From positions 96,001 to 160,000 of the forward strand of contig CAVVLJ010000022.1 of assembly GCA_963749075.1 (NCBI GenBank): a stretch of DNA of 64,000 nt, in the 5' to 3' direction. Below, one piece after another: positions 1-64,000 of this stretch; position 1 is the stretch's first letter, and each line of letters starts with the position of its first letter. The notes under the pieces were generated by a model, which searched no databases, was not told where the DNA came from, and saw nothing but the letters and a program-made list of their open reading frames with translations. The position numbers and the translations under genes are program-made. The stretch comes from an uncultured Pseudomonadota bacterium. GTDB lineage: Bacteria > Pseudomonadota > Alphaproteobacteria > JACZXZ01.

Positions 1-384
1 GTTGCCGCGATGCAGAGGATCGGCATGGCGCCGGCGCACCCAGTCTCGGCAGGTCTTGACGGCCATTATGATGCTCTCGGTGCCGCCGGTGCTGAGGTAT
101 CCGGCGGCCTCGCCGGGGGCGTGGAAGAGATCGAGACCGATGTCGACGATGTCCTTCTCCATCTGCCTCAGGCTGGGAAAGGCACGCCTCGCGCCGAGGG
201 CGTTTTCGGTGAAATAGAGATTATAAGCCTGACGGCCGATCTCGGAGACGTCGTCGCTCCCGTTGCGAAAGATGAAGGCCGGCGTCCGGCCGCGGCGCCA
301 ATCGGCGTCGTCGGCCAACAGGGCCTTCAACTCATCCAGGATGTCCTGCGCCTTTCGACCCTCGGCAGGCAACGTCGCTCGCAT
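1..384 (-). CDS. PLP-dependent decarboxylase / sphingosine-1-phosphate-lyase-like protein (5' part only; runs off the window edge)
   Basis: Not in the ORF track. Manual translation from ATG at 384: MRATLPAEGRKAQDILDELKALLADDADWRRGRTPAF...TENALGARRAFPSLRQMEKDIV...GYLSTGGTESIIMAVKTCRDW. The FPSL..ME and TGGTESI motifs are typical of S1P lyase / group II decarboxylases. Confidence 0.8.
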   Translation of the reverse strand, partial: MRATLPAEGRKAQDILDELKALLADDADWRRGRTPAFIFRNGSDDVSEIGRQAYNLYFTENALGARRAFPSLRQMEKDIVDIGLDLFHAPGEAAGYLSTGGTESIIMAVKTCRDWVRRRHADPLHRGN

Positions 385-432
385 GCCTTCCTCCCGGCTC
401 AATGCTCGTCTCTTGTCTCGACTGCGCGATGA

Positions 433-1209
433 TCACTCCGGCAGCAGTTCGACGAGGAGACGCCGCCCGTCCTGCAGATCCTCCTGCACCGCGCGCACCA
501 GGGACTTGGGATCCCTCCGGCGGATGGCGGCGAGCATGTCCGTGTGATGGGCGCCGCCTTTCCACCCGGCATCGTAGTAGGCCGGAAACAGCAAATTCAT
601 CGACGGGCCGACTTGCAGCCAGAGCGTTTCCAGGATTTGCAGCAGGGACGGCATGGCGGCCGCGCCGTAGATCGTAAAATGAAAATCCTCGTTCAGCCGC
701 AGAACCTCCTTCGTCACCCGGCGTCTGTAGGCGTCGCCGTGCGCCTCATAGAGCGCCTGAAGCCTGGCGTATTGCTGTGCCGTGACCTTGCGGCAGCCGG
801 CCTCGGCCGCCAGTCCCTCGAGAGTCAACCGAATGACGCAGAGCTCGTCATAACGGCTCCGCGTCAGGACGGGGACGATCGCGGTCCGGCCCGGGCCTTG
901 GGCCAAGACGCGCTCGGCGACGAGGCGGTTCAAGGCCTCGCGAGCCGGGGTCAGGCTGATCCCGAGCGTCGCCGCGATCTCTCGCGTGGTGAGCCGCTCG
1001 CCCGGCGACAAGAGGCCCCGGCGCAGCGCCGTGCGAAGGCTGCGGCAGGCCTGATCCCCCAAGGTGTCCGAACGCCAGACGGCCTGGAGACGGGACGTGA
1101 GCGCGCGCTTGCCGGAGCGAGGGCCGGCATCCGCCGCGACGTGGCGGTTCCTCGCGCTCTGTCTTTGCGCCGGGCGCCTCACGCCTTCGACCTTCGCTTG
1201 CGTTCCCAT
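433..1209 (-). CDS. GntR family transcriptional regulator (FCD type)
   Basis: wHTH motif PGERLTTREIAATLGISLTPAREALNRL plus an FCD-like C-terminus (NEDFHFTIY, HHTDML). Confidence 0.9.
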   Translation of the reverse strand: MGTQAKVEGVRRPAQRQSARNRHVAADAGPRSGKRALTSRLQAVWRSDTLGDQACRSLRTALRRGLLSPGERLTTREIAATLGISLTPAREALNRLVAERVLAQGPGRTAIVPVLTRSRYDELCVIRLTLEGLAAEAGCRKVTAQQYARLQALYEAHGDAYRRRVTKEVLRLNEDFHFTIYGAAAMPSLLQILETLWLQVGPSMNLLFPAYYDAGWKGGAHHTDMLAAIRRRDPKSLVRAVQEDLQDGRRLLVELLPE

Positions 1210-1250
1210 GGTCTCTCTGCGGGGTACGTCTCAAGATTGACCCTCGAGCT

Positions 1251-1269
1251 TGTTATATGTTATATCACA
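1251..1269. promoter_or_regulatory. Putative GntR operator
   Basis: Near-palindrome TGTTATATGTTATATCACA in the AT-rich gap between the divergent GntR gene and the ABC operon. Confidence 0.55.
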
Positions 1270-1454
1270 GACCGGTCAAATAGCCAGCATTGGCGGCCCC
1301 GACCGAGGGGCCAGCGACCCGCACGAAGCGACATCGACTGCCGGCGTTGGGAGAGGGGCGTGCAGAATTCCGGGAGCCTGTGGCCGGCCCCATGGCAGAG
1401 GCGGCGCGTTCCGCCTCCGGGCGGTAGAGCGCGATCCGGCAGGAAATCCCGCAT

Positions 1455-2258
1455 ATGAGCGCCGCCGCGCTCGCCCGCGCCGAGGCGGCCGCGTCGGGAT
1501 CCGCGATCGAGCTCGTCGAGCTGACAAAGACGTTCTGGCGCGGCGGGCAATCCACCGAGGCGCTTGCCGCCATCGATCTCACGGTCAAGGCAGGCGAGTT
1601 CGTCTGTCTGCTCGGGCCTTCGGGATGCGGCAAATCTACGCTTCTGCACATCGTTGCCGGATTCATAAGGCCCGATCTGGGGCAGGTTCTGATTGACGGC
1701 CGCCCGGCGGCGGGCCCTGGTGCCGACCGATGCATGATCTTCCAGTCTCCGACTTTGTTTCCGTGGCTCAGTACGCGCGACAATATTCTTTTCGGCCCGC
1801 GGGCCCAGGGAAAGGCTCTCGATGAGGCGGGGCAGGAAGCGGACAAGCTGCTGGACTTGGTAGGGCTTGTCGGTTTTGGCGAGCATTATCCGCATCAGCT
1901 TTCCGGCGGCATGCGGCACCGTGCGGCGCTTGCCCGCGCGCTCATCAATCACCCCCGGGTGCTGCTGATGGACGAGCCTTTTGCCGCTCTCGACGCCATC
2001 ACGCGCGCCTCGATGCAAGAATTCCTGCTGGAGCTATGGGAGCGCGAACGAACGACGATCGTCTTTGTGACGCACGATGTCGAGGAAGCGACGCTGCTCG
2101 CGGACAGGGTCTGCATCATGTCGGCGCGGCCTGGCCGCATCATGGCGGCGGCGGAGGTTCTCTTGCCGCGGCCCCGCGGCGAGGCCCTGCGCGATGCGCC
2201 GGAGTTCGTGGCACTCCGGCACCAGATGCGCATGGAGCTGGCGAGGGCGTGCCGATGA
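1455..2258 (+). CDS. ABC transporter ATP-binding protein (TauB/SsuB-like)
   Basis: Walker A GPSGCGKST, signature LSGGMRHR, Walker B LLMDEPF, VTHD. Confidence 0.95.
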   Translation: MSAAALARAEAAASGSAIELVELTKTFWRGGQSTEALAAIDLTVKAGEFVCLLGPSGCGKSTLLHIVAGFIRPDLGQVLIDGRPAAGPGADRCMIFQSPTLFPWLSTRDNILFGPRAQGKALDEAGQEADKLLDLVGLVGFGEHYPHQLSGGMRHRAALARALINHPRVLLMDEPFAALDAITRASMQEFLLELWERERTTIVFVTHDVEEATLLADRVCIMSARPGRIMAAAEVLLPRPRGEALRDAPEFVALRHQMRMELARACR

Positions 2259-3109
2259 CCGATCGGGGCACCGGCGCGGCGGGAGGCGCCGCAACGCCGG
2301 CGCCGCCGGCCGCCGGCTTCCTCTATCGGCACCAGCGATTGCTGTTCTCCGCAGGCAGCGTCTGTCTCGGGGTCGCCCTGTGGCAACTGGCCGCCATGCT
2401 CGTCATCCGTGATCCCGTCCTGCTGCCGACGCCCATCGAGACCGGCGATACTCTGTTGCGGTACCTGCGTACGCCTTATCCGACGGACGGCGAGACGCTC
2501 ATCGGGCATGCAGTCACCAGTTGCCTGCGTATTCTCATCGGCTTCACGATCGGCACGGTCATCGGCATTGCCGTCGGCGCTCTCATGGCAGGGATCCGTC
2601 CTGCCCGCGCCATGATCGATCCTTTCATCGAGATTACGCGCCCGCTGCCGCCGCTCGCTTTCGTCCCGGTGCTGGTCGTTTGGTTCGGCATCGGCGAGAC
2701 GCCCAAGATCGTTCTCATCGCGATAGGCGTCATTCCCGTGATGGCGGTCTCCACCGCAGCCGGGCTCGACCGCGTGTCGGAGGACATGCTGAACGTCGCA
2801 CGCAGCCTCGGTGCGTCGGAAATGCACACGATGCTCCATGTGCGGATCCGCTCCGCCATGCCGAGCATCGTGACCGGGATGCGTCTCGCCATGGGGCTGT
2901 CGTGGACCAGCATCGTTGCCGTCGAAATGATCGCGGCTACCGCAGGACTGGGCTACGTCATCCTGCAGGCCGGGATGTTCTTGAACACCAGCCTGATATT
3001 TGCCGGCATCCTGACGATCGGCGCTCTCGGCATTTTTATCGATGCGCTTCTGCGCCTGCTGCTTCGGCAGCTGGACCCGACCGTGGAGGAAGCGAAATCT
3101 TCGTCGTAA
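2255..3109 (+). CDS. ABC transporter permease (TauC/SsuC-like)
   Basis: ATGA overlap with the ATPase; RPLPPLAFVP, GIGETPK and EAA-loop ARSLGAS motifs; multiple TM helices. Confidence 0.93.
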   Translation: MTDRGTGAAGGAATPAPPAAGFLYRHQRLLFSAGSVCLGVALWQLAAMLVIRDPVLLPTPIETGDTLLRYLRTPYPTDGETLIGHAVTSCLRILIGFTIGTVIGIAVGALMAGIRPARAMIDPFIEITRPLPPLAFVPVLVVWFGIGETPKIVLIAIGVIPVMAVSTAAGLDRVSEDMLNVARSLGASEMHTMLHVRIRSAMPSIVTGMRLAMGLSWTSIVAVEMIAATAGLGYVILQAGMFLNTSLIFAGILTIGALGIFIDALLRLLLRQLDPTVEEAKSSS

Positions 3110-3142
3110 ACCGGAAATCACAGCGCAACGGGAGGACATGTC

Positions 3143-4168
3143 ATGCCAAGGATAAGCAGATGCCATTTCATCGGCGGGATGACGCTGGCGATCGCCTGTC
3201 TTGCGACATTGCGGTGTGCGGCCGCCGGCCAGGTGAATGTATCGACATGGGCGCACGGAGCGCCGCTTCAAGAGGCGGTCATCGCGACCCAGCCGGACTT
3301 GCTCAAAATGATTGCCGGTGAGATCAAATGGCTGCCCATAACGAGCGGTCCGGCGGCGCTCGCGGGCATGAAGGGCGGCGCCTACGCCATCGTCAACGGG
3401 ATCGGCAATCCGCCCGTTACGACGGCGATCGCGAAGGGCATCGATCTGAAGGTGGTGTGGGCGGCATTTTTCGATAACGCCGCCGTGGTCGTCGACCCGA
3501 CCCTCGCCAGCCCTGCGCAGATGGCGGGAAAGACCTTTGGCACGCTGCAAGGCGCCTCGGAGGATTTCGCCTTTCATGGCTGGCTGAAGTCGCAGGGCCT
3601 GGACGGCAAAGTGAAGATCGTCGGGCTCGAGCGGCAGGCAATGGTCGCGGCTTTCAAGACGAGGGCGATTTCGGGGGGCGTCAATTCCGAGCCGGCCCTA
3701 AGCCAGATGGTCGCCGACGGCGGCAAGGTGCTTGCAACCGTAAAGGACATCAGCAAGTTGGGGTATCCCGCGATAGACGTGGTGGCGGTCGATGCCGATT
3801 ATGCCAGCAAGAACCCCGCTGTGGTGCAAGGCTACGTATGCGCGCTCAAGGCTGCTTGGTCGCTGATGAATGGACCCTCCAAGGACGAGGTCTTCCGCAA
3901 AGCATCCGGATTCGTCGGCGCCGATCCCGCCACCGGCACCAAAGTGGGCAAATCCTGGCCGGTGTGGGATCCTAAGGATGAGCTGACGCAACAGGGGCTG
4001 GGCGAGCCCGGCCATATCGCTGACGGCGCCGTCGCACAGGCTTATTTCCGCACCGGCCAGTGGCTCAAAGAGCAAGGCCGCCTGGATAATCCGCCCTCCA
4101 TGGATATGATCGTTGCTCATATCGATATCAGCTACGCGCAAAAGGCGCTGAGCGGCGGCTGCAAGTAA
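3143..4168 (+). CDS. ABC substrate-binding protein (TauA-like)
   Basis: Signal-like N-terminus, GGAGG RBS, TauA-like segment SGPAALAGMKGGAYAIVNGIGNPP, C-terminal YFRTGQWLKEQGRL. Confidence 0.8.
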   Translation: MPRISRCHFIGGMTLAIACLATLRCAAAGQVNVSTWAHGAPLQEAVIATQPDLLKMIAGEIKWLPITSGPAALAGMKGGAYAIVNGIGNPPVTTAIAKGIDLKVVWAAFFDNAAVVVDPTLASPAQMAGKTFGTLQGASEDFAFHGWLKSQGLDGKVKIVGLERQAMVAAFKTRAISGGVNSEPALSQMVADGGKVLATVKDISKLGYPAIDVVAVDADYASKNPAVVQGYVCALKAAWSLMNGPSKDEVFRKASGFVGADPATGTKVGKSWPVWDPKDELTQQGLGEPGHIADGAVAQAYFRTGQWLKEQGRLDNPPSMDMIVAHIDISYAQKALSGGCK

Positions 4169-4206
4169 GCGGCCGCGGTTGGCGAGAGAAGCGCTCCTGG
4201 ATCGCG

Positions 4207-5409
4207 CTATGCGGCGCTGAATGGGCGAAGTGCCGCGATGTCCGGTGCTATGCCGAGACCGGGATCGTCGGAAAGGCGGCAGCGTCCGTCGGCTACGCGC
4301 GCGAGCGCGCCCATCAAGAGCGTGCGCAGCGGGTTGGGATTGGCGTCGATCTCGAGCATTCCGCCGCCGCCGGCCGCGGCGAGGAGGTGCGCCGAGGCGA
4401 GGAGGCCAATGCCGCCGCCGAGATAATGGGGGCAATAGGCAAGGCCGGCGGCGAGCGCGCGGCGCGCCACGGGAAGACAGCCGGAAAAGCCGCCCCATTT
4501 CGCCATGTCCGGCTGCAGCACGGAGAGCGCCTTGAGGCCGATCGCCGCGGCGAAATCCTGCGTGCCGGCGATGTTCTCGCCGGCCGCGAGCGGGATCGCC
4601 GAGCGGTGCGCGAGCTCCGCCCAGACGCCGGGTGCCGCATCGGCCCGCAGCGGCTCCTCGAGCCAGCGCAGCGCAAAGGGAGCCATGCGCTCCGCCATGG
4701 CGAGCGCCTCGTCGAGATCCCAAGCCTGGTTGGCGTCGACCATCAGCGCGGCACCGGCGCCGAGGAGCGCCCGGAGCTCGCCGAGATTGGCCATGTCCCG
4801 CTCCTCGCCGAAGCCGACCTTGAGCTTGAAGGCGCGATAGCCCTCGGCGCATTTCGCCTGGGCGAGCGCCGCGGCGCCGCCGGGATTGATGCCGCTGGCA
4901 TAGACCGACAGAGACGCGTCGCTGCCGCCGAGGAGATGCCAGAGCGGCTCGCCCGCGCGCCGCGCCGCGAGATCCCAAAGGGCCATGTCGAGACCGGCGA
5001 TGCATTGCGCGATGGGGCCCCGCTCGCCCGCCTGGATGGCCAGGATCTCGGTGGCGCGGGTGAGATCGGCGAACACCGCCGGCACGCTCTCGACATTGCG
5101 CCCGATGAGCATCGGCAGGAATACCGTCTCGACCAGCCGGGCGCGATGCTCGGCGCCGCATTCGGGGAAATTGCACCAGACCTCGCCCCAACCGCTGCAC
5201 CCTTCGCCGTCCGCGACGCGCAGCAGGAGCATCGGCCGCCGGCGCATCGTGCCGAAGGAGGTGACGACTGGTGCCGCGTTCGGCGCCCGATAGACGAGCG
5301 CCTCGACCCGCGCGATCCGGAAGGGCTCCGTGCGCGGCGCCGCGTCGAGCCCGCCAGAGGGCGGCCGCTCACTTCTTGAGATCGATTTCGAGATGGATGA
5401 AATCCCCAC
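4207..5409 (-). CDS. Mandelate racemase / muconate lactonizing enzyme family protein (enolase superfamily); start uncertain
   Basis: Motifs GWGE, KLKVG, MVDAN, WLEEP, AAGEN, QPD, CPH. The true start may lie near 5372 (GTG overlapping the GntR stop, in another frame). Confidence 0.88.
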   Translation of the reverse strand: MGISSISKSISRSERPPSGGLDAAPRTEPFRIARVEALVYRAPNAAPVVTSFGTMRRRPMLLLRVADGEGCSGWGEVWCNFPECGAEHRARLVETVFLPMLIGRNVESVPAVFADLTRATEILAIQAGERGPIAQCIAGLDMALWDLAARRAGEPLWHLLGGSDASLSVYASGINPGGAAALAQAKCAEGYRAFKLKVGFGEERDMANLGELRALLGAGAALMVDANQAWDLDEALAMAERMAPFALRWLEEPLRADAAPGVWAELAHRSAIPLAAGENIAGTQDFAAAIGLKALSVLQPDMAKWGGFSGCLPVARRALAAGLAYCPHYLGGGIGLLASAHLLAAAGGGGMLEIDANPNPLRTLLMGALARVADGRCRLSDDPGLGIAPDIAALRPFSAA

Positions 5410-6094
5410 GATAGATGACTTCGCCTAGATAGATCACGGTGCCGTCGGCGCCGGCGAAGACCCGGCGCACATTGGCGACCGGCGAGTTGACGGGGATGCC
5501 GAGGCGCTCGGCCACCTCCATGTCGGCGGTGCCGACGGTCAGCGTCTGAACCGCCTTGGCGATCTCGACGCCGCGCAGGTTGCGCAGCAGCGGGATGACC
5601 GTCTCGTTGCGGAAGCGCGCGGGTGCCAGACGGAACACGCGGCTGTCGAGATAGATGTCGATGATGCAGTAGGGAACGTCGTTGCGGCGATGGACGCGCC
5701 GCATGAACTGATAGCTCGGGGCCGGCACGCCGTCCTTGGGCTGCAGCGGCGGCGCCGCCACGCTTTCGCAGATCAGCAGGAGCTCGGGCTTGGTGTCCTC
5801 ATAGACCTCCGACAGCGCCTCGAGGCTCGTCTCGAGCCGCAGCCAGCGCGTATCCTCCGGCCGCTCGGCCACGAAGGTGCCGCGCCCCTGCTGGCGAACG
5901 ATCAGACCCTCGTCGCTCAGCACGTCCATCGCCTGGCGCACGGTGACGCGCGCGACCCCGAATTCCTCGACGAGATCTTCGAGCGTCGGCAGCTTGTGTC
6001 CGGGCGGCCAGTTGCCGCGGACAAGCCGCTGCCGCATCAGGTCGGTGACCTCGACGTAAAGCGGAATCGACGCTCTCCTGAGCCTGCGCAACAA
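5369..6094 (-). CDS. GntR family regulator (HutC/UTRA type)
   Basis: KLPTLEDLVEEFGVARVTVRQA...QQGRGTFV plus a UTRA-like C-terminus. Confidence 0.93.
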   Translation of the reverse strand: MLRRLRRASIPLYVEVTDLMRQRLVRGNWPPGHKLPTLEDLVEEFGVARVTVRQAMDVLSDEGLIVRQQGRGTFVAERPEDTRWLRLETSLEALSEVYEDTKPELLLICESVAAPPLQPKDGVPAPSYQFMRRVHRRNDVPYCIIDIYLDSRVFRLAPARFRNETVIPLLRNLRGVEIAKAVQTLTVGTADMEVAERLGIPVNSPVANVRRVFAGADGTVIYLGEVIYRGDFIHLEIDLKK

Positions 6095-6119
6095 AGCGGT
6101 TTCCTATAGACCTATCATA

Positions 6120-6134
6120 TGGTTTATAATACCA
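6120..6134. promoter_or_regulatory. Putative HutC-type operator
   Basis: Inverted repeat TGGT-TTATAAT-ACCA in the short divergent intergenic region; overlaps a TATAAT hexamer. Confidence 0.55.
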
Positions 6135-6165
6135 TTAGTTCGGAGCGAAGGGAAGCGAGACGCGC

Positions 6166-6999
6166 ATGGCCGCAGAGTCGAGCGCCGCAGCGGGCGGGGC
6201 GGCCGGTCGGCCGAGCCGGTGGGCAGGGGGCGGCGGCGCCGTATTGCGGCGGGCTGGGCTCCTGCTTCTGCCCTGGCTCGCCGTGCTCGCCCTGTGGTAC
6301 GCGGCGGCGCTCAGCGGCATGGTCAATCCCGGTCTCATCCCGACTCCATTCCAGGTGGCGGCGCGCTTCTGGCAGCTCCTCATGCGCGAGCGCCTGGCGC
6401 TCGACATCCTCATCTCCGCGGCGCGCGTCGCCGTGGGCGTGATCCTAGGTATCGTCTTCGCCGTGCCGGCGGGCTTCGCCGTCGGCTGGTACCGGCACAT
6501 CCGCACCTTCGTCGACCCGCTCATCAACTTCTTTCGCGCGCTGCCGCCGATCGCGCTGATCCCGCTGGTGATCGTCTACTTCGGCATCGGCGAGCTCGCC
6601 AAGGTGATGATCCTCTTCTATGCCTCGTTCTTCGCCGGCGTCATCGTGATGTACGAGGGCATCGGGCAGATCAGCCCGATCTACGTGCGCGTCGCCCGCA
6701 CGCTCGGTGCCACCGACGGCGAGATCTTCGGCAAAGTCATCATCCCCTTGGCCGTGCCGCATATGATAACGGCATTGCGCGTCGCACTCGGAGTGGCGTG
6801 GGCGACGCTCGTCGCGTCCGAGCTCATCGCGGCGCGGCGCGGCCTGGGCGCGGTCATCGAGAACGCCGCCTCCTTCTTCCAGCTCGACACCATCTATGTC
6901 GGCATCATCTGCATCGGCTTCGTAGCACTGGCCATGGATCTGGTGCTGCGCCTGGTGGCCCGGCGGCTGGTCGGCTGGCAGGAGAGGATCGGCGCATGA
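6166..6999 (+). CDS. ABC transporter permease (SsuC/TauC-like)
   Basis: RALPPIALIP, GIGELAK, ARTLGAT, LVASELIAARRGLG. Confidence 0.93.
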   Translation: MAAESSAAAGGAAGRPSRWAGGGGAVLRRAGLLLLPWLAVLALWYAAALSGMVNPGLIPTPFQVAARFWQLLMRERLALDILISAARVAVGVILGIVFAVPAGFAVGWYRHIRTFVDPLINFFRALPPIALIPLVIVYFGIGELAKVMILFYASFFAGVIVMYEGIGQISPIYVRVARTLGATDGEIFGKVIIPLAVPHMITALRVALGVAWATLVASELIAARRGLGAVIENAASFFQLDTIYVGIICIGFVALAMDLVLRLVARRLVGWQERIGA

Positions 7000-7820
7000 G
7001 CCCGCCGGAGAGCGCAGCGGAGCGCCTCGTCTTCAACCGCGTCTCGGTCGATTTCGCGACGCCCTCCGGGACGCTCAGCGTCGTCGAGGACGTGAGCTTC
7101 GGCATCCGCGACCGGGAATTCGTCTCGATCATCGGCCCATCGGGCTGCGGCAAGACGACGATGATGAACATCGTCGCCGGCTTCGTCTCGCCGACGCGCG
7201 GTTCGGTGACGCTCGACGGCAAGCCCGTCGCCGGGCCGGGGCCGGATCGCGGCGTGATCTTCCAGGAGTACGGCGTCTTTCCCTGGCTGACGGTCGAGCA
7301 GAACATCGATTTCGGCATGAAGCTGCGCGCCAACAATCTGAGCCAAGGCGAGCGCCGCGACATCCGCGAACGCTACATGCGGCTTATGGGACTGTCGGAT
7401 TTCGCGAGAGCCTACCCCAAGACGCTCTCGGGCGGCATGCGCCAGCGCCTGGCGATCGCGCGCGCCTATGCGGTGAAGCCGGTATTCCTCCTCATGGACG
7501 AGCCGTTCGGCGCCCTCGACGCGCAGACGCGCAGTGCGATGCAGAACCTGCTCTTGGAGCTGCTGCACCACGAGGGCAAGACGGTGATGCTCATCACGCA
7601 TTCGGTGGAGGAGGCGCTCTACCTCTCCTCGCGCATCGTCGTCGTCACCGCGCGTCCGGCAACGATCCGCACGATCATCGACGTACCTTTCCCCTATCCG
7701 CGCGGGGAGGGGCTCCACGAGACGGAGGCGTTCGGCGAGCTGCGCTCCGAGGTGCGCGATCTCGTCATGCGCGAATACGCCGCCCAACAGCGGCAAAGCC
7801 AGGCGGCAACCGCCGATTGA
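6996..7820 (+). CDS. ABC transporter ATP-binding protein (SsuB/TauB-like)
   Basis: ATGA overlap; GPSGCGKTT, LSGGMRQR, LLMDEPF. Confidence 0.95.
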   Translation: MSPPESAAERLVFNRVSVDFATPSGTLSVVEDVSFGIRDREFVSIIGPSGCGKTTMMNIVAGFVSPTRGSVTLDGKPVAGPGPDRGVIFQEYGVFPWLTVEQNIDFGMKLRANNLSQGERRDIRERYMRLMGLSDFARAYPKTLSGGMRQRLAIARAYAVKPVFLLMDEPFGALDAQTRSAMQNLLLELLHHEGKTVMLITHSVEEALYLSSRIVVVTARPATIRTIIDVPFPYPRGEGLHETEAFGELRSEVRDLVMREYAAQQRQSQAATAD

Positions 7821-7845
7821 GCGGCTCTTTAGGGAGGACGGAAAG

Positions 7846-8856
7846 ATGACCATGAAGCGACGCAGGTTCCTCGCCGGGCTCGGCGCCGGCGCAGCGCTGA
7901 CGGGTGCTGCGGGCTTGCCCATGCCCGCGCTTGCCCAGGCCGGGCGGAAGATCAAGATCGGCTATCTCCACACGCTCGCGGTCGACGGGCAGATTTGGCT
8001 CGGCGAGCACATGGGGACCTTCCGCAAGGAGGGACTCGACGTCGACTGGGCGCGCTTCACCACCGGCCTCGAGCTCTTCCAGGCGATGATCGGCGGCAGC
8101 ATCGACATGCTGGCGACGGGCGCCGTCATTTCCAATTTCCCGGCGCGCGGCCAAGGGAAGGCTTTCCTCATCAACGACATCGAGTTCGCCACGGCCCAGC
8201 TCTGGGTCCGCCCGGATCAGGGCATCCGCGACTTCGCCGATCTCAAGGGCAAGAGGATCTCGACCACGACCGGCACGACCGCGCATGTCTTTCTCGATCT
8301 GGCGCTGCGCAGCCACGGCCTCGGGCCGGATGACGTCGAGATCGTCAACCAGCGCATGCCGGACGCGGTCACGTCCTTCATCTCGGGCGCCGTTCCGGCG
8401 GTGGCGCTCTGGGTCCCGTTCAACATCGCCGTGCGCACGAAGGTCCCCACGGCGAAAATGCTCGTCGACGCTTCGGCCTATTACCCGAAGTCGGCGATCG
8501 TCGACGGCTGGGCGGCACGCAACGACGTGTACGAGAAGGACAAGGCGGTGCTCCGCCAAGTGATCCGCGCGTGGATACCCGCCAACGACTTCCTGGTGAC
8601 GCAGCCTGACGCGGCGCTCGAGATCATACAGAGCAACTATTACAAGGACGTGCCGCTGCCCGATCTCAAGGAGCAGTACAAGGCGGAGAAGACCTTCACC
8701 GCCGTGGCGTGGCGCAGGCTCTATGCCGACGGCACCGTGACCAAATGGCTCGATCAGGTCACCGACTTTTTCGTGAGGACGGGCGGCATCAGCTCTCCAG
8801 TGCACGCCGGACAATATTTCGATCCGAGCCTCTATCTCGGCCTCGTCAAGGCGTGA
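7846..8856 (+). CDS. ABC substrate-binding protein (SsuA/NMT1-like, Tat signal)
   Basis: MKRRRFL twin-arginine leader; FRKEGLDV, FTTGLELFQAMIGGSID, DLKGKRI. Confidence 0.88.
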   Translation: MTMKRRRFLAGLGAGAALTGAAGLPMPALAQAGRKIKIGYLHTLAVDGQIWLGEHMGTFRKEGLDVDWARFTTGLELFQAMIGGSIDMLATGAVISNFPARGQGKAFLINDIEFATAQLWVRPDQGIRDFADLKGKRISTTTGTTAHVFLDLALRSHGLGPDDVEIVNQRMPDAVTSFISGAVPAVALWVPFNIAVRTKVPTAKMLVDASAYYPKSAIVDGWAARNDVYEKDKAVLRQVIRAWIPANDFLVTQPDAALEIIQSNYYKDVPLPDLKEQYKAEKTFTAVAWRRLYADGTVTKWLDQVTDFFVRTGGISSPVHAGQYFDPSLYLGLVKA

Positions 8857-8909
8857 TGCCGGAGCGGACGATCGCCCCGGCCAAGCCGCAGGAGCGCAAG
8901 GAGGACATC

Positions 8910-9785
8910 GTGGACGTGGGCTTCGTGGGGCTGGGGACGATGGGCAACCCGATGGCGCGCAACCTGCTCAAGGGCGGCTTCGCGCTGCGCGTCTTCGATA
9001 TCGACCCCGCGGCCGTCGCGGCTCTTGCCGCCGCCGGTGCGAAACCGGCGCTCTCGGCCGCGGAGGCGGCCCGCGCCGCCGAGGTCCTCGTCACCATGTT
9101 GCCCAACGGCGAGCATGTGGAGGCAGCACTCTTCGGCGCCCGTGGCGCCGCCGAGACGCTGCCGCGCGGCAGCCTCGTCATCGAGATGAGCACGATAGCA
9201 CCTTCCGCCACCGATCGCATCGCGCGCCGCCTCGCCGAGCAAGGCGTCCGCATGGTCGACGCGCCGGTCGGGCGCTCATCGCAACATGCCGTCGACGGCA
9301 AGTTGCTGATCATGGCCGGCGGCAGCGACGCCGATGTCGAACGCGCGCGGCCGCTCCTCGAAAAGCTGGGCGACACCATCGTGCATTGCGGTCCCGTCGG
9401 CAGCGGCGCACGGACGAAGATCGTCAACAACTACATGTCCATCACGCTCAACGCCACGACGGCCGAGGCGCTGACGCTTGCCGAAGCCAGCGGCCTCGAT
9501 CCGGCGCTCGCGCGCCAGGTCATGCTCGGGACCGTGGCGGGCCAGGGGCACATGGGCACGACCTATCCCGCGAAGGTGCTCAAGGGCGACCTCAAGCCGG
9601 GCTTCATGGTCGACCTCGCCCATAAGGATCTGGGACTGGCGCTCGAGCTCGCGGCGCAGCTCGGCCTCACGCTGCCGACCGGCACCGCCGCCAAGTCCGC
9701 CTATGAGAGCGCCCGCGAGGCGGGACACGGCCGGGACGACTGGACCGCCCTCTACGCGGTCGCCCGAGAGAGGATCAGGCGCTAG
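8910..9785 (+). CDS. yihU: Sulfolactaldehyde 3-reductase-like (beta-hydroxyacid dehydrogenase family)
   Basis: GTG start after AGGAGG (alternative ATG at 8856). GFVGLGTMG, TMLPNG, DAPVGRS, KIVNNYMSI and KVLKGDLKPGFMVDLAHKDLG closely match E. coli YihU as recalled. Confidence 0.78.
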   Translation: MDVGFVGLGTMGNPMARNLLKGGFALRVFDIDPAAVAALAAAGAKPALSAAEAARAAEVLVTMLPNGEHVEAALFGARGAAETLPRGSLVIEMSTIAPSATDRIARRLAEQGVRMVDAPVGRSSQHAVDGKLLIMAGGSDADVERARPLLEKLGDTIVHCGPVGSGARTKIVNNYMSITLNATTAEALTLAEASGLDPALARQVMLGTVAGQGHMGTTYPAKVLKGDLKPGFMVDLAHKDLGLALELAAQLGLTLPTGTAAKSAYESAREAGHGRDDWTALYAVARERIRR

Positions 9786-9851
9786 ATCGCGCCGCTTCCG
9801 CAGCGGCTCGATCGGCGCAGACACGGCGGCCGGCCGCTCGCCCGGGATCGT

Positions 9852-9865
9852 TTGACCTAGGTCAA
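9852..9865. promoter_or_regulatory. FNR/FixK-like box
   Basis: Perfect palindrome TTGACCTAGGTCAA (TTGAC-N4-GTCAA) about 120 bp upstream of cstA. Confidence 0.5.
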
Positions 9866-9987
9866 TGTAGCCCGGCCAAGGCCGCCGTATTAGTCGAAAG
9901 ATCGGCGAGCGCTCGGCTACCGTCTTGCGCCGGGACCATTGCAAGGGACCGCGAGCCGAGCTCCGGCTCAAGGTGCGGAGGAGACCC

Positions 9988-12054
9988 ATGTCGATGAACA
10001 AATTGCTCTGGGCCGCGGTGGTCGTGCTGGGGGCGATCGCCTTCGGCGTCGTGGCACTCAGCCGAGGCGAGCCCATCAATGCCGCGTGGCTCGTCATCGC
10101 GGCGGTCTGCATCTATTTCATCGCCTACCGCTTCTACGCCCTCTTCATCGCGGAGAAGGTGCTCGGCGTCGATCCGACGCGCCAGACGCCCGCCTACCGC
10201 CGCAACGACGGTCTCGATTACGTCCCGACCAACCGCTATGTGCTCTACGGGCATCATTTCGCGGCGATCGCCGGGGCGGGGCCGCTGGTCGGTCCGGTTT
10301 TGGCGGCACAGATGGGCTATCTGCCCGGCACCTTGTGGATTCTCGCCGGCGTGGTCTTTGCCGGCGCGGTGCAGGACATGACCGTGCTGTTCCTCTCGAC
10401 GCGGCGCGACGGCCGCTCGCTCGGCGACATCGTCCGCTCCGAGATGGGGCCCGTCGCAGGCGCTGTCGCGGGCATCGGCGTCCTGCTCATCTGCATCATC
10501 ATCCTGGCGGTCCTGGCGCTCGTGGTCGTCAAGGCCTTGATGGGAAGCCCGTGGGGCACCTTCACCGTCTTCTGCACCGTTCCGATCGCGCTCATCATGG
10601 GCGTCTACAGCCGTTTCATCCGGCCGGGCCGCATCGCCGAGATGTCGATCATAGGAGCTGTGCTGCTCCTCTTGGCTCTCATCTTCGGCCGCACGGTTTC
10701 CGAGACCCCGGCACTCGCCGTCTATTTCAATCTCTCCGGCACGACGCTGGCGCTGACTATCATCGGCTACGGCTTCGTGGCCTCGGTGCTGCCGGTGTGG
10801 CTGCTGCTGGCGCCGCGCGACTATCTCTCGACCTTCCTCAAGGTCGGCACGATCTGGCTGCTGGCGATCGGCATCCTCATCGTTCACCCCGATCTGCAAA
10901 TGCCGGCGGTGACCCGCTTTGTCGACGGCAGCGGCCCGGTCTGGGCGGGGAGCCTCTTCCCCTTCCTCTTCATCACCATCGCCTGCGGCTCGGTGTCCGG
11001 CTGGCACGCGCTCATCTCGTCGGGCACCACGCCCAAGATGATCGAGAATGAAAGGCAAATCCCCTTCATCGGCTATGGCGGCATGTTGATGGAATCGCTC
11101 GTCGCCATCATGGCGATGATCGGCGCCACGGTGATCCATCCGGGCATCTATTTCGCGATGAACAGCTCGGCGGGGCTCATCGGGACGACGGCCGACCACG
11201 CAGCACAGGTGATCTCGTCCTGGGGCTTCGTCGTGACGCCCGACATCCTGACCGCGATCGCCAAGGATGTCGGCGAGACGAGCATCCTCTCGCGCACGGG
11301 CGGCGCGCCCACGCTGGCGGTCGGCATGGCCACCATCCTCTCGAGCTTCCTGGGCGGCCGGCTTCTCATGGGGATTTGGTATCACTTCATCATTCTGTTC
11401 GAGGCGTTGTTCATCCTGACGACGGTGGACGCCGGCACGCGCGTCCTGCGCTTCATGATCCAGGATTTCGTGGGCAACATCGTGCCGGCCTTCAAAGAGA
11501 CGAAATCCTGGGCCAACAACCTCATCGGCTCGGCGCTGGCCTGCGTGCTGTGGGGCTATATCCTCTACGAGGGCGTCATCGATCCCTACGGCGGCATCTG
11601 GACCCTGTGGCCGCTCTTCGGGACCGCCAACCAGATGCTTGCGGCCATCGCACTCACCCTGTGCACGGTCGTGTTGTTCAAGATGAAGCGCCAGCGTTAC
11701 GCCTGGGTCACCATCGTCCCGGCGGGGTGGCTCGTCATCACCACCATCACCGCGGGGCTGGAGAAGGTCTTCAGCGCCAACCCCGGGGTCGGCTTCGTGA
11801 GCCATGCCGTCAAGTTCAGCGAGGCGCTCGCGGCGGGCCAGATTCTGGCGCCGGCGAAGACGGTCGAAACGATGGGCCGGGTCATCTTCAACGACTATCT
11901 GGACGCGACGCTGGCCGCTCTCTTCGTGGCCGTCGTGGTGGCGACCGTGATCTATGGCTTCATCAATGCGCGTAAAGCGATGGGCACGCCCAGGAGCACC
12001 GCGGTCGAGATCGGAGGCATTGCCGGCGCGCCGGCAGGGGGCAGCGATGACTAA
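9988..12054 (+). CDS. cstA: Carbon starvation protein A (CstA/BtsT-type pyruvate/peptide transporter)
   Basis: NDGLDYVPT, GHHFAAIAGAGPLVGP, FITIACGSVSGWHAL, LWPLFGTANQMLA; GGAGGAG RBS. Confidence 0.96.
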   Translation: MSMNKLLWAAVVVLGAIAFGVVALSRGEPINAAWLVIAAVCIYFIAYRFYALFIAEKVLGVDPTRQTPAYRRNDGLDYVPTNRYVLYGHHFAAIAGAGPLVGPVLAAQMGYLPGTLWILAGVVFAGAVQDMTVLFLSTRRDGRSLGDIVRSEMGPVAGAVAGIGVLLICIIILAVLALVVVKALMGSPWGTFTVFCTVPIALIMGVYSRFIRPGRIAEMSIIGAVLLLLALIFGRTVSETPALAVYFNLSGTTLALTIIGYGFVASVLPVWLLLAPRDYLSTFLKVGTIWLLAIGILIVHPDLQMPAVTRFVDGSGPVWAGSLFPFLFITIACGSVSGWHALISSGTTPKMIENERQIPFIGYGGMLMESLVAIMAMIGATVIHPGIYFAMNSSAGLIGTTADHAAQVISSWGFVVTPDILTAIAKDVGETSILSRTGGAPTLAVGMATILSSFLGGRLLMGIWYHFIILFEALFILTTVDAGTRVLRFMIQDFVGNIVPAFKETKSWANNLIGSALACVLWGYILYEGVIDPYGGIWTLWPLFGTANQMLAAIALTLCTVVLFKMKRQRYAWVTIVPAGWLVITTITAGLEKVFSANPGVGFVSHAVKFSEALAAGQILAPAKTVETMGRVIFNDYLDATLAALFVAVVVATVIYGFINARKAMGTPRSTAVEIGGIAGAPAGGSDD

Positions 12055-12247
12055 GCTCAAACGGCTGGGCAAACAGGTGGTTCAGACCGCGCGCCTCATG
12101 GTCGGCATTCCGGACTTCGAGACCTACGTCGAGCATCGCAAGGCCCGTCACCCGGGCGAGCCGATCATGAGCTACGAGGAATTCTTCCGCGAGCGTCAGA
12201 ACGCGCGCTATGCCATCGAGAAGGGCAAATTCAAGGGCTGCTGCTGA
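12047..12247 (+). CDS. YbdD/YjiX family protein
   Basis: Overlaps the cstA end; ARLMVGIPDFETYVEH...HPGEPIMSYEEFFRERQ..RY...CC. Confidence 0.92.
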   Translation: MTKLKRLGKQVVQTARLMVGIPDFETYVEHRKARHPGEPIMSYEEFFRERQNARYAIEKGKFKGCC

Positions 12248-12320
12248 GGAGACCGGGCCGGCCGCGCCGGCCCGCCTTCCCGCGGCCTGCAACGATGCAT
12301 GCTTCCAGGGAATGACGCGC

Positions 12321-13961
12321 ATGGTCGCCAAGCTGAGCGACATGACTCCGAAGGTCGATCTCACTCACGGCAAGGGCACCGGGCCGGTCCGCCTGCGCCG
12401 CCCGCTCTATGTCGACCTCCTGCCGCCCTGCAACCAGAGCTGCCCCGCAGGCGAGAATATTCAAGCCTGGCTCGACTTGGCCCAGACCGGCAAATATCGC
12501 GAAGCCTGGGGAGCGCTGGTGCGCGACAACCCCATGCCGGCCGTTCACGGGCGGGTGTGCTATCACCCGTGCGAGAGCGGCTGCAACAGGGCCGAGCTGG
12601 ACGCGCCGGTCAGCATCCACGCGGTCGAGCGCTTTCTCGGCGACCTCGCCGCCAAGAAGGATTGGTCCTTCAAGATCGAGGCGCCGCCGAGCGGGAAGCG
12701 CATCCTGATCGTGGGCGCCGGCCCGTGCGGGCTGTCGGCGGCCTACCACCTGGCGCGCCTCGGTCATGCGGTCGAGATCCACGAGGCCGGGCCGCTGCCG
12801 GGCGGCATGATGCATTTCGGCATCCCGGCCTACCGGCTGCCGCGTGCGGAGCTCATGGGCGAGATCCGCAGGATCGAGGCGATGGGCGTGAAGATCGTCC
12901 TCAACCGCAAGGTCGAGGACGTGCTCGCGGAGAAGTCCGCCGGCAACTTCGATGCCGTCCTCATCGCGATCGGCGCGGACGTGGGCAAGCATGTCGAGAT
13001 ACCGGCGCGCGACGCCGTGCGCGTGCTCGATGCCGTCTCGCTCCTGCGCGATGCCAGGATGGGCGAGGCGCCGCGCCTCGGCCGCCGGGTCGTGATCTAC
13101 GGCGGCGGCAATACGGCGATGGACGCGGCCCGGACGGCGAGGCGTCTGGGCGCCGAGGAGGCGCTCATCGTCTATCGGCGCGACCGCGCGCACATGCCGG
13201 CGCGCGCCTTCGAGGCGGACGAGGCGCTCGAGGAAGGCATCAAGATCAAGTGGCTGAGCACCATCAAGGAGATCGCCGGCGCCGACCTCACGGTCGAGAT
13301 CATGGTGCTCGACGAGAAGGGGCGGCCGCAGCCGACCGGACGCTTCGAGACGCTCACGGCGGACGCGGTCCTCCTCGCCCTCGGCCAGGAGACGGACAGC
13401 GCCTTCCTGCGCCGCGTTCCCGGCATCGAGTTCGGCGCCGACGGCATGGTGCTGGTGTCGCCCGACATGATGACCGGTCATCCCGGAATCTTCGCCGGAG
13501 GAGACGTGATCCCGGGCGAGCGGACCGTCACCGTCTCGGTCGGCCACGGCAAGCGGGCGGCGCGGCACATCGATGCCTGGCTGAGCGGCGGGCGCTACGA
13601 GAAGCCGGCCAAGGCGCCCGTCGTGCGCTTCGACATGCTCCATCTGCCGGTCTACAGCGATGCCGATCCCCGCTCCCAGAAGACGCTGTCCGCCGCCGCG
13701 CGCGTCAGCGGCTTCGAGGAGGTCGTCCGCGGGCTCGAAGAGAACGAGGCCCGCTTCGAGGCTCAGCGTTGCCTCTCGTGCGGCAATTGCTACGAGTGCG
13801 ACAACTGCTATGCGGCCTGTCCGGAGGACGCCATCCTCAAGCTGGGGCCGGGACGGCGCTACCGCGTCGACTACGACAAGTGCACCGGCTGCGCCGTGTG
13901 CTTCGAGCAGTGCCCTTGCCACGCCATCGAGATGGCGGCCGAGCCGCAGGGGGTCGACTGA
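12321..13961 (+). CDS. GltD-like NAD(P)/FAD oxidoreductase with C-terminal 2x[4Fe-4S] domain
   Basis: PPCNQSCPAG, GRVCYHPCE, GAGPCG, GGGNTAMD, GGD; C-terminal CLSCGNCYECDNCYAACP and CTGCAVCFEQCP. Start could be 12312, 12321 or 12342. Confidence 0.88.
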   Translation: MVAKLSDMTPKVDLTHGKGTGPVRLRRPLYVDLLPPCNQSCPAGENIQAWLDLAQTGKYREAWGALVRDNPMPAVHGRVCYHPCESGCNRAELDAPVSIHAVERFLGDLAAKKDWSFKIEAPPSGKRILIVGAGPCGLSAAYHLARLGHAVEIHEAGPLPGGMMHFGIPAYRLPRAELMGEIRRIEAMGVKIVLNRKVEDVLAEKSAGNFDAVLIAIGADVGKHVEIPARDAVRVLDAVSLLRDARMGEAPRLGRRVVIYGGGNTAMDAARTARRLGAEEALIVYRRDRAHMPARAFEADEALEEGIKIKWLSTIKEIAGADLTVEIMVLDEKGRPQPTGRFETLTADAVLLALGQETDSAFLRRVPGIEFGADGMVLVSPDMMTGHPGIFAGGDVIPGERTVTVSVGHGKRAARHIDAWLSGGRYEKPAKAPVVRFDMLHLPVYSDADPRSQKTLSAAARVSGFEEVVRGLEENEARFEAQRCLSCGNCYECDNCYAACPEDAILKLGPGRRYRVDYDKCTGCAVCFEQCPCHAIEMAAEPQGVD

Positions 13962-14227
13962 GACGACCCGGGCGAGCGCGTCCGGATGCCGGGCAAAATG
14001 GCCGGATCGGACGCTCGACCGCCGTTGCGGCCGCCCCCGGTGCCGCCCGCCGCCCGCGCTTCGCGTCCGTATTGCACGAAGACCGGAAAGGCGCGAATAT
14101 TCATGCCAGGACGGGCGTCGTCCGGGCAATCCCGGCTTGCAGTCGTCAATCGGCCGCCCGATGCGTGATCGCGGACTGGCGATCCGGTCGGAAAATCGGT
14201 CAATTTTTTGAACGGGGGGAAAAGAAA

Positions 14228-15532
14228 ATGAGCGAAGCGACCGCGAGTCCGACCCAGAGGCAGATTTTCAAAGTCGCGCTGGCGAGCATCATCGGCTCGG
14301 TGATCGAACAATACGACTTCCTCGTCACCGGCGTCATCGCGGCGACCGTCTGGGGCGGCATCTTCTTCAAGCTGCCGGGCCTTGCGGCCGTTGCGGCGGC
14401 GATCGGCGTCTACGGCCTCGGCATCATCATCCGCCCGGTCGGCGCCTATATCTTCGGCAACATCGCCGATCGGCGGGGGCGCAGGGACGCCATGGTTTAT
14501 GCGCTGGTGCTGATGGGCGTCAGCACGCTGCTGATCGGGCTTACGCCGACCTACGACAGCATCGGCGTCGCCGCGCCGGCGCTGCTGATCGTCTTCCGGC
14601 TCATGCAGGGGATCAGTTTCGGCGCCGAGTTCGGCACCGCCTCGACCTGGGTGGTCGAACAGGCGGCGCGATCGAAGTACCGCGCCTTCTGGGGTGCCTG
14701 GGTCGGCTTCGCGATCCCGATCGGGCTGCTCCTCGGCTTCGGCTCGGTGATCTTCGTCAAGTCGCTGATGACGCCGCAGGATTTCATCGCCTGGGGCTGG
14801 CGCATCTTCTTCTTCGTCGGCTTCCTGGTGGCGATCGTCGGCATCGTCATCCGGACGCGCACCCAGGACAGCTTCGTCTTCGAACGGCACAAGTCGCAGG
14901 GTGCGATTCTCGCGCATCCCGCGAGACAGGTCTGGCGCGAGATGCCGCTGCGCATCCTGCGCACCTCGCTGGTGAACGCGATGTTCGGCGGCGCGTTCTT
15001 CCTCTACTTCGTGTTCGGCACCGGCTACATGAAGGCGGTCGGCTTCGCCGGATCGACGCCCGAGACGATCGGGCTGATCGCCGCGGCCTTCATGCTGGTG
15101 TTCATGATCATCGGCTCGGTGCTCGCCGACGTCATCAACCGCCGGACCATCCTGTTGATCGCCGCCGTCGTGTTCCTCATCTTCGCCATCCCGTATTTCT
15201 ACCTGATCAACTCGGGCAGCTTCATCCTCGCAACGATCGCCGAGATCGTCGGATTCGGCTTCGTCTTCGGCTTCGGCTATGGCGCGATACCGGCCTTCTA
15301 TACGGAGAATTTCCCGACCAAATACCGCGGCTCGGGCGCGAGCGCCGGTTATCAAATCGCGCAGGTCTACGGCGGCGGGCTGATCCCGATTCTCGCCGGC
15401 CTGCTCCTCGAGGCCTACGGCATTCACAGGGCCTATATCTATATCGGGCTTCTGGTGATGGTCTACGCGGTGCTGGCGATCTTCGCGATTCTCGCCACGC
15501 CGGAGACGAAGCACGCCAATCTCGAAGGGTGA
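14228..15532 (+). CDS. MFS transporter (MHS / metabolite:H+ symporter type)
   Basis: IGSVIEQYDF, RPVGAYIFGNIADRRGRR, RLMQGISFGAE, WGWRIFF; about 12 TM helices. Confidence 0.93.
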   Translation: MSEATASPTQRQIFKVALASIIGSVIEQYDFLVTGVIAATVWGGIFFKLPGLAAVAAAIGVYGLGIIIRPVGAYIFGNIADRRGRRDAMVYALVLMGVSTLLIGLTPTYDSIGVAAPALLIVFRLMQGISFGAEFGTASTWVVEQAARSKYRAFWGAWVGFAIPIGLLLGFGSVIFVKSLMTPQDFIAWGWRIFFFVGFLVAIVGIVIRTRTQDSFVFERHKSQGAILAHPARQVWREMPLRILRTSLVNAMFGGAFFLYFVFGTGYMKAVGFAGSTPETIGLIAAAFMLVFMIIGSVLADVINRRTILLIAAVVFLIFAIPYFYLINSGSFILATIAEIVGFGFVFGFGYGAIPAFYTENFPTKYRGSGASAGYQIAQVYGGGLIPILAGLLLEAYGIHRAYIYIGLLVMVYAVLAIFAILATPETKHANLEG

Positions 15533-15605
15533 TGCCGCCTAAGCGGTGCCGCCGGGCGGACGGCGCGCCGGCCGCCGTTGACAAGCTGCCGTCTGGCTCG
15601 CAAGT

Positions 15606-16193
15606 ATGCCTCGAGCCCGAATGCCGAGGATCGTATTGCGCTGTCTCTGCCGCATCGCGGCGTTGCTGCCCTTGCTGCCTTGTGCGGCGGGACCGGGCTT
15701 CGCGACGCAGCCCCTTGCCTTCGCGGGCCCCCAGGCAGCGGTGACGGCGCCGCCGATAGACGCCCCTCCGAGGATCGACCGCGTCCTCGTGATTAAGCAC
15801 TTGCGCCGGCTCTACCTCCTCGCGAGGGGAGAGATCGTCGCGGCCTATCCGGTCAAGCTCGGGCATCATCCTCTGGGGCCGAAGGTGGAGGCCGGCGACG
15901 GCAAGACTCCCGAGGGCGACTACGTGCTCGACCGCCGCAACCCTTTGAGCCTCTTCACGCTGGCACTCCATGTCTCCTATCCGAACGAGCGCGACCGCGC
16001 GCACGCACGCGCCCTCCATGTGAATCCGGGCGGCGCCATCGAGGTCCATGGCGATCCCTTCGTGGCGAGCGCCATCAGCGCCGGCAAGCTGCGCACCGCC
16101 TGGACCGCCGGCTGCATCGCCTTGTCCAACGCCGATATGAAGCAGGCGTGGGACCTGGTCGCCGACGGCACCCCGATCGAAATCGAGCCGTGA
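15606..16193 (+). CDS. L,D-transpeptidase (YkuD family)
   Basis: GDGKTPEGDY, LHVSYPN, IEVHG...WTAGCIAL catalytic His/Cys. Confidence 0.9.
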   Translation: MPRARMPRIVLRCLCRIAALLPLLPCAAGPGFATQPLAFAGPQAAVTAPPIDAPPRIDRVLVIKHLRRLYLLARGEIVAAYPVKLGHHPLGPKVEAGDGKTPEGDYVLDRRNPLSLFTLALHVSYPNERDRAHARALHVNPGGAIEVHGDPFVASAISAGKLRTAWTAGCIALSNADMKQAWDLVADGTPIEIEP

Positions 16194-16281
16194 AAATGCG
16201 ATCCCGCGGCACTCGCGGCGGCGGCGAGCCGGCCCCGCCGGAATGTCGAGGCGTCGCGTTCTGGCGCCGGGCCGGGCCCGG

Positions 16282-17116
16282 TCAATCCGGGGCGCCGTGG
16301 CCGGAGACGACGCGGACCACGCCGCGAATGACGTCGCGGAACGCCTCGTCGTAGTTCACGCCTTTTATTCCCCAGGCGTAACCGACGCCGTGCCAGAGCA
16401 TCTGCCACGACCCGACCCAGCCGGGCAGGGCGGGTTGGAACTCGAGCGAGCCGACGACAATCACTTGATCCGGAGAGGATGCCGCCAGAGGCGGCGGGAA
16501 CCAGCCCATGGTGATGCCCCAGGCGACGAGCTCGGCCTCGCTCGGAATACGCACCTTCATGCCGTAGTCGCCGGCCAGGCTGGCGAAAGCGACCCGTTGC
16601 TCGGCGGCGGCAGGAGCCTCGGCGCTCAGCAGATAGGACCCCTTGGCGCCGCGCACCGTGGAGGGCGGGCACCACCACGGGGCGCCTGCCGCGCCAGGGC
16701 CGCAAGCCGAGATGCGCCAGCGCCCGGTCGATCCGCGCCCGGTCGAAGGTCACCGTGAGGTAATGCGATCGGTCGTAGCTGGCCTGGTCGTCCCTGTGCG
16801 CTATGAGCGCCTTCGGATCGATGTAGTAGAAGGAGGCGACCAGGGCGTCCGCGTGCGCCGCGAGCTTAGCCGTACGCGGATCGCCTTGCAGCCGCGGCTC
16901 GCCCGACACCTTCACGAGGACTTCGCGCAGGCACTGCGCGAAGCCGCTCGGGCGGCTGCGCATGTCCGTGCCGCTGACGATGGCGGTCGCCTGGTAGAAG
17001 CCGCTCGTATCTTGCGCGCGGCCCGGCCGCGCGTCGGCGGCAACGAGCGCAAGCGAGAGGACGACGAGCAGCCATGCCGCTGCCAGCCGCCCGTGCCGGA
17101 GCTGCCGATCTTCCAT
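16282..17116 (-). CDS. DUF2066-like exported protein, split by one +1 frameshift near 16660
   Basis: Signal peptide, LREVLVKVSG, LTVTFD..., WRGRRPVVV. The C-terminal half continues in ORF 16282..16656; removing one C restores a single frame. Confidence 0.65.
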
Positions 17117-17440
17117 CGCCTGTCTCCCTTCTCCCGATCGCGCGGACCCACGACTGGAGGCCGCGGGTCCATAACTATCCATAGATATATAGACAGTTAT
17201 AGACTAGCCTCTCAGCCGAGACTCTGCAACGCTCGAAATCCGCGATTGAAGTGACCCGCGGACCGCCGGAGACGGCCGTCCTCAGGGCGGCCGCCGAAGG
17301 CCGTCCAAGCGTCCCGAGTTGACGGCCGATATCCGAGGTTCGCTTTGTGCGAATATCGGGCCAAAAAAGGCATGGTCATGATTTCATTGTATTTATTTCT
17401 TGTTTAGTAAAATTTTGCCGCGGCAAATATCTTATTCCGT

Positions 17441-17470
17441 TTGTAAAATAAAACCCGCGTCCCCATATAC
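17441..17470 (+). promoter_or_regulatory. Putative RpoH-like promoter
   Basis: TTGTA-N15-CCCCATATA, with the same spacing as the motif upstream of groES. Confidence 0.45.
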
Positions 17471-17504
17471 AAAAACATTGATAAAATCAAAATTCGGAGG
17501 TCCC

Positions 17505-17732
17505 ATGAAGGCGGCCCTTACAGGCGTGCAGCACCACAACGCCGCGGCGGAGCATCACGACCAAGCGGCACGGCATCATCGCCAGGCGTCGAAATACTAC
17601 GAAGAGAACGACCATGCGCATGCCGCGCACCAAGCCCTCATTGCCCACGGCCATGCCCAACAGGCCGCGCGTCACGGCAATGAGGCGACCAAGTACCACA
17701 TCGAGCAGCATGGCATGGAGGCGTCCACCTAG
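17505..17732 (+). CDS. Small His-rich helical protein (75 aa)
   Basis: GGAGG RBS; MKAALTGVQHHNAAAEHHDQAARHHRQ...; 14 His residues. Confidence 0.8.
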   Translation: MKAALTGVQHHNAAAEHHDQAARHHRQASKYYEENDHAHAAHQALIAHGHAQQAARHGNEATKYHIEQHGMEAST

Positions 17733-17803
17733 GCGAATGGGCGGCGGCTCGTCCGCCGCCGGGAATTCGTCCGGTCCGCAGAACGTCAGGGAGAATACAC
17801 GTC

Positions 17804-18220
17804 ATGGCATCCAAACCTGGTCTTGCGCAGCGATTTGAGGATTATCGGCCGTCCAAGACGGTGCTCGCCTGGTCTTGCGCCGCCTGCATCGTTGCCACCA
17901 TGATCGTCGGCTTTGAGTGGGGCGGCTGGGTGACCGGCGGCACCGCCTCGGACATGGCGAGCAAGGCAGCGGCGGGAGCAAGCGCCGAATTGGCGGCCGG
18001 AGTTTGTGCCGTGCAATTCAACAAGGCTTCCGATGCGGGCGTCCAACTTGCGGCGCTGAGCAAACTCGACGCTTGGGAGCGCGGGGACTTCATAAAGAAG
18101 GGCGGCTGGGCCACGCTGCCCGGCATGAAGGATTCGGTCGAGGGCGCCGCCGATCTCTGCGCCAGGCAGCTCACGGAAGCCAAACTCTCGCCGGTGAAAG
18201 CCAGCGGTACTTCCGGCTGA
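17804..18220 (+). CDS. Conserved hypothetical membrane-anchored protein
   Basis: GGAG RBS, one TM segment, motif TMIVGFEWGGWVTGGTA, Cys pair in the C-terminal domain. Confidence 0.75.
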   Translation: MASKPGLAQRFEDYRPSKTVLAWSCAACIVATMIVGFEWGGWVTGGTASDMASKAAAGASAELAAGVCAVQFNKASDAGVQLAALSKLDAWERGDFIKKGGWATLPGMKDSVEGAADLCARQLTEAKLSPVKASGTSG

Positions 18221-18373
18221 CTATTGCGCTCAGGGCGCGGGCGATCGACGAAGGGGCGCCGACGGGAGATCGTCGCCCGGTTCCTCGCGGCGGGAACCGG
18301 AGGGGCGCTTGTTGCCGAGCGCGGTGGGACGCGCGGACGTGCTTGAGGCGCTCTCTCCGGGCCGGAGGATGAG

Positions 18374-18889
18374 GTGATGCACCAGGCGGTATCGCGGCTC
18401 CTCCTCGAGCTTCCGCTCTTCCTCGTCACCGCCGTCGCGACGCACCTGGTCATGTCGCTGGGGCAGACGCTGATGCATTGGCAGCTCGGCCATCATGCGA
18501 CGGGCGGCAAGTTCTTCCGCAATCACATCAAGTTTCACCACACGTACTATTCCAAAGATCACCTGGTGTCGCGGACCTACCTTGGCGACGAAGGGAACAA
18601 TACGCCCTTCTTCTTCATTCCCGTTTTCCTGGCCGGAGCGTGCACTTACTTCCTCTTGCCGCTCGATCTCTTCGTCGTCCAAATAGCCGTCTGTGCGGCG
18701 TCCTTCTACGCGCACGTCTTTTTCGACAAGGAATACCACGTCGAGGCGTCGCGGCTCCTTCGCTTTGCCTGGTTCAGACGCATGCAGGAGCTTCACTTCA
18801 CGCATCACCGCCACGCGGACTGCAATTTCGCGGTGATCGATTTCTTCTGGGATCGCATCCTGGGCACCTATCGACGGCCGGATGCCTGA
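18374..18889 (+). CDS. Fatty acid hydroxylase / sterol desaturase family protein
   Basis: His boxes HWQLGH, HIKFHH and HFTHHRH, terminal NFAV..FFWDRILGT, TM helices. Confidence 0.8.
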   Translation: MMHQAVSRLLLELPLFLVTAVATHLVMSLGQTLMHWQLGHHATGGKFFRNHIKFHHTYYSKDHLVSRTYLGDEGNNTPFFFIPVFLAGACTYFLLPLDLFVVQIAVCAASFYAHVFFDKEYHVEASRLLRFAWFRRMQELHFTHHRHADCNFAVIDFFWDRILGTYRRPDA

Positions 18890-18971
18890 ATCGGACGAAT
18901 TAAGCCCTGCGAGTCGGATGGAATATTTCGGCGATTCGCAGGGATTTATGAATTTCTTGACGATGTCTTGG

Positions 18972-19000
18972 TTGTATTTGGCACGCCGCCGTCCCATGTA
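18972..19000 (+). promoter_or_regulatory. Putative RpoH-like promoter of groESL
   Basis: TTGTA-N15-TCCCATGTA immediately upstream of the CIRCE element. Confidence 0.5.
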
Positions 19001-19012
19001 GCGGAATACGCG

Positions 19013-19039
19013 TTGGCACTCTCTCCGCGAGAGTGCCAA
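19013..19039. promoter_or_regulatory. CIRCE element (HrcA operator)
   Basis: TTGGCACTC-TCTCCGCGA-GAGTGCCAA, a perfect 9-9-9 inverted repeat upstream of groES. Confidence 0.93.
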
Positions 19040-19074
19040 ATCCCCGCGAAAATCTCGCTCCAGGGAGACCGTCA

Positions 19075-19389
19075 ATGACATTGCGTCCGTTGCAAGACCG
19101 CGTCCTCATCCGGCGCGTCGAGCCGGAGGCGAAGACCTCCGGCGGCATCATCATTCCGGACACCGCGCAGGAAAAGCCGATGGAAGGCGAAGTCGTCGCC
19201 GTCGGCGCCGGCGCGCGCGATGCGGATGGCCGGCTGCACCCGCTCGACGTCAAGGCGGGCGACCGCGTGCTGTTCGCGAAGTGGTCGGGCAGCGAGTTCA
19301 AGCTCGATGGCGAGGACCTCATCATCATGAAGGAATCCGACATCATGGGCGTGATCGATCGGGCCGCCGCGAAGAAGAAAGCCGCTTAA
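19075..19389 (+). CDS. groES: Co-chaperonin GroES
   Basis: [38 protein letters not shown]. Confidence 0.98.
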
Positions 19390-21051
<1,662 letters not shown>

Positions 21052-21162
21052 GAGCAAACGACCCCTGCTGGCTGCGGCATCCGCACGATCTGGCGGATGC
21101 CGAACGGGCATTCGGCGTTCCGCTCGACGCGCCGCTCATTCGCCCCGCCGCCCCTGCTCCCG

Positions 21163-21844
21163 TCACGGCAGGCCGGCGCCCCGTGCCGCGGCCGGCAGGA
21201 CATAGGCCGCGATGGCCCAGAAATGGAGTGCGGCCCCCACCACGACGAAGACGTGCCAGATCGCGTTGTGGAAGGGCAAGCTCTTCCAGCGATACATCAG
21301 GATGCCCGAGGTATAGGCGACCCCGCCTGCGACGATGAGCGCAAGGCCCGTCGGCCCCATGGTGCCGAGCAGCGGCCGGTACCACGCGAGGCCGAGCCAG
21401 CCCATCGCCACATAGATCGGGATCGACAGCCGGTGGAGGCGCCTGATCCAGAACATCCGGGCGGCGACGCCGAGGAGCGCAAGGACCCATTCGATCGCCA
21501 CCAACGGGATGCCGCCCCGCTCGCGCAGTGCGATGAGGCCGACCGGCGTGTAGGTCCCGGCGATCAAGATGAAAATGGCGCAATGGTCGAGCGTCGCCGC
21601 AATCCAGACGCGCGCTCCGTGCGGGCGTCCGTGGTAGAGGGCCGAGCTCGCAAAGGCGAAGAATCAGGCTCGCACCATAGACGGCGACGGCGAAGACCGT
21701 CCGCCCTTCGCTCTCGACCGGCAGCGAGCGCAAGAGTGCGACGAGTCCCGCGGCGCTCAGAACGGCCGCAGCACCGTGAATGAGCGCGCTGAGGAGGCTC
21801 GAGCGGTGAAGTTTCGTCGGGCCTGCCAGGTCGAGTTCGCTCAT
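21163..21844 (-). CDS. Hemolysin III / PAQR (TrhA-like) membrane protein, split by one +1 frameshift near 21662
   Basis: N-part LIHGAAAVLS; after the shift SSALYH, LDHCAIFILIAGTYTP, YVAMGW, HNAIWHVFV. Confidence 0.85.
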
Positions 21845-22011
21845 GGTAGCGCTTGCCGCCGTTTATTCCGCATCATAGCCTGGTCAACGTTCGGGCCATC
21901 CGCAGAGCGTCGGGAAGCGGCAAATGCCGCCGCCTCGCCCCCTTGCCGAATAAGATCGCATTCACGCCGCAAAAAGCATAGACTCCGCTATCCTCCATCA
22001 CAGGAGCCGCC

Positions 22012-22317
22012 GTGACCAGCGAGGAAGGCCACATTCGGGTTGTGGCGCGCCAGGCCGTCTGCGCCATGGTCGGCCGTCATATCGAAGTATCGGTCGATGC
22101 CGATCGGGTGCTGCGGCTGATACCGCCGAATGGGGCGGGCGCCGAGGTTCGTGTCGAGATGCTGGGCCCCGTCGGTGCGCCGGAGCGCAGCAACGTCACG
22201 GTATCGGCCAAAGCGGAGGCGGCGGCGTGGGGCATCGACGAGATCGTGAGTGCCGCGCGCCGTGCTGCAGACAGGATATTGATCAAGAATCCCTCCTGGC
22301 GCCGGACATTGGCATGA
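22012..22317 (+). CDS. Hypothetical protein
   Basis: AGGAG RBS before GTG; plausible 101-aa ORF with no recognised motif. Confidence 0.5.
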   Translation: MTSEEGHIRVVARQAVCAMVGRHIEVSVDADRVLRLIPPNGAGAEVRVEMLGPVGAPERSNVTVSAKAEAAAWGIDEIVSAARRAADRILIKNPSWRRTLA

Positions 22318-22549
22318 CCCACGCCGCATCGTGAGCAGCTTCGCCGCACTTTCACCCGCCTCCGGGCGGCGGGAAACGGGGCACCCGGCGCCGCCGGAAT
22401 ACGGCACGCCGCTCGCGGCAGCTTGCAAATCTGGAGCTCGATCGCCATTTCGATGTCATCCCGCCGCTTGACGAGAGACTGGCCGTTGTCCGGAGCCGAT
22501 GCGTCCCGGACGGAAGACTCCGATATCTCCACCCCAGAGAAGGCTCAAA

Positions 22550-22759
22550 ATGCACGCGCACAAGTATAAGGTCGGACAGAAGGTCAGGTTCTTTCAGCGC
22601 TCGATCAGCCTTCTGCCGCGGCCGGGCAATCCCGAAGCCTCTCCCGAGCGCTATGAGATCGCCCGGCTTCTGCCCAGCAATGGTGCCGAGTTTCAGTATC
22701 GCATCAAGGGATGCACCAAGGGGCAGGAGCGCGTCGTGACGGAAAGCGAGATCGGATGA
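22550..22759 (+). CDS. Small conserved hypothetical protein (predicted beta-rich)
   Basis: MHAHKYKVGQKVRF...YEIARLLP...FQYRIK...ERVVTESEI, a pattern typical of a small alphaproteobacterial family. Confidence 0.7.
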   Translation: MHAHKYKVGQKVRFFQRSISLLPRPGNPEASPERYEIARLLPSNGAEFQYRIKGCTKGQERVVTESEIG

Positions 22760-22938
22760 CGGCCGCCTCGCGGCCGCTCGGCCTCTCTCGCAAGTTGCCC
22801 GTGATACGGTCGTCGCCGGCGGCGCATGAAGCCGACGGCTCATGAGCTTGCGAAAAATCCGCCAGCCGGCCGGCCGCGAGAGGCTGAGAGCCGCCCACCC
22901 CATCGAGAAAGATCCAGCATGAAAAACGCACGCAGACA

Positions 22939-23232
22939 GTGCCTAGGAGCACGAAGACGCCCTCAAAGAGCGCGGCCCGCGCGGCCGCGGGCAAGCTGAT
23001 GGCCGACGATCGAGACGGCAAGGCAAAGGGCGGGGCGCCGGCCAGCGGGCTGCCCACGGACGAGGAAATCGAGGCAGCTGCCGATCGCTTGGGTGCGGAT
23101 TGGCTGCGCGGCGCCGCGCGGCCGCACGCCGCCGGGGCGAGCCGGATCGTTCAGAACCTCGCGCATGGCCGCGCGCATCCCGTGACGGTGGAGATCAGGC
23201 GCTTGCCGCAGCGCCCCGCCAAACCGCGCTGA
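22939..23232 (+). CDS. Hypothetical protein with IF2-associated-region-like C-terminal motif
   Basis: C-terminal IVQNLAHGRAHPVTVEIRR resembles the VRQSFSHGRSKTVVVEVKK motif of the alphaproteobacterial IF2 N-terminus. Confidence 0.5.
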   Translation: MPRSTKTPSKSAARAAAGKLMADDRDGKAKGGAPASGLPTDEEIEAAADRLGADWLRGAARPHAAGASRIVQNLAHGRAHPVTVEIRRLPQRPAKPR

Positions 23233-23277
23233 CGCTGGCGATTTTCCCCCTCTGCCCGACGCCTGCCGCGGAAGAAG

Positions 23278-23306
23278 CTTGACATTTCCGCGCCGATCAC
23301 CATTTA
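23278..23306 (+). promoter_or_regulatory. Putative promoter of the DEAD-box helicase gene (long leader)
   Basis: CTTGACA-N14-ACCATTTA, about 175 nt upstream of the ATG. Confidence 0.45.
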
Positions 23307-23483
23307 TGCAGGCAGATTACTCGCGATCGCGCGAGGGGCTTCCGCACAGCGGGGCCGACCTTTCACGAGATAATCCTCAAAACCTCCGTTCCTCCAATGC
23401 GCATGGACGACGGCAAAGCGCCAGCGGCCATGCGCGTCCTGATGGGCGTGCCTTTTGCGGCGCCATAAGGACAACTGCATCTC

Positions 23484-24761
23484 ATGAGCAATACGACTTT
23501 CACCACACTTGGCCTCGTCGAGCCGATTCTCCGTTCGCTCGAGGCCGAGGGCTACAAGGCGCCCACGCCCATCCAGGCGCGGGCCATTCCGCCGCTCCTT
23601 GCCGGCAAAGATCTGCTCGGCATAGCGCAGACGGGAACCGGCAAGACGGCGGCCTTCGCACTTCCGCTCCTCCAGCATCTCTCGCAGTCCGCCGGGCGGG
23701 CGCAACCGCGCGGCGCGCGCGCCCTCATCCTGGCGCCGACGCGCGAGCTCGCCATTCAGATCGCCGACGCCCTCTCCGCCTACGGCCGGCATCTCAAGCT
23801 GCGCCACGCCGTCATCCTGGGCGGCGTCCCCCAGGGCCGCCAGGTCAAGGCGCTCGCCGGCGGCGTCGATGTCGTCGTCGCGACGCCCGGCCGGCTGCTC
23901 GATCTCGTCGATCAGCGCTATCTCCGCCTCGACGGCGTCTCCCGGCTCGTGCTCGACGAAGCCGACCGCATGCTCGACATCGGCTTCATTCACGCCATCC
24001 GCAAGATCGTGGCACTGCTGCCGCGCCAGCGTCAAAGCATCATGTTCTCGGCGACCATGCCGGCCGATGTCGAGCGGCTCGCGCGCGACATCCTGCACGA
24101 TCCGGTCCGTATCGCGGTGACGCCGTCGGCGACCACGGTCGATCTTGTCGAGCAGCGCGTGATGCACGTCGACGCGAAGCAGAAGCGCGCCGTGCTCGCC
24201 GAGCTGTTCGCCGATCGGTCGCTCTCGCGGGTTCTCGTCTTCACGCGCACGAAGCATGGCGCCAATCGCGTGGCCGAGCATCTCGACCGCTCCGGCATCG
24301 CCGCCGAAGCCATCCATGGCAACAAGTCGCAAGGTGCCCGTCAGCGCGCCCTGGAGAACTTCAAGCTTGGCGCTGCGCGTGCGCTCGTGGCGACCGACAT
24401 CGCGGCGCGCGGCATCGACATCGACGACGTGACCCACGTCATCAATTTCGAGCTGCCCAATGAGCCCGAGACCTACGTGCACCGCATCGGCAGGACCGCG
24501 CGCGCGGGCGCCCGCGGCATCGCCGTCTCGCTCTGCGATGCGTCGGAGACCGATTACCTGCGCCGCATCGAGAAACTGACGGGCTGCCGCATCGGGATCG
24601 TCGGAGGCACGGGCCAGGCGCCGCCAAGCCCGAGCCGGGATGGACAGCCGTTCCGTCAAACGAAACCCGCCCAAGCGAGGGCGCACCAGGAAAAGGGCTT
24701 CCGGCACAGAGGCCGTCAGCGCTTCCAGCGCCGCTCCGACACGGCCCGCGCCGGGATCTAG
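23484..24761 (+). CDS. rhlE: DEAD-box RNA helicase (RhlE-like)
   Basis: [41 protein letters not shown]. Confidence 0.93.
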
Positions 24762-24806
24762 GCTGGCTACTCCAAAGTTCGTTGGAGGCGGCCGAACACC
24801 TTTCTT

Positions 24807-24891
24807 CGTCGCTCCCGCGAAAGCGGGAGTCCGGTCCGAGCCGGCGTTCTACCGGAACACCGCCTGGATGCCCGCTTTCGCGGGCATGACG
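24807..24891. repeat. REP/REPIN-like inverted doublet
   Basis: CGTCGCTCCCGCGAAAGCGGGAGTCC...GGATGCCCGCTTTCGCGGGCATGACG: two hairpin units in inverted orientation. Confidence 0.8.
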
Positions 24892-25018
24892 CGCGCTCGA
24901 CCGGACTTGTTTTTGTGCGCCTCCATAGCAATCTATGGTGGATGCTCCAGTAACGCGCCCGGCCTGAAGATCAATTCCCGGTGTTGGCTGCGCCGTCCGC
25001 GGGGCAAGGAGAGACGCA

Positions 25019-25417
25019 ATGAAACGCTTGCTACTCGCGGCCGAACACGGCGACGCCGGTGCCCAATTCAATGTTGGCATCCTCTATGACAACCGGCTGG
25101 ACGACAATGGCCACCCCACTGCGGGCAACCGGCCGGAGTCGATCAAGTGGCTGCTCAGGGCCGCTCAGCAAGGATTGGCTCGCGCGCAAAACAGGCTCGC
25201 GGAGATCTACGCCGAGGACACCGATGCGCCGGGGGACCGCGTCAAGGCTTGCGTCTGGTTTCTTCTGGCGGCGGCGAACCTGAGCGGCGCTCATCGCCAG
25301 GCGGCGCAGTCGGGATACGAGCGGCTTGCCAAGGAGATGACGCCTGCGCAGATCGCGAAAGTGCGGCGTCTCGCGCGGCTCTGGAAGCCGACGGCGCCGG
25401 ACAAGGCGGCCGGTTAG
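25019..25417 (+). CDS. Sel1-like repeat protein
   Basis: AAEHGDAGAQFNVGILY, WLLRAAQQGLARAQNRLAEIY, C-terminal MTPAQIAK. Confidence 0.85.
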   Translation: MKRLLLAAEHGDAGAQFNVGILYDNRLDDNGHPTAGNRPESIKWLLRAAQQGLARAQNRLAEIYAEDTDAPGDRVKACVWFLLAAANLSGAHRQAAQSGYERLAKEMTPAQIAKVRRLARLWKPTAPDKAAG

Positions 25418-25456
25418 CCGGCGTGGGTCAACGCGGGCCGTCGAAGGTGGGTGACT

Positions 25457-25747
25457 ATGACGGACGATCCGGTCGAGCTCGATGAGCACCGCGGCATGAT
25501 GGCCCAGAAGTCCACCGAGATCCGCCGGCGTCTCCACGAGGTGCAGGCCAACCAGACGGCGCTGCGGCATCGGCAGGAGGAATTCGAGAAGTTTCTCCTC
25601 GCCGCTCCCGCGGCGACGTGGCTGGAGGCGGCGGTGAAGGCGCGCTATCTCCTTCAGCTCTTTGCCGCCACCCCGGATGCTCAAGACCCGCGCCGCAAAG
25701 AGCTCATCGCGAGCGTGCTGGACGACCTCGCGCGGTTATCCGAATAA
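25457..25747 (+). CDS. Conserved hypothetical helical protein
   Basis: MTDDPVELDEHRGMMAQKSTEIRR...AAPAATWLEAAVKARYLL; coiled-coil-like; directly upstream of the glucan synthase. Confidence 0.75.
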   Translation: MTDDPVELDEHRGMMAQKSTEIRRRLHEVQANQTALRHRQEEFEKFLLAAPAATWLEAAVKARYLLQLFAATPDAQDPRRKELIASVLDDLARLSE

Positions 25748-25821
25748 TGGAGATCATTGCCGGGAGGTGACGGCCGGCTGGGCGGCCGATCTTGGCACGC
25801 TCGACGCGTGGAGAGCAACGA

Positions 25822-28800
25822 TTGTCAATCCTTCATGCCTTCAAGCGTCCGCCGACACCCTCCCCCTGGTCGAACGAAGAGCCAGTCCGCGCGGATCTCT
25901 TCAGCATCGAGCGCCTCGAGCAGCATGCCAAGAGCCTCGCGGCCGCAGAAGGCGTTGCGCCAAAGCCGGGGGCCGGCCGGCCGCTTGCGGCACGGCTGCG
26001 AGACAACGGCCGGGCTCTGCTCGAAGCCTATCGCACGATCGCCAAGGGTACTCGCGAGGAGCATCCGATAACGCCCGCCGCCGAGTGGCTGATCGACAAT
26101 GTTCACGTCGTCGACGAGCAAATCCGCAAAATCAAGGACGATCTCCCACCCGGCTTCTACCGCCAGCTTCCTAAGCTCGCGGGCGGGCCGTTGGAGGGGT
26201 ATCCGCGCGTGTTCGGTCTGGCCTGGGCCTTCATCGCCCACACTGACAGCCGCTATGACCCGGAGACCCTGTTTCGCTTCGTGCAAGCATACCAGTCCGT
26301 GCAGCCGCTCACGATCGGCGAGCTCTGGGCGGTCGCGATCACGTTGCGGATCGTCCTCGTGGAGAATTTGCGGCGTCTCGCCGATGGCATCGTAAAACGC
26401 CGAACGGCACGGCGGGAAGCCGATATCCTGGCCGATCGCCTGTTGGGCGTCGGCAGCGAGGAAGCGGAACCGGCGGCGGAGGTCCTGTCCGGCCTCGATC
26501 CGGCCTCATTGTCGGTGGCCTTCGTTGCACAGCTGGTGCAACGCTTGCGCGATCAGGATCCGAGGGTGACGCCGGCCGTCCTGTGGTTGGACGAACGCCT
26601 GGCCGCTCGGCGAACGACCGCCGACGAAATCGTCCGAGAGGAGCACCAGAGGCAGGGTGCGACGAACGTGACGATCCGCAACATCATCACGAGCATGCGC
26701 CTCATATCGGACGTCGACTGGCCGGAGTTTTTCGAGAGCGTCAGTCTAATCGATGCGACGCTGCGCGCCGGCAGCAATTTCGCTGAAATGGACTTTCCCA
26801 CGCGCGATCTCTACCGGCGCGCGATAGAAGAGATGGCGCGCGGTTCGGGGCGCTCGGAGCTCGAACGTCGCTCGGCGCGCGCTGTTGGCTGCCGAGCGCG
26901 CATCGCACGACCCCGGGTACTACCTCATCGCGAAAGGGCGGCGCCGCTTCGAGAAGGAGCTCGGATATCGCGTCTCGATGGGAGGAAGGCTCGCTCGGGC
27001 CAATGCGGCCATCGGGATCGCGGGATACGTCGGGACGATCGCCATCGTCATCGCGATCATCGTTGCTCTGACGTTGTTCTGCACAACGGGCTCCGGAAGC
27101 AGCTGGGCGCTTTGCGCGCTGGTCCTCCTCGCCTTGATTCCGGCATCGGACGCGGCGCTCGCGCTGGTGAATCGCGGCGCCATGGACCTGATCGGTGCCA
27201 CGGTCCTGCCCGGTCTCGAGCTTCGCGGCGGCATACCGCGGCAGCTCAGAACGATGGTCGTCATCCCCACGCTGCTCACAACACGCGCCGCCCTCGAGGA
27301 GCAGATCGAGCGCCTCGAGGTCCACCATCTGGCGAGCCCGGACGGGGACATCCGCTTTGCCCTGCTCTCGGACTGGACCGACTCGGCCGCGGAGCATGCG
27401 CCGGGCGACGACGAGCTATTCGACGCGGCCGTCGACGGGATCGCGCAGTTGAACCGGCGGCACGAACCGGCGCCGGATGGCGACCGGTTCTTGCTGCTCC
27501 ACCGCCGAAGGGTGTGGAACGAGGGCCAGAGAAAGTGGATTGGATGGGAGCGGAAGCGCGGCAAGCTTCACGAGCTCAATCGATTGCTTCGCGGTGCCTC
27601 CGACACGACCTTCCTGGCGGCCGGCGGCGGGACCCCCGTGGTGCCCGACGGCGTTCGCTACGTCATTACTCTTGATGGCGACACGCGTCTGCCGAGGTCG
27701 GCCGCAAAGCGGCTTGTCGGGAAGATGGCCCATCCGCTCAATCGTCCGCTCTTCGATGCCGCAACCAGCCGCGTCGTTGACGGGCATGCCGTGCTCCAGC
27801 CGCGGGTTACGCCGTCCCTGCCGGTCGCCCGCGAGGGTTCGTTCTTCCAGCGTGTCTACTCGAGCTCGGGCGGGCTCGACCCTTACGCCTTCGCGGTCTC
27901 GGACGTGTACCAGGATCTCTTCGGGGAAGGTTCGTACTCGGGCAAGGGGATTTACGATGTGGACGCCTTCGAGGCCGCCTTGGAAGGGAGAGTCCCGGAC
28001 AGCACGCTCTTGAGCCACGACCTCTTCGAGGGAACCTTCGCTCGTGCCGGCCTTTGTTCGGACATTGAGGTCGTTGAGGAATTTCCATCGCGTTACAACG
28101 TCGCCGCGGCGCGCCAGCATCGGTGGGCGCGCGGCGATTGGCAGTTGTTTGCTTGGATTTTCGGCCGCGGTCCGGACTCGAACAGCGCCCCGGGCCGGTC
28201 CGCGATGCCGCTGATCGGGCGCTGGAAGATGTTGGACAACCTGCGCCGGACGCTATCGGCGCCAGCCGCGTTTGTCGCATTGCTGGGAGGGTGGATCCTG
28301 CCCTTTGCTTCCGCCGCGGCCTGGAGCGGGTTTGTTCTTGCCACGATCGCGACGCCCGCTCTCCTTCCCGTTCTCGCGGGCATCGCACCCCGTCGACGCG
28401 GCATCTCAGTGCGGAGCCACGTGTTCGCCGTCGGTTCCGATCTCAAGCTCGCGCTGTCGCAGGTCATACTCCAGGCGATCCTGCTGGCCCATCAGGCATG
28501 GCTGATGGCAGACGCCATCGGCCGAACGCTATTTCGCCGGTTCGTCTCGCATCGGAACCTGCTCGAATGGATCGCCGCCGCGCAGGCAAGAATCAGCCCG
28601 CGGCTCGATCTTGGCGGGTTCTATCGGCAGATGGCAGGCGGCGTGGCGCTCGCTGCCGCGGCGGGGGCTCTCGTGGCATGGGCGCGGCCAGGCTCCTGGC
28701 CGATCGCGGCGCCGTTCGTGGCTCTGTGGCTGGTGTCGCCCGCCGTCGCGCGGTGGGCGAGCCTGCCGCCCGGCACCGGAGTCCGCAAGCCTATTTCCGC

Positions 28801-31800
28801 AGCGGACGCACGATCGCTGCGCCTGATCGCGCGACGCACCTGGCGCTTCTTCGAGACCTTCGTCACCGCCGAAGATCACATGCTTCCCCCCGACAACTTT
28901 CAGGAAGTGCCGAAGCCGGTGCTGGCCCATCGGACCTCCCCCACGAATCTCGGCCTCTACCTCCTGTCCGTCGTTGCTGCCCGAGAATTCGGCTGGCTGG
29001 CGACGCTCGACGCGGTGGACCGACTGGAGGCGACACTGGGGACGATGGACGGCCTCGAGCGCTTTCGCGGGCACTTCTACAACTGGTACGAAACGCGCGA
29101 GCTGCGTCCTTTGGATCCGAAATACATCTCCTCGGTCGATAGCGGAAATCTCGCCGGGCACCTGATCGCCCTCTTGAATTATTGCAGAGGGAGGATCGAC
29201 CGTCCCGTCGCGGGCCCCGAGTGGGTCGCTGGCATCGAAGATGCGTTGGCGCTCGCGCGCGAATCGCTGTGTGCACTCCCCGATCGCGGTCAGCGGCAGT
29301 CCGAGGCTGAGGGGCGGTTGGACGCGGCGCTCGACGCCCTGACCGCGTTGCTCAAAGGGGCTCCTGCGACCGCGACGGGCGTGGTGCTGCAATTGGCAGA
29401 GCTTGCGCATTGCGCCGACGGCGTTGCCGCACTCGCACGAACCTTGGCCGAGGAGCGGGGCGGCGATGGCAGCGCCGACGTTTTGATCTGGGCGGAGGCC
29501 ATGCGCGCATCCATCCGGAGCCATCTGCGCGACATCGAGCTGTTACTGCCTTGGGCGAGTCTGCTCGCGGGTGATGACGGATTTGTCGCAGCGATCATGG
29601 ATCGAAACGCCGCTCCCGAGGATGCGCTGGGGCCTTTCCTCGCCACGATCCCGACCCTCGCCGATTTACCCGATCATTGCGAGGCGGCGATCCGCACTCT
29701 GGCACATCGCCGTGCGCAGCTTGCGGCAGAGACCGCCGCCGGAGACGGCGCACGCGCGAAACTCGACGCTCTGGTTGAGGCCCTCGAAGGCTCCGCTCGC
29801 GCCGCAAGGGCGCTGGAAGGGCGCCTTGCGGCGCTCGCAACCCTGGCGGGGAAGATGTTCTGGGCCATGGAGTTCGACTTTCTCTTGGACCCCGCGCGTC
29901 TGCTCCTCTCGATCGGGTATCGGGTCGCGGATGGAAGTCTCGACCCCGGCTGCTACGATCTGCTCGCCTCCGAAGCGCGGCTTGCGAGCTTCGTCGCGAT
30001 TGCCAAAGGGGACGCGCCGGCCCGGCACTGGTTTCGGCTCGGGCGGGCCGTTACGCCCGTCGACTATGGCTCTGCGCTGATCTCATGGTCCGGATCGATG
30101 TTCGAATACCTGATGCCGTCGCTGGTGATGCGCGCGCCGGCCGGGAGCCTGCTCGACCAGACCGCCCGGCTGGTGGTCCGCCGGCAGATGAAACATGGCG
30201 CCGCGCTTGGATTGCCTTGGGGTGTATCGGAATCCGCTTACAACGCGCGTGATCTGGAGTTGACCTATCAGTATTTGAGTTTCGGCATTCCGGGCCTGGG
30301 TCTCAAGCGCGGGCTCAGCGAGAACGCCGTCATCGCACCTTACGCGACGGCGCTCGCGGCAATGGTGGACCCGGCGGCCGCCGTAAAGAACTTCTCGGCT
30401 CTGACCGCCGCAGGCGGCCGTGGCGGGTATGGCTGGTACGACGCCCTCGATTACACCCCGACGCGTCTGCCCGAGGGAGAGGAGGTGGCGATTGTCTTCG
30501 CATACATGGCGCACCATCAGGGAATGACCGTGGTGGCCATCGCCAATGCGCTCCGGGATGGCGCCATGCGCGCGTGCTTTCACGCCGAGCCGATCGTTGA
30601 AGCGACGGAGCTCCTGCTGCAAGAGCGGCCGCCCCGAGAACGTCGCGGTCGTTCGGCCGTGGGGCGACGAGGTGCGCTCTGCGGCGCATGTCCGGGAGCG
30701 CGTTCAACCAATGCTGCGCCGGTTTCAATCGCCGCATGACCTCGTCCCTCGTACTCACCTTCTCTCGAACGGCAGTTATGCCGTGATGATTACCAGCGCC
30801 GGCTCGGGATACAGCCGCTGGCGCGATCTGGCCATCACGCGCTGGCGCGCGGACGTCACCTGCGATCCCTGGGGGTCATATATCTTCCTCCGGGATGCAA
30901 AGAGCGGGGAGGTGTGGTCGGCGGGATACCAACCGAGCGGCATCGAGCCGGATCGCTACGACGTGACCTTCTCGGAAGACCGCGCCGAGATCGTCAGGCG
31001 GGATGGCAGGGTTGTGACGTCCCTCGCGATAGCGGTTTCGCCGGAGGACGACGCCGAGGTTCGCCGCGTGTCGATATCGAACCTGGACAATCGCGATCGG
31101 GAAATCGAAGTGACTTCCTACGCCGAGCTTGTCTTGGCGGTGCATGCGGCCGACCTGGCGCATCCCGCCTTTTCCAAGCTGTTCGTGCAAACCGAGTTCG
31201 TCGCCGATGCCGGCACTCTGTTGGCGACGCGCCGGCGCCGATCGCCCAGCGAGCCCGAGGTCTGGGCGGCGCATCTCGCTGTCGTCGAGGGCGAGGCGGT
31301 CGGCGACCTCGAATTCGAGACCGATCGGGCGCGCTTTATCGGGCGCGGATGCGGGATTTCGGCACCGGCCGCCATGATTGAGGGCCGTGCCCTGACCAAC
31401 ACGGCCGGCACCGTACTCGATCCCATTTTCAGTCTACGTCGTCGTGTGACGGTTCCTCCTGGCGGCACGGTGCGCGTCGCGTTCTGGACGCTGGTTGCGT
31501 CCTCGCGCAGTGAATTGCTCGATCTCGCCGACAAGCATCGTGACCCGACGGCCTTCGAGCGGGCGATTACCCTGTCGTGGACTCAGGCGCAAGTGCAGCT
31601 CCAACATCTCGGCGTCTCCTCCGACGAGGCGCACCTCTTCCAACGTCTTGCCAATCGCGTCCTCTACTCTGACCCGACGTTGCGGCCGTCACCCGACAGA
31701 TTGAAGCAAAACTCGCTGGGACCACAGGTGCTGTGGCCCCATGGAATCTCCGGCGATCTGCCCATCGTTCTCGTTCGCATTGATGAGGAGGAGGATCTCG

Positions 31801-34593
31801 TGATCGTGCGCGAGCTGTTGCGCGCCCACGAATATTTGCGGATGAAACAGCTGGCCGTCGATCTGGTGATCCTGAACGAAAGGCCGCCGTCTTACGCTCA
31901 GGACCTGCAGAACGCCTTGGACGCCGTGGTTCGGTCGCATCAGCCGCGACTGCCCGCCGGCGGCGAGGGCACTCGGGGAAAAGTGTTCATCGTGCGCGCA
32001 GACCTGGCAACGATCGAGGCGCGGATCGCCCTCCAGGCCGTGGCGCGCGCCGTGCTTCTGAGCCGTCGCGGGAGCCTTGCCGAGCAGGTCAAACGCCTGA
32101 AAGAACCCAAGCCCGCCACCCCGCCGCCCGCACGACGCTCTTCGCCGCGCCGGTTGCCGGAGCCGACTCTCCGCCGGTCCGATGCGGAGTTCTTCAACGG
32201 CCTCGGCGGCTTCGCCGGCGGGGGACGGGAATACGTGACGGTTCTCGGCGAGGGCCAGTGGACGCCGGCACCCTGGATCAACGTGATCGCCAATCCCACG
32301 TTGGGCTTTCAGGCGTCGGTCGAGGGCGGAGGCTACACATGGTCGATCAATAGCCGGGAGAACCAGCTCACCCCTTGGTCGAACGACCCTGTCGTCGATC
32401 GGCCGGGCGAGATCATCTACCTGCGTGACGAGGTAAGCGGCGAGCTGTGGGGTCCAACGGCCCTTCCAATACGCGAGAATGGCACGATCTACGTCGTTCG
32501 CCACGGCCAGGGCTACAGCCGGTTCGAACACGCGTCGCATGGGATATCGCTCGAGCTTCTGCAATACGTGCCGGTGGACGCGCCGATCAAGATCGCCCGG
32601 CTGAAGATCCGAAACAACTCCGGACGACGCCGGAGTCTCTCGGTGACCGCCTATGTGGAGTGGGTGCTCGGCACATCCCGCGAGGCTTCGGCGCCATTCG
32701 TGGTGACGGAGATCGACGCTGTGAGCGGAGCGATGCTTGCGCGGAATTCCTGGCGCACCGAGTTCGGCGCACGCGTCGCGTTCGCGGATTCTGGCCGGGC
32801 GACAGCAGGCATGGACGGGTGACAGGACGGAGTTCCTGGGACGCAACGGCGCGCTCGATCGCCCTGCAGCGCTTGCCGGCACGGCCTCGCTCTCCAATCG
32901 GACCGGCGCGGGCCTCGATCCTTGCGGCGCTCTGCAAGCCCGCATCGAGCTTGAGCCGCAGGGTGCCACGGAGATCGCCTTCTTTCTCGGCGAGGCGGCG
33001 ACGAGGGCGGAGGCGGTCTCTCTCGTCACGCATTACCGCGCCGCCGACCTCGACAAGGTGCTGGAGGCGGTGACGCGCCACTGGGATGATGTCCTTGGTG
33101 CGGTCCAGGTCAAGACGCCTGACCGCGCGCTCGACATCCTGTTGAACCGATGGCTTCTCTACCAGACGCTCGCTTGTCGCCTCTGGGCGCGATCGGCGTT
33201 CTATCAAGCAAGCGGCGCCTACGGCTTCCGTGACCAGCTCCAGGACGGGATGGCGCTCGCCGTGTCGAAGCCGGCCGTGACGCGAGAGCATCTCTTGCGG
33301 GCCGCCGCGCGGCAATTTCCCGAGGGCGACGTTCAGCACTGGTGGTTGGCGCAGTCGGGCCAAGGGGTGCGTACGCGGGTCTCCGACGATCGGGTCTGGC
33401 TGCCCTATGCAGCCGCCCACTATGTCCAGGTCACGGGCGATCTCGGGGTATTGGACGAAGTGGTCCCCTTTCTCGACGGCCCGGCGCTCCGAGCCGGCGA
33501 GCACGACTCTTACTTTCAGCCCATGGTTTCCGAGAAGCGCGCCACTCTCTTCGAGCATTGCGCACTGGCTCTCGAGCAGAGTCTTTCGCTCGGCAGCCAC
33601 GGCATGCCCCGAATCGGCACGGGAGACTGGAATGACGGCATGAACCGGGTCGGAGAGGAAGGAAAGGGCGAAAGCGTCTGGCTCGGCTGGTTTCTCTATG
33701 CCACGCTCTCGGCCTTCGCCCCCTTGGCGGAGGACCGCGGTCAGTCAGCGCGCGCCGCGAGCTGGCTGCGGCACGCCGCTGCTCTAAAGGACGCTCTCGA
33801 GCGGGAGGGCTGGGACGGCGGCTGGTATCGGCGCGGTTATTTCGACGATGGCACGCCGCTTGGTTCGGCCGAGAGCAGCGAATGCCGCATCGACTCGATC
33901 GCGCAATCCTGGGGCGTGATCTCTCGTGCCGCGGATCCGGCTCGCAGGGCGCGCGCCATGGCGGCGGTGGAGGAATATCTCGTCCGTCGTGATGATGGGC
34001 TCGTCCTTCTCCTCACCCCGCCGTTCGATGAGACGCCGCGCGACCCCGGATACATCAAGGGATATCCGCCGGGCATCCGGGAAAACGGCGGTCAGTACAC
34101 CCACGCTGCGCTGTGGTCGGTGATCGCCTTCGCGATGCTCGGCGACGGCGACAAGGCGGCCGAGCTGCTCTCGATGTTGAATCCCATCAAACGCGCGAGC
34201 ACGCGGGCCGGGGTCGAGCGCTACAAGGTCGAGCCATATGTCATCTCAGCCGATGTCTACGCCGAGCCCCCGCATGTCGGTCGCGGCGGCTGGACTTGGT
34301 ACACCGGCTCCTCGGCATGGATGTACCGGGCGGGCCTCGAATGGATCCTCGGCTTTCGTTTGCAGGGAGCGGCGCTGTTGCTCGATCCCTGTGTGCCGCG
34401 GGCGTGGCCTCGCTTCGAGATCGTGCTGCGGTACCGCTCCGCGCGATATGAAATCGCGGTCGAGAACCCGCACGGTGTCAGCCGCGGAGTCGCCCGCGCG
34501 GAGATCGATGGCAACATCGTACCCGGCGGGTCAACGCCGATCCCGTTGCTGGACGACGGCGCGACCCATAAGGTGCGCATTGTTCTTGGATGA
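25822..34593 (+). CDS. ndvB: Cyclic beta-1,2-glucan synthase (Cgs/NdvB-like; synthase plus C-terminal GH94 phosphorylase), split by three +1 frameshifts at about 26864, 30639 and 32789
   Basis: PAAEWLIDN, LTIGELWAV, GWERKRGKL, YVITLDGDT, LSHDLFEG, RQHRWARGDWQ, YISSVDSGN, SWSGSMFEYLMP, YQASGAYGFRDQLQD, GDWNDGMN, RENGGQYTH, GGWTWYTGS occur in order across four track ORFs. Removing three bases gives one ORF of about 2,900 aa. Confidence 0.9.
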
Positions 34594-34713
34594 TGCCGCA
34601 TCGCGGCAAGCTGGAAGGGAATCTCGCATGGCTGGACCGCGGCATCCCAGCCGAGATGCGCGATTGTGCGGCAAGGCCGCTCTGCCTCTCCGCTATCCCG
34701 ATCGAGAAACGGC

Positions 34714-34914
34714 CTAGAACGGCGATCTTATCGGCGGCTCTCGCCAGACCATCCCCCTCAGGAACAGGCCCGAAATGCCGCCGAGGACAACCATCCACGC
34801 GACGCCCAGGACCGGACCCACCGCAGCGAGCGGGATGGGAAAGAAACCATAGCCTGCGACGACGGCGACAACGGCGCCGCCGGCGGCAAAAGCAATTTGG
34901 CTCCGCGTCGCCAT
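34714..34914 (-). CDS. Small hypothetical membrane protein (2 TM)
   Basis: GAGGAG RBS; MATRSQIAFAAGGAVVAVVAGYGFF...; hydrophobic 66-aa ORF downstream of the csp gene. Confidence 0.5.
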   Translation of the reverse strand: MATRSQIAFAAGGAVVAVVAGYGFFPIPLAAVGPVLGVAWMVVLGGISGLFLRGMVWREPPIRSPF

Positions 34915-35076
34915 CACGAGCTCCTCTCCGCTCTCTCCATCTTCCCGCTCGCCGGGCTCCGTATCGCGCCAAGTGGGCACGACACGGGCTCATGCCGCGC
35001 GATAGCCCGGATCATCCGGCGCGAGCTCGAGGACGACCGGGCGTGCCCTCTGGGGCCGCCCGGCGCGGATCGCGAG

Positions 35077-35289
35077 TTAGGCCGCCCTTACGGCGATATT
35101 GGCCGCGGCGGTCTTGCCGTTGGCCAAATGCTCGACCTCGTACTCGACCTGCTGGCCCTCGATCAGGCCCTGGATGCCCGCTTTCGTCAGCGCGGCAGTG
35201 TTCACGTAGACATCCTTCGAGCCGTCCTTCGGCGTGATGAAGCCGAAACCCTTATCGAGCTTGAACCACTTTACGGTTCCCATTGCCAT
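35077..35289 (-). CDS. Cold-shock protein (CspA family)
   Basis: MAMGTVKWFKLDKGFGFITP; 70 aa; RNP1 intact, RNP2 variant VYVN. Confidence 0.92.
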   Translation of the reverse strand: MAMGTVKWFKLDKGFGFITPKDGSKDVYVNTAALTKAGIQGLIEGQQVEYEVEHLANGKTAAANIAVRAA

Positions 35290-35482
35290 TGCTTGAGTAT
35301 CCTTTGCAACTGGACGTTGCCGCCACGACGATTCGTGACGGGGTCTCGCTCTCGTCGATTGCTGCAACGGCCTCGGCCGTGCCCGGACCCGGGCAGGCCA
35401 AATAGCCGCGACGGCATTGAGAGGTGAGACCCATAAATGGGGGCCGCCGAGGCGCAATTCAAGCGCCCGGTGATCTGCCCGC

Positions 35483-36727
35483 TCAGGCGGCGCTGGACGC
35501 CGCCTTGGGCATGCCGGAGAGGCGCTCGCTCATCAGCCGGCTGTACCAGTCGAGAAACTGGATGACGCCGCCCTCGTGGATGTGCGAGTAGGGACCGGGC
35601 TCGTAGGCGGGCGAGTTGATGCCCTTCTGGTTGTCCTGGACGATGCGCCGGTCCTCGTCGTTGGTGGCGAGCCAGACCTCGGTCAATTCCTTCACGTCGT
35701 AATCGACGCCTTCCTGGGCGTCGCGGTGCACCAGCCATTTGGTGGTGAGCTCGGTCTCGCCGGGACCGAGCGGCAGGACGCGGAAGCTGAGCGCGTGATC
35801 GGCGAGGAGATGGTTCCAGCTCGTCGGGTAATGGAAGAGGAGCATGGAGCCGAGCGTGGCACTGGGAAAGTCGGCGAGCAGCCGGCGCACGGCGGCACGC
35901 CCGCTCATCGTCATCGATTCCTGGTCGTCGACGTAGGGGATGCGCGCGGTGCGGTACTGGCCGCTCGCCGCCATCTGGAAGCGGCTCGGCAGCCCCATCG
36001 CCTCGCAGCGGCTCCAGTGGGCGGCGATGAGCTCGTCGCCGGCCAGCCCGTCGACGCCGGTGAGCGTGGGGCGGTCCGTGAAGGTGCGGCAGAGCTCCGG
36101 ATGGTTGCGCCGGCAGTGATAGCACTCGCGGTTGTTCTCCATGACGAGCTTCCAGTTGCCGCGCTCGACGATGGTCGATTCGAAGGCGACCTTGGCCTCC
36201 GCCAGCCGGTGCGGCGCCATGTAGGGCTCGACCGCGGCGCGGAAGGATGCGAAATCGCGCGGCTCCTTCGCGAGCGAGACGAAGAGATAGCCCGCCACCT
36301 CCTCGCAGCCGATGGGCTTCAGGCTGAAGCGCTGGAGGTCGATCTCCTCCATCATGTCGCGCGCGAAGATCAGCCGGCCGTCGAGCTCGTAGGTCCATTG
36401 GTGATAGGGGCACACCAGCTTGGCGCTGCGTCCCTTCGCCTTGGTGCAGACGTGGTGGCCGCGGTGCCGGCAGACGTTGTGGTAGGCGCGCGCGAGCTGG
36501 TCGCGGCCGCGCAGGACGACGAGCGGATAGGCGCCCACCTGGAGCGTGAAGTAGTCGCCGGGGCGCGCGATCTCGCAAGAGTGGCCGGCGAACAACCACT
36601 CCCTGTAGAAGATCTCCGCGAGGTCGATCTCGTGGCAGGCGGCGTCCGTGTAGAAGCTCCGCGGCAGGCCGTAATCGGCCGCGCGTGCCTGGAGCTCGTT
36701 CAGCATCCGTGCGCGGGTAAGGTCCAT
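35483..36727 (-). CDS. Rieske oxygenase alpha subunit (GbcA / quaternary-amine demethylase-like)
   Basis: Rieske CRH...CPYH, mononuclear iron site ENNRECYHCRRNH, KWLVHRDAQEGVDYD, SPAYEPGPYS. Confidence 0.85.
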   Translation of the reverse strand: MDLTRARMLNELQARAADYGLPRSFYTDAACHEIDLAEIFYREWLFAGHSCEIARPGDYFTLQVGAYPLVVLRGRDQLARAYHNVCRHRGHHVCTKAKGRSAKLVCPYHQWTYELDGRLIFARDMMEEIDLQRFSLKPIGCEEVAGYLFVSLAKEPRDFASFRAAVEPYMAPHRLAEAKVAFESTIVERGNWKLVMENNRECYHCRRNHPELCRTFTDRPTLTGVDGLAGDELIAAHWSRCEAMGLPSRFQMAASGQYRTARIPYVDDQESMTMSGRAAVRRLLADFPSATLGSMLLFHYPTSWNHLLADHALSFRVLPLGPGETELTTKWLVHRDAQEGVDYDVKELTEVWLATNDEDRRIVQDNQKGINSPAYEPGPYSHIHEGGVIQFLDWYSRLMSERLSGMPKAASSAA

Positions 36728-36887
36728 GGGGGCTCCGTCGTCATCTTGCCGCGCCGCGCGGGAGCCGCGTCGGGGCCGCGCGGGTCGCATGCCTCAGGCT
36801 AGCACAAAGGCCGCCGCGGCGGGGCATCGAAAACGGCCTCGGTCGGCGCGCAGGCGGCGGCTCGCCTGGGGCGGCGGAGCGGGCCGG

Positions 36888-39569
36888 TCAGCCCGCAGCT
36901 TGCCTGCGGCTGTCGCGCCATGCGAGGAGGGCCGGCAGCACGATCAAGTTGGCCGCGAGCGCCATCGAGAGCGAGATGGCCAAAAGGCCGCCCATGCTCG
37001 CCATGCCGCGGTGGCTCGACACCATCAGGCTCCCGAAGGAGGCCATGGTGGTCAGCGCGCTCACCAGTACGGCCAAGGGCGTGCTCGTATTGAGCAGGCG
37101 TCCCACGTCGGGCATCTCGCGGTGGCGCATGACGAGATAGACGCCGAATGCCGAGCCCAGGCTGAAGAGGAGCGGCAATGCCATGATGTTGGCGAGATTG
37201 AGCTTGGTGTCGAGGAGCACGATCGCGGCGATCGTCAGGCTCAGCGCGAGCCCGAGCGGCAGGGCCACGAGCAGCCAATCGGCGATGCTGCGCAGCGCCA
37301 GAATGAGCACGAGCGAGACGCCGATGAAGGCGAGCACGCCGCTCGTCTCGAAGGCGTGGACCACGGCGTCGGCACCGCCGAGGAGAAGAACGGCGGTCCC
37401 CGTCGCATCGGGCGCCAGGCTGCGCACCCCGGCGACGAAGCGGCGAAGCTGGCGCGCGCCCGCGAAGGCGTGCTTGGGCGAAACCTCGATGCGCGCCCGG
37501 CCGTCGGCGCTCATGTAGCGGGACCTGATGTCCTCCGGCAGGTCCGCGAGGGTGACCTTCGTGGCGCCCAAGGCGTCCTTGAGGTCGCTGAGGCGTCCCG
37601 GCAGGTTGCCGAGGAGGGCCTGCTCGAGGGCGCGGTAGCGCCGGGCCGGGTCGGCGGCTGCCTCTTTGGCGAAGTCCTGCAGCAGGCCTGCAAGACGCCC
37701 CGCCGGAGCGAGGAGATCGCCTGCGCGCGGCGAGGCGGCCAGCTCCTTGAGCTCGGCGATCAGACCGGCGGCGGCCGCCTGGTTCTCCGCAAGCGACGGC
37801 GCCGCCGCCGCCGCGGCGTGGTCGAAGACGGGCATGAGGAAGAGCGACATCTGGTCGATGATGTCGAGCTTGGCGTCCTGATCCGAAGGTACGAACGAGG
37901 CGAGCGTCACCACGTCGCCAACGAGCGGCTGCTTCTCGATCTTCTCGGCGAGAGTCGCGGCCGCCGGCAGGTTTGGCGCCAGGACGCTGATCGAATAGGG
38001 CGAGGCCCGGCTGTCCGCCATCAGGGCATCGTAGGTCTGGACCGATTGCGACCGGGGGTCCTCCAATTTGATGGGGTCGACCTCGAAGCCCACGCGCCCG
38101 ATGGCCGCGAGCGACAGGAGCCCGACGACGAGCGCCGCGATGGCGATCGCGCGGGCATGGCGCACCAGGAAGTGGCTGCGCCGTGCGGCGCCGTCCTCCT
38201 TCGCCGCGCGCCCAGGCCGCGGTGCGATCGGCATCAGGGTCAGCACCGCGGGAAGCAGCGTGAGCGTGGCGACGAGGCTGATGCACATGCCGACGCCGGA
38301 GATGATGCCGAGCTCGGCCAAGCCGCGGTACTCGGTCGGCACGAAGGAGAAATAGCCGACCGCGGCGGCGAGTGCCGCGAGTGCGATGGCGACGCCGGTG
38401 CCCGAGATCGCCTCGCCGAGCGCTGCCCGGTGCGCGCGCCCGCGGTCCCGTGCCTCCTGGAAGCGCATGCCGAACTGGACGCTGAAGTCCATGGCGACCC
38501 CGATGAAGAGCACGGCGAAGGCGCTCGAGAGCAGATTGAGATGGCCCACGGCGAGCGCCGCGAAGGCGCTCGTCCACACCAGGCTGATGACGAGGGTGAC
38601 GATCATGGCGGCGACGAGGCGGAGCGAGCGCAGGCCGACGAAGGCGATGAGCGAGACGAGAGCCAGCGAGACGATGCCGGCGCGCTCGCCGCCCTGGGTC
38701 ACGGCGCGGACCTCGTCGGCGGCGATCGGCAGGTCCCCGGTGAGCCGCACCTCGATGCCGTGCGCCGGATCGAGGCCGAGCCCGGCCGCGATGCGCGGTA
38801 TCTCCGCGAGTGCCGGCGGGTCGTCGGCGGCTGTGCCGCCTTGCCGCGCCTCGGCCAGGATGACGTGGCGATCGTCGCCCGCCTTCAACGGGCTCGCCGA
38901 CATCAGGGCGCGCCAGCTGAGCGGCCGCGTGCCGCCCTTGATCGCCTCCTCGAGGGTGTCGGCGATGCTCGTCAAGGGGCGGCCGAGCCCGCCCGCGTCC
39001 TGGCCGTTCTCGGCGATCGCCTTGGCCGCCAGTCCCAGCACCTTGAAAAGGCCCCGCAGGCTCATGTCGCTCGCGAGCTCGCCGAGCAACGGCTCCGCCG
39101 CCGCGATGCGGTCCGACATGGCCTCGAGATCGGCCTTGCTGAGGAAGAGGAGTCCGTTGCGGCGGAAGAAGGCGCCGCCTTCCGGATCGTAGACCCACTT
39201 GAAGAGATCGCTCCGCCGCCCGAGCGCCTGGGCGAGGGCGAGGCCGGCGTCCTCCGCCTGGTCCGCCGTGGCCGCCGTCACCAGGATCGTGATATTGCCG
39301 TCGAGCGCCGGAAACGCCGCCTCAAATTCCCGGTTCAGCTTGAGGAAGGGCAGCTCGGGGGAGAGCATGTCCGCCGTGCTCGTCTGCATCACGAGATGCC
39401 CAGCCGCGTAGTAGCCTCCCGCCGCCGCGAGTGCCAGCGATGCCAGCACGATGGCTTTCGCATGGCGGCTGACCCAATCGCCCCAACGGGCGAGCGGCCT
39501 CGCGCTCTCGATGTCCGGCATCTTCATCCCGAGTGCTCCGGCGCCGCCCTTCATATCGCTTCGAGGCAT
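36888..39569 (-). CDS. hpnN: MMPL/RND family transporter, HpnN-like (start uncertain)
   Basis: FFRRNGLLFL, VRLTG, GHLNLLSSAFAVLFIGVAMDF, GLAELGIISG, SSHRGMASMG; two TM bundles. Confidence 0.8.
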   Translation of the reverse strand: MPRSDMKGGAGALGMKMPDIESARPLARWGDWVSRHAKAIVLASLALAAAGGYYAAGHLVMQTSTADMLSPELPFLKLNREFEAAFPALDGNITILVTAATADQAEDAGLALAQALGRRSDLFKWVYDPEGGAFFRRNGLLFLSKADLEAMSDRIAAAEPLLGELASDMSLRGLFKVLGLAAKAIAENGQDAGGLGRPLTSIADTLEEAIKGGTRPLSWRALMSASPLKAGDDRHVILAEARQGGTAADDPPALAEIPRIAAGLGLDPAHGIEVRLTGDLPIAADEVRAVTQGGERAGIVSLALVSLIAFVGLRSLRLVAAMIVTLVISLVWTSAFAALAVGHLNLLSSAFAVLFIGVAMDFSVQFGMRFQEARDRGRAHRAALGEAISGTGVAIALAALAAAVGYFSFVPTEYRGLAELGIISGVGMCISLVATLTLLPAVLTLMPIAPRPGRAAKEDGAARRSHFLVRHARAIAIAALVVGLLSLAAIGRVGFEVDPIKLEDPRSQSVQTYDALMADSRASPYSISVLAPNLPAAATLAEKIEKQPLVGDVVTLASFVPSDQDAKLDIIDQMSLFLMPVFDHAAAAAAPSLAENQAAAAGLIAELKELAASPRAGDLLAPAGRLAGLLQDFAKEAAADPARRYRALEQALLGNLPGRLSDLKDALGATKVTLADLPEDIRSRYMSADGRARIEVSPKHAFAGARQLRRFVAGVRSLAPDATGTAVLLLGGADAVVHAFETSGVLAFIGVSLVLILALRSIADWLLVALPLGLALSLTIAAIVLLDTKLNLANIMALPLLFSLGSAFGVYLVMRHREMPDVGRLLNTSTPLAVLVSALTTMASFGSLMVSSHRGMASMGGLLAISLSMALAANLIVLPALLAWRDSRRQAAG

Positions 39570-39639
39570 TAATGATTTACGGCGTCTTGCTTGGCGAGCG
39601 GATTGCTCGGTGGTGCAGGATCAATGCGGCCGCGCGGCG

Positions 39640-40644
39640 CTAGCGCTCGCCCGCCGCGGCGGCGGCAGGGACGGCGGGCTTCGCGAGCTTCTTGCGGTAG
39701 CCGAACGACTCGTCGAAGCGGCGGAGGATGTAATCGCCGGCGCGCACCGGCTCGTAGCGGCACTCCGCCGCTGGCGTCCCCAGCTCGCGCGGATCGACCG
39801 TGGCGGCGAAATCGGGATCGAAGAAGGTCGCGATCGAATAGCGCTCGCGGCCCGAGCGGTTGATGACGCGGTGCACGGTCGAGCTGAAGCGGCCGTTCGT
39901 CCAGCGCGCCAGAAGATCGCCGACATTGACCACGAGGGTGCCCGCGATCGGGCGCGCATCGATCCAGGTCTTGCTCGCCAGGCTGCGCACCTGGAGGCCG
40001 CCGTTGTCGTCCTGCCAGAGGAGGGTGATGCAGCCGTAATCCGAGTGCGGCGCCACGCCGAACTGCTCGTCCTCCGAAAGAGGCGGCTGCGGCGGGTAAT
40101 AGATGATCTGGGTGCGCTGGAGCGGCTTGGTGTATTTGTCCCTGAAGAAGCTCTCCTCGAGGCCGAGGCCGAGGGCGACGACGCGTAAGAGGTCGGCGCC
40201 GCAGCCTGCCATCTCGCGGAAATAGGCATAGAGCGCCGGCTGCAGCTCCGGCATGAAGCTCGGCCAGTTGTTGGGGCCGCGGAGCGGCTCGCCCGCGAGC
40301 ACGCTCGCGTCGCTTTCCGGGAGCTCGAGCCCGATGCTGTAGAACTCCTTGTAGTCCGGCTTGCGCGCGCCATACATGAGCGCGTCGCCGCGCGCGTGGA
40401 AGCCGCGGTGATTGGCGTTGGCGGCGACCGTCCGCTTGATCTCGACCGGGTGCGCGAAGAACTGCCGGGCCGCGGCCGCCGCCCGCTCGATCGTCTCGCC
40501 CGGCACCTTGTGGTTCGCGATATAGAAGAACCCCACGGTGGTGCAGGCGAGATGGATCTCCCGCGCGGCCCTGGCCATGGCCGCGGGATCGCGCGCGCGC
40601 ACGCCGGCAAAATCGACGATCGGAATCTCGCCTGCACCCGTCAT
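39640..40644 (-). CDS. 2-oxoglutarate/Fe(II) oxygenase (isopenicillin N synthase-like family)
   Basis: IPIVDF, GFFYIANH, HSDYG, NVGDLLARWTNG, STVHRV, RYS. Confidence 0.92.
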   Translation of the reverse strand: MTGAGEIPIVDFAGVRARDPAAMARAAREIHLACTTVGFFYIANHKVPGETIERAAAAARQFFAHPVEIKRTVAANANHRGFHARGDALMYGARKPDYKEFYSIGLELPESDASVLAGEPLRGPNNWPSFMPELQPALYAYFREMAGCGADLLRVVALGLGLEESFFRDKYTKPLQRTQIIYYPPQPPLSEDEQFGVAPHSDYGCITLLWQDDNGGLQVRSLASKTWIDARPIAGTLVVNVGDLLARWTNGRFSSTVHRVINRSGRERYSIATFFDPDFAATVDPRELGTPAAECRYEPVRAGDYILRRFDESFGYRKKLAKPAVPAAAAAGER

Positions 40645-40865
40645 GGCGGCTCTCCACCCTCTCTCGCCACAGTCGCGGAACGGCTCATGGCGAAGCGCCG
40701 GCCGTTCCATTCGCCGCCGCCCGTGATAGCTCTTCCTTCTTACTTTTTACCAGGATTCCGTGAGACCCGGTAAAGCCCAAAGCTCACGCCGCGCCCGGGC
40801 AGCGCCGCTGCCCTCGATGCGAGAGCGCTTGCGCCCTGGAACGGTCTTCTCAGCAAGACGGATAA

Positions 40866-40882
40866 TGCCTATTCTCTAGGCA
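40866..40882. promoter_or_regulatory. Putative NtrC-type enhancer site
   Basis: Palindrome TGCCTA-TTCTC-TAGGCA (TGC-N11-GCA) about 70 bp upstream of a sigma-54 motif. Confidence 0.45.
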
Positions 40883-40952
40883 GTTTTCTCTGTCCCGCCG
40901 CGTGCCGGCGATGCGAGAGGGCGGCGCTCCGGCGCAAGAGGCGCGCCACCCC

Positions 40953-40968
40953 TGGCATGCGAATTGCT
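40953..40968 (+). promoter_or_regulatory. Sigma-54 (-24/-12) promoter
   Basis: TGGCATGCGAATTGCT with exact GG-N10-GC spacing, upstream of the amino-acid ABC operon. Confidence 0.7.
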
Positions 40969-41060
40969 ACTGCTCGGAAACTCAAGAAGCCGGAGCGGAC
41001 CCCGCGCAGGACAAGCCGCCGGCGGGCCAACAAGTTTCCTTAGGGGAAAGGACGCGCGAC

Positions 41061-41915
41061 ATGCGCGAGTTGCCGGTTCCTTCCGCCGCCGCGGGGCCGC
41101 CCGTGCCGCCCATCCTGAAACTCGACCGCATCGACAAGTTCTTCGGGCGCACGCAAGTGCTGCGCGACGTGACGCTCGAGGTGCGCAAGGGCGAGGTGGT
41201 GTGCATCATCGGCCCGTCCGGTGCCGGCAAATCCACGCTGCTCCGCTGCATCAACCATCTCGAGAGCGTCGACAGCGGCACCATCTACTTCGAGGGCCAG
41301 CCCGTCTATCGCTACGTGAGGGGTGCGCGGGTGGTGGTGGACCCGGAGCGCCGGATCGAGGAGATCCGCTCCCACATCGGCATGGTGTTCCAGTCCTTCA
41401 ACCTCTTCCCGCATCTCACGGCGATCGGCAACGTCATCGAGGCGCCGGTGCATGTGCGGGGCGAGCCCTACAAGCAGGCCCGCAAGCGCGGCTTAGCCGA
41501 GCTGCGCCGCGTCGGCATCGCGGAGAAGGCCGACGCCTATCCGCATCAGTTGAGCGGCGGACAGCAGCAGCGCGTGGCGATCGCCAGAGCACTCGCCATG
41601 GATCCCAAGGTGATGCTGTTCGACGAGGCGACCTCGGCGCTCGACCCAGAGCTGGTCGGCGAAGTGCTGCGCGTCATGCGGCAGCTCGCGGCGGAGGGCA
41701 TGACCATGGTCGTCGTCACCCACGAGATGGGCTTCGCCCGCGACGTGGCGGACCGCGCGGTCTTCATGGACGCCGGCGCCATCGTCGAGGAGGGCCACCC
41801 GCAGCAGATCTTCTCGGCACCCCGCGCCGAGCGCACGCGGCAGTTCCTCCAGACCATCCTCGACCGCAACGGCCAGCTGGAGCCGGCGGCCAGCTCCGCC
41901 GAAGAAACCGCCTAG
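41061..41915 (+). CDS. Polar amino acid ABC transporter ATP-binding protein
   Basis: [46 protein letters not shown]. Confidence 0.95.
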
Positions 41916-42095
41916 GCAGCGTCCCGAACGGAGACCGCCTGATGAATCGCGCGAGACTACATGAGCGCTTTTGCCGGTCCGCTTCCGCCGCGCGCTCCGC
42001 GGAACGGATCGGCGTCGTCGGTTGCACGCCGCGAGCGCAGCACAACGCGTGACAAATAAAGGGGCACCACAGCCAGCAAGAGAGGAGGCCAGGAC

Positions 42096-43025
42096 ATGAC
42101 AGACGACCGCACGCCGGCCAGCACGGCCGAGAGTCCAAGCACGGCGCTGACGCGCCGCCGGCTTCTGCGAGCGGGCGCTGCCGCCGGCGTGGCGACGGTC
42201 GCCGCGGGGGCGCTGCCGCGCGCGGCGGCGGCGGCGGCCGAGCCCATGGTCGACGACTCGTTCAAGGGCTTCGTCCTCTCGAAGCTCGGCTGCGACGATT
42301 CGCTGGTCAAGGTGCAGCAGAAGGGCGAACTCATCGTCGGCACCTCGGACGACTGGCCCTACTCCTTCTATCCGGCGGGCTCCTCGGAGTGGACCGGCCT
42401 CGACGCCGACATCATCAAGTACGTCGCCAAGATGCTGAAGATCCCGAAGATCAACGTGCAGGTCGCGCAGTTTTCGGCGCTCATCCCGGGCATGCTCGAC
42501 GGCCGCTTCGACATGGTCGGCGACTCGATCCACTGGACGCTCGCGCGCTCCAAGGTGGTCGATTTCTGCTTCCCCACCTACTACTACTCCGAGTGGCTGG
42601 CGGTGAAGAAGGGCAATCCCAAGAACATCCACAATTTCGCCGATATGAAAGGCAAGACGATCTGCACCATGATCGGCACCAACTACGCGGAGTGGCTGAG
42701 CAAGATCGAGGGCATCAACTTCGTCACCGCCAAGGACTGGCAGGAAACCATCCAGGACCTGGTGATCGGGCGCGTCGACGGCATCGTCTACGACCAGCCG
42801 GTGCTCGCCGCTTCCTTCAAGGACCACCCCGAATGGCCGGTCGAGCTGGCCACGGGCTACGAGCCGCGCACCTTCAAGAACCCGACGGGCTACAGCCGCT
42901 ACGCCTTCCGGCAGAACGCCGTGCAGCTCCGCGAGGGCTTCACCGACGCCATCGAATGGATGCAGGACCAGCTCGAGATGCAGAAGATCCTGACCAAGTG
43001 GAACCTGACGGGATACAACAACTAG
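42096..43025 (+). CDS. Amino acid ABC substrate-binding protein (family 3, Tat signal)
   Basis: TRRRLL leader; GELIVGT, GLDADI, FSALIPGMLDGRFD, GRVDG. Confidence 0.9.
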   Translation: MTDDRTPASTAESPSTALTRRRLLRAGAAAGVATVAAGALPRAAAAAAEPMVDDSFKGFVLSKLGCDDSLVKVQQKGELIVGTSDDWPYSFYPAGSSEWTGLDADIIKYVAKMLKIPKINVQVAQFSALIPGMLDGRFDMVGDSIHWTLARSKVVDFCFPTYYYSEWLAVKKGNPKNIHNFADMKGKTICTMIGTNYAEWLSKIEGINFVTAKDWQETIQDLVIGRVDGIVYDQPVLAASFKDHPEWPVELATGYEPRTFKNPTGYSRYAFRQNAVQLREGFTDAIEWMQDQLEMQKILTKWNLTGYNN

Positions 43026-43063
43026 TGCCTACCGCCGCCGGCGCGGGCGTCGCTCGCTCTTCT

Positions 43064-43087
43064 CCCTCCCCCCGCAAGGGGGAGGGG
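43064..43087. repeat. REP-like hairpin (intercistronic)
   Basis: CCCTCCCCCC-GCAA-GGGGGAGGG downstream of the SBP gene; same style as the elements at 60402-60549. Confidence 0.55.
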
Positions 43088-43204
43088 CGCCTCTTTCGTT
43101 GCCGGGCTATGCATCCGGCCGCCGGCGCGCGGCATCGCGTGAAGATGCCGCCCGCCTGCCGTCGGGCCCGGCTATCGCACCACTAGAGAGGGCGGGGGCT
43201 TCGC

Positions 43205-43963
43205 ATGTTCTTTTCCCTGGCTGACATGATCACGTTTCTTCCCCCGCTCCTCAAAGGCGCCTATCTCACCATCGCGGTCTCGCTGCTCTCCTTTGCACTC
43301 GCCACCGTCATCGGGCTTCTTGTCGGCCTCGCGCGCATCTCGCGGCTGCTGCCGCTCCGCATCTTGGCCACCCCCTACGTCCAGTTCATCCGCGGCACGC
43401 CGCTTCTTCTCCAGCTCTTCACCATCTACTACGTGCTGCCCTATGGCGGCATCATCCTCTCGCCCTTCGTCTCGGCCGTGTTCGGCCTCACGCTCAACTA
43501 CAGCGCCTATATGGCCGAGGTATTCCGCGGCGGCATTCTGGCGATCCCCAAGGGCCAATGGGAGGCCGGCCTCTCGATCGGCATGTCGCGCCGGCTTCTG
43601 CTGCGCCGCATCATCCTGCCGCAGGCGTTGCGCATCGTTGTGCCGGCGATCGGCAACTTCTTCGTGTCGATCTTCAAGGATTCGGCGCTCGTCTCGGTGA
43701 TCACCATGCGCGACCTGATGTTCAGCGGCGAGATACTCGCCGCCGCCACCTTCAAGCACTTCGAGATCTTCGCCATGGTGGCGGTCATCTATTTCCTGAT
43801 CAGCTACCCGACCGCGAAGTTCGTCGAATACATCGAGCAGCGCCTCGACGTCCACCGCACGCGGCCCACGGACGCGGCCGCGGCGCTCCGCTGGTCGCGC
43901 GTTGCGCGGCTGGCGTGGGCGCGTGGCGTCGCACGAAGCGGCGGCCATACCAAGGGCATGTGA
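43205..43963 (+). CDS. Amino acid ABC transporter permease
   Basis: IRGTPLLLQL, SAYMAEVFRGG, GQWEAG, IILPQA, KDSALVSVI. Confidence 0.95.
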   Translation: MFFSLADMITFLPPLLKGAYLTIAVSLLSFALATVIGLLVGLARISRLLPLRILATPYVQFIRGTPLLLQLFTIYYVLPYGGIILSPFVSAVFGLTLNYSAYMAEVFRGGILAIPKGQWEAGLSIGMSRRLLLRRIILPQALRIVVPAIGNFFVSIFKDSALVSVITMRDLMFSGEILAAATFKHFEIFAMVAVIYFLISYPTAKFVEYIEQRLDVHRTRPTDAAAALRWSRVARLAWARGVARSGGHTKGM

Positions 43964-43993
43964 GCGCGCCGTGCCGGCCGGCCGGCTACCCGC

Positions 43994-44722
43994 CTAATCC
44001 GTCCGGCCCACGCGCCAGGCGCCGCCCAGCATCTTGGCGCGGACGTCGAGGAGATGCGCGCGCAGTGCCTCCGCCGCCAGGCGCACGTCGCGCGCGCGGA
44101 GCGCGTCCGCGATCTGGCGGTGCTGGCTCTGGTAGGTCTCCCACTTCTCCTGCGTCGTGCTGCCGCGCTTGAGCTTCATCCAGGGCGGGTTCTGCCGCAC
44201 CGCGATCACGATCTGATAGGCGCCGACGGTGAGGCGGTTGTGCGTCGCCGCGACGAGGCGCTGGTGGAAGGTGCGGTCCCAATATTCCCATTCCGCGAGC
44301 GAGGTGGCGGCATCGCCGCGCTCGACGCACTCGAGCACCGCCTCGATATCGCTCTCGCTCGCGTGCAGCACGATGTCGTCGGCGAGGCCGGGTTCGAGGG
44401 CGAGGCGGAAGTCGAGAAGCTCGACCGGGCTCACGTCGGAGAGACGGAGCTCGGGTGCCGCCGGCGCCACCACCACGGTGCCGTGGCCGACCCGCCGGGC
44501 GATCTTGCCCGAGCGGTGGAGCTCGGCGAGGGCCGCGCGCACCACGTTGCGCGAGGCGCCGAAGCGGGCAGCCAGCTCGCGCTCGGGCACGAGGCGCTCG
44601 CCGGGCTTGACCTGCCCCTCGATGATCTGCCGCTCGAGGAGCGCATGCACGCGCTCGACCATCTCGCGCGAGCGCTCGCGGCGGCTCATTGCGGGCAGTG
44701 CCAATTCGTCTTTCGCTTCCAT
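43994..44722 (-). CDS. FadR/GntR family regulator
   Basis: PGERLVPERELAARFGASRNVVRAAL, GHGTVV, DRTFH..LVAATHN. Confidence 0.9.
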   Translation of the reverse strand: MEAKDELALPAMSRRERSREMVERVHALLERQIIEGQVKPGERLVPERELAARFGASRNVVRAALAELHRSGKIARRVGHGTVVVAPAAPELRLSDVSPVELLDFRLALEPGLADDIVLHASESDIEAVLECVERGDAATSLAEWEYWDRTFHQRLVAATHNRLTVGAYQIVIAVRQNPPWMKLKRGSTTQEKWETYQSQHRQIADALRARDVRLAAEALRAHLLDVRAKMLGGAWRVGRTD

Positions 44723-44824
44723 GAATCGAGCCCTCCCACCGCGAGGTCCAATCCTCGTCCCGGACACGCGGCCCGGAGGCCGCTTGCGGCCCCTCCCTCT
44801 GCCTCCCTCCGGTCCGGCAGCGCC

Positions 44825-45154
44825 CTACTGCAGGGGCGAGTAAGGCTGCGGGATCAGGAAGGAGTTGGAGATCAGGTGCGTAAGGGCGCCTTCCTTCTCA
44901 TGGACCTTGCGCTTCTGCTCGTTCCATTCCGGGTCCTTGTGAAAGGCCGCCCACTTCCTCATCCGGTCGTCCATGCTGTCGAAGGCGAGAATATAGATGA
45001 GGGCGTTCTCGCGCTCGCCCACCGCCACGGTCCAGGCCCCCACGAGCTTCATGCCGTGCCGCGCGAAGCAAGGCACCGCCATCTTATCCATCATTTCCTG
45101 CAGCACGGGAAGCTTGAGCGACAGGCATTCGTAGCGGCGGAGCTCGTAGATCAT
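44825..45154 (-). CDS. NIPSNAP family protein
   Basis: MIYELRRY, WAAFHKDPEW, C-terminal PYSPLQ. Confidence 0.9.
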   Translation of the reverse strand: MIYELRRYECLSLKLPVLQEMMDKMAVPCFARHGMKLVGAWTVAVGERENALIYILAFDSMDDRMRKWAAFHKDPEWNEQKRKVHEKEGALTHLISNSFLIPQPYSPLQ

Positions 45155-45202
45155 CCTCTCAATCTCCCTTTCGTGCGTTCCGGGCGCGGCCGGACGCCAT
45201 CC

Positions 45203-46189
45203 TCAGGCCAGCCTGGGGATGACCTCCTCCGCGAACATCTCCATCTGCTCCAGGCGCTCCGCGAGGCTGTCGCCCGCGACGTGGAGGACGTTGAAGTGGG
45301 TGACGCCCCTGGCCGCGACGGCGGCGATCTTCTCCGAGACCTCCTCCGCCGTGCCGATCCAGTTGTTGGCGATGAGCGTCTCCCAGGAGCCGGCGTATTT
45401 GAGCGAATGGCGGCCCTGGCGGCTCGCGCGATAATCCGCCGCGGCCTTCTCGCCGCTCTTCGCGAGCCGCAGCTGGCCCTCGGCCACGAGATCGATCTCG
45501 GCAGGCGCGCGGCCGTATTTGTCGAGCGCGGGCTTGAGGCCCTCGATCCTCTGCGGCACCACGGCCGCCTGCACCATCATGCCGAGCCCGAAGCGCGCCA
45601 CGCGCTCGAAGGCATCGGGGACCTTGACCGGCACATAGATGGGGAGCGGCGTCTGCAGCGGCTTGGGATTGAGGTTGACCTGGCTGAACTCGACGTATTT
45701 CCCCGCGAAGCTGACGGGCTCCTGCCGCGGCGCCAGCAACAGCTGGAGGGCCGCGATGATCTCGTCCAAGAGGTCGCCGCGGTGCGCCTTGCTCTCGCGC
45801 GGCCGCACGGCGTCGAATTCGTCGCGGCACATGCCGAGCCCGAGGCCGAGCAGCAGGCGTCCGCCGCTCAGCCGATCGAGCGTCGCCGCCTGCTTGGCGA
45901 GGATGATCGGATCGCGGTAGATCGCCAGCAGCACTCCGGTGCCGAGCTTGATCCGCGTGGTGCGCGCGGCGGCATAGGCAAGCGTGATAAGCGGCTCGTA
46001 CCAGTTGGCCGGTGCTTCGTCGGGAATGGCGTAGCAGGGCGTGGGGGTGACGAAATCGGTGCCCCAGACGGCGTCGTAGCCGAGGCGCTCGGCGGCGACC
46101 ACTGTCTCCACGACCTGAGCGGGCTGCGCGAAGTTCACGGGAACGAAGACGCCCTCGCGGCAGGTCGGAAACTCGATGTCGAAGCGCAT
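45203..46189 (-). CDS. LLM-class flavin (possibly F420)-dependent oxidoreductase
   Basis: AERLGYDAVW, AARTTRIKLGTGV, AKQAATLDRLSGGRLLLGLGLG, PKPLQTP. Confidence 0.9.
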   Translation of the reverse strand: MRFDIEFPTCREGVFVPVNFAQPAQVVETVVAAERLGYDAVWGTDFVTPTPCYAIPDEAPANWYEPLITLAYAAARTTRIKLGTGVLLAIYRDPIILAKQAATLDRLSGGRLLLGLGLGMCRDEFDAVRPRESKAHRGDLLDEIIAALQLLLAPRQEPVSFAGKYVEFSQVNLNPKPLQTPLPIYVPVKVPDAFERVARFGLGMMVQAAVVPQRIEGLKPALDKYGRAPAEIDLVAEGQLRLAKSGEKAAADYRASRQGRHSLKYAGSWETLIANNWIGTAEEVSEKIAAVAARGVTHFNVLHVAGDSLAERLEQMEMFAEEVIPRLA

Positions 46190-46547
46190 GCACCCGCTCC
46201 CGCCGGCCAAGCTATCTGTCTCAGACAACGATCCAGCCAATTAAAGACCAATAGCCTTATAATTTAGCACGCGGTTGCACCACGGGCAAGTTCGTTACCT
46301 CAGTTCTGTTACATTCGCCGCTGCCTGTCAGCCGTTCGGGTTGAGCTAACTTGTTATTTTCGTTATATATCAATAGTATATAAACAGAACTCCCGCATGC
46401 ATCTTTCCCGTCTCTACTGCAGAGGCCACACAACCAAATTTCGATCTTGGCTCGCCCACGGCCGTGTGCCAAGATGCCACGAAAAGACCAAACATCAGCC
46501 AAATCTGGCAATTGGTTTCTTAGGCCTCTTACGTGAAGGGAGATCTC

Positions 46548-47624
46548 ATGTCCGCTCAACAACCGAGAAGGTGGTCCCGGCGCCGGCTCTTGCAGGTGGG
46601 CGGGGCCGCGGCGGCGGCGCTCGCGGCACCCCTGCCGCTCCGTGCCCAGTCGAAGCGCCTCGTGTATGCCACCTGGGGCGGGAGCTGGGAGAAGGCGCTG
46701 CGCCAGGCCTGGTTCGACCCCTTCACCAAGAAGACCGGCATCGAGGTGGTGTCCGCCACCGGCAACACCTACGGCAAGCTCCGCGCCATGGTCGAGGCCG
46801 GCAACGTGGAATGGGACGTGATCGAGGCGCAGCCCGATCTGAGCTATATCGGCACCAAGGACAATCTCCTCGAGAAGCTCGACTTCAAAGTCATCGACAC
46901 GCACGACGTCATGCCGGGCGACGACATCGTGACCCCGGTGGCGATCCCGCAAGTCGTCTATTCGAGCGTCCTCTTCTACAACACGAAGACCTTCAGCAAG
47001 GACAATCACCCGCGCACCTGGGCCGAGCTCTGGGACGTGAAGCGCTTCCCCGGCATGCGCCAGCTGCCGACCTTCGCGGTGAGCTCCTCGGCGTTCGACG
47101 GCGCAATGCTGGCGGACGGCGTGCCGCTCAGCGAGCTCTATCGCACGCCGATCGACATCGACCGGGCGCTGCGCACCCTCGACCGCATCCGCGACAACAT
47201 CATCTGGAACACCACCACCTCGCAGAGCGAGCAGTTCATGATGGACGGCCAGGCGGTGACCGGCACCGCCGGCGACGGGCGCGCCTATTCCGCGATCAGC
47301 CATGGGGCGCCGGCCGCCATCGAGTACAACGAGAGCCTGCTCAAGTATTCGGTCATGGCGGTCCCCCGCGGCGCCCCCAACCGCAGCGCCGCCATGGAAT
47401 TCCTCAACTACACCCTCACGCTCGAAGCCCAGGCGGCCATCGGCATGGCGTATAATTACGGCCCGGTCTGCCCCCGCGCCTTCGACCGCATCCCTCCGGA
47501 GCGGGCGAACGTTCTCTCGGGCGGCCCGCAGCAGCAGGGCAAGTTCGGGCGGCGCAATGAGAAATGGTGGGACGAGAACTTCGAGGTCGCCCAGGAGAAA
47601 TTCAACGCCTGGCGCATCCGCTGA
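46548..47624 (+). CDS. Polyamine/opine-type ABC substrate-binding protein (Tat signal)
   Basis: SRRRLL leader; ATWGGSW, LRAMVEAGNVEWDV, LWDVKRFPG. Confidence 0.88.
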   Translation: MSAQQPRRWSRRRLLQVGGAAAAALAAPLPLRAQSKRLVYATWGGSWEKALRQAWFDPFTKKTGIEVVSATGNTYGKLRAMVEAGNVEWDVIEAQPDLSYIGTKDNLLEKLDFKVIDTHDVMPGDDIVTPVAIPQVVYSSVLFYNTKTFSKDNHPRTWAELWDVKRFPGMRQLPTFAVSSSAFDGAMLADGVPLSELYRTPIDIDRALRTLDRIRDNIIWNTTTSQSEQFMMDGQAVTGTAGDGRAYSAISHGAPAAIEYNESLLKYSVMAVPRGAPNRSAAMEFLNYTLTLEAQAAIGMAYNYGPVCPRAFDRIPPERANVLSGGPQQQGKFGRRNEKWWDENFEVAQEKFNAWRIR

Positions 47625-47631
47625 GCGGGCG

Positions 47632-48480
47632 ATGCCGCCGGCCGCCGAGCGGCGCGCGCTCGCGACGGCCCTCCTGCTCCTGCCCGCGGTGGCGCTCCTC
47701 GGCGCCTTCTTCGTCTATCCGCTCGGCAAGCTCATCTCCTTGAGCCTCTTGGGTCCGGGCGAGCCGGTGGCGAGCTACAGCCGACTCGTCGCGAGCTCGC
47801 TCTACCTCCAGGTGCTCACCCGCACGCTCTGGGTTGGTGCCGCGGTGACGGCGCTCTCGCTCCTCATCGGCTATCCCCTCGCGCACCGGCTGGCGACCGC
47901 GAGCCCGCGGGTCAAGGCCGTCCTCCTCGCGCTCATCCTCCTCCCGTTCTGGACCAACCTCCTGGTGCGGAGCTACGGCTGGATGATCCTCCTCAACCCG
48001 AAGGGGGTCATCAACCAGATCCTGATGGGCATCGGCGCCACCACGGCGCCGATCAGCCTCGTCTACAACCTCGTCGGCGTGCTGGTCGGCATGGTGCAGA
48101 TCATGGTGCCCTACATGGTCTTTCCCATTGCCGCCGTGATGTCGCGCATCGACCCGCAGCTGCCCAAGGCGGCGCGCAGCCTGGGCGCCGGCCCGCTCGG
48201 CTCCTTTCTCTGGGTCTATCTGCCCATGACGCTGCCCGGCGTGATGGCAGGCGTGCTCCTCGTCTTCACGCTGAGCGTGGGGTTCTTCGTCATCCCCGCC
48301 ATCCTCGGGGGCCCGCGCGACCTCATGATCGCGCAGCTCATCGAGTACAACGTCAACGGCTCGCTCAATTGGGGCTTCGCCAGCGCGCTCTCGACGGTCC
48401 TCCTCGCCGCCACCTTTGCGCTCTACCTCGCGGCGCAGCGCTGGTTCGGCCTCGGCGCGCTGTGGGGCGCCCTCAGGTGA
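47632..48480 (+). CDS. ABC permease (PotB-like)
   Basis: LPFWTNLLVRSYGW, AARSLGA, PAILGG. Confidence 0.93.
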   Translation: MPPAAERRALATALLLLPAVALLGAFFVYPLGKLISLSLLGPGEPVASYSRLVASSLYLQVLTRTLWVGAAVTALSLLIGYPLAHRLATASPRVKAVLLALILLPFWTNLLVRSYGWMILLNPKGVINQILMGIGATTAPISLVYNLVGVLVGMVQIMVPYMVFPIAAVMSRIDPQLPKAARSLGAGPLGSFLWVYLPMTLPGVMAGVLLVFTLSVGFFVIPAILGGPRDLMIAQLIEYNVNGSLNWGFASALSTVLLAATFALYLAAQRWFGLGALWGALR

Positions 48481-49265
48481 GGCGCTCCCGCATCCCGGCC
48501 GCCGCGGCGAGCGGGAGCTTCATCGCCGGCGTCGGCGCCCTTCTCGTGCTGCCGACGCTGATCGTCATCCCGATGTCGTTCAGTGCGGCGGACATCCTCA
48601 TCTTTCCGCCCATCGGGTTTTCCTTCCGCTGGTACGAGAACTTCTTCTCCGACCCGCAGTGGCGGGCCGCGGCGGTGAACAGCGTGACCATCGCCCTCGG
48701 CACCACGTGCCTCGCCACGGTGCTCGGCGTGCTCGCGGCACTCGGCCTCGCGCGCATCCCGCTCCGCTACCGCGGCGGCCTGACCCTCTTCTTCCTGGCC
48801 CCGGCGGTCGTCCCCACCATCGTCACGGCGATCGCCACCTATCAGGCCTTCGCGCGGATGGGCCTGAGCGGCACGATCGGCGGAGTGATCCTCGGCCACA
48901 CCATCCTGGCGCTGCCCTTCGTCGTGCTCTACGTCTCGGCCGTCCTCCAGCGCGTGGACTGGCGTCTCGTGCACGCCGCGCGCAGCCTGGGTGCCACGCC
49001 CGCCCGCGCCCTCTTCCTCGTCACCATCCCGGCCATCATGCCGGGCATCGTGGCGGGAGCGGTCTTCGCCTTCGTGACCTCGTTCGACGAGGTCGTGGTG
49101 GCGCTCTTCCTCTGCGGCACGCGCGCGGTGACCCTGCCGGTCGAGATGTGGAACGGCATCCGCTTCGAGATCAATCCGACCGTCGCGGCGGCGTCGGTGA
49201 TCCTCCTTCTGATCTCCTCCTCGGTGCTCGTGCTGGTCTCGCTCCTGCGGAAGGGCCGCGCGTGA
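48477..49265 (+). CDS. ABC permease (PotC-like)
   Basis: GTGA overlap; FSFRWY, AARSLGA, FVTSFDEVV, TLPV. Confidence 0.93.
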   Translation: MRRSRIPAAAASGSFIAGVGALLVLPTLIVIPMSFSAADILIFPPIGFSFRWYENFFSDPQWRAAAVNSVTIALGTTCLATVLGVLAALGLARIPLRYRGGLTLFFLAPAVVPTIVTAIATYQAFARMGLSGTIGGVILGHTILALPFVVLYVSAVLQRVDWRLVHAARSLGATPARALFLVTIPAIMPGIVAGAVFAFVTSFDEVVVALFLCGTRAVTLPVEMWNGIRFEINPTVAAASVILLLISSSVLVLVSLLRKGRA

Positions 49266-49272
49266 GGGCGCC

Positions 49273-50343
49273 ATGAGCACGTCCGTCGAGCTCGTGGCGC
49301 TCACCAAGCGCTACTCCGGCCAGGCCGCGGTGCGCGATCTCTCGCTCAGGGTCGAGGCCGGCGAGTTCTTCACCCTCCTCGGCTCGAGCGGCTCGGGCAA
49401 GACGACGACGCTCATGATGATCGCCGGCTTCGTCGATCCCGACGCCGGCGAGATCCGCGTCGGCGAGCGCTCGATCCTCGGCCTGCCGCCCGAGCGGCGC
49501 AATCTCGGCGTGGTCTTCCAGAGCTACGCGCTCTTCCCCAACATGACCGCCGCGGAGAACGTCGCCTTCCCGCTGCGCATGCGCGGCATGGACCGGCGGA
49601 TGCGCGGGCAAAAGGTGGCCGAGGCCCTCGGCCTCGTCGATCTCGCGGAGCTGGCGGAGCGCCGCATCGGGCAGCTGAGCGGCGGCCAGCAGCAGCGCGT
49701 GGCGCTCGCCCGGGCGCTCGTCTTCGAGCCGCCGGTGCTGCTCATGGACGAGCCGCTCGGTGCGCTTGACCGCAAGCTCCGCGAGCAGCTCCAGGGCGAG
49801 ATCAAGCGCATCCAGCAGGCGCTCGGCGTGACGGTGATCTACGTCACCCACGACCAGGACGAGGCGCTGGTGCTGTCCGACCGCATCGCCGTGATGGCGG
49901 GCGGCGAGATCGTGCAGATGGGTCCCGCGGCCGAGGTCTACGAGAGGCCGAAGAGCCTTTTCGTCGCGCAGTTCCTCGGCGAATCGAACGTCGTCGAGGG
50001 CCGCGTCGTGCGCGCGGCGGGTGGTGGGGTTGAGCTCGAGCTTTCGGGCGGGGCGGGCCTGGTCGTGGCCGCCGCCGCCGCGGCGCTGCCGGCCGGCCCG
50101 GTCCGCCTGATGGTGCGGCCCGAGGCCGTCTCGCTCTCGACGGAGCGCCACGAGGGGCTGAATTCGCTCGCCGGCCAGGTGCGCTCGATCGACTATCTCG
50201 GCGCCTCGATCCGCTACGGGATTTCGACGCGCGCGGGCGGCTTCCTCGCGCGTATGCCGCGCCTCGGTGCGTCCCGGGTCTTCGCGCTCGGCGCCGAGGT
50301 TTTCGTCGAATGGCGCCCCGAGGAGGGCGTGGTGTTCCCGTGA
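49273..50343 (+). CDS. ABC ATP-binding protein (PotA-like)
   Basis: [31 protein letters not shown]-like tail. Confidence 0.95.
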   Translation: MSTSVELVALTKRYSGQAAVRDLSLRVEAGEFFTLLGSSGSGKTTTLMMIAGFVDPDAGEIRVGERSILGLPPERRNLGVVFQSYALFPNMTAAENVAFPLRMRGMDRRMRGQKVAEALGLVDLAELAERRIGQLSGGQQQRVALARALVFEPPVLLMDEPLGALDRKLREQLQGEIKRIQQALGVTVIYVTHDQDEALVLSDRIAVMAGGEIVQMGPAAEVYERPKSLFVAQFLGESNVVEGRVVRAAGGGVELELSGGAGLVVAAAAAALPAGPVRLMVRPEAVSLSTERHEGLNSLAGQVRSIDYLGASIRYGISTRAGGFLARMPRLGASRVFALGAEVFVEWRPEEGVVFP

Positions 50344-50383
50344 GGCGGGCCGAAAGGGCTCTCACAGCAGGAGGAAAGCGACG

Positions 50384-50722
50384 ATGGACAGCGATACGGT
50401 GCTGAGAACGATCCGCTTCGACCCAACCCTCAGGGGCGATCCCGCCACGCGGACGACCTCCAAGCACTATTACAAGGACCCGAGCGGCGTCTTCGTGACC
50501 GGCTTCTGGTCGGCCGAATGGGGCAAGGTCGAGATCAATTACGCCAAGGACGAGTTCTGCGTGATCCTCGAGGGCGAGGTGCGCGTCATCGACGCCTCGG
50601 GCCACGCAGAGACCTATCGCCAGGGCGACAGTTTCGTCATCCCCAACGGCTTCACCGGCTTTTGGGAGACCGTGAAGCCGGTGCGCAAATTCTTCGCGAC
50701 CTACCAGCCGCGCAAGGATTGA
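50384..50722 (+). CDS. Cupin (EutQ/DUF861-like)
   Basis: AGGAGG RBS; GFW...EFCVILEGEV...GDSFVIPNGFTGFWET...RKFF. Confidence 0.88.
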   Translation: MDSDTVLRTIRFDPTLRGDPATRTTSKHYYKDPSGVFVTGFWSAEWGKVEINYAKDEFCVILEGEVRVIDASGHAETYRQGDSFVIPNGFTGFWETVKPVRKFFATYQPRKD

Positions 50723-50735
50723 GCCGCGCCGGGCC

Positions 50736-52331
50736 TCATGGTGTCATGACGTGGAGCACGTTGCCTGCGAGGCCGTAGGCGACCCAGCCGCCCTTGCGGT
50801 CGTCGCCCTCGACGCGGATGACGATCTGGAGCGCCGTGCTCGCGGGGTCGAAGACCTTGTTCCGAGAGAACGTGATGCGGTCGACCTTGCCGCCGGCGAT
50901 CTTGAGGCGCGCGAGCGTCTCAGCCGTGAGCTCGGGCAAGCGGCCGAGGACCGCATCGTCGAGCTCGTCGGCCTCGAAGAACCAATCGTCGCCGTAGCCG
51001 TGCCACAGCGCCGTAGCTGCCCCGCCCGCCGAGCGCTTGAGCTCGCCCGCGTCGTAGGAGAAGAGGCCGAGGGCAGCGGGCTTCTTGGGGTCTTGCGCCG
51101 TGACGAGGAGCATGCTGTCGCGGAAATCGAGCTCCATGAGCTTGGCGTGCGCGCCGAGGCTGCCGCGCACCGCCGCGAGCGCCTCCGCCATCGCCGGTCC
51201 CTCGAGGAGGTTGAGCGGCGGCCGCTTGCTCTCGGGCAGGCGCACGCGCTTGACCTCGCCCTTGCCGTCGAAGTCGACCGTGCCTTTCTCGCCGCGGTCC
51301 TCGACGGTGATCTCCCATTGCATGGTGCTCGTCCCGAACTCGCGGGCCGGCTTCGACACCTCGACGGCATAGAGCGCGCCGCCCGGCATCTCCAGGCGCT
51401 GGCGCGCCGCGGCTTCCAGCTTCACGAGCAGGCTCCAATCCACCTCGCCGACCGCGAAGAGCTCGTTCGCGGGCATGCCCGCGGCCTTGCGCCCGGCCTC
51501 GAGCGGCTCTCTCGGCGATGCGGTGATGCCGTTGAGGTTGGCGTTGTACCAGCGCTCCTTCTTGGCATCCTCGAGGTCGCGGGCGAGGAACCACAGATAG
51601 CCGGTGGCGAAGCGCAGGGTCTCGATGCTCGGCTTCTCCCCCCACAGCTCGCGGATGTCGGCGATGGCCTCCTCGAGGGGCTTGCCGCCGGCAAGCATGT
51701 CGAGCCGCTTGGCGCGGTTGGTGCCGTCGAGATCGAGGCGGCGGACGTTGCCCTTGGCGTCGGCGATCGCCTCCGCCCGCTCGCGCGCGCTCCTCACCTC
51801 GACCGTCCACGTCACCTCGCCGCTGTGCGGCGCCGGGATGAGGGTGAGCTGGCGCTCGATGCGCATGCCGACGACCGCGGCGGGGTCCTCGAGCGCCACG
51901 CGCTTGACGGCGGCCACGCCGAGCTTGGCCGTCGCCGCGATGTTCACCTCGTCGAGGTCGAACAGGTTCTCCTCGAGCCTCGGGTTGATCAGGTCCAATT
52001 CGACGGGCGCCGGCCCGCTGACCTCCTCCCAGCTGAAGGACAAGCCCGCGGCGAGCTGGTGGTTCACGTGCACGAGTGTCCATTTGTCGACGTGCGTCGG
52101 CTGCGCCGGATCCTGGAGCTCGACGGCGAGCTCGTCGTTGCTGATCTCGATATCGAGCGCGCGCACCGGGTGGCCGATCTTGGCCTTGAGGGTGTCGAGC
52201 GCCTGCCGAGCCTCGTCGCCGGCGTAGAGCGGGGGATAGGGCGCATCGAAGCGGCAGGCGCCGAGGAGTGCCAGCGCCGCGGCGAGATAAAGGGCGCGCG
52301 CCGCGCCGCCGCTCAGGCGCGCTTGCAGCAT
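50736..52331 (-). CDS. Hypothetical lipoprotein with three tandem ~165-aa repeats
   Basis: Lipobox LLGAC; three internally similar modules (see findings). Confidence 0.7.
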   Translation of the reverse strand: MLQARLSGGAARALYLAAALALLGACRFDAPYPPLYAGDEARQALDTLKAKIGHPVRALDIEISNDELAVELQDPAQPTHVDKWTLVHVNHQLAAGLSFSWEEVSGPAPVELDLINPRLEENLFDLDEVNIAATAKLGVAAVKRVALEDPAAVVGMRIERQLTLIPAPHSGEVTWTVEVRSARERAEAIADAKGNVRRLDLDGTNRAKRLDMLAGGKPLEEAIADIRELWGEKPSIETLRFATGYLWFLARDLEDAKKERWYNANLNGITASPREPLEAGRKAAGMPANELFAVGEVDWSLLVKLEAAARQRLEMPGGALYAVEVSKPAREFGTSTMQWEITVEDRGEKGTVDFDGKGEVKRVRLPESKRPPLNLLEGPAMAEALAAVRGSLGAHAKLMELDFRDSMLLVTAQDPKKPAALGLFSYDAGELKRSAGGAATALWHGYGDDWFFEADELDDAVLGRLPELTAETLARLKIAGGKVDRITFSRNKVFDPASTALQIVIRVEGDDRKGGWVAYGLAGNVLHVMTP

Positions 52332-52376
52332 GTCCTGCTCAGCCGCCGCGGATGATGCCGGCCATGCGGCACGCCC

Positions 52377-53700
52377 TCAGTCCTCCGCGTCGTCGAGCGC
52401 GCCGGGATTCCCGATCACGTTCCAGCGCCCGCCCACGGCACCGCAGGTGACCGGCACGGCGACGAGGTCGGGGAGATAGTCCGGCCGGTTCTTGACGATG
52501 CTGCCGTTGGCGAAGGCGCGCGTCTGCTTGCCGCCCTCGGCCTCCGAATAGGCGACGGTAACGCCGCCCACGAGCGCCTCGTCCGGCGCCCAGCTGAGCT
52601 TAATCACCTTGACCGGGCGGCCCTCCTCGTCGCGTCCCTGCCAGTGCGCGGCGGTGGGCATGATCGCCTTGCCCACCCCGGGATGGAGCGTGCCGTCGAG
52701 CCCGGCGCCGATCTGGGTGAGCTTGCGCGGGTCCGGGCGATTGGGGCCGTCGAAGTCGAGCGTGGTCCATACTTCCAGATGGTCGCTGCCGATCCACGAG
52801 GCGGGTGCTGCCTGGTCGGGCCGCGGGTCGCGCACCTGCACGACGATGGTGCGCTGGTCGGGCGCCACGAGGCGCAGCTCGACATTGCGCGCGGGATCGG
52901 GGCGGCCGTAGGCGATGAAGGCTCTGCTGGCCTCGAGGCGCGCGGCACAGGTGCCGAGCACGGTGCCGTCGGGGAATGCGCCATTCTTCCGCGTCGGATC
53001 GGCGTTGCCCTCTGCATAGGGGATGTCGATGCCGACGAGGAAGCCGGGCTGGGCCGTCGCCGTCTTGTGCTGGGCCAGAAGCTCGCAGGGATCGTCGGGC
53101 TGCTTCTCCTCGGTCATCTTGGCGTTGTCGATGGCGACCGAGCGCGCCGCGAGGGTGGCGACGTTCGATCCAGCTGAGACTGCCCGAGCCGGTCTCGCTC
53201 GCGCGGAAGCCGCAGCGCTCGATGCTGAGCGTCTTCTGAGGTGCCAACTGGATCGTCACCTTCGTCTGCCAGCGGTCGTTCGAGCCGCCGAGCTGCAGGC
53301 GGCTCATGCGGTTGTCGCCGATCTTGACGGCGTCCATGCCGCGGCCGGCCGAGCCGTAGCCGTCGTTGCACAGCTTGAGAAGGGGCTGCGGCGCTTTGCT
53401 GCCCACGATCAGCCAATATTCGCGGCCGCCGTCATTGTCGCCCTCGCTCTCGCGGCAGCCCTCCTCGGGCGAGTCGTCCGGCTTGTTGGCGAGGCCGAGA
53501 TGCGCCTCCGCGACCACGAGCGGCTCGCCGGCTGGCGACTTCCCCGCCGGCCACAGCTTGGCGATCTCGCAAGCGTGGCGGTCGCCGCAGACGGCAGGCA
53601 TGAAGCGGGCGGCGCCCGCCTCGGCTGCCACGGCCGAGCCCCCCGCTACGGGCAGCGACAGCAAGAGGCCCGCGGCAGCGGCGATGCGGAACGCTCTCAT
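52377..53700 (-). CDS. Exported Cys-rich hypothetical protein, split by one +1 frameshift near 53164
   Basis: Signal peptide MRAFRIAAAAGLLLSLPV...AVAAEA. Removing one base joins ...LSWID to VATLAARSVAIDNAKMTEEK. Motifs LCNDGYGSAG and SDHLEVW. Confidence 0.65.
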
Positions 53701-53806
53701 GAAAAATTGCCTCGCGCGCGGCGATGAACGTCTTGACGCAAAATCAGACGTTTCATGGCCGATGTCAAAAGCTTTCGCCGACGGATTCTTCTCTTGCCGG
53801 CCGGCC

Positions 53807-54136
53807 TCAGTCGCGCAGCGGCCGGCTCGCCACCAGCGGATGATCGGCCGCACTGACATGCTTCGGGCCGGCACCCCCGGGCGCCCCCCAGCCGGTCACC
53901 GCGGCGCTGAAGAAATCCGCATTGGCGGCCTTGTAGGCGACCTCGGCCGCGGGCAGGTCGTCCTCGTCGAAGATGGCGTCGACGGGGCAGACCGAGAGGC
54001 AGAGCCCGCAATTGATGCATTCGGCGGGCTGGATGTACATCATGCGCCCGCCCTCGTAGATGCATTCGACGGGGCACACCGTCTGGCAGGCGCCGTCCTT
54101 CACGTCGATGCAGGCAGAGGCGATGACGTAGCTCAC
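53807..54136 (-). CDS. Ferredoxin (7Fe FdxA-like, actinobacterial style)
   Basis: GTG start; SYVIASACIDVKDGACQTVCPVECIY...ECINCGLCLSVCPVDAIF...GAPGGA...DHPLVA. Confidence 0.88.
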   Translation of the reverse strand: MSYVIASACIDVKDGACQTVCPVECIYEGGRMMYIQPAECINCGLCLSVCPVDAIFDEDDLPAAEVAYKAANADFFSAAVTGWGAPGGAGPKHVSAADHPLVASRPLRD

Positions 54137-54138
54137 GC

Positions 54139-54915
54139 TCAGGCGCCCCGCCATTGCGGTGCGCGCTTCTCCTGGAAGGCGCGCACCCCCTCGTGCTGAT
54201 CGCTCGACTTGAGCGCTGCCACGAGGGCGGGGAGGCGGAGCGACTGGGCCTCCTGCGGCGCAAGGCCGCTTCCCGCCCGCACCGTCTGCTTGATCGCGCG
54301 GATGGAGAGCGGCGCGCAGGCGAGGATGTCCGCGAGCCAGCGTGCGACGGCGGCGTCGATGTATGCGGTCGGCACCACCTCGTTGACGAGCCCGAGCTGC
54401 AAGGCCTCGGTCGCGGAGATGCGCCGGCCGGTCAAAAGCAACCCCATGGCCGCGACATGGGAGATGCGTCGCGGCAGGAGGGTAATGCCGCCCCCGAGCG
54501 GCAAGCGCCCGACGCGCGGCTCCGGCAGGCCGAAGCTCGCGTGCTCGGCGGCGACCACGATGTCGCAGCCGAGCACCATCTCGAAGCCGCCGCCGAGCGC
54601 CAGGCCATTGACGCGGGCGATGACCGGCACGTCGATCTTGTCGTTGAGTGCGATGCCGCCGAAGCCGCCCGGCGGCAAGGCCGCCAGATAGTCGAGGCCG
54701 GTTGGCCCGCCGCTCGCCTTCATGTCGGCGCCGCTCGAGAAGGCGCGCTCGCCCGAGCCCGTGAGCACGACGGCGCGCACGGAGGCGTCCTTCTCGATCT
54801 CCGCCCAGATGCGGACTAGCTCCGCCTCGGTCGCCTCGTCCACGGCGTTGAGGCGCTCCGGGCGGTCGATGGTGACGCGCGCGACGCCGTCCTCGCGCGT
54901 AAAGAGCACGCTCAC
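54139..54915 (-). CDS. Enoyl-CoA hydratase / crotonase family protein (CaiD-like)
   Basis: RPERLNA, FSSGADMK, ALGGGFE, FGLPEPRVG, EGVRAFQEKRAP; both catalytic Glu residues present. Confidence 0.93.
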   Translation of the reverse strand: MSVLFTREDGVARVTIDRPERLNAVDEATEAELVRIWAEIEKDASVRAVVLTGSGERAFSSGADMKASGGPTGLDYLAALPPGGFGGIALNDKIDVPVIARVNGLALGGGFEMVLGCDIVVAAEHASFGLPEPRVGRLPLGGGITLLPRRISHVAAMGLLLTGRRISATEALQLGLVNEVVPTAYIDAAVARWLADILACAPLSIRAIKQTVRAGSGLAPQEAQSLRLPALVAALKSSDQHEGVRAFQEKRAPQWRGA

Positions 54916-56126
54916 GACACCACCTTGCCGCGGTTAAGCGCGGCGATCTTTCCCTCGTCGTAGCCGAGCTCGCCGAGGATCGCCGCGGCATGCTCGCCGA
55001 GCCTTGGCGGGGCGTAGCGCAGGCGGAAGGCCGAGGGGTCCATGGCGATCGGGCTGCCGATGTAGCGCCTCGGCTCGTTGCCGCCGTCGGCTGCCCCGTC
55101 GAGCTCCACCACGATGCCGTTCGCCGCCGTCTGCTCGGAGGCGAGCGCCTCGCCGAGCGTCTGCACGGGTGCCGAGAGGAGGTCCTGCTCCTCGAGGCGG
55201 GCGAGCCAATAAGCCGTCGTGTTGCTTGCGAAGCGCTCGGCGAAGCGGGCCTTGAGCTCGGCCTTGCGGGCCAGCTGGCCGGCGAAGGTGGCGTAGGGCG
55301 GCTCGGCCGAGAGGTCCTCGATGCCGAGGGCGGTGCAAATGTCCCTGAGCGGATTGGCCTTGAAGGCGCCGACCAGCACGAGGGCGCCGTCCGAGGTGCT
55401 GAATACGCCGTTCAGCGGGAAGGCGCCCCAGTTGAGCTCGCGGCGGCGCTGCAGCCACATCGCCGCCTCCTGCATCTGCATCGCCAGCATGGAATCATAG
55501 AGCGAGACGGAGATTTCCTGGCCGCGCCCCGTCTTCTCGCGCTGGAGGAGCGCCAGCAGCACCCCCTGCACCAGATGCATGCCGGCTGCGTAATCGGCGA
55601 GCGCCGTGCAATAGACCGCATAGGGCTGCCGCTCGTCCGAGCGCCGCGCCATCACGCCGGAGAGCGCCTGGGCGAGGATGTCCTGGCCGCCCTTGTGGGC
55701 GAGCGGGCCGCGCGGTCCGTAGCCCGAGCCGAAGGCGGAGATGATGCGCGGGTTGATGGCGGCGAGTGCGGCATGGCCGAAGCCCATGCGCTCCATGACG
55801 CCGGCGCGGAAGTTGTTCACCACCACGTCGGCGGTCTTCACGAGGTCGTAGACGATGGCCTTGCCCGCGGCCCCCCTCAAGTCGATGGCGATCGAGCGCT
55901 TGTTGCGGTTGATGCTGCGGAAGACCGGGTTGTCGAGCCCGTCCGGGTCGTCGGCGAGCGAGGTTCGCGAGAGGTCGCCCACGCCGGGCCGCTCGATCTT
56001 GATCACGTCGGCGCCGTAGTCGGCGAGCATCTGGGTGGCGCAGGGCCCCAGCATCACTTGCGTGAAGTCGATGACGCGGATGCCGGAGAGCGGCTGCGCT
56101 GTACCGTTGGCGGGGCTGCTCGTCAT
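54912..56126 (-). CDS. CoA-transferase family III (CaiB/BaiF)
   Basis: LSGIRVIDF, GADVIKIERP, NRNKRSI, NFRAG, PPRLGEH. Confidence 0.95.
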   Translation of the reverse strand: MTSSPANGTAQPLSGIRVIDFTQVMLGPCATQMLADYGADVIKIERPGVGDLSRTSLADDPDGLDNPVFRSINRNKRSIAIDLRGAAGKAIVYDLVKTADVVVNNFRAGVMERMGFGHAALAAINPRIISAFGSGYGPRGPLAHKGGQDILAQALSGVMARRSDERQPYAVYCTALADYAAGMHLVQGVLLALLQREKTGRGQEISVSLYDSMLAMQMQEAAMWLQRRRELNWGAFPLNGVFSTSDGALVLVGAFKANPLRDICTALGIEDLSAEPPYATFAGQLARKAELKARFAERFASNTTAYWLARLEEQDLLSAPVQTLGEALASEQTAANGIVVELDGAADGGNEPRRYIGSPIAMDPSAFRLRYAPPRLGEHAAAILGELGYDEGKIAALNRGKVVS

Positions 56127-57484
56127 GCCGCCTTCTCTCCCGCATCGAGGGTGGCGTTAGGCGCCGGCACGTCGCCAGGATCGGCGCCCTGGGCGCGCAA
56201 GCGCGCCTGCAGCGCCTTCACGTCCACCTGCTCGACGCCGATGCCGGCATCGAGCGCCAGCGCCGCGGCGAGCCCGGCGGCCTCGCCCATGGCGATGCAG
56301 GGGGGAATCTCGCGCGACACGCGCTGCGCCGCCGAGGTCGCGGAATAGTGCCGCCCGGCGACGAGGAGCTGGCCGACGTTCTTCGGCAGGAGGCAGCGGT
56401 ACGGATAGTAGTAGTCGCGGCCGCGCGCGATGCTGTCGGGGAAGTGGCGGCGGCCCATGACGTCCTCCTTGGTGAGCACGTAGGCGCCATCGAGAAGGCG
56501 CGTCTGGCGGATGCCGAGCTGGGGCGCCACGTCGACCACATAGGCGTTCCTGAAGCCGGGCATCCTTTCGCGCACGAATTCGACGAGGCGGGCGATGCGC
56601 TGGCGCCCCTCGAAATCGGCGCGCGTCAGGTCCTCGATCTTGAGCCCGTCGTAGCCGGCCATGTGCGGGCAGTTGCACCACACGACGCCGGGGAGCGGCG
56701 TCTTGAGCCACCATTTGTCCCAGGAGCCGCCCGTGATCCGCTTCGCCTCGCGGTCGATGGCGTTGAAGGCCGCGGGCTCGGCATATTCGAAGCGCTCGGC
56801 CTCCTCGGTGTCGACCGCGCCCAAGCGGAAGACGGTGGTCACTATGAAGCTGCCCGCAATGAAGGCAGCACCGGCGGAGGCCGCCACGTCGAGATCGCCC
56901 GTCGCGTCCACCACGATGCCGCCGAGGATGGCCTGGCGGCCGGCCTTGCCCTCGACGATGACGCCCGCGACGCGGCCCTCCTCGACGATCGCCTTGGAGA
57001 ACCAGCTGTGCAGGCGCAGGTTCACCTTCGCCTCGGCGATCATGTCGTTCGAGACGCGCTTGAAGCCGTCGGGATCGAAGGCGACGGAATAGCAGATGGG
57101 CTGCGGCTTCTCGTGCGCGGTGAAGTCGAAGAGGCCCCAGCGCGACCACTTGCGCCACATCGCCCAGTCGGCGCGGCGGTCCGCCTCGGGCGGCGACACG
57201 GCGAGGCCGAGCCGCTCCATGCGCTCGATCATCTCCGTCGAGAGGCCGCGCACGCTGATCTCGCTGCCGTTGCACATGTCGTCGAGCACGAGGACCATGC
57301 CGCCCGACGCAAGGCCGCCTAGATAGGGATAGCGCTCGAGGAGGGCGACCTTGAGGCCGTTCCGCGCTCCCGACACGGCAGCACCTATGCCGGCCGGCCC
57401 GCCTCCCACCACGACGAGATCGGCGCGCGCCGCCACGGGAACGCGCTCGCCCGGCTCGTCGATCCAGTCGCTCGCGATACTCAT
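56123..57484 (-). CDS. FAD-dependent oxidoreductase (uncharacterised family)
   Basis: VVGGGPAGIGAA, ERYPYLGG, VDATGD, PYRCLLP, LLVAGR, GEAAG. Confidence 0.88.
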   Translation of the reverse strand: MSIASDWIDEPGERVPVAARADLVVVGGGPAGIGAAVSGARNGLKVALLERYPYLGGLASGGMVLVLDDMCNGSEISVRGLSTEMIERMERLGLAVSPPEADRRADWAMWRKWSRWGLFDFTAHEKPQPICYSVAFDPDGFKRVSNDMIAEAKVNLRLHSWFSKAIVEEGRVAGVIVEGKAGRQAILGGIVVDATGDLDVAASAGAAFIAGSFIVTTVFRLGAVDTEEAERFEYAEPAAFNAIDREAKRITGGSWDKWWLKTPLPGVVWCNCPHMAGYDGLKIEDLTRADFEGRQRIARLVEFVRERMPGFRNAYVVDVAPQLGIRQTRLLDGAYVLTKEDVMGRRHFPDSIARGRDYYYPYRCLLPKNVGQLLVAGRHYSATSAAQRVSREIPPCIAMGEAAGLAAALALDAGIGVEQVDVKALQARLRAQGADPGDVPAPNATLDAGEKAA

Positions 57485-57527
57485 GGGCGGGTCTCCTTGT
57501 CGATGAGGGGACGAGCGGACACGGCGC

Positions 57528-58388
57528 TCAGCCCGCGAGCGCCACGTTCCACTTGATGACGCGGCGCTCGATGGCGGTGATCGCGGCGAAGAAGAGGGCG
57601 GAGAAGGTCGAGCCGACGACGATGGTGGCGTAGAGCAAGGGCGAGTCGAAGTTGTAGGTGGCCTGGATGATGAGCGCGCCGATGCCGACGTTGGAGCCGA
57701 TCCATTCGCCCACGATGGCGCCGATCACCGCGGTCGAGGCGGCGATCTTGAGGGCCGAGAAGAGATAGGGCAGCGCGTTCTGCACCCGGAGCTTGAAGAA
57801 GATCTCCCGCCCGCTCGCCGACAGCACCTTCATGAGCTCGAGCGCCTGGGGATTCACGTCGCGCAGGCCGCGGGTCATGTTGACGAGGGTGGGGAAGAAG
57901 CAGACCAGCGCCGCGATGGCGATCTTGGGCTCCATGCCGTTGCCGAGGAGGAGCACGAGGATGGGCGCCTTGGCCACCACCGGGATGGTGTTGACCATGA
58001 CCGCGATGGGGAAGAGGGCCTCCTCGATCGCCTTCTTCTGCACGAAGAAGGTGGCGATCGCGATGGCGGTCAGGTTGCCGAGGAGAAAGCCGAGCACCGC
58101 CTCGATCGCGGTCGGCAGCAGGTTCTCCATGAGGAGAGCGAAGCGGCCGGCGAGCACATGGAGGACGGCTGCCGGCGTGGGTGCGATGAAGGGCTTGATG
58201 TCGAGGAGGATCACGGCACCCCACCAGAGGGCCACGAAGCCCACGACCGCCAGCGCGGGCAGCAGACGCTTGCGCCACTCGAGCATGCGCCGGGCGTGGA
58301 GGAACCTCGCCTTCGCCTCCTCGTCGTGGGCGAAGGAGGGGCCGGAGGGTGCGGAGCGCGGACGCCCGCCTATGGTCTCGTCGCTCAT
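57528..58388 (-). CDS. ABC permease (NitT/TauT family)
   Basis: TIPVVAKAPIL, FFPTLVN, ALPYLFSALKI, AIVGEW. Confidence 0.93.
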   Translation of the reverse strand: MSDETIGGRPRSAPSGPSFAHDEEAKARFLHARRMLEWRKRLLPALAVVGFVALWWGAVILLDIKPFIAPTPAAVLHVLAGRFALLMENLLPTAIEAVLGFLLGNLTAIAIATFFVQKKAIEEALFPIAVMVNTIPVVAKAPILVLLLGNGMEPKIAIAALVCFFPTLVNMTRGLRDVNPQALELMKVLSASGREIFFKLRVQNALPYLFSALKIAASTAVIGAIVGEWIGSNVGIGALIIQATYNFDSPLLYATIVVGSTFSALFFAAITAIERRVIKWNVALAG

Positions 58389-59212
58389 CAGCAGGTCTCC
58401 AGCACGCGGCGCAGGTGGCCGGCGAGGGCCACGAATTGCGCGCTCTCGCGCAACGCGAGGCGGCGCGGGCTCGGCAGCTCGACCGGCACCAGCTCGCGCA
58501 CGCGGCCCGGCCTCGCTGCGAGCAGCAGCACCTCCTGGCCGAGGAAGGCCGCCTCGTAGATCGAATGGGTGACGAAGAGGATGGTGGTGCCGGTCGAGCT
58601 CCAGAGGCCGAGGAGCTCCTCGTTGAGCCGGTCGCGCGTGATCTCGTCGAGCGCGCCGAAGGGCTCGTCCATGAGGAGGAGCTTGGGCTCCGTGACGAGC
58701 GCGCGGGCGAGCGCCACGCGCTGGCGCATGCCGCCCGAGAGCTCGTGGGGATAGGCGTGCTCCCAGCCGGCAAGACCGACCATGGCGAGGAGCTCGCCGG
58801 CGCTGCTGGCGCCCGCGCGCGCGGCACCGCCCCCGACCTCGAGCGGCAGCATCACGTTGGCGAGCACCGTGCGCCACGGCAGGAGGGCCGGGTCCTGGAA
58901 GACGAAGCCGATGTCGCGGTTCTTGCGCGCTGCCGCCGGCGGCTTGCCCAGCACGCTCAGCGAGCCGGCACTGGGTGCGATGAGATCGGCGATGACGCGC
59001 AGGAGGGTCGATTTGCCGCAGCCCGAGGGGCCGAGAAGACTCACGAAGCCGCCGCGCGCGACCGTGAGGCTCACGTCCTCGAGCGCCGTGATGACGCCGC
59101 GCTCGCTTACGAAGCGCACGGAGAGGCCCTCGCAGCGGACGGCCGCCTCGGCAGGCCCAGGAGATGCCGCGCGCTCGCGCTGTGCCGCCGCCGCCTCGCC
59201 CGCCATCGCCAT
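58388..59212 (-). CDS. ABC ATP-binding protein (NitT/TauT family)
   Basis: GPSGCGKST, LSGGMRQR, LMDEPFGALD. Confidence 0.95.
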   Translation of the reverse strand: MAMAGEAAAAQRERAASPGPAEAAVRCEGLSVRFVSERGVITALEDVSLTVARGGFVSLLGPSGCGKSTLLRVIADLIAPSAGSLSVLGKPPAAARKNRDIGFVFQDPALLPWRTVLANVMLPLEVGGGAARAGASSAGELLAMVGLAGWEHAYPHELSGGMRQRVALARALVTEPKLLLMDEPFGALDEITRDRLNEELLGLWSSTGTTILFVTHSIYEAAFLGQEVLLLAARPGRVRELVPVELPSPRRLALRESAQFVALAGHLRRVLETC

Positions 59213-59222
59213 CGCTTGCTGC

Positions 59223-60263
59223 CTATCCGAGCTTCGCGCGCGCGTCCTTGGTCGCGGCGAGGATGTCCGTGTCGATCACTTCCGCGAGCTTGGGCGGGCC
59301 GGCGGAGAACTGCTTGAGCTGGTCGTAGAGATCGATCTGCTCCTGCCACACCGCGGGCTCGAAGGTGCCCCAGCCCTTGGCCTTGGTGGCGGCGGTGAAT
59401 TCGAACTTGAGCATCGTGCCCACCGCGGCGAGCTCGTCCTTCTCGACGAGGTTGGGGTATTCCTTGAGCAGAAGGCCGACCGCCTTCTCGGGGTTCTCGT
59501 AGGTGTAGGCCCAGCCGCGCGAGGCCGCGCGCACGAAGGCCTCGAGCAGCGCGGCCTTGTGCGCGAGCGTGTCGGTGGTCGCGTAATAGGGCTGGGCGTA
59601 GAGCTTGACCCCCTCGTCCCACAGGCGCATGGCGACGAAATTGCCGCCGAGGGCCCGGAGCGCCGTGGTATTGGTGAGCCAGCCCGTGACCGCCGCCACT
59701 TGGCCGGTCACCACCGGCGACATGTCGGAGCCGATCACCACCACCTCGACGTCCTTCTCGGGGATGTTGTGCTTCTCGAGGAGGGCCGTGAGCAGGATCT
59801 TGCCGGTCGCCTGGATGCCGATCTTCTTGCCGACCATGTCCTCGGGCGTGCGGATGGGATCCTTGGGCAGCGAGAAGAAGGCGTAGGGATGCTCCTGGGC
59901 GCCGACCGCGAAGCATTTGACCGGCAGCTTCTGGGAGGCGGCGAGCATGAGCGAGGGGCTCGAGGAGACCTGGCCGATCTCGAAGCGCCCGGAGGCGACG
60001 ATGGCGACGCCGTCGATGCTCGGGCCGCCCGGCTGGATGGCGAGGTTGAGCTTCTCCTCCTCGAAATAGCCGAGCTGCTTCGCCGCGCACTCGCCGATCT
60101 GGTTGCCGCCGCCGATCCAGCCGAGCTGGAGATTGACCGTGGTGGTCTTGGCCTGGGTGTGGCCGATGCGCGGCGCCAGGCCCGCGATCGCAAGTCCGCC
60201 CGCGGCCGCACCTCCCCGCATCAGAGCCCGCCGCGTCAGCCGCCAAGAGCTTCCTTTTGTCAT
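59223..60263 (-). CDS. ABC substrate-binding protein (NMT1/THI5-like, Tat signal)
   Basis: TRRALM leader; LQLGW, GYFEEEKL, QPGGP, PEDMVGKKIG, ASRGW. Confidence 0.88.
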   Translation of the reverse strand: MTKGSSWRLTRRALMRGGAAAGGLAIAGLAPRIGHTQAKTTTVNLQLGWIGGGNQIGECAAKQLGYFEEEKLNLAIQPGGPSIDGVAIVASGRFEIGQVSSSPSLMLAASQKLPVKCFAVGAQEHPYAFFSLPKDPIRTPEDMVGKKIGIQATGKILLTALLEKHNIPEKDVEVVVIGSDMSPVVTGQVAAVTGWLTNTTALRALGGNFVAMRLWDEGVKLYAQPYYATTDTLAHKAALLEAFVRAASRGWAYTYENPEKAVGLLLKEYPNLVEKDELAAVGTMLKFEFTAATKAKGWGTFEPAVWQEQIDLYDQLKQFSAGPPKLAEVIDTDILAATKDARAKLG

Positions 60264-60401
60264 CGTCGAGATCTCCCAGGTTCCCGTCAGCGCAAAATCG
60301 GCGCCCGGCCGGTGCCCTAGAATAGAAGAGTTTTTCGCCTATGGTGATGCTTTTTTGCCAGTGTGCCAGTTCGAATTTCCGGGAACGGAGATGAGGCTTC
60401 G

Positions 60402-60549
60402 CCCCTCTCCTCCTTCAGGAGGGAGGGGGCCATCCCGGATGGATGGGAGGGTGAGGAGGCCGAGCGCTTGCGCGCCCGTGCGGCCGACGATGTGCCCGGC
60501 AAAGCCACCTCCTCACCCCGACCCTCTCCTCCTGAAGGAGGAGAGGGGG
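60402..60549. repeat. REP/REPIN-like nested inverted repeat element
   Basis: CCCCTCTCCTCCTTCAGGAGGGAGGGGG...GGGTGAGGAGG / CCTCCTCACCC...CCCTCTCCTCCTGAAGGAGGAGAGGGG. Confidence 0.78.
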
Positions 60550-60565
60550 ATTGTCCAGTGATTTC

Positions 60566-60581
60566 TTGACTGTTTGGTCAA
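60566..60581. promoter_or_regulatory. RutR-type operator
   Basis: TTGACTGTTTGGTCAA versus the RutR consensus TTGACCAnnTGGTCAA (2 mismatches); a RutR-like gene lies in the same operon. Confidence 0.75.
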
Positions 60582-60627
60582 TTTTCGCCAGAGTTGCCGT
60601 TTGAGGGATTGGGGCGATCCCAGGGCG

Positions 60628-61860
<1,233 letters not shown>

Positions 61861-61863
61861 CGC

Positions 61864-63126
61864 TTGGCAGCGGTGCAGCACGGCAGTCCCCGTACCCAGC
61901 CCCTCGACGAAGGAGCGGATGCACGGCGCCTGAGCACGGCCGCGGCGGTGCGCGAGCGCGCGGCGCGCATGCTTGCGATGGCGGAGCGTGACGAGCTCCC
62001 TCATTTCGCGCTCGTGCCCGAGCGCCTCCCGGGCGTCATCGATTACGTCCTCGAGACGACGCGGCAGCGCTATCCGGACCTCGCCGTCCCGTTCCACAGC
62101 CGCTGGCGGCACTTCTCGGCGGGCGGGTGCCAACGCTGGTCGGAGCTCGCGGCATCGCTCGGCGGCGTGCCGCCGGACGAGGTGGCGCGCATCCGCTGCG
62201 ATCTCGCGGTGGTGAGCGTGCTGCTCGACGCGGGTGCCGGCGAAGGCTGGTGCTATCGCGAGGCCGGCGGGGGCGCATACGCGCGCTCCGAGGGCCTCGC
62301 GGTCGCGAGCTACCACATGTTCACGAGCGGGCTCTTCTCGGCCGATCCGCACGCCCCCTATCGCGCGGACGCCTCGGCGCTCGCCGCCGTCACGGACGAT
62401 CGCCTCGCCTCGGCGCTGCAGGCGAGCGCGCGCAATCCCATGGTCGGGCTCGCCGGACGTGCAGCCCTTCTCCGCCGTCTCGGCGCCGCACTTCTCGCGG
62501 AGCCGGCGCTCTTCGGCTCGCCGCCGCGCGTCGGCCGCATCTTCGATCATCTCCGCCAGCGCGCGGCGGGTGCCGCGCTGCCGGCAAGCGAGATCCTCGC
62601 GGCCGTCATGCGCGGGCTGGGACCCATCTGGCCGGGCCGCGAGAGCCTCGGTGGCGTCAACCTGGGCGACGTCTGGCGCCATTCCGCCATGCGCACGGGC
62701 GACGCCACGGAGAGCCTGATGCCGTTCCACAAGCTCTCCCAGTGGCTCGCCTATTCGCTCATCGAGCCGCTCGCGGAGGGCGGCGTGCCGGTCGCCGGGA
62801 TCGACGAGCTGACCGGCCTCGCCGAATACCGCAACGGCGGCCTCATGATCGACGGCGGCCTCCTCGTGCCGCGCGACCCGACGCTCCTCGGCCGGCGGCT
62901 TTCGCCAGGCGACGAAGCAGTGGTGGAATGGCGCGCGCTCACCGTGGCGCTCCTCGACCGCATCGCCGAGGGACTGCGCGCGGTGCTCGGTGTTGACGCC
63001 GTGCGGCTTCCCTTGGCCTCGGTGCTCGAGGGCGGCACCTGGGCGGCCGGCCGGCGCATCGCCCGCGAGCGCCGACCCGACGGCGGCCCGCCGCTCGTCG
63101 TCGAGAGCGACGGGACCCTGTTCTGA
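61864..63126 (+). CDS. DUF1688 / URC4 family protein (start uncertain)
   Basis: [59 protein letters not shown]. Confidence 0.9.
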
Positions 63127-63155
63127 GGCGAGACCCGAGCGAGAGAGGGAACAGC

Positions 63156-63788
63156 ATGGCCGGCAACGTCTTCGTCATCGATCATCCGCTCGCCCAGCAC
63201 AAGCTCACCCTCATGCGCCGCAAGGAGACCTCGACCGGCGAGTTCCGCCTGCTCGTGCGCGAGATCAGTCCCTTCATGCTCTACGAGGTGACGCGCGACC
63301 TGCCGCTCACCGAACGCGAGATCGAGACGCCGCTCCAGACCATGAAGGCGCCGGTCTTGGCGGGAAAGAAGCTCTGCCTCGTGCCGATCCTGCGTGCCGG
63401 GCTCGGCTTCGTGGATGCCATGCTCGATCTCGTGCCCGCGGCGCGCGTCGGGCACATCGGCCTCTACCGCGATCCCGAAAGCCTCGCCGCGGTCGAATAC
63501 TATTTGAAGCTGCCGGAGGACATCGCGTCCCGCCGGGTGATCCTCGTCGATCCCATGCTGGCGACCGGGCATTCCGCGACCGCGGCACTCGGCCGGCTCA
63601 AGGAGGCGGGAGCGGAGAACATCAAGTTCGTCTGCCTGGTGGCGGCACCGGTCGGCATCGCCGAGGTCCAGGCCGAGCATCCCGACGTGCCGATCTACAC
63701 GGTGGCGATCGACGAGAGGCTCAACGACCATGCCTACATTCTCCCCGGGCTGGGGGACGCCGGTGACCGGCTCTTCGGCACCAAGTAA
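63156..63788 (+). CDS. upp: Uracil phosphoribosyltransferase
   Basis: [48 protein letters not shown]. Confidence 0.97.
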
Positions 63789-64000
63789 GGCAGCACCCGC
63801 CAAGGGCCGCATCCGGCGCTCGAACGAGGAGAGCATCCTGCGCGCCGCCGAGGAGGTCTTCGCGCGCGCGGGCTTCGGCGGCGCGCGCGTGGCCGACATC
63901 GCCCGACGCGCCGGCATCCCGCAGGCCAACCTGCATTACTATTTCAGGACCAAGCGCAGGCTCTACCGCGCCGTGCTCGAGAACATCCTCGAGCTGTGGT
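63763..64000 (+). CDS. TetR family regulator, RutR-like (partial; runs off the window edge)
   Basis: Not in the ORF track. GTG at 63763 gives ...[65 protein letters not shown]. Confidence 0.85.

Follow-up and report, generated by a model that had tools for sequence, protein, structure and literature searches.

We tentatively propose that the locus described here is a regulator-controlled module for the uptake and breakdown of a small hydroxy-sulfonate, most likely 2,3-dihydroxypropanesulfonate (DHPS), in which a YihU-like dehydrogenase and an enolase-superfamily protein (ENOL) would act on the imported compound. DHPS is a common plant and algal sulfonate. The DNA comes from an uncultured Pseudomonadota bacterium (Alphaproteobacteria; JACZXZ01; assembly GCA_963749075.1, contig CAVVLJ010000022.1, positions 96,001-160,000, forward strand); this whole 64,000-nt stretch is referred to as the window, and the locus under study occupies its positions 4207-9785. 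The features are as follows:

1455-4168, plus strand: second Tau/Ssu-like ABC importer, convergent on ENOL (Pfam, NCBIfam)
4207-5409, minus strand: ENOL, MR/MLE enolase-superfamily protein of the 3DDM clade, proposed to process sulfolactate (Pfam MR_MLE_N and MR_MLE_C)
5369-6094, minus strand: HutC-type regulator of the GntR family, with a winged helix and a UTRA effector domain (Pfam GntR and UTRA)
6118-6135, no strand: imperfect inverted repeat resembling an operator, between the divergent genes in a promoter region of 71 bp (sequence; motif common to other loci)
6166-6999, plus strand: ABC importer permease, Tau/Ssu type (Pfam BPD_transp_1; TauC and SsuC scores)
6996-7820, plus strand: ABC importer ATPase, its start overlapping the permease stop (Pfam/NCBIfam)
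7846-8856, plus strand: NMT1/SsuA-like periplasmic binding protein, proposed ligand DHPS or a similar small sulfonate (Pfam NMT1)
8856-9785, plus strand: YihU-like NAD-dependent beta-hydroxyacid dehydrogenase, proposed to convert DHPS to sulfolactaldehyde (NF012005, 6sm7)

The regulator and ENOL genes, which overlap by 41 nt, are divergent from those for the permease, ATPase, binding protein and dehydrogenase, and both the layout and the Pfam domains bear out the divergent HutC-type regulator and mandelate-racemase-family gene of the initial annotation. The permease and ATPase genes share 4 nt (ATGA) and the binding-protein stop shares 1 nt with the ATG of the dehydrogenase (TGATG), and because of these overlaps co-transcription of the SsuABC-like importer with the dehydrogenase, also claimed there, is plausible. 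The second importer (ATPase 1455-2258, permease 2255-3109, binding protein 3143-4168) is uncertain as a part of the module, and its binding protein has a counterpart in none of the 80 genome loci and none of the 25 metagenome loci that we compared. No aldehyde dehydrogenase, SulP or TauE gene adjoins the cluster in the window.

The permease, binding protein and regulator resemble known families without reaching their curated cut-offs. The permease scores 163 bits against TauC and 114 bits against SsuC, each below cut-off, and the binding protein falls outside both SsuA and TauA (137.4 bits against 163.5 for SsuA_fam; 67 against 304 for TauA). Among solved structures the binding protein comes closest to TauA, 3qsl and a pair of SsuA proteins, with no score above 55 bits, and judged by these comparisons it is a separate subfamily with the same fold and clan as SsuA/TauA. 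Similarly, the regulator has GntR and UTRA domains and scores 92.1 bits against the HutC equivalog TIGR02018 (cut-off 220) and also below the PhnF equivalog cut-off, so it appears HutC-type in architecture and is probably not HutC itself. Its putative operator is shared: the 7-mer ATAGTAC is found in 28 of 41 regulator-permease intergenic regions and TATARTAC in 17 of the 41, the window's included (background 0.019 per kb), and the same motif occurs in the window and in loci of the GMC type described below.

The dehydrogenase scores 388.1 bits against the sulfolactaldehyde 3-reductase model NF012005 (cut-off 348), while the next-best model, tartronate semialdehyde reductase, reaches 255 bits, below its cut-off of 340.75, and the best solved relative is YihU itself (6sm7, E 2.6e-86), so that the YihU-like assignment stands. 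The translation carries VDAPVGRSS where the two generic relatives in our alignment, 1vpd and 3cky, carry DAPVSGG, as had been noticed earlier. In the alignment to 6sm7, GRS lies opposite GRT and NNYMS opposite NNYMS, and the equivalents of GR(S/T), Lys171, Asn174, Ser178 and Arg123 are all kept, which gives the enzyme the YihU sulfonate pocket as defined in the available part of PMC8006165; the earlier statement that the YihU GRT motif binds the sulfonate is roughly right for a pocket to which these other residues also belong. The fold, the NAD domain and the GR(T/S), Lys171, Asn174 and Ser178 equivalents are thus common to this enzyme and E. coli YihU of the sulfo-EMP pathway, but here the gene sits beside an importer and a regulator and not with yihS/V/T/Q or an exporter, and the direction is likely to be oxidative. 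No sulfoquinovose isomerase, kinase or aldolase family was found among the 28 window ORFs scanned (of about 52 called), within which scope their absence had been correctly noted, and GH31, the sulfoquinovosidase family, has no match in the window's genome (96% complete), so the dehydrogenase is not encoded with sulfoglycolysis genes as far as these searches extend; a PF07221 search left the E. coli control itself without a match. We infer the substrate and direction of the enzyme, which probably works as a DHPS dehydrogenase and not as a reductase.

ENOL has the domain architecture of the MR subgroup, with an N-terminal capping domain (PF02746, 65.7 bits) and a C-terminal barrel (PF13378, 184.7 bits), and of the canonical in-frame starts only GTG at 5409 retains the conserved N-terminus. 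Typical of this subgroup are a KxK motif, a His-Asp pair and three acidic residues that bind the metal. All of these are present in ENOL: K195, K197, D225, E251, E252, E278, D301 and H328 belong to a set of 91 residues that 97% or more of 88 family members share, and the motifs FKLKVG, DANQ, EEP, GEN, QPD and CPH align with 3ozm (a Bordetella MR-family protein) and 3bjs. Among the NCBIfam enolase-family models compared (talarate/galactarate, arabinonate, galactonate and rhamnonate dehydratases and others) the best match reaches 134.8 bits where 500 would be required, and therefore no curated family fits; the galactonate dehydratase model gives 104.7 bits (cut-off 311). By far the closest solved relative is PDB 3DDM (452.7 bits over residues 32-399, the next PDB entry being at 150.8), which we take to be a Bordetella protein. 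It is a structural-genomics MR/MLE entry deposited without function, for which our literature search found no paper, and it is the only solved structure of a large unnamed clade: of 8000 candidates scored, 6881 proteins fall at E <= 1e-60, and the clade is represented in 560 genome stretches. According to Pfam, ENOL has MR_MLE domains only and not the UxaA/GarD-type fold (PF04295) of SuyAB, so it could share the reaction of SuyAB but not its family.

Conservation of the linkage, the check on which the initial annotation had made its reading depend, is found in both sets of loci, although with different partners. The HutC/ENOL/ABC core recurs across the 80 genome loci, each of which has an ENOL orthologue: 61 have a regulator orthologue (at least 45% identity) no more than 8 kb from ENOL, and permease (at least 55% identity) and ATPase orthologues are each present in 46. 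The usual oxidoreductase partner in genomes is a GMC flavoprotein (46/80 loci, versus a YihU homologue in 1/80), and for this reason the YihU-type arrangement of the window is a rare variant. The GMC gene directly follows the binding protein in 36 of 42 importer-carrying loci, that is, in all 36 that could be assessed, as in the other six the contig ends less than 700 bp past the binding protein. Its closest solved relatives oxidise primary alcohols, and no locus among the 80 genome and 25 metagenome loci has both GMC and YihU-like genes. The single YihU case is a Rhizobiaceae locus (L039) where ENOL adjoins a 67% identical YihU-like gene, while the Bordetella bronchiseptica locus (L057) has its ENOL orthologue inside a HutC/ABC/GMC cluster, in a genome with no match to PF04295, the SuyB family. 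Variovorax paradoxus is a culturable species that carries the cluster. Downstream of ENOL, sulfatase genes follow at 12-35 bp in several loci, and TctC genes also occur there. SulP genes, of the sulfate-permease family, take this position in just 2 of 105 loci, and a TauE homologue turned up in none of the 105.

The 25 metagenome loci were retrieved with the YihU-like protein. In 12 of them a 61-80% identical YihU-like gene comes directly after the same importer, with the binding protein immediately upstream, a position that suits catabolism of an imported substrate, and seven of these also carry ENOL; a quick tree does not force independent origins for the YihU-ENOL linkage. Five of the seven are arranged as importer-YihU, a LacI-type regulator and then aldehyde dehydrogenase-ENOL, with the aldehyde dehydrogenase just upstream of ENOL and, in two of the five, a SulP gene downstream. 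This aldehyde dehydrogenase scores 240 bits against the solved sulfolactaldehyde dehydrogenase 8c54 (top hit 285 bits), and by score is no closer to it than to many other aldehyde dehydrogenases; its orthologue is absent from the window's genome (best match 35% identity). The surroundings vary elsewhere in the set: a different NMT1-type binding protein precedes the YihU-like gene in L127, a distantly related ATPase (43-45% identity) does so in L124 and L126, in L124 together with permeases, and in L134 a thiamine-diphosphate enzyme follows the aldehyde dehydrogenase, which could mean a different downstream chemistry.

While the order of the genes, their family assignments and the conservation of the linkage, the pocket and the catalytic residues are direct observations, the function of the route, and whether ENOL is a lyase, a racemase or something else, we infer from gene context. 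In the proposed route DHPS would be taken in by the SsuA-like ABC importer and oxidised to sulfolactaldehyde by the YihU-like enzyme, or in most genomes by the GMC flavoprotein in its place; an aldehyde dehydrogenase, encoded outside the window here and immediately upstream of ENOL in related loci, would then give 3-sulfolactate. ENOL would abstract the alpha-proton of sulfolactate at its Mg2+ site, sulfite would leave the beta-carbon, and the resulting enolpyruvate would become pyruvate. The conserved core consists of one oxidoreductase and ENOL only, which suits a route ending in a central metabolite, and since the B. bronchiseptica genome has the cluster and no PF04295 match, SuyB would not be needed. 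Also in favour of the route are the catalytic motifs that ENOL retains, the operator motif common to the window and GMC-type loci, the exchange of GMC and YihU-like genes at one position, the aldehyde dehydrogenase and SulP genes beside ENOL in the metagenome loci, and the sulfatase genes close behind it elsewhere, which set ENOL among organosulfur genes. The closest precedent is Desulfovibrio DF1, where, in the accessible part of PMC6278857, DhpA oxidises DHPS to sulfolactaldehyde, SlaB makes sulfolactate and SuyAB follows, and an ABC binding protein of SsuA/TauT type that DHPS induces is encoded on the contig as well. Because a same-fold DHPS dehydrogenase is there paired with such an importer, as the YihU-like enzyme is here, the context points to a C3 sulfonate, and this part of the original proposal is supported together with the linkage, while its reductase role probably does not hold, the enzyme being more likely a DHPS dehydrogenase. 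There are differences too: DhpA shares no more than 27% identity with YihU, to which the window's enzyme is an equivalog-level match, and the last step in DF1 is SuyAB, of the UxaA/altronate-dehydratase-like type, whereas here it would be the unrelated ENOL with no suyAB linked. Against the DHPS route speak the sulfatase and TctC genes after ENOL elsewhere, which it leaves unexplained, the binding protein scores below the SsuA and TauA cut-offs, the rarity of SulP and lack of TauE among the 105 loci, and the lack of an orthologue of the linked aldehyde dehydrogenase in the window's genome.

The sulfatases lead to the strongest of the alternatives, in our opinion still rather unlikely, that the substrate is some other hydroxy compound or organosulfur compound, such as 3-hydroxypropanesulfonate, cysteinolate, a sulfate ester or a sulfo-sugar acid, with the YihU-like enzyme oxidising that alcohol instead of DHPS and ENOL dehydrating or epimerising the derived acid. 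One of the sulfatase types close after ENOL scores 637 against the choline-sulfatase cut-off of 433, the transporters differ among loci (ABC, TRAP, TTT, MFS), and the curated families nearest to ENOL are acid-sugar dehydratases. There is also a published example in SfcF of Paracoccus wurundjeri, which, as far as the available text of PMC12421959 describes it, is an enolase-superfamily sulfogalactonate dehydratase acting on a sulfonated carboxylate and encoded in a sulfonate cluster with an ABC importer. However, the substrate that SfcF dehydrates, as described there, is a C6 sugar acid, and the enzyme depends on a lactonase and an aldolase, neither of which is in the ENOL cluster, and the galactonate dehydratase score, far under cut-off, also sets ENOL apart. 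The neighbourhood of ENOL has no conserved aldolase, lactonase or kinase gene, the dehydrogenase retains the residues of the YihU sulfonate pocket, and the importer is of the small-sulfonate and not the sugar type.

Less probable again is a role of ENOL as a sulfolactate racemase, acting like mandelate racemase on a 2-hydroxy acid at the end of an otherwise identical path, so that (S)-sulfolactate from (S)-DHPS would become the (R)-form for SuyAB or dehydrogenases encoded elsewhere in the genome. ENOL does have the two-base set of the MR subgroup (KxK and His-Asp), and the available part of a 2026 review (PMC13436972) has sulfoglycolysis yielding S-enantiomers and SuyAB acting on R. PF04295 members exist in four of five ENOL-carrying genomes, but not in B. 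bronchiseptica, and the SuyB-sized UxaA-family ORF of the window's genome follows amino-acid-type ABC permease genes, with no adjacent SuyA-like gene. Moreover, no downstream enzyme is conserved beside ENOL, SulP follows it in two loci, and on chemical grounds an enediolate that carries a beta-sulfonate should lose it.

A sulfur-free route for a hydroxy-acid, acid-sugar or betaine, in which tartronate or succinic semialdehyde would be the substrate of the dehydrogenase and the resemblance of the importer to sulfonate transporters would mislead, we regard as improbable: the curated cut-offs are missed by the regulator, the permease and the binding protein alike, the GMC partner is similar to choline dehydrogenase (561 bits, cut-off 605) and some loci contain BADH-like aldehyde dehydrogenases and a Rieske oxygenase, but the dehydrogenase clearly prefers the sulfolactaldehyde-reductase model, has GRS where the two aligned generic enzymes have SGG, and sulfatases and SulP recur beside ENOL. 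That the enzyme instead reduces sulfolactaldehyde as in E. coli, from an unrecognised sulfoglycolysis elsewhere in the genome, would agree with its equivalog-level match but is very unlikely given the translational coupling to an importer and not an exporter, the clade relatives after importers in 12 of 25 loci, and the lack of GH31 in the genome and of sulfoglycolysis families among the 28 ORFs scanned.

Returning to the DHPS route, it is possible, although we would hold this with less confidence than the route itself, that the 3DDM-type clade represents a carbon-sulfur lyase family that has so far gone unrecognised and cleaves sulfolactate, perhaps its (S)-enantiomer, which SuyAB, in the part of PMC13436972 available, does not take. 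The proposed reaction, sulfolactate to pyruvate and sulfite, is that of SuyAB, the (2R)-3-sulfolactate sulfo-lyase, but ENOL belongs to an unrelated family and would use an Mg2+-stabilised enediolate. In the literature searched we found no enolase-family enzyme that eliminates sulfite from sulfolactate to give pyruvate, and ENOL may thus cut the carbon-sulfur bond in a manner new to the literature. If this is true, ENOL together with a GMC or YihU-like dehydrogenase would constitute a very short route from DHPS to pyruvate, occurring widely among Burkholderiales of soil and freshwater and also in some Alphaproteobacteria.

The YihU-like dehydrogenase is the last of six genes lying within 4207–9785 of the window, in G+C-rich surroundings (G+C 0.62–0.71 across 1–16 kb).

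Genes of the cluster
4207–5409, minus strand: ENOL, the enolase-superfamily gene, assigned from its MR/MLE domains
5369–6094, minus strand: GntR regulator with a UTRA domain (HutC-type), assigned from domain content
6166–6999, plus strand: importer permease, 71 bp from the minus-strand pair
6996–7820, plus strand: importer ATPase, overlapping the permease gene as ATGA
7846–8856, plus strand: NMT1/SsuA-like binding protein
8856–9785, plus strand: YihU-like beta-hydroxyacid dehydrogenase, its start overlapping the binding-protein stop as TGATG

The initial annotation had described a YihU-like reductase encoded outside sulfoglycolysis, and at the sequence level this is confirmed. At the position where 1vpd (tartronate semialdehyde reductase) and 3cky (2-hydroxymethylglutarate dehydrogenase) have DAPVSGG, the dehydrogenase has DAPVGRS; it scores 388.1 bits on the NCBI equivalog model for sulfolactaldehyde 3-reductase (cut-off 348) and does not reach the cut-off of the tartronate-semialdehyde, the hydroxyisobutyrate or the threonate model. 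Among solved structures it is closest to E. coli YihU (6sm7, E 2.6e-86), whose pocket positions Arg123, Asn174 and Ser178, together with Lys171, are all conserved when counted along the alignment. The placement outside sulfoglycolysis also holds as far as it is testable: none of the sulfoglycolysis families is present among the 28 window ORFs scanned, and the genome of the window, which is 96% complete, has no GH31 match (PF07221 was dropped as a test for the YihS isomerase after the E. coli control gave no match).

ENOL carries both MR/MLE domains, and no curated family fits it, the best NCBIfam model giving 134.8 bits against a cut-off of 500. There is one close solved structure, 3DDM, a 'putative mandelate racemase/muconate lactonizing enzyme' (452.7 bits, the next being at 150.8). 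The motifs KxK, DANQ, EEP, GEN, QPD and CPH have matching counterparts in 3ozm, an MR-family protein of Bordetella, and are invariant (at least 97%) across 88 family members, and so is a family-specific N-terminal block formed by T50–R58 and W74–R89, with H88 and R89 included. R41, H341 and R362 are invariant as well. The clade is large and unnamed: 6881 of the 8000 candidate proteins scored reach E ≤ 1e-60, and their source records carry generic names. The public gene call for ENOL, of 341 aa, would begin at Met60, leaving out window 5232–5409 and with it the family-invariant residues R41–P59. Since GTG 5409, which lies 41 nt inside the regulator gene, is the sole canonical in-frame start upstream that preserves the conserved N-terminus, the public start is probably mis-annotated.

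The cluster looks horizontally acquired, since no ENOL orthologue is found in 40 relatives of the window genome (best 37% identity) and, across 400 genomes of the class, YihU-like matches exceed 50% identity in just two cases (G383, 75%; G161, 55%). Neither ENOL nor a window-type importer was found in the contexts of these two genes. The closer match (locus L110, G383:C634, 221–4552) reaches its 75% over residues 101–307 and is truncated by the contig end; it adjoins genes for a short-chain dehydrogenase, an alpha/beta hydrolase and a sugar-type binding protein, and could represent a sulfosugar context rather than an importer for DHPS (2,3-dihydroxypropanesulfonate).

Scanning one genome per species gave 560 stretches with ENOL relatives, and the best 80 of these 560 (53–64% identity, mostly Burkholderiales and some Hyphomicrobiales) were examined. 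Variovorax paradoxus and Piscinibacter sakaiensis are among the carriers of ENOL. Within 8 kb of ENOL we find the regulator in 61 of the 80 loci, the permease and the ATPase in 46 each, the binding protein in 43, a flavoprotein oxidoreductase of the GMC family in 46, TctC-type binding proteins in 22, three sulfatase types in 8, 7 and 4, and the YihU-like gene in one (L039). GMC directly follows the binding protein in 36 of the 42 loci that encode both permease and binding protein, and the remaining six contigs run out less than 700 bp past the binding protein. The common form is therefore regulator–ENOL divergent from permease–ATPase–binding protein–GMC, and the YihU-like gene of the window occupies the exact slot normally held by GMC. 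The window genome has no GMC orthologue (best match 49% identity, against 62–75% among the orthologues). As the regulator system is the same and a different oxidoreductase sits in the same slot, the exchange looks like a non-orthologous replacement. Among solved structures, those nearest to GMC belong to enzymes that oxidise primary alcohols, namely a chloramphenicol-oxidising enzyme, alcohol oxidases, and the dehydrogenase and oxidase of choline. IseJ is a member of the GMC family and is described as 'flavin-dependent'. In the operator search a first palindrome pattern gave no shared motif, and k-mer counting across the loci then revealed one: ATAGTAC occurs in 28 of 41 divergent promoter regions and TATARTAC in 17 of the 41 (compared with 0.019 per kb elsewhere), with a copy of the shared motif in the window at 6118–6135.

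Searching metagenomes with the YihU-like protein yielded 25 loci, in 12 of which (L125, L131–L139, L141 and L144) an orthologue of the window binding protein (61–80% identity) is encoded directly upstream of the YihU-like gene. Two others, L124 and L127, have the permease and ATPase of a more distant ABC system there (27–45% identity), with a different NMT1-type binding protein interposed in L127, and L126 has a distant ATPase alone; three loci start too near the YihU-like gene for the upstream side to be judged. No importer is present in seven of the 25, six of which are more distant (58% identity or less), the seventh being L140 (61%). ENOL is also present in seven metagenome loci (L133–L139). 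Five of them (L133, L135, L137, L138 and L139) share an arrangement of importer–YihU, a LacI-type regulator on the opposite strand, then aldehyde dehydrogenase–ENOL, while L134 and L136 resemble the window in that ENOL and the importer are transcribed divergently. The linked aldehyde dehydrogenase has orthologues in three GMC-type loci as well (L028, L043 and L070). The linkage proposed in the initial annotation is thus conserved, importer–YihU in 12 of the 25 loci and with ENOL in addition in seven. Since the HutC-type regulator and GMC are absent from all 25, the window is a hybrid, a GMC-type architecture with a YihU-type oxidoreductase. The YihU-linked ENOLs fall at two to four places in a quick tree, which does not force more than one origin and does not demonstrate independent origins of the linkage. 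In L140 (7992–15794) the YihU-like gene is accompanied by the same LacI-type regulator and aldehyde dehydrogenase, with a glycerophosphodiester phosphodiesterase-family gene and a family-5 ABC importer in ENOL's place, and this locus may represent a pathway for a conjugate that contains DHPS.

What could such a cluster do? As the best explanation we propose that the importer would take up DHPS, the YihU-like enzyme would oxidise it, and an aldehyde dehydrogenase, whose gene is unlinked in the window and linked in five related loci, would convert the product to sulfolactate. From this 2-hydroxy acid, which bears a leaving group at C3, ENOL would remove the C2 proton in the manner of mandelate racemase, with Mg2+ holding the enediolate, and loss of sulfite from the enediolate would give enolpyruvate. 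All functions in this scheme are inferred from context, and the steps differ in strength. We consider it probable, at moderate confidence, that the locus is a small-sulfonate catabolic module, most likely for DHPS; that ENOL acts on sulfolactate is an evenly balanced proposition, and the complete chain from DHPS to pyruvate a tentative one, falling somewhat short of even. The interpretation in the initial annotation is partly supported: it survives in its conserved linkage and its small-sulfonate route, and needs revision in that the usual partner in genomes is GMC and not the YihU-like enzyme.

The front half of the scheme, an importer with a DHPS dehydrogenase, belongs to a known type of module, also present in Desulfovibrio sp. 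DF1. There, the gene for a DHPS-induced ABC binding protein of the SsuA/TauT type shares a contig with that for DhpA, which has the same fold as the window dehydrogenase; DhpA converts DHPS to sulfolactaldehyde with NAD+, SlaB makes sulfolactate, and SuyAB, the (2R)-3-sulfolactate sulfo-lyase, frees sulfite (PMC6278857). Other dehydrogenases perform both DHPS oxidations in roseobacters (PMC11131964). The reaction proposed for ENOL would be that of SuyAB, although the folds are unrelated. One precedent for an enolase-family enzyme on a sulfonated acid is the sulfogalactonate dehydratase SfcF, which dehydrates a C6 acid and requires a lactonase and an aldolase (PMC12421959); both are absent from the ENOL cluster.

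The alternative is that ENOL racemises sulfolactate. Sulfoglycolysis yields S-enantiomers, which need extra stereochemical processing, and SuyAB uses R (PMC13436972). ENOL would fill this gap either as a lyase or as a racemase. We favour the lyase over the racemase, since the conserved core contains no further enzyme, a gene of the sulfate-permease family SulP follows ENOL in L135 and L138 (383.8 and 373.3 bits; with a cut-off of 380.45 only L138 passes), and the nearest curated relatives of ENOL by NCBIfam score are eliminating enzymes. Moreover, a B. bronchiseptica genome that carries the cluster lacks SuyB-family matches altogether, compared with two to four in the four other genomes tested. 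Even so, the assignment of ENOL as a sulfo-lyase is the most doubtful of our proposals, and we put it forward as a possibility.

Several observations do not fit easily. The window locus has no aldehyde dehydrogenase and no sulfite or sulfate exporter, and no orthologue of the linked aldehyde dehydrogenase is encoded elsewhere in its genome (best match 35%). The linked enzyme is not specifically close to the solved sulfolactaldehyde dehydrogenase 8c54. SulP adjoins ENOL in only two of all 105 loci, and TauE homologues, sought with four TauE queries from the window genome, are near ENOL in none; the four TauE genes of that genome are not close to the locus either. Xsc is not found there above cut-off (269 against 676). 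Of its two UxaA-family matches one is SuyB-sized, but it lies after ABC permeases and has no SuyA-like neighbour, and is therefore ambiguous. In several loci (L013, L022, L044, L052, L063, L073, L074, L076 and L078) sulfatases and TctC-type binding proteins are encoded after ENOL in the same direction, at distances down to 12–35 bp, one sulfatase type exceeding the choline-sulfatase cut-off. The DHPS model does not account for these neighbours; the family may also serve sulfate esters, or organosulfur genes may merely cluster. A thiamine-diphosphate enzyme is encoded in the ENOL operon of one locus. In a Paraburkholderia locus (L024, 10165–14236) the regulator–GMC–ENOL core is followed by genes for an MFS transporter, a VanA-like Rieske oxygenase and a ferredoxin-reductase-like flavoprotein. 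In L017 the gene convergent on ENOL encodes a malate synthase of 533 aa and is probably a mere neighbour; L023 and L025, of the same small clade, have a 533-aa ORF at this position.

The window cluster is itself flanked on both sides. Upstream, at 433–4168, an FCD-type GntR regulator (433–1209, minus strand) precedes another ABC importer of Tau/Ssu-like type (ATPase 1455–2258, permease 2255–3109, binding protein 3143–4168), which converges on ENOL; none of the 80 genome or 25 metagenome loci contains a counterpart of this importer's binding protein. Downstream, 139 bp past the YihU-like gene, lies a CstA gene (9925–12054) whose product reaches 995.9 bits, against a cut-off of 1188, on the model for 'pyruvate/proton symporter CstA', a curious neighbour for a route predicted to finish at pyruvate; CstA is absent from all 80 genome loci. 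Further along, 35483–46240 encodes a Rieske ring-hydroxylating oxygenase, an MMPL transporter, a 2-oxoglutarate oxygenase, a further ABC system and a luciferase-like monooxygenase.

In the article texts covered by the literature search, nothing ties the ENOL clade, 3DDM or any enolase-family enzyme to sulfolactate, sulfite release or DHPS, and a word search of 2026 reviews likewise gave no enolase-family enzyme for these roles. For C–S cleavage of small sulfonates the available part of one such review names only SuyAB, Xsc, CuyA and glycyl-radical enzymes (PMC13436972). There is a real chance that the ENOL clade constitutes a new family of desulfonating enzymes. Both DHPS and sulfolactate rank among the main currencies of sulfur and carbon cycling. 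If our proposal is correct, a large enolase-family clade wired to sulfonate importers would represent an additional desulfonation route, 3DDM, a solved structure so far without a function, would gain one, and the scoring of sulfonate mineralisation in metagenomes would change, above all in Burkholderiales-dominated soils.

Follow-up and report, generated by a model that had tools for sequence, protein, structure and literature searches.

Organisation of the locus

The window analysed here, the whole stretch of 64,000 nt from an uncultured alphaproteobacterium, carries at positions 53807-60263 seven genes, all on the minus strand, whose junctions vary between an overlap of 4 nt and a gap of 43 nt (Table 1). 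They encode an ABC importer, a FAD-dependent oxidoreductase (hereafter the flavoprotein), a CoA-transferase, a crotonase and a ferredoxin, and are referred to below as the cassette. Profile matches and gene junctions confirmed the seven tightly coupled genes, and the gene calls, of the preliminary description of this DNA. The permease ATG overlaps the ATPase stop codon by 1 nt, the flavoprotein gene follows the permease gene after 43 nt with an AAGGAG motif 8 nt ahead of its ATG, the CoA-transferase and crotonase genes are each joined to the preceding gene by a 4-nt overlap, and the ferredoxin gene has a GTG start 2 nt beyond the crotonase stop. Terminator-like sites between 53400 and 60700 were not above chance (4 vs 2.4 +/- 1.8 in shuffled sequences). 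Database names for the cassette proteins were generic throughout.

Table 1. Features of the cassette and of the adjoining URC side (positions in the window)
Feature	Position	Strand	Evidence or remark
7Fe-type (FdxA-like) ferredoxin	53807..54136	-	NF045480 FdxA_Actino, 128.4 bits vs cut-off 125
Crotonase-family enoyl-CoA hydratase/dehydratase	54139..54915	-	PF00378, 201 bits vs cut-off 27
Family III (CaiB/BaiF/Frc-type) CoA-transferase	54912..56126	-	PF02515, 353 bits, full length
PF12831 FAD-dependent oxidoreductase, predicted ferredoxin partner	56123..57484	-	292.5 bits vs cut-off 27
ABC transporter permease	57528..58388	-	PF00528 (BPD_transp_1), 99 bits
ABC transporter ATPase	58388..59212	-	PF00005, 113 bits
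NMT1/THI5-like periplasmic binding protein, NitT/TauT-type ABC importer	59223..60263	-	PF09084, 153 bits
Putative promoter/operator-like motif, upstream of the binding-protein gene	60312..60366	-	By-eye comparison
Dispersed repeat copy, ~150 bp, two palindromic hairpins ~124 bp apart	60400..60552	.	Between both promoters
RutR-box-like 16-bp palindrome	60566..60581	+	46 nt upstream of URC1 ATG, 303 nt from binding-protein start
URC1/UrcA-like cyclohydrolase (outside cassette)	60628..61860	+	PF12471 + PF00925; NF005536, 731 bits
URC4 / DUF1688 (outside cassette)	61864..63126	+	PF07958, 477 bits
upp, uracil phosphoribosyltransferase (outside cassette)	63156..63788	+	PF14681, 260 bits; NF001097, 291 bits
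RutR-like TetR regulator gene, 5' part, continues beyond window end	63730..64000	+	PF00440

All three importer components scored above their Pfam cut-offs. The solved sequences nearest to the binding protein were 4NMY (E 5e-18) and the pyrimidine-binding ThiY (3IX1, E 2e-13), TauA being far weaker among them (E 3e-6). Assignment to the taurine or aliphatic sulfonate importers (TauA, SsuA) was not supported at the NCBIfam cut-offs, none of which the binding protein reached (SsuA family 40 vs 163.5, TauA 33 vs 304-490). The top NCBIfam matches of the ATPase, taurine and SaoA ATPases, were both under cut-off. By eye, the N-terminus of the binding protein resembles a twin-arginine signal. The likeness to the ThiXYZ pyrimidine-salvage importer lies in the PF09084 family and in the rank of ThiY as second-best solved match; similarity is low, however, and the cassette importer adjoins catabolic CoA enzymes rather than thiamine salvage genes. 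A pyrimidine may be its cargo.

The CoA-transferase covers positions 1-365 of the 366 of the PF02515 profile. With E values of about 1e-56 to 1e-58, formyl-CoA transferases and succinate-hydroxymethylglutarate CoA-transferase rank nearest to it among solved sequences. It fell under all NCBIfam equivalog cut-offs, including those for formyl-CoA transferase (247 vs 442), succinate-glutarate (226 vs 750), mesaconate (196 vs 700) and carnitine CoA-transferase (CaiB, 110 vs 413). The best NCBIfam matches of the crotonase were likewise all under cut-off (DpgD 267 vs 400, EchA19, CaiD 180 vs 500). Two Glu-bearing motifs typical of hydratases, placed by eye in its translation, are what we take to be putative catalytic-glutamate sites. 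3-Hydroxypropionate may be a substrate of these enzymes.

The cassette is divergent from the URC1/UrcA-URC4-upp genes and the RutR-like gene, with a 364-bp spacer (60264-60627) between the binding-protein gene and URC1, whose likely ATG lies at 60628. The solved matches of URC1 are 7EEV and 7EJ3 (E 1e-175). For the RutR-like regulator, the full-length protein from L088 had RutR as best family, under cut-off (TIGR03613 196 vs 368, NF011584 177 vs 230). The promoter/operator-like motif was recognised by eye in the window and in 11 LysR-linked loci, among 19 upstream regions compared, and appears to be shared with cassettes that have a divergent LysR gene; in the sister species G004 its promoter-proximal half lies between upp and the binding-protein gene. 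When up to 3 mismatches are allowed and both strands are counted, the 22-nt hairpin core of the repeat has 188 matches in this genome (G000), which corresponds to about 94 sites. The 16-bp palindrome, which we take to be RutR-box-like, is the sole match in the window to the RutR consensus at up to 2 mismatches; at up to 3 mismatches, the same consensus gave 3 matches in the window vs 0.56 expected. The assembly of this genome yielded no copy of the LysR regulator gene that usually accompanies the cassette, and the cassette and URC1-URC4-upp-rutR face away from each other; joint expression with uracil breakdown is hence probable. The control region shared with URC genes, as initially described, holds for this locus and for this locus only.

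Flavoprotein and ferredoxin

No full-length match to the flavoprotein was obtained among solved sequences, its FAD-binding N-terminus alone being matched. Its AlphaFold model (pLDDT 82, pTM 0.88) gave best TM-scores of 0.45-0.50 in a Foldseek comparison with the PDB, FixC (7KOE chain C) being among the matches (TM 0.44), and PF00890, of the fumarate reductase/succinate dehydrogenase type, matched weakly (E 5e-6). Acyl-CoA dehydrogenase and AcuI-type MDR enzyme were both ruled out as identities by profile, sequence and Foldseek matches. Orthologues in other genomes are 60-83% identical; at E <= 1e-20, more than 4000 relatives were counted among 8000 candidates scored, mostly from soil Alphaproteobacteria and Acidobacteriota.

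Seven Cys residues of the ferredoxin (9, 17, 21, 40, 43, 46 and 50), invariant in 21 orthologues, form the pattern C-x7-C-x3-C-P followed by C-x2-C-x2-C-x3-C-P, presumably that of 3Fe and 4Fe clusters. The predicted complex of flavoprotein and ferredoxin scored 0.80 vs 0.00 for the best control, a score reached by 58/80 solved complexes and 2/110 mismatched pairs, rates that apply only approximately here, since alignments of our own were supplied. The runs shared at least 93% of contacts, with a partner pLDDT of at least 91, and the predicted interface sets the ferredoxin cluster loop 41-49 against the conserved flavoprotein residues 248-258, C272 and H274. The ferredoxin gene is absent from its usual place in 12 cassettes, 11 of them otherwise complete and the twelfth, L062, cut by a contig end.

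Distribution and genomic neighbourhood of the cassette

The cassette was found in 70 other species, and is far beyond a chance run of open reading frames because the identical gene order recurs there. All seven genes occur in order at 48 of the 70 loci; the others comprise 11 six-gene loci lacking the ferredoxin there, nine loci cut by contig ends and two anomalous ones (L057, L070). Wherever the contig extends that far, the importer is coupled to the enzymes. Cultured carriers include Reyranella soli, Chelatococcus caeni, Vineibacter terrae, Microvirga and Enhydrobacter aerosaccus. A LysR regulator gene is a neighbour at 44/70 loci, and past it the flanks are mostly lineage-specific.

The preliminary description had seen the cassette as supplying steps for bacterial URC loci, to be checked by co-occurrence with URC1 and URC4. 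Within the flanks examined, URC1, URC4 and upp are beside none of the 70 other-species loci, so that regular adjacency across genomes, as for an accessory URC gene set, was not found. URC adjacency is confined to this genus, in two arrangements, divergent here and co-directional (URC4-upp-binding protein) in G004. In a sample of 401 genomes of the class, 14 of which hold the cassette, counts ignoring relatedness and genome size gave URC4 in 7/14 cassette genomes vs 27/387 others (Fisher one-sided 4e-5, kinship and genome size uncontrolled); the other seven carriers are without it. The operon thus usually occurs without URC genes, which the same description had named as the first half of what would speak against it, and the reading of the cassette as a URC-specific extension was not borne out, URC adjacency being peculiar to this genus. 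Dihydropyrimidinase was counted in 13/14 cassette genomes vs 98/387 others, TIGR02033 also picking up hydantoinases that are not pyrimidine-specific. PreA occurs in 5/14 (background 41/291), and URC4 or PreA in 11/14, three carriers (G085, G227, G287) having neither. RutA was found in 0/14 cassette genomes, but its rarity leaves this control without power.

The cassette is conserved as a unit and repeatedly placed beside pyrimidine or nucleobase genes. Two deaminase types are mutually exclusive neighbours, a TRZ/ATZ amidohydrolase at 22/70 loci and a CDA-fold deaminase at 15/70, both together at 0/70; within the flanks examined, 33/70 loci have no deaminase. The deaminase gene lies inside the operon at some loci (e.g. 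L048, L050, L069, L066, G069). Among solved proteins, those closest to the TRZ/ATZ neighbour deaminate methylthioadenosine/S-adenosylhomocysteine rather than pyrimidines. RihA-like nucleoside hydrolase genes accompany the cassette in Acidobacteriota, immediately upstream of it in L056 and also on its upstream side in L055. In L013, a 39% homologue is located ~6 kb downstream. In G069 and L018 the cassette is joined to a full reductive pyrimidine cluster (PreT-PreA-PydC-dihydropyrimidinase), with dihydropyrimidinase co-directional and directly after the cassette. In G069, cassette, TRZ/ATZ and dihydropyrimidinase genes occupy one strand, adjoining PreT, PreA, an M20 carbamoyl-amidase and a second NMT1 importer; in L018, dihydropyrimidinase and PreA lie beside the cassette. 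The second NMT1 importer of the reductive cluster is beside the cassette in G069, L018, L025 and L040, the binding proteins being 24% identical. Since the pyrimidine-breakdown neighbours differ by lineage, the cassette probably handles a small acid from such breakdown. These data support a link to pyrimidine catabolism that is not URC-specific: of the pyrimidine connection first proposed, what stands is carried by the deaminases, the RihA-like hydrolases, the reductive cluster and the enrichment of URC4 and dihydropyrimidinase, and what falls is URC adjacency as its basis.

Possible function of the cassette

Several known systems offer comparisons. The E. coli carnitine operon comprises CaiT, CaiA, CaiB and CaiD with FixABCX, FixC and FixX providing an electron route of flavoprotein and small ferredoxin-like protein. 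The cassette is similar in its family III CoA-transferase and crotonase, which could run a CoA shuttle on a 3-substituted acid, and in a possible flavoprotein redox step on an enoyl-CoA with electrons passing through a flavoprotein/ferredoxin-like pair; it differs in having a PF12831 flavoprotein instead of an acyl-CoA dehydrogenase and an ABC importer instead of a BCCT antiporter. None of the seven genes encodes a CaiA-type acyl-CoA dehydrogenase, ETF (FixAB), a CaiT antiporter or a CoA ligase. In the reductive assimilation of 3-hydroxypropionate, 3-hydroxypropionyl-CoA is converted through acrylyl-CoA to propionyl-CoA, as described, with AcuI of Rhodobacter sphaeroides, in PMC6572756. CoA activation, crotonase-type dehydration and enoyl-CoA reduction match the enzyme classes of the cassette. 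Its candidate reductase, a flavoprotein with a 7Fe ferredoxin, is however unrelated to the acrylyl-CoA reductases known so far, which are either MDR enzymes that depend on NADPH or complexes of an acyl-CoA dehydrogenase with ETF. The bacterial URC operon (UrcA/URC1, URC4/DUF1688, upp) adjoins the cassette here and in the sister species G004, and cassette genomes are enriched in URC4, but no gene family is common to both and half of the carriers lack URC. With the reductive pyrimidine cluster (PreT/PreA, dihydropyrimidinase, carbamoyl-amidase, NMT1-type importer) the cassette shares the importer family, whereas the enzymes differ.

We tentatively favour, at somewhat less than an even chance, a module, complete in itself and accessory to pyrimidine (nucleobase) catabolism, that would convert a 3-substituted propionate, via its CoA ester and acryloyl-CoA, to propionyl-CoA; what we infer here is the substrate, the cargo of the importer, and both the sequence and the direction of the reactions. 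The seven genes would form one transcription unit, in a module that moves between genomes. The TauA/ThiY-family importer would take up the substrate or a close precursor, and the CoA-transferase would load a small 3-substituted propionate onto CoA, candidates being the compounds in which pyrimidine ring cleavage ends (3-hydroxypropionate, beta-alanine or 3-ureidopropionate) and, where thymine is the source, the corresponding 2-methyl compounds. The crotonase would then eliminate the 3-substituent as water, ammonia or urea to yield acryloyl-CoA; crotonase-like CoA-dependent ammonia lyases acting on beta-amino acids are described in PMC4619459. Finally, acryloyl-CoA would be reduced to propionyl-CoA by the PF12831 flavoprotein, with the 7Fe ferredoxin of the cassette as its electron source. 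A more specific version appears unlikely to us: that flavoprotein and dedicated ferredoxin are a novel two-component ferredoxin-dependent enoyl-CoA oxidoreductase, and the cassette an undescribed CoA-dependent branch of pyrimidine degradation in which 3-ureidopropionate, beta-alanine or 3-hydroxypropionate would be CoA-activated, lose urea, ammonia or water to the crotonase, and end as propionyl-CoA, plugging into the URC or the reductive pathway.

Several observations go against the favoured reading. The flavoprotein is unlike known enoyl-CoA reductases, the 12 cassettes mentioned lack the ferredoxin at its usual place, and 7/14 carriers lack URC4, three of them PreA as well. Moreover, a binding protein nearest to ThiY and linked to enzymes fits an imported heterocycle better than a C3 acid made internally, and deaminases and nucleoside hydrolases work on bases or nucleosides, a stage that precedes any C3 acid. 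The cassette might instead act before ring opening, a rather doubtful possibility in our estimate: it would import a modified or aminated pyrimidine, or an N-heterocycle, with a carboxyl or carboxyalkyl side chain, the neighbouring deaminase would remove the amino group, and CoA-transferase, flavoprotein-ferredoxin and crotonase would strip or rework the side chain, uracil, thymine or a dihydropyrimidine being passed to URC or reductive ring opening. A binding protein nearest to ThiY, itself a binder of a substituted aminopyrimidine, the constant fusion of importer and enzymes, the two non-homologous deaminases that replace one another beside or inside the operon, the nucleoside hydrolases upstream in Acidobacteriota and URC4 or PreA in 11 of 14 carriers agree with this, and the second NMT1 importer at four loci suggests two different imported bases. 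Yet no result points to any candidate natural substrate, the three enzymes come without a thiolase, lyase or decarboxylase and so offer no obvious side-chain removal, the 33 loci have no deaminase within the flanks examined, and the solved relatives of TRZ/ATZ act on methylthioadenosine and S-adenosylhomocysteine.

The same enzyme set would also suit an oxidative route, for which the DmdB-DmdC-DmdD route offers a model. By that analogy, the flavoprotein would dehydrogenate a 3-substituted propionyl-CoA, with ferredoxin as acceptor, to a 3-substituted acryloyl-CoA, and hydration by the crotonase would expel urea, ammonia or a thiol to give 3-oxopropionyl-CoA, the CoA being passed to the next substrate. 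In its favour are the dihydropyrimidinase gene that immediately follows the cassette in G069 and L018, and whose enzyme yields 3-ureidopropionate, the pairing of family III transferase and crotonase, apt for a CoA shuttle, and the weak PF00890 similarity. We nevertheless regard it as quite unlikely: the flavoprotein lies outside the acyl-CoA dehydrogenases, the cassette encodes no partner for re-oxidation, and 7Fe FdxA-type ferredoxins are low-potential carriers and hence poor acceptors for the acyl-CoA/enoyl-CoA couple. Distinctly improbable, too, is a reading without any link to pyrimidines, in which the cassette would be a mobile operon under LysR control that serves a different imported organic acid (such as a dicarboxylate, an aromatic acid or a propionate that contains sulfur), and in which the neighbours would reflect how accessory catabolic genes cluster in large soil genomes. 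It would account for the 70 loci without URC genes near and for the mostly lineage-specific flanks; the best matches of the CoA-transferase are dicarboxylate enzymes (formyl-CoA:oxalate, succinate-glutarate, succinate-hydroxymethylglutarate), NitT/TauT importers transport many kinds of solute, and both genome size and ecology act as confounders in the co-occurrence statistics. Four kinds of nucleobase or pyrimidine genes (deaminases of two families, a nucleoside hydrolase, the reductive cluster and URC) nevertheless recur beside the cassette across phyla and orders, some inside the operon; URC adjacency outlived rearrangement within this genus; and, as far as the rare RutA can tell, carriers do not hold every pyrimidine gene.

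The cassette is common in soil bacteria and uncharacterised. If it is pyrimidine-linked, it would fill a gap in the use by soil bacteria of the carbon left after ring cleavage, or in the feeding of unusual bases into cleavage, and would provide a first reaction for PF12831, a large flavoprotein family without a close solved structure. The comparative pattern, with URC in one genus, the reductive cluster in another and deaminases elsewhere, narrows the candidate substrates.

Organisation and conservation of the cassette

The seven cassette genes had been taken for a tightly packed unit in the preliminary description, and this is borne out, as all lie on the minus strand with junctions ranging from a 4-nt overlap to a 43-nt gap. 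Terminator-like sites within the unit showed no excess over chance. Directly on the 3' side of the ferredoxin gene, two ORFs overlap in different frames. One of them begins like a signal peptide, and the 246-aa ORF gave no match in Pfam; a frameshift in a single gene or a fault in the assembly may account for them. Other NitT/TauT-type ABC components were also present in the window, including a binding-protein-like ORF and two ATPase homologues (39-48 % identity to the cassette ATPase).

Features of the cassette and its surroundings (window coordinates)
Feature	Position	Strand	Remarks
NMT1/THI5-like binding protein	59223-60263	minus	PF09084, 153 bits
ABC ATPase	58388-59212	minus	PF00005
Permease	57528-58388	minus	ATG overlaps ATPase stop by 1 nt
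Flavoprotein	56123-57484	minus	PF12831, 292 bits; AAGGAG 8 nt 5' of ATG; 43-nt gap
Family III CoA-transferase	54912-56126	minus	353 bits; 4-nt overlap
Crotonase	54139-54915	minus	201 bits; 4-nt overlap
Ferredoxin	53807-54136	minus	GTG start, 2 nt past crotonase stop
Overlapping ORF pair	52377-53874	minus	
Other NitT/TauT-type ABC components	about 6166-8856 and 1560-2231		
Binding-protein-like ORF	7846-8856		
ATPase homologues	1560-2231 and 6987-7757		
Upstream motif	about 60312-60366		
Dispersed element	60400-60552		
Palindrome (candidate RutR box)	60566-60581		

The cassette is a conserved unit. Using the flavoprotein as query and one genome per species, 70 loci were retrieved at 63-79 % flavoprotein identity from Acidobacteriota and from Alphaproteobacteria (i.e. 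Reyranella, Inquilinus, Vineibacter, Microvirga, Chelatococcus, Methylocapsa, Roseiarcus and many uncultured lineages). The complete set of seven genes was found in the window's order at 48 loci, and a further 11 carry six genes without the ferredoxin at its usual place. Contig ends interrupt the cassette at nine loci, one of which (L062) is also without ferredoxin, and two loci (L057 and L070) are anomalous. Whole genomes supplied 13 more loci, all of them with the cassette, and some of these genomes may come from species already among the 70. Distant paralogues of the flavoprotein in two other genomes (G019, 38 % identity; G035, 36 %) and on contig C20 of the window's own genome (30 %) have no related cassette in their neighbourhoods.

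Neighbouring genes and a probable link with pyrimidines

In the window, a 364-bp spacer separates the cassette from URC1, which is followed by URC4 (DUF1688, 477 bits), upp and a TetR gene that scores highest against the RutR family, yet below its cut-off. Neither the URC operon nor UrcA is new (Andersen 2008; Zhang 2021; both cited in PMC12507026), and URC1 matches the solved structures 7EEV and 7EJ3 (E 1e-175). The preliminary description proposed that the cassette supplies steps of the URC route, and co-occurrence with URC1/URC4 was one of the checks on this. At locus level the association did not hold: within the available flanks (median upstream 7.3 kb, downstream 8.0 kb), none of URC1, URC4 and upp was found (E <= 1e-10) at any of the 70 loci in other species. 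Within the genus, the cassette was found in one of the five other species, i.e. the sister species G004, whose contigs are co-directional throughout (URC1-URC4; URC4-upp-binding protein-ATPase-permease; flavoprotein-transferase-crotonase-ferredoxin). As the layout in the window is divergent, the adjacency to URC genes has been kept in two different arrangements. A member of the same family, G008, has both the cassette and the URC genes, on separate contigs.

Upstream of the binding-protein gene, a motif was recognized by eye that also occurs at 11 LysR-linked loci among 19 upstream regions, and its promoter-proximal half is found in G004. Between this motif and URC1 lies a dispersed element of ~150 bp with two palindromic hairpins ~124 bp apart, the hairpin core of which gives 188 matches on both strands, i.e. 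~94 sites in the genome. Recombination between its copies could have caused the rearrangement. Another copy is located on contig C17 of the window's genome (~761139), where the ORF of a TRZ/ATZ amidohydrolase orthologue ends; in other species this gene stands next to the cassette. Finally, a 16-bp palindrome is located 46 nt upstream of the URC1 ATG; it matches the RutR consensus with two mismatches, and is a candidate RutR box. No RNA sequencing run containing the stretch is listed; two soil-metagenome DNA runs, both from a single study, contain part of it.

When the flanking ORFs of the 70 loci were clustered, three neighbours alone proved recurrent, namely a LysR regulator, a TRZ/ATZ amidohydrolase and a CDA-fold deaminase (PF00383). 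The regulator is encoded at 44 loci, divergently and directly upstream at 39 of them, and at all 13 additional whole-genome loci; no orthologue was detected by tblastn in the window's genome (assembly 96 % complete; best match 25 % identical, E 4e-12). The TRZ/ATZ amidohydrolase (22 loci) is closest among solved sequences to methylthioadenosine/S-adenosylhomocysteine deaminases, and its orthologue in the window's genome, on another contig, is 58-61 % identical. The CDA-fold protein (15 loci) is closest to dCMP deaminases and to 7FH4, its best solved match, which is cited in a preprint on 5-methylcytosine-selective deaminases. The two deaminases never occur together at one locus, and are therefore read as unrelated enzymes performing the same deamination; at several loci one of them is placed inside the cassette operon.

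Other neighbours were found at fewer loci. In Acidobacteriota, a secreted nucleoside hydrolase is encoded upstream of the cassette at L055 and directly upstream at L056, its best family matches being the pyrimidine-specific RihA, RihC and UriH, each below cut-off. In genome G069 (flavoprotein 82 % identical to the one in the window), the TRZ/ATZ gene and then a dihydropyrimidinase come after the cassette in the same orientation. Facing the cassette are a PreT-like gene, PreA (708 bits; cut-off 335), a carbamoyl-amidase of the M20 family and a second importer of the NMT1 type. This arrangement is shared by L018 for dihydropyrimidinase and PreA, and by L025 and L040 for the second importer. At these three loci and in G069 (L089, contig C47), the second importer belongs to a reductive pyrimidine cluster; its binding protein is ~24 % identical to that of the cassette, so that two different importers of the same family stand side by side.

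Co-occurrence was further assessed in 401 genomes of the class, including that of the window, among which 14 carriers were defined by the flavoprotein (E <= 1e-100). URC4 was present in 7 of the 14 carriers vs 27 of the 387 others, and dihydropyrimidinase (TIGR02033, a model that also picks up other hydantoinases) in 13 vs 98 (Fisher test ignoring relatedness and genome size, 4e-5 and 4e-7, respectively). At genome level, URC4 is commoner in carriers, and half of them are without it. RutA, included as a control and as an alternative source of 3-hydroxypropionate, was found in no carrier vs 11 others at E <= 1e-100 (6 over cut-off) and, with 6-11 of 401 genomes, is too rare to give the test power. 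PreA was detected in 5 carriers (background of 41/291 in a separate sample), and URC4 or PreA in 11 of the 14; neither was found in G085, G227 and G287. These counts favour a link with pyrimidines, as support and not as proof. In the window's genome, no PreA was found. Its only strong match to the dihydropyrimidinase model (PRK13404, 798 bits; contig C2, 119092-121652, i.e. L090, 11092-13652) adjoins a nitrilase-superfamily amidase; together the two may act as a hydantoinase/carbamoylase and not in a reductive pyrimidine pathway.

The flavoprotein and its ferredoxin

The flavoprotein aligns to solved sequences over its FAD-binding N-terminus only. Its AlphaFold model (21 orthologues as input; pLDDT 82, pTM 0.88) was compared with the PDB by Foldseek and matched nothing beyond generic FAD folds of two domains, none above TM 0.5 (best matches: geranylgeranyl reductase-like 3OZ2, MnmG, FixC 7KOE and phenol-hydroxylase types), giving no functional assignment, and its ESM Atlas clusters all carry the generic name 'FAD-dependent oxidoreductase'. 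The ferredoxin exceeds the cut-off of the FdxA model (128.4 vs 125) and has seven invariant cysteines. Cys25 is nearly invariant; it is replaced by Ser in L011, L013, L004 and relatives (Inquilinus, Vineibacter), which retain the seven cluster-binding cysteines, and this fits Cys25 as a non-ligand of the cluster.

Prediction of the flavoprotein-ferredoxin complex gave a score of 0.80, the best control scoring 0.00; 58/80 solved complexes and 2/110 mismatched pairs reach this mark, a benchmark that is roughly applicable, own alignments having been used. At least 93 % of contacts agree between runs, with partner pLDDT of at least 91. In the predicted interface, the cluster loop of the ferredoxin (residues 41-49) faces conserved flavoprotein residues 248-258, C272 and H274. 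As a prediction, this lends support to binding of the ferredoxin by the flavoprotein.

Candidate reactions of the cassette

In the main texts of the openly accessible literature, we found no description of the cassette, nor of any PF12831 reaction. The parts belong to known families; no account of their combination, nor of the flavoprotein-ferredoxin pair, exists in that literature.

Where a family III transferase stands beside a crotonase, the two form a CoA shuttle for a 3-substituted acid, the carnitine system being an example, and cleavage of the pyrimidine ring ends in 3-substituted propionates. Together, these two points lead to a reading as CoA transfer, elimination and reduction. The cassette might instead be an upstream module acting on a modified or aminated base, as the ThiY-like binding protein and neighbours acting at base level would suggest; we regard this as rather unlikely. 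An oxidative variant, in which dehydrogenation comes first and the substituent is then expelled, appears improbable. Equally improbable is an acid operon unrelated to pyrimidines.

Among crotonase-like proteins there are also CoA-dependent ammonia lyases whose substrates are beta-amino acids (PMC4619459). For the route by CoA transfer, elimination and reduction, which we put forward tentatively, as possible but short of probable, the CoA-transferase would place CoA onto a 3-substituted propionate and the crotonase would eliminate the substituent to give acryloyl-CoA, which the flavoprotein-ferredoxin pair would reduce to propionyl-CoA.
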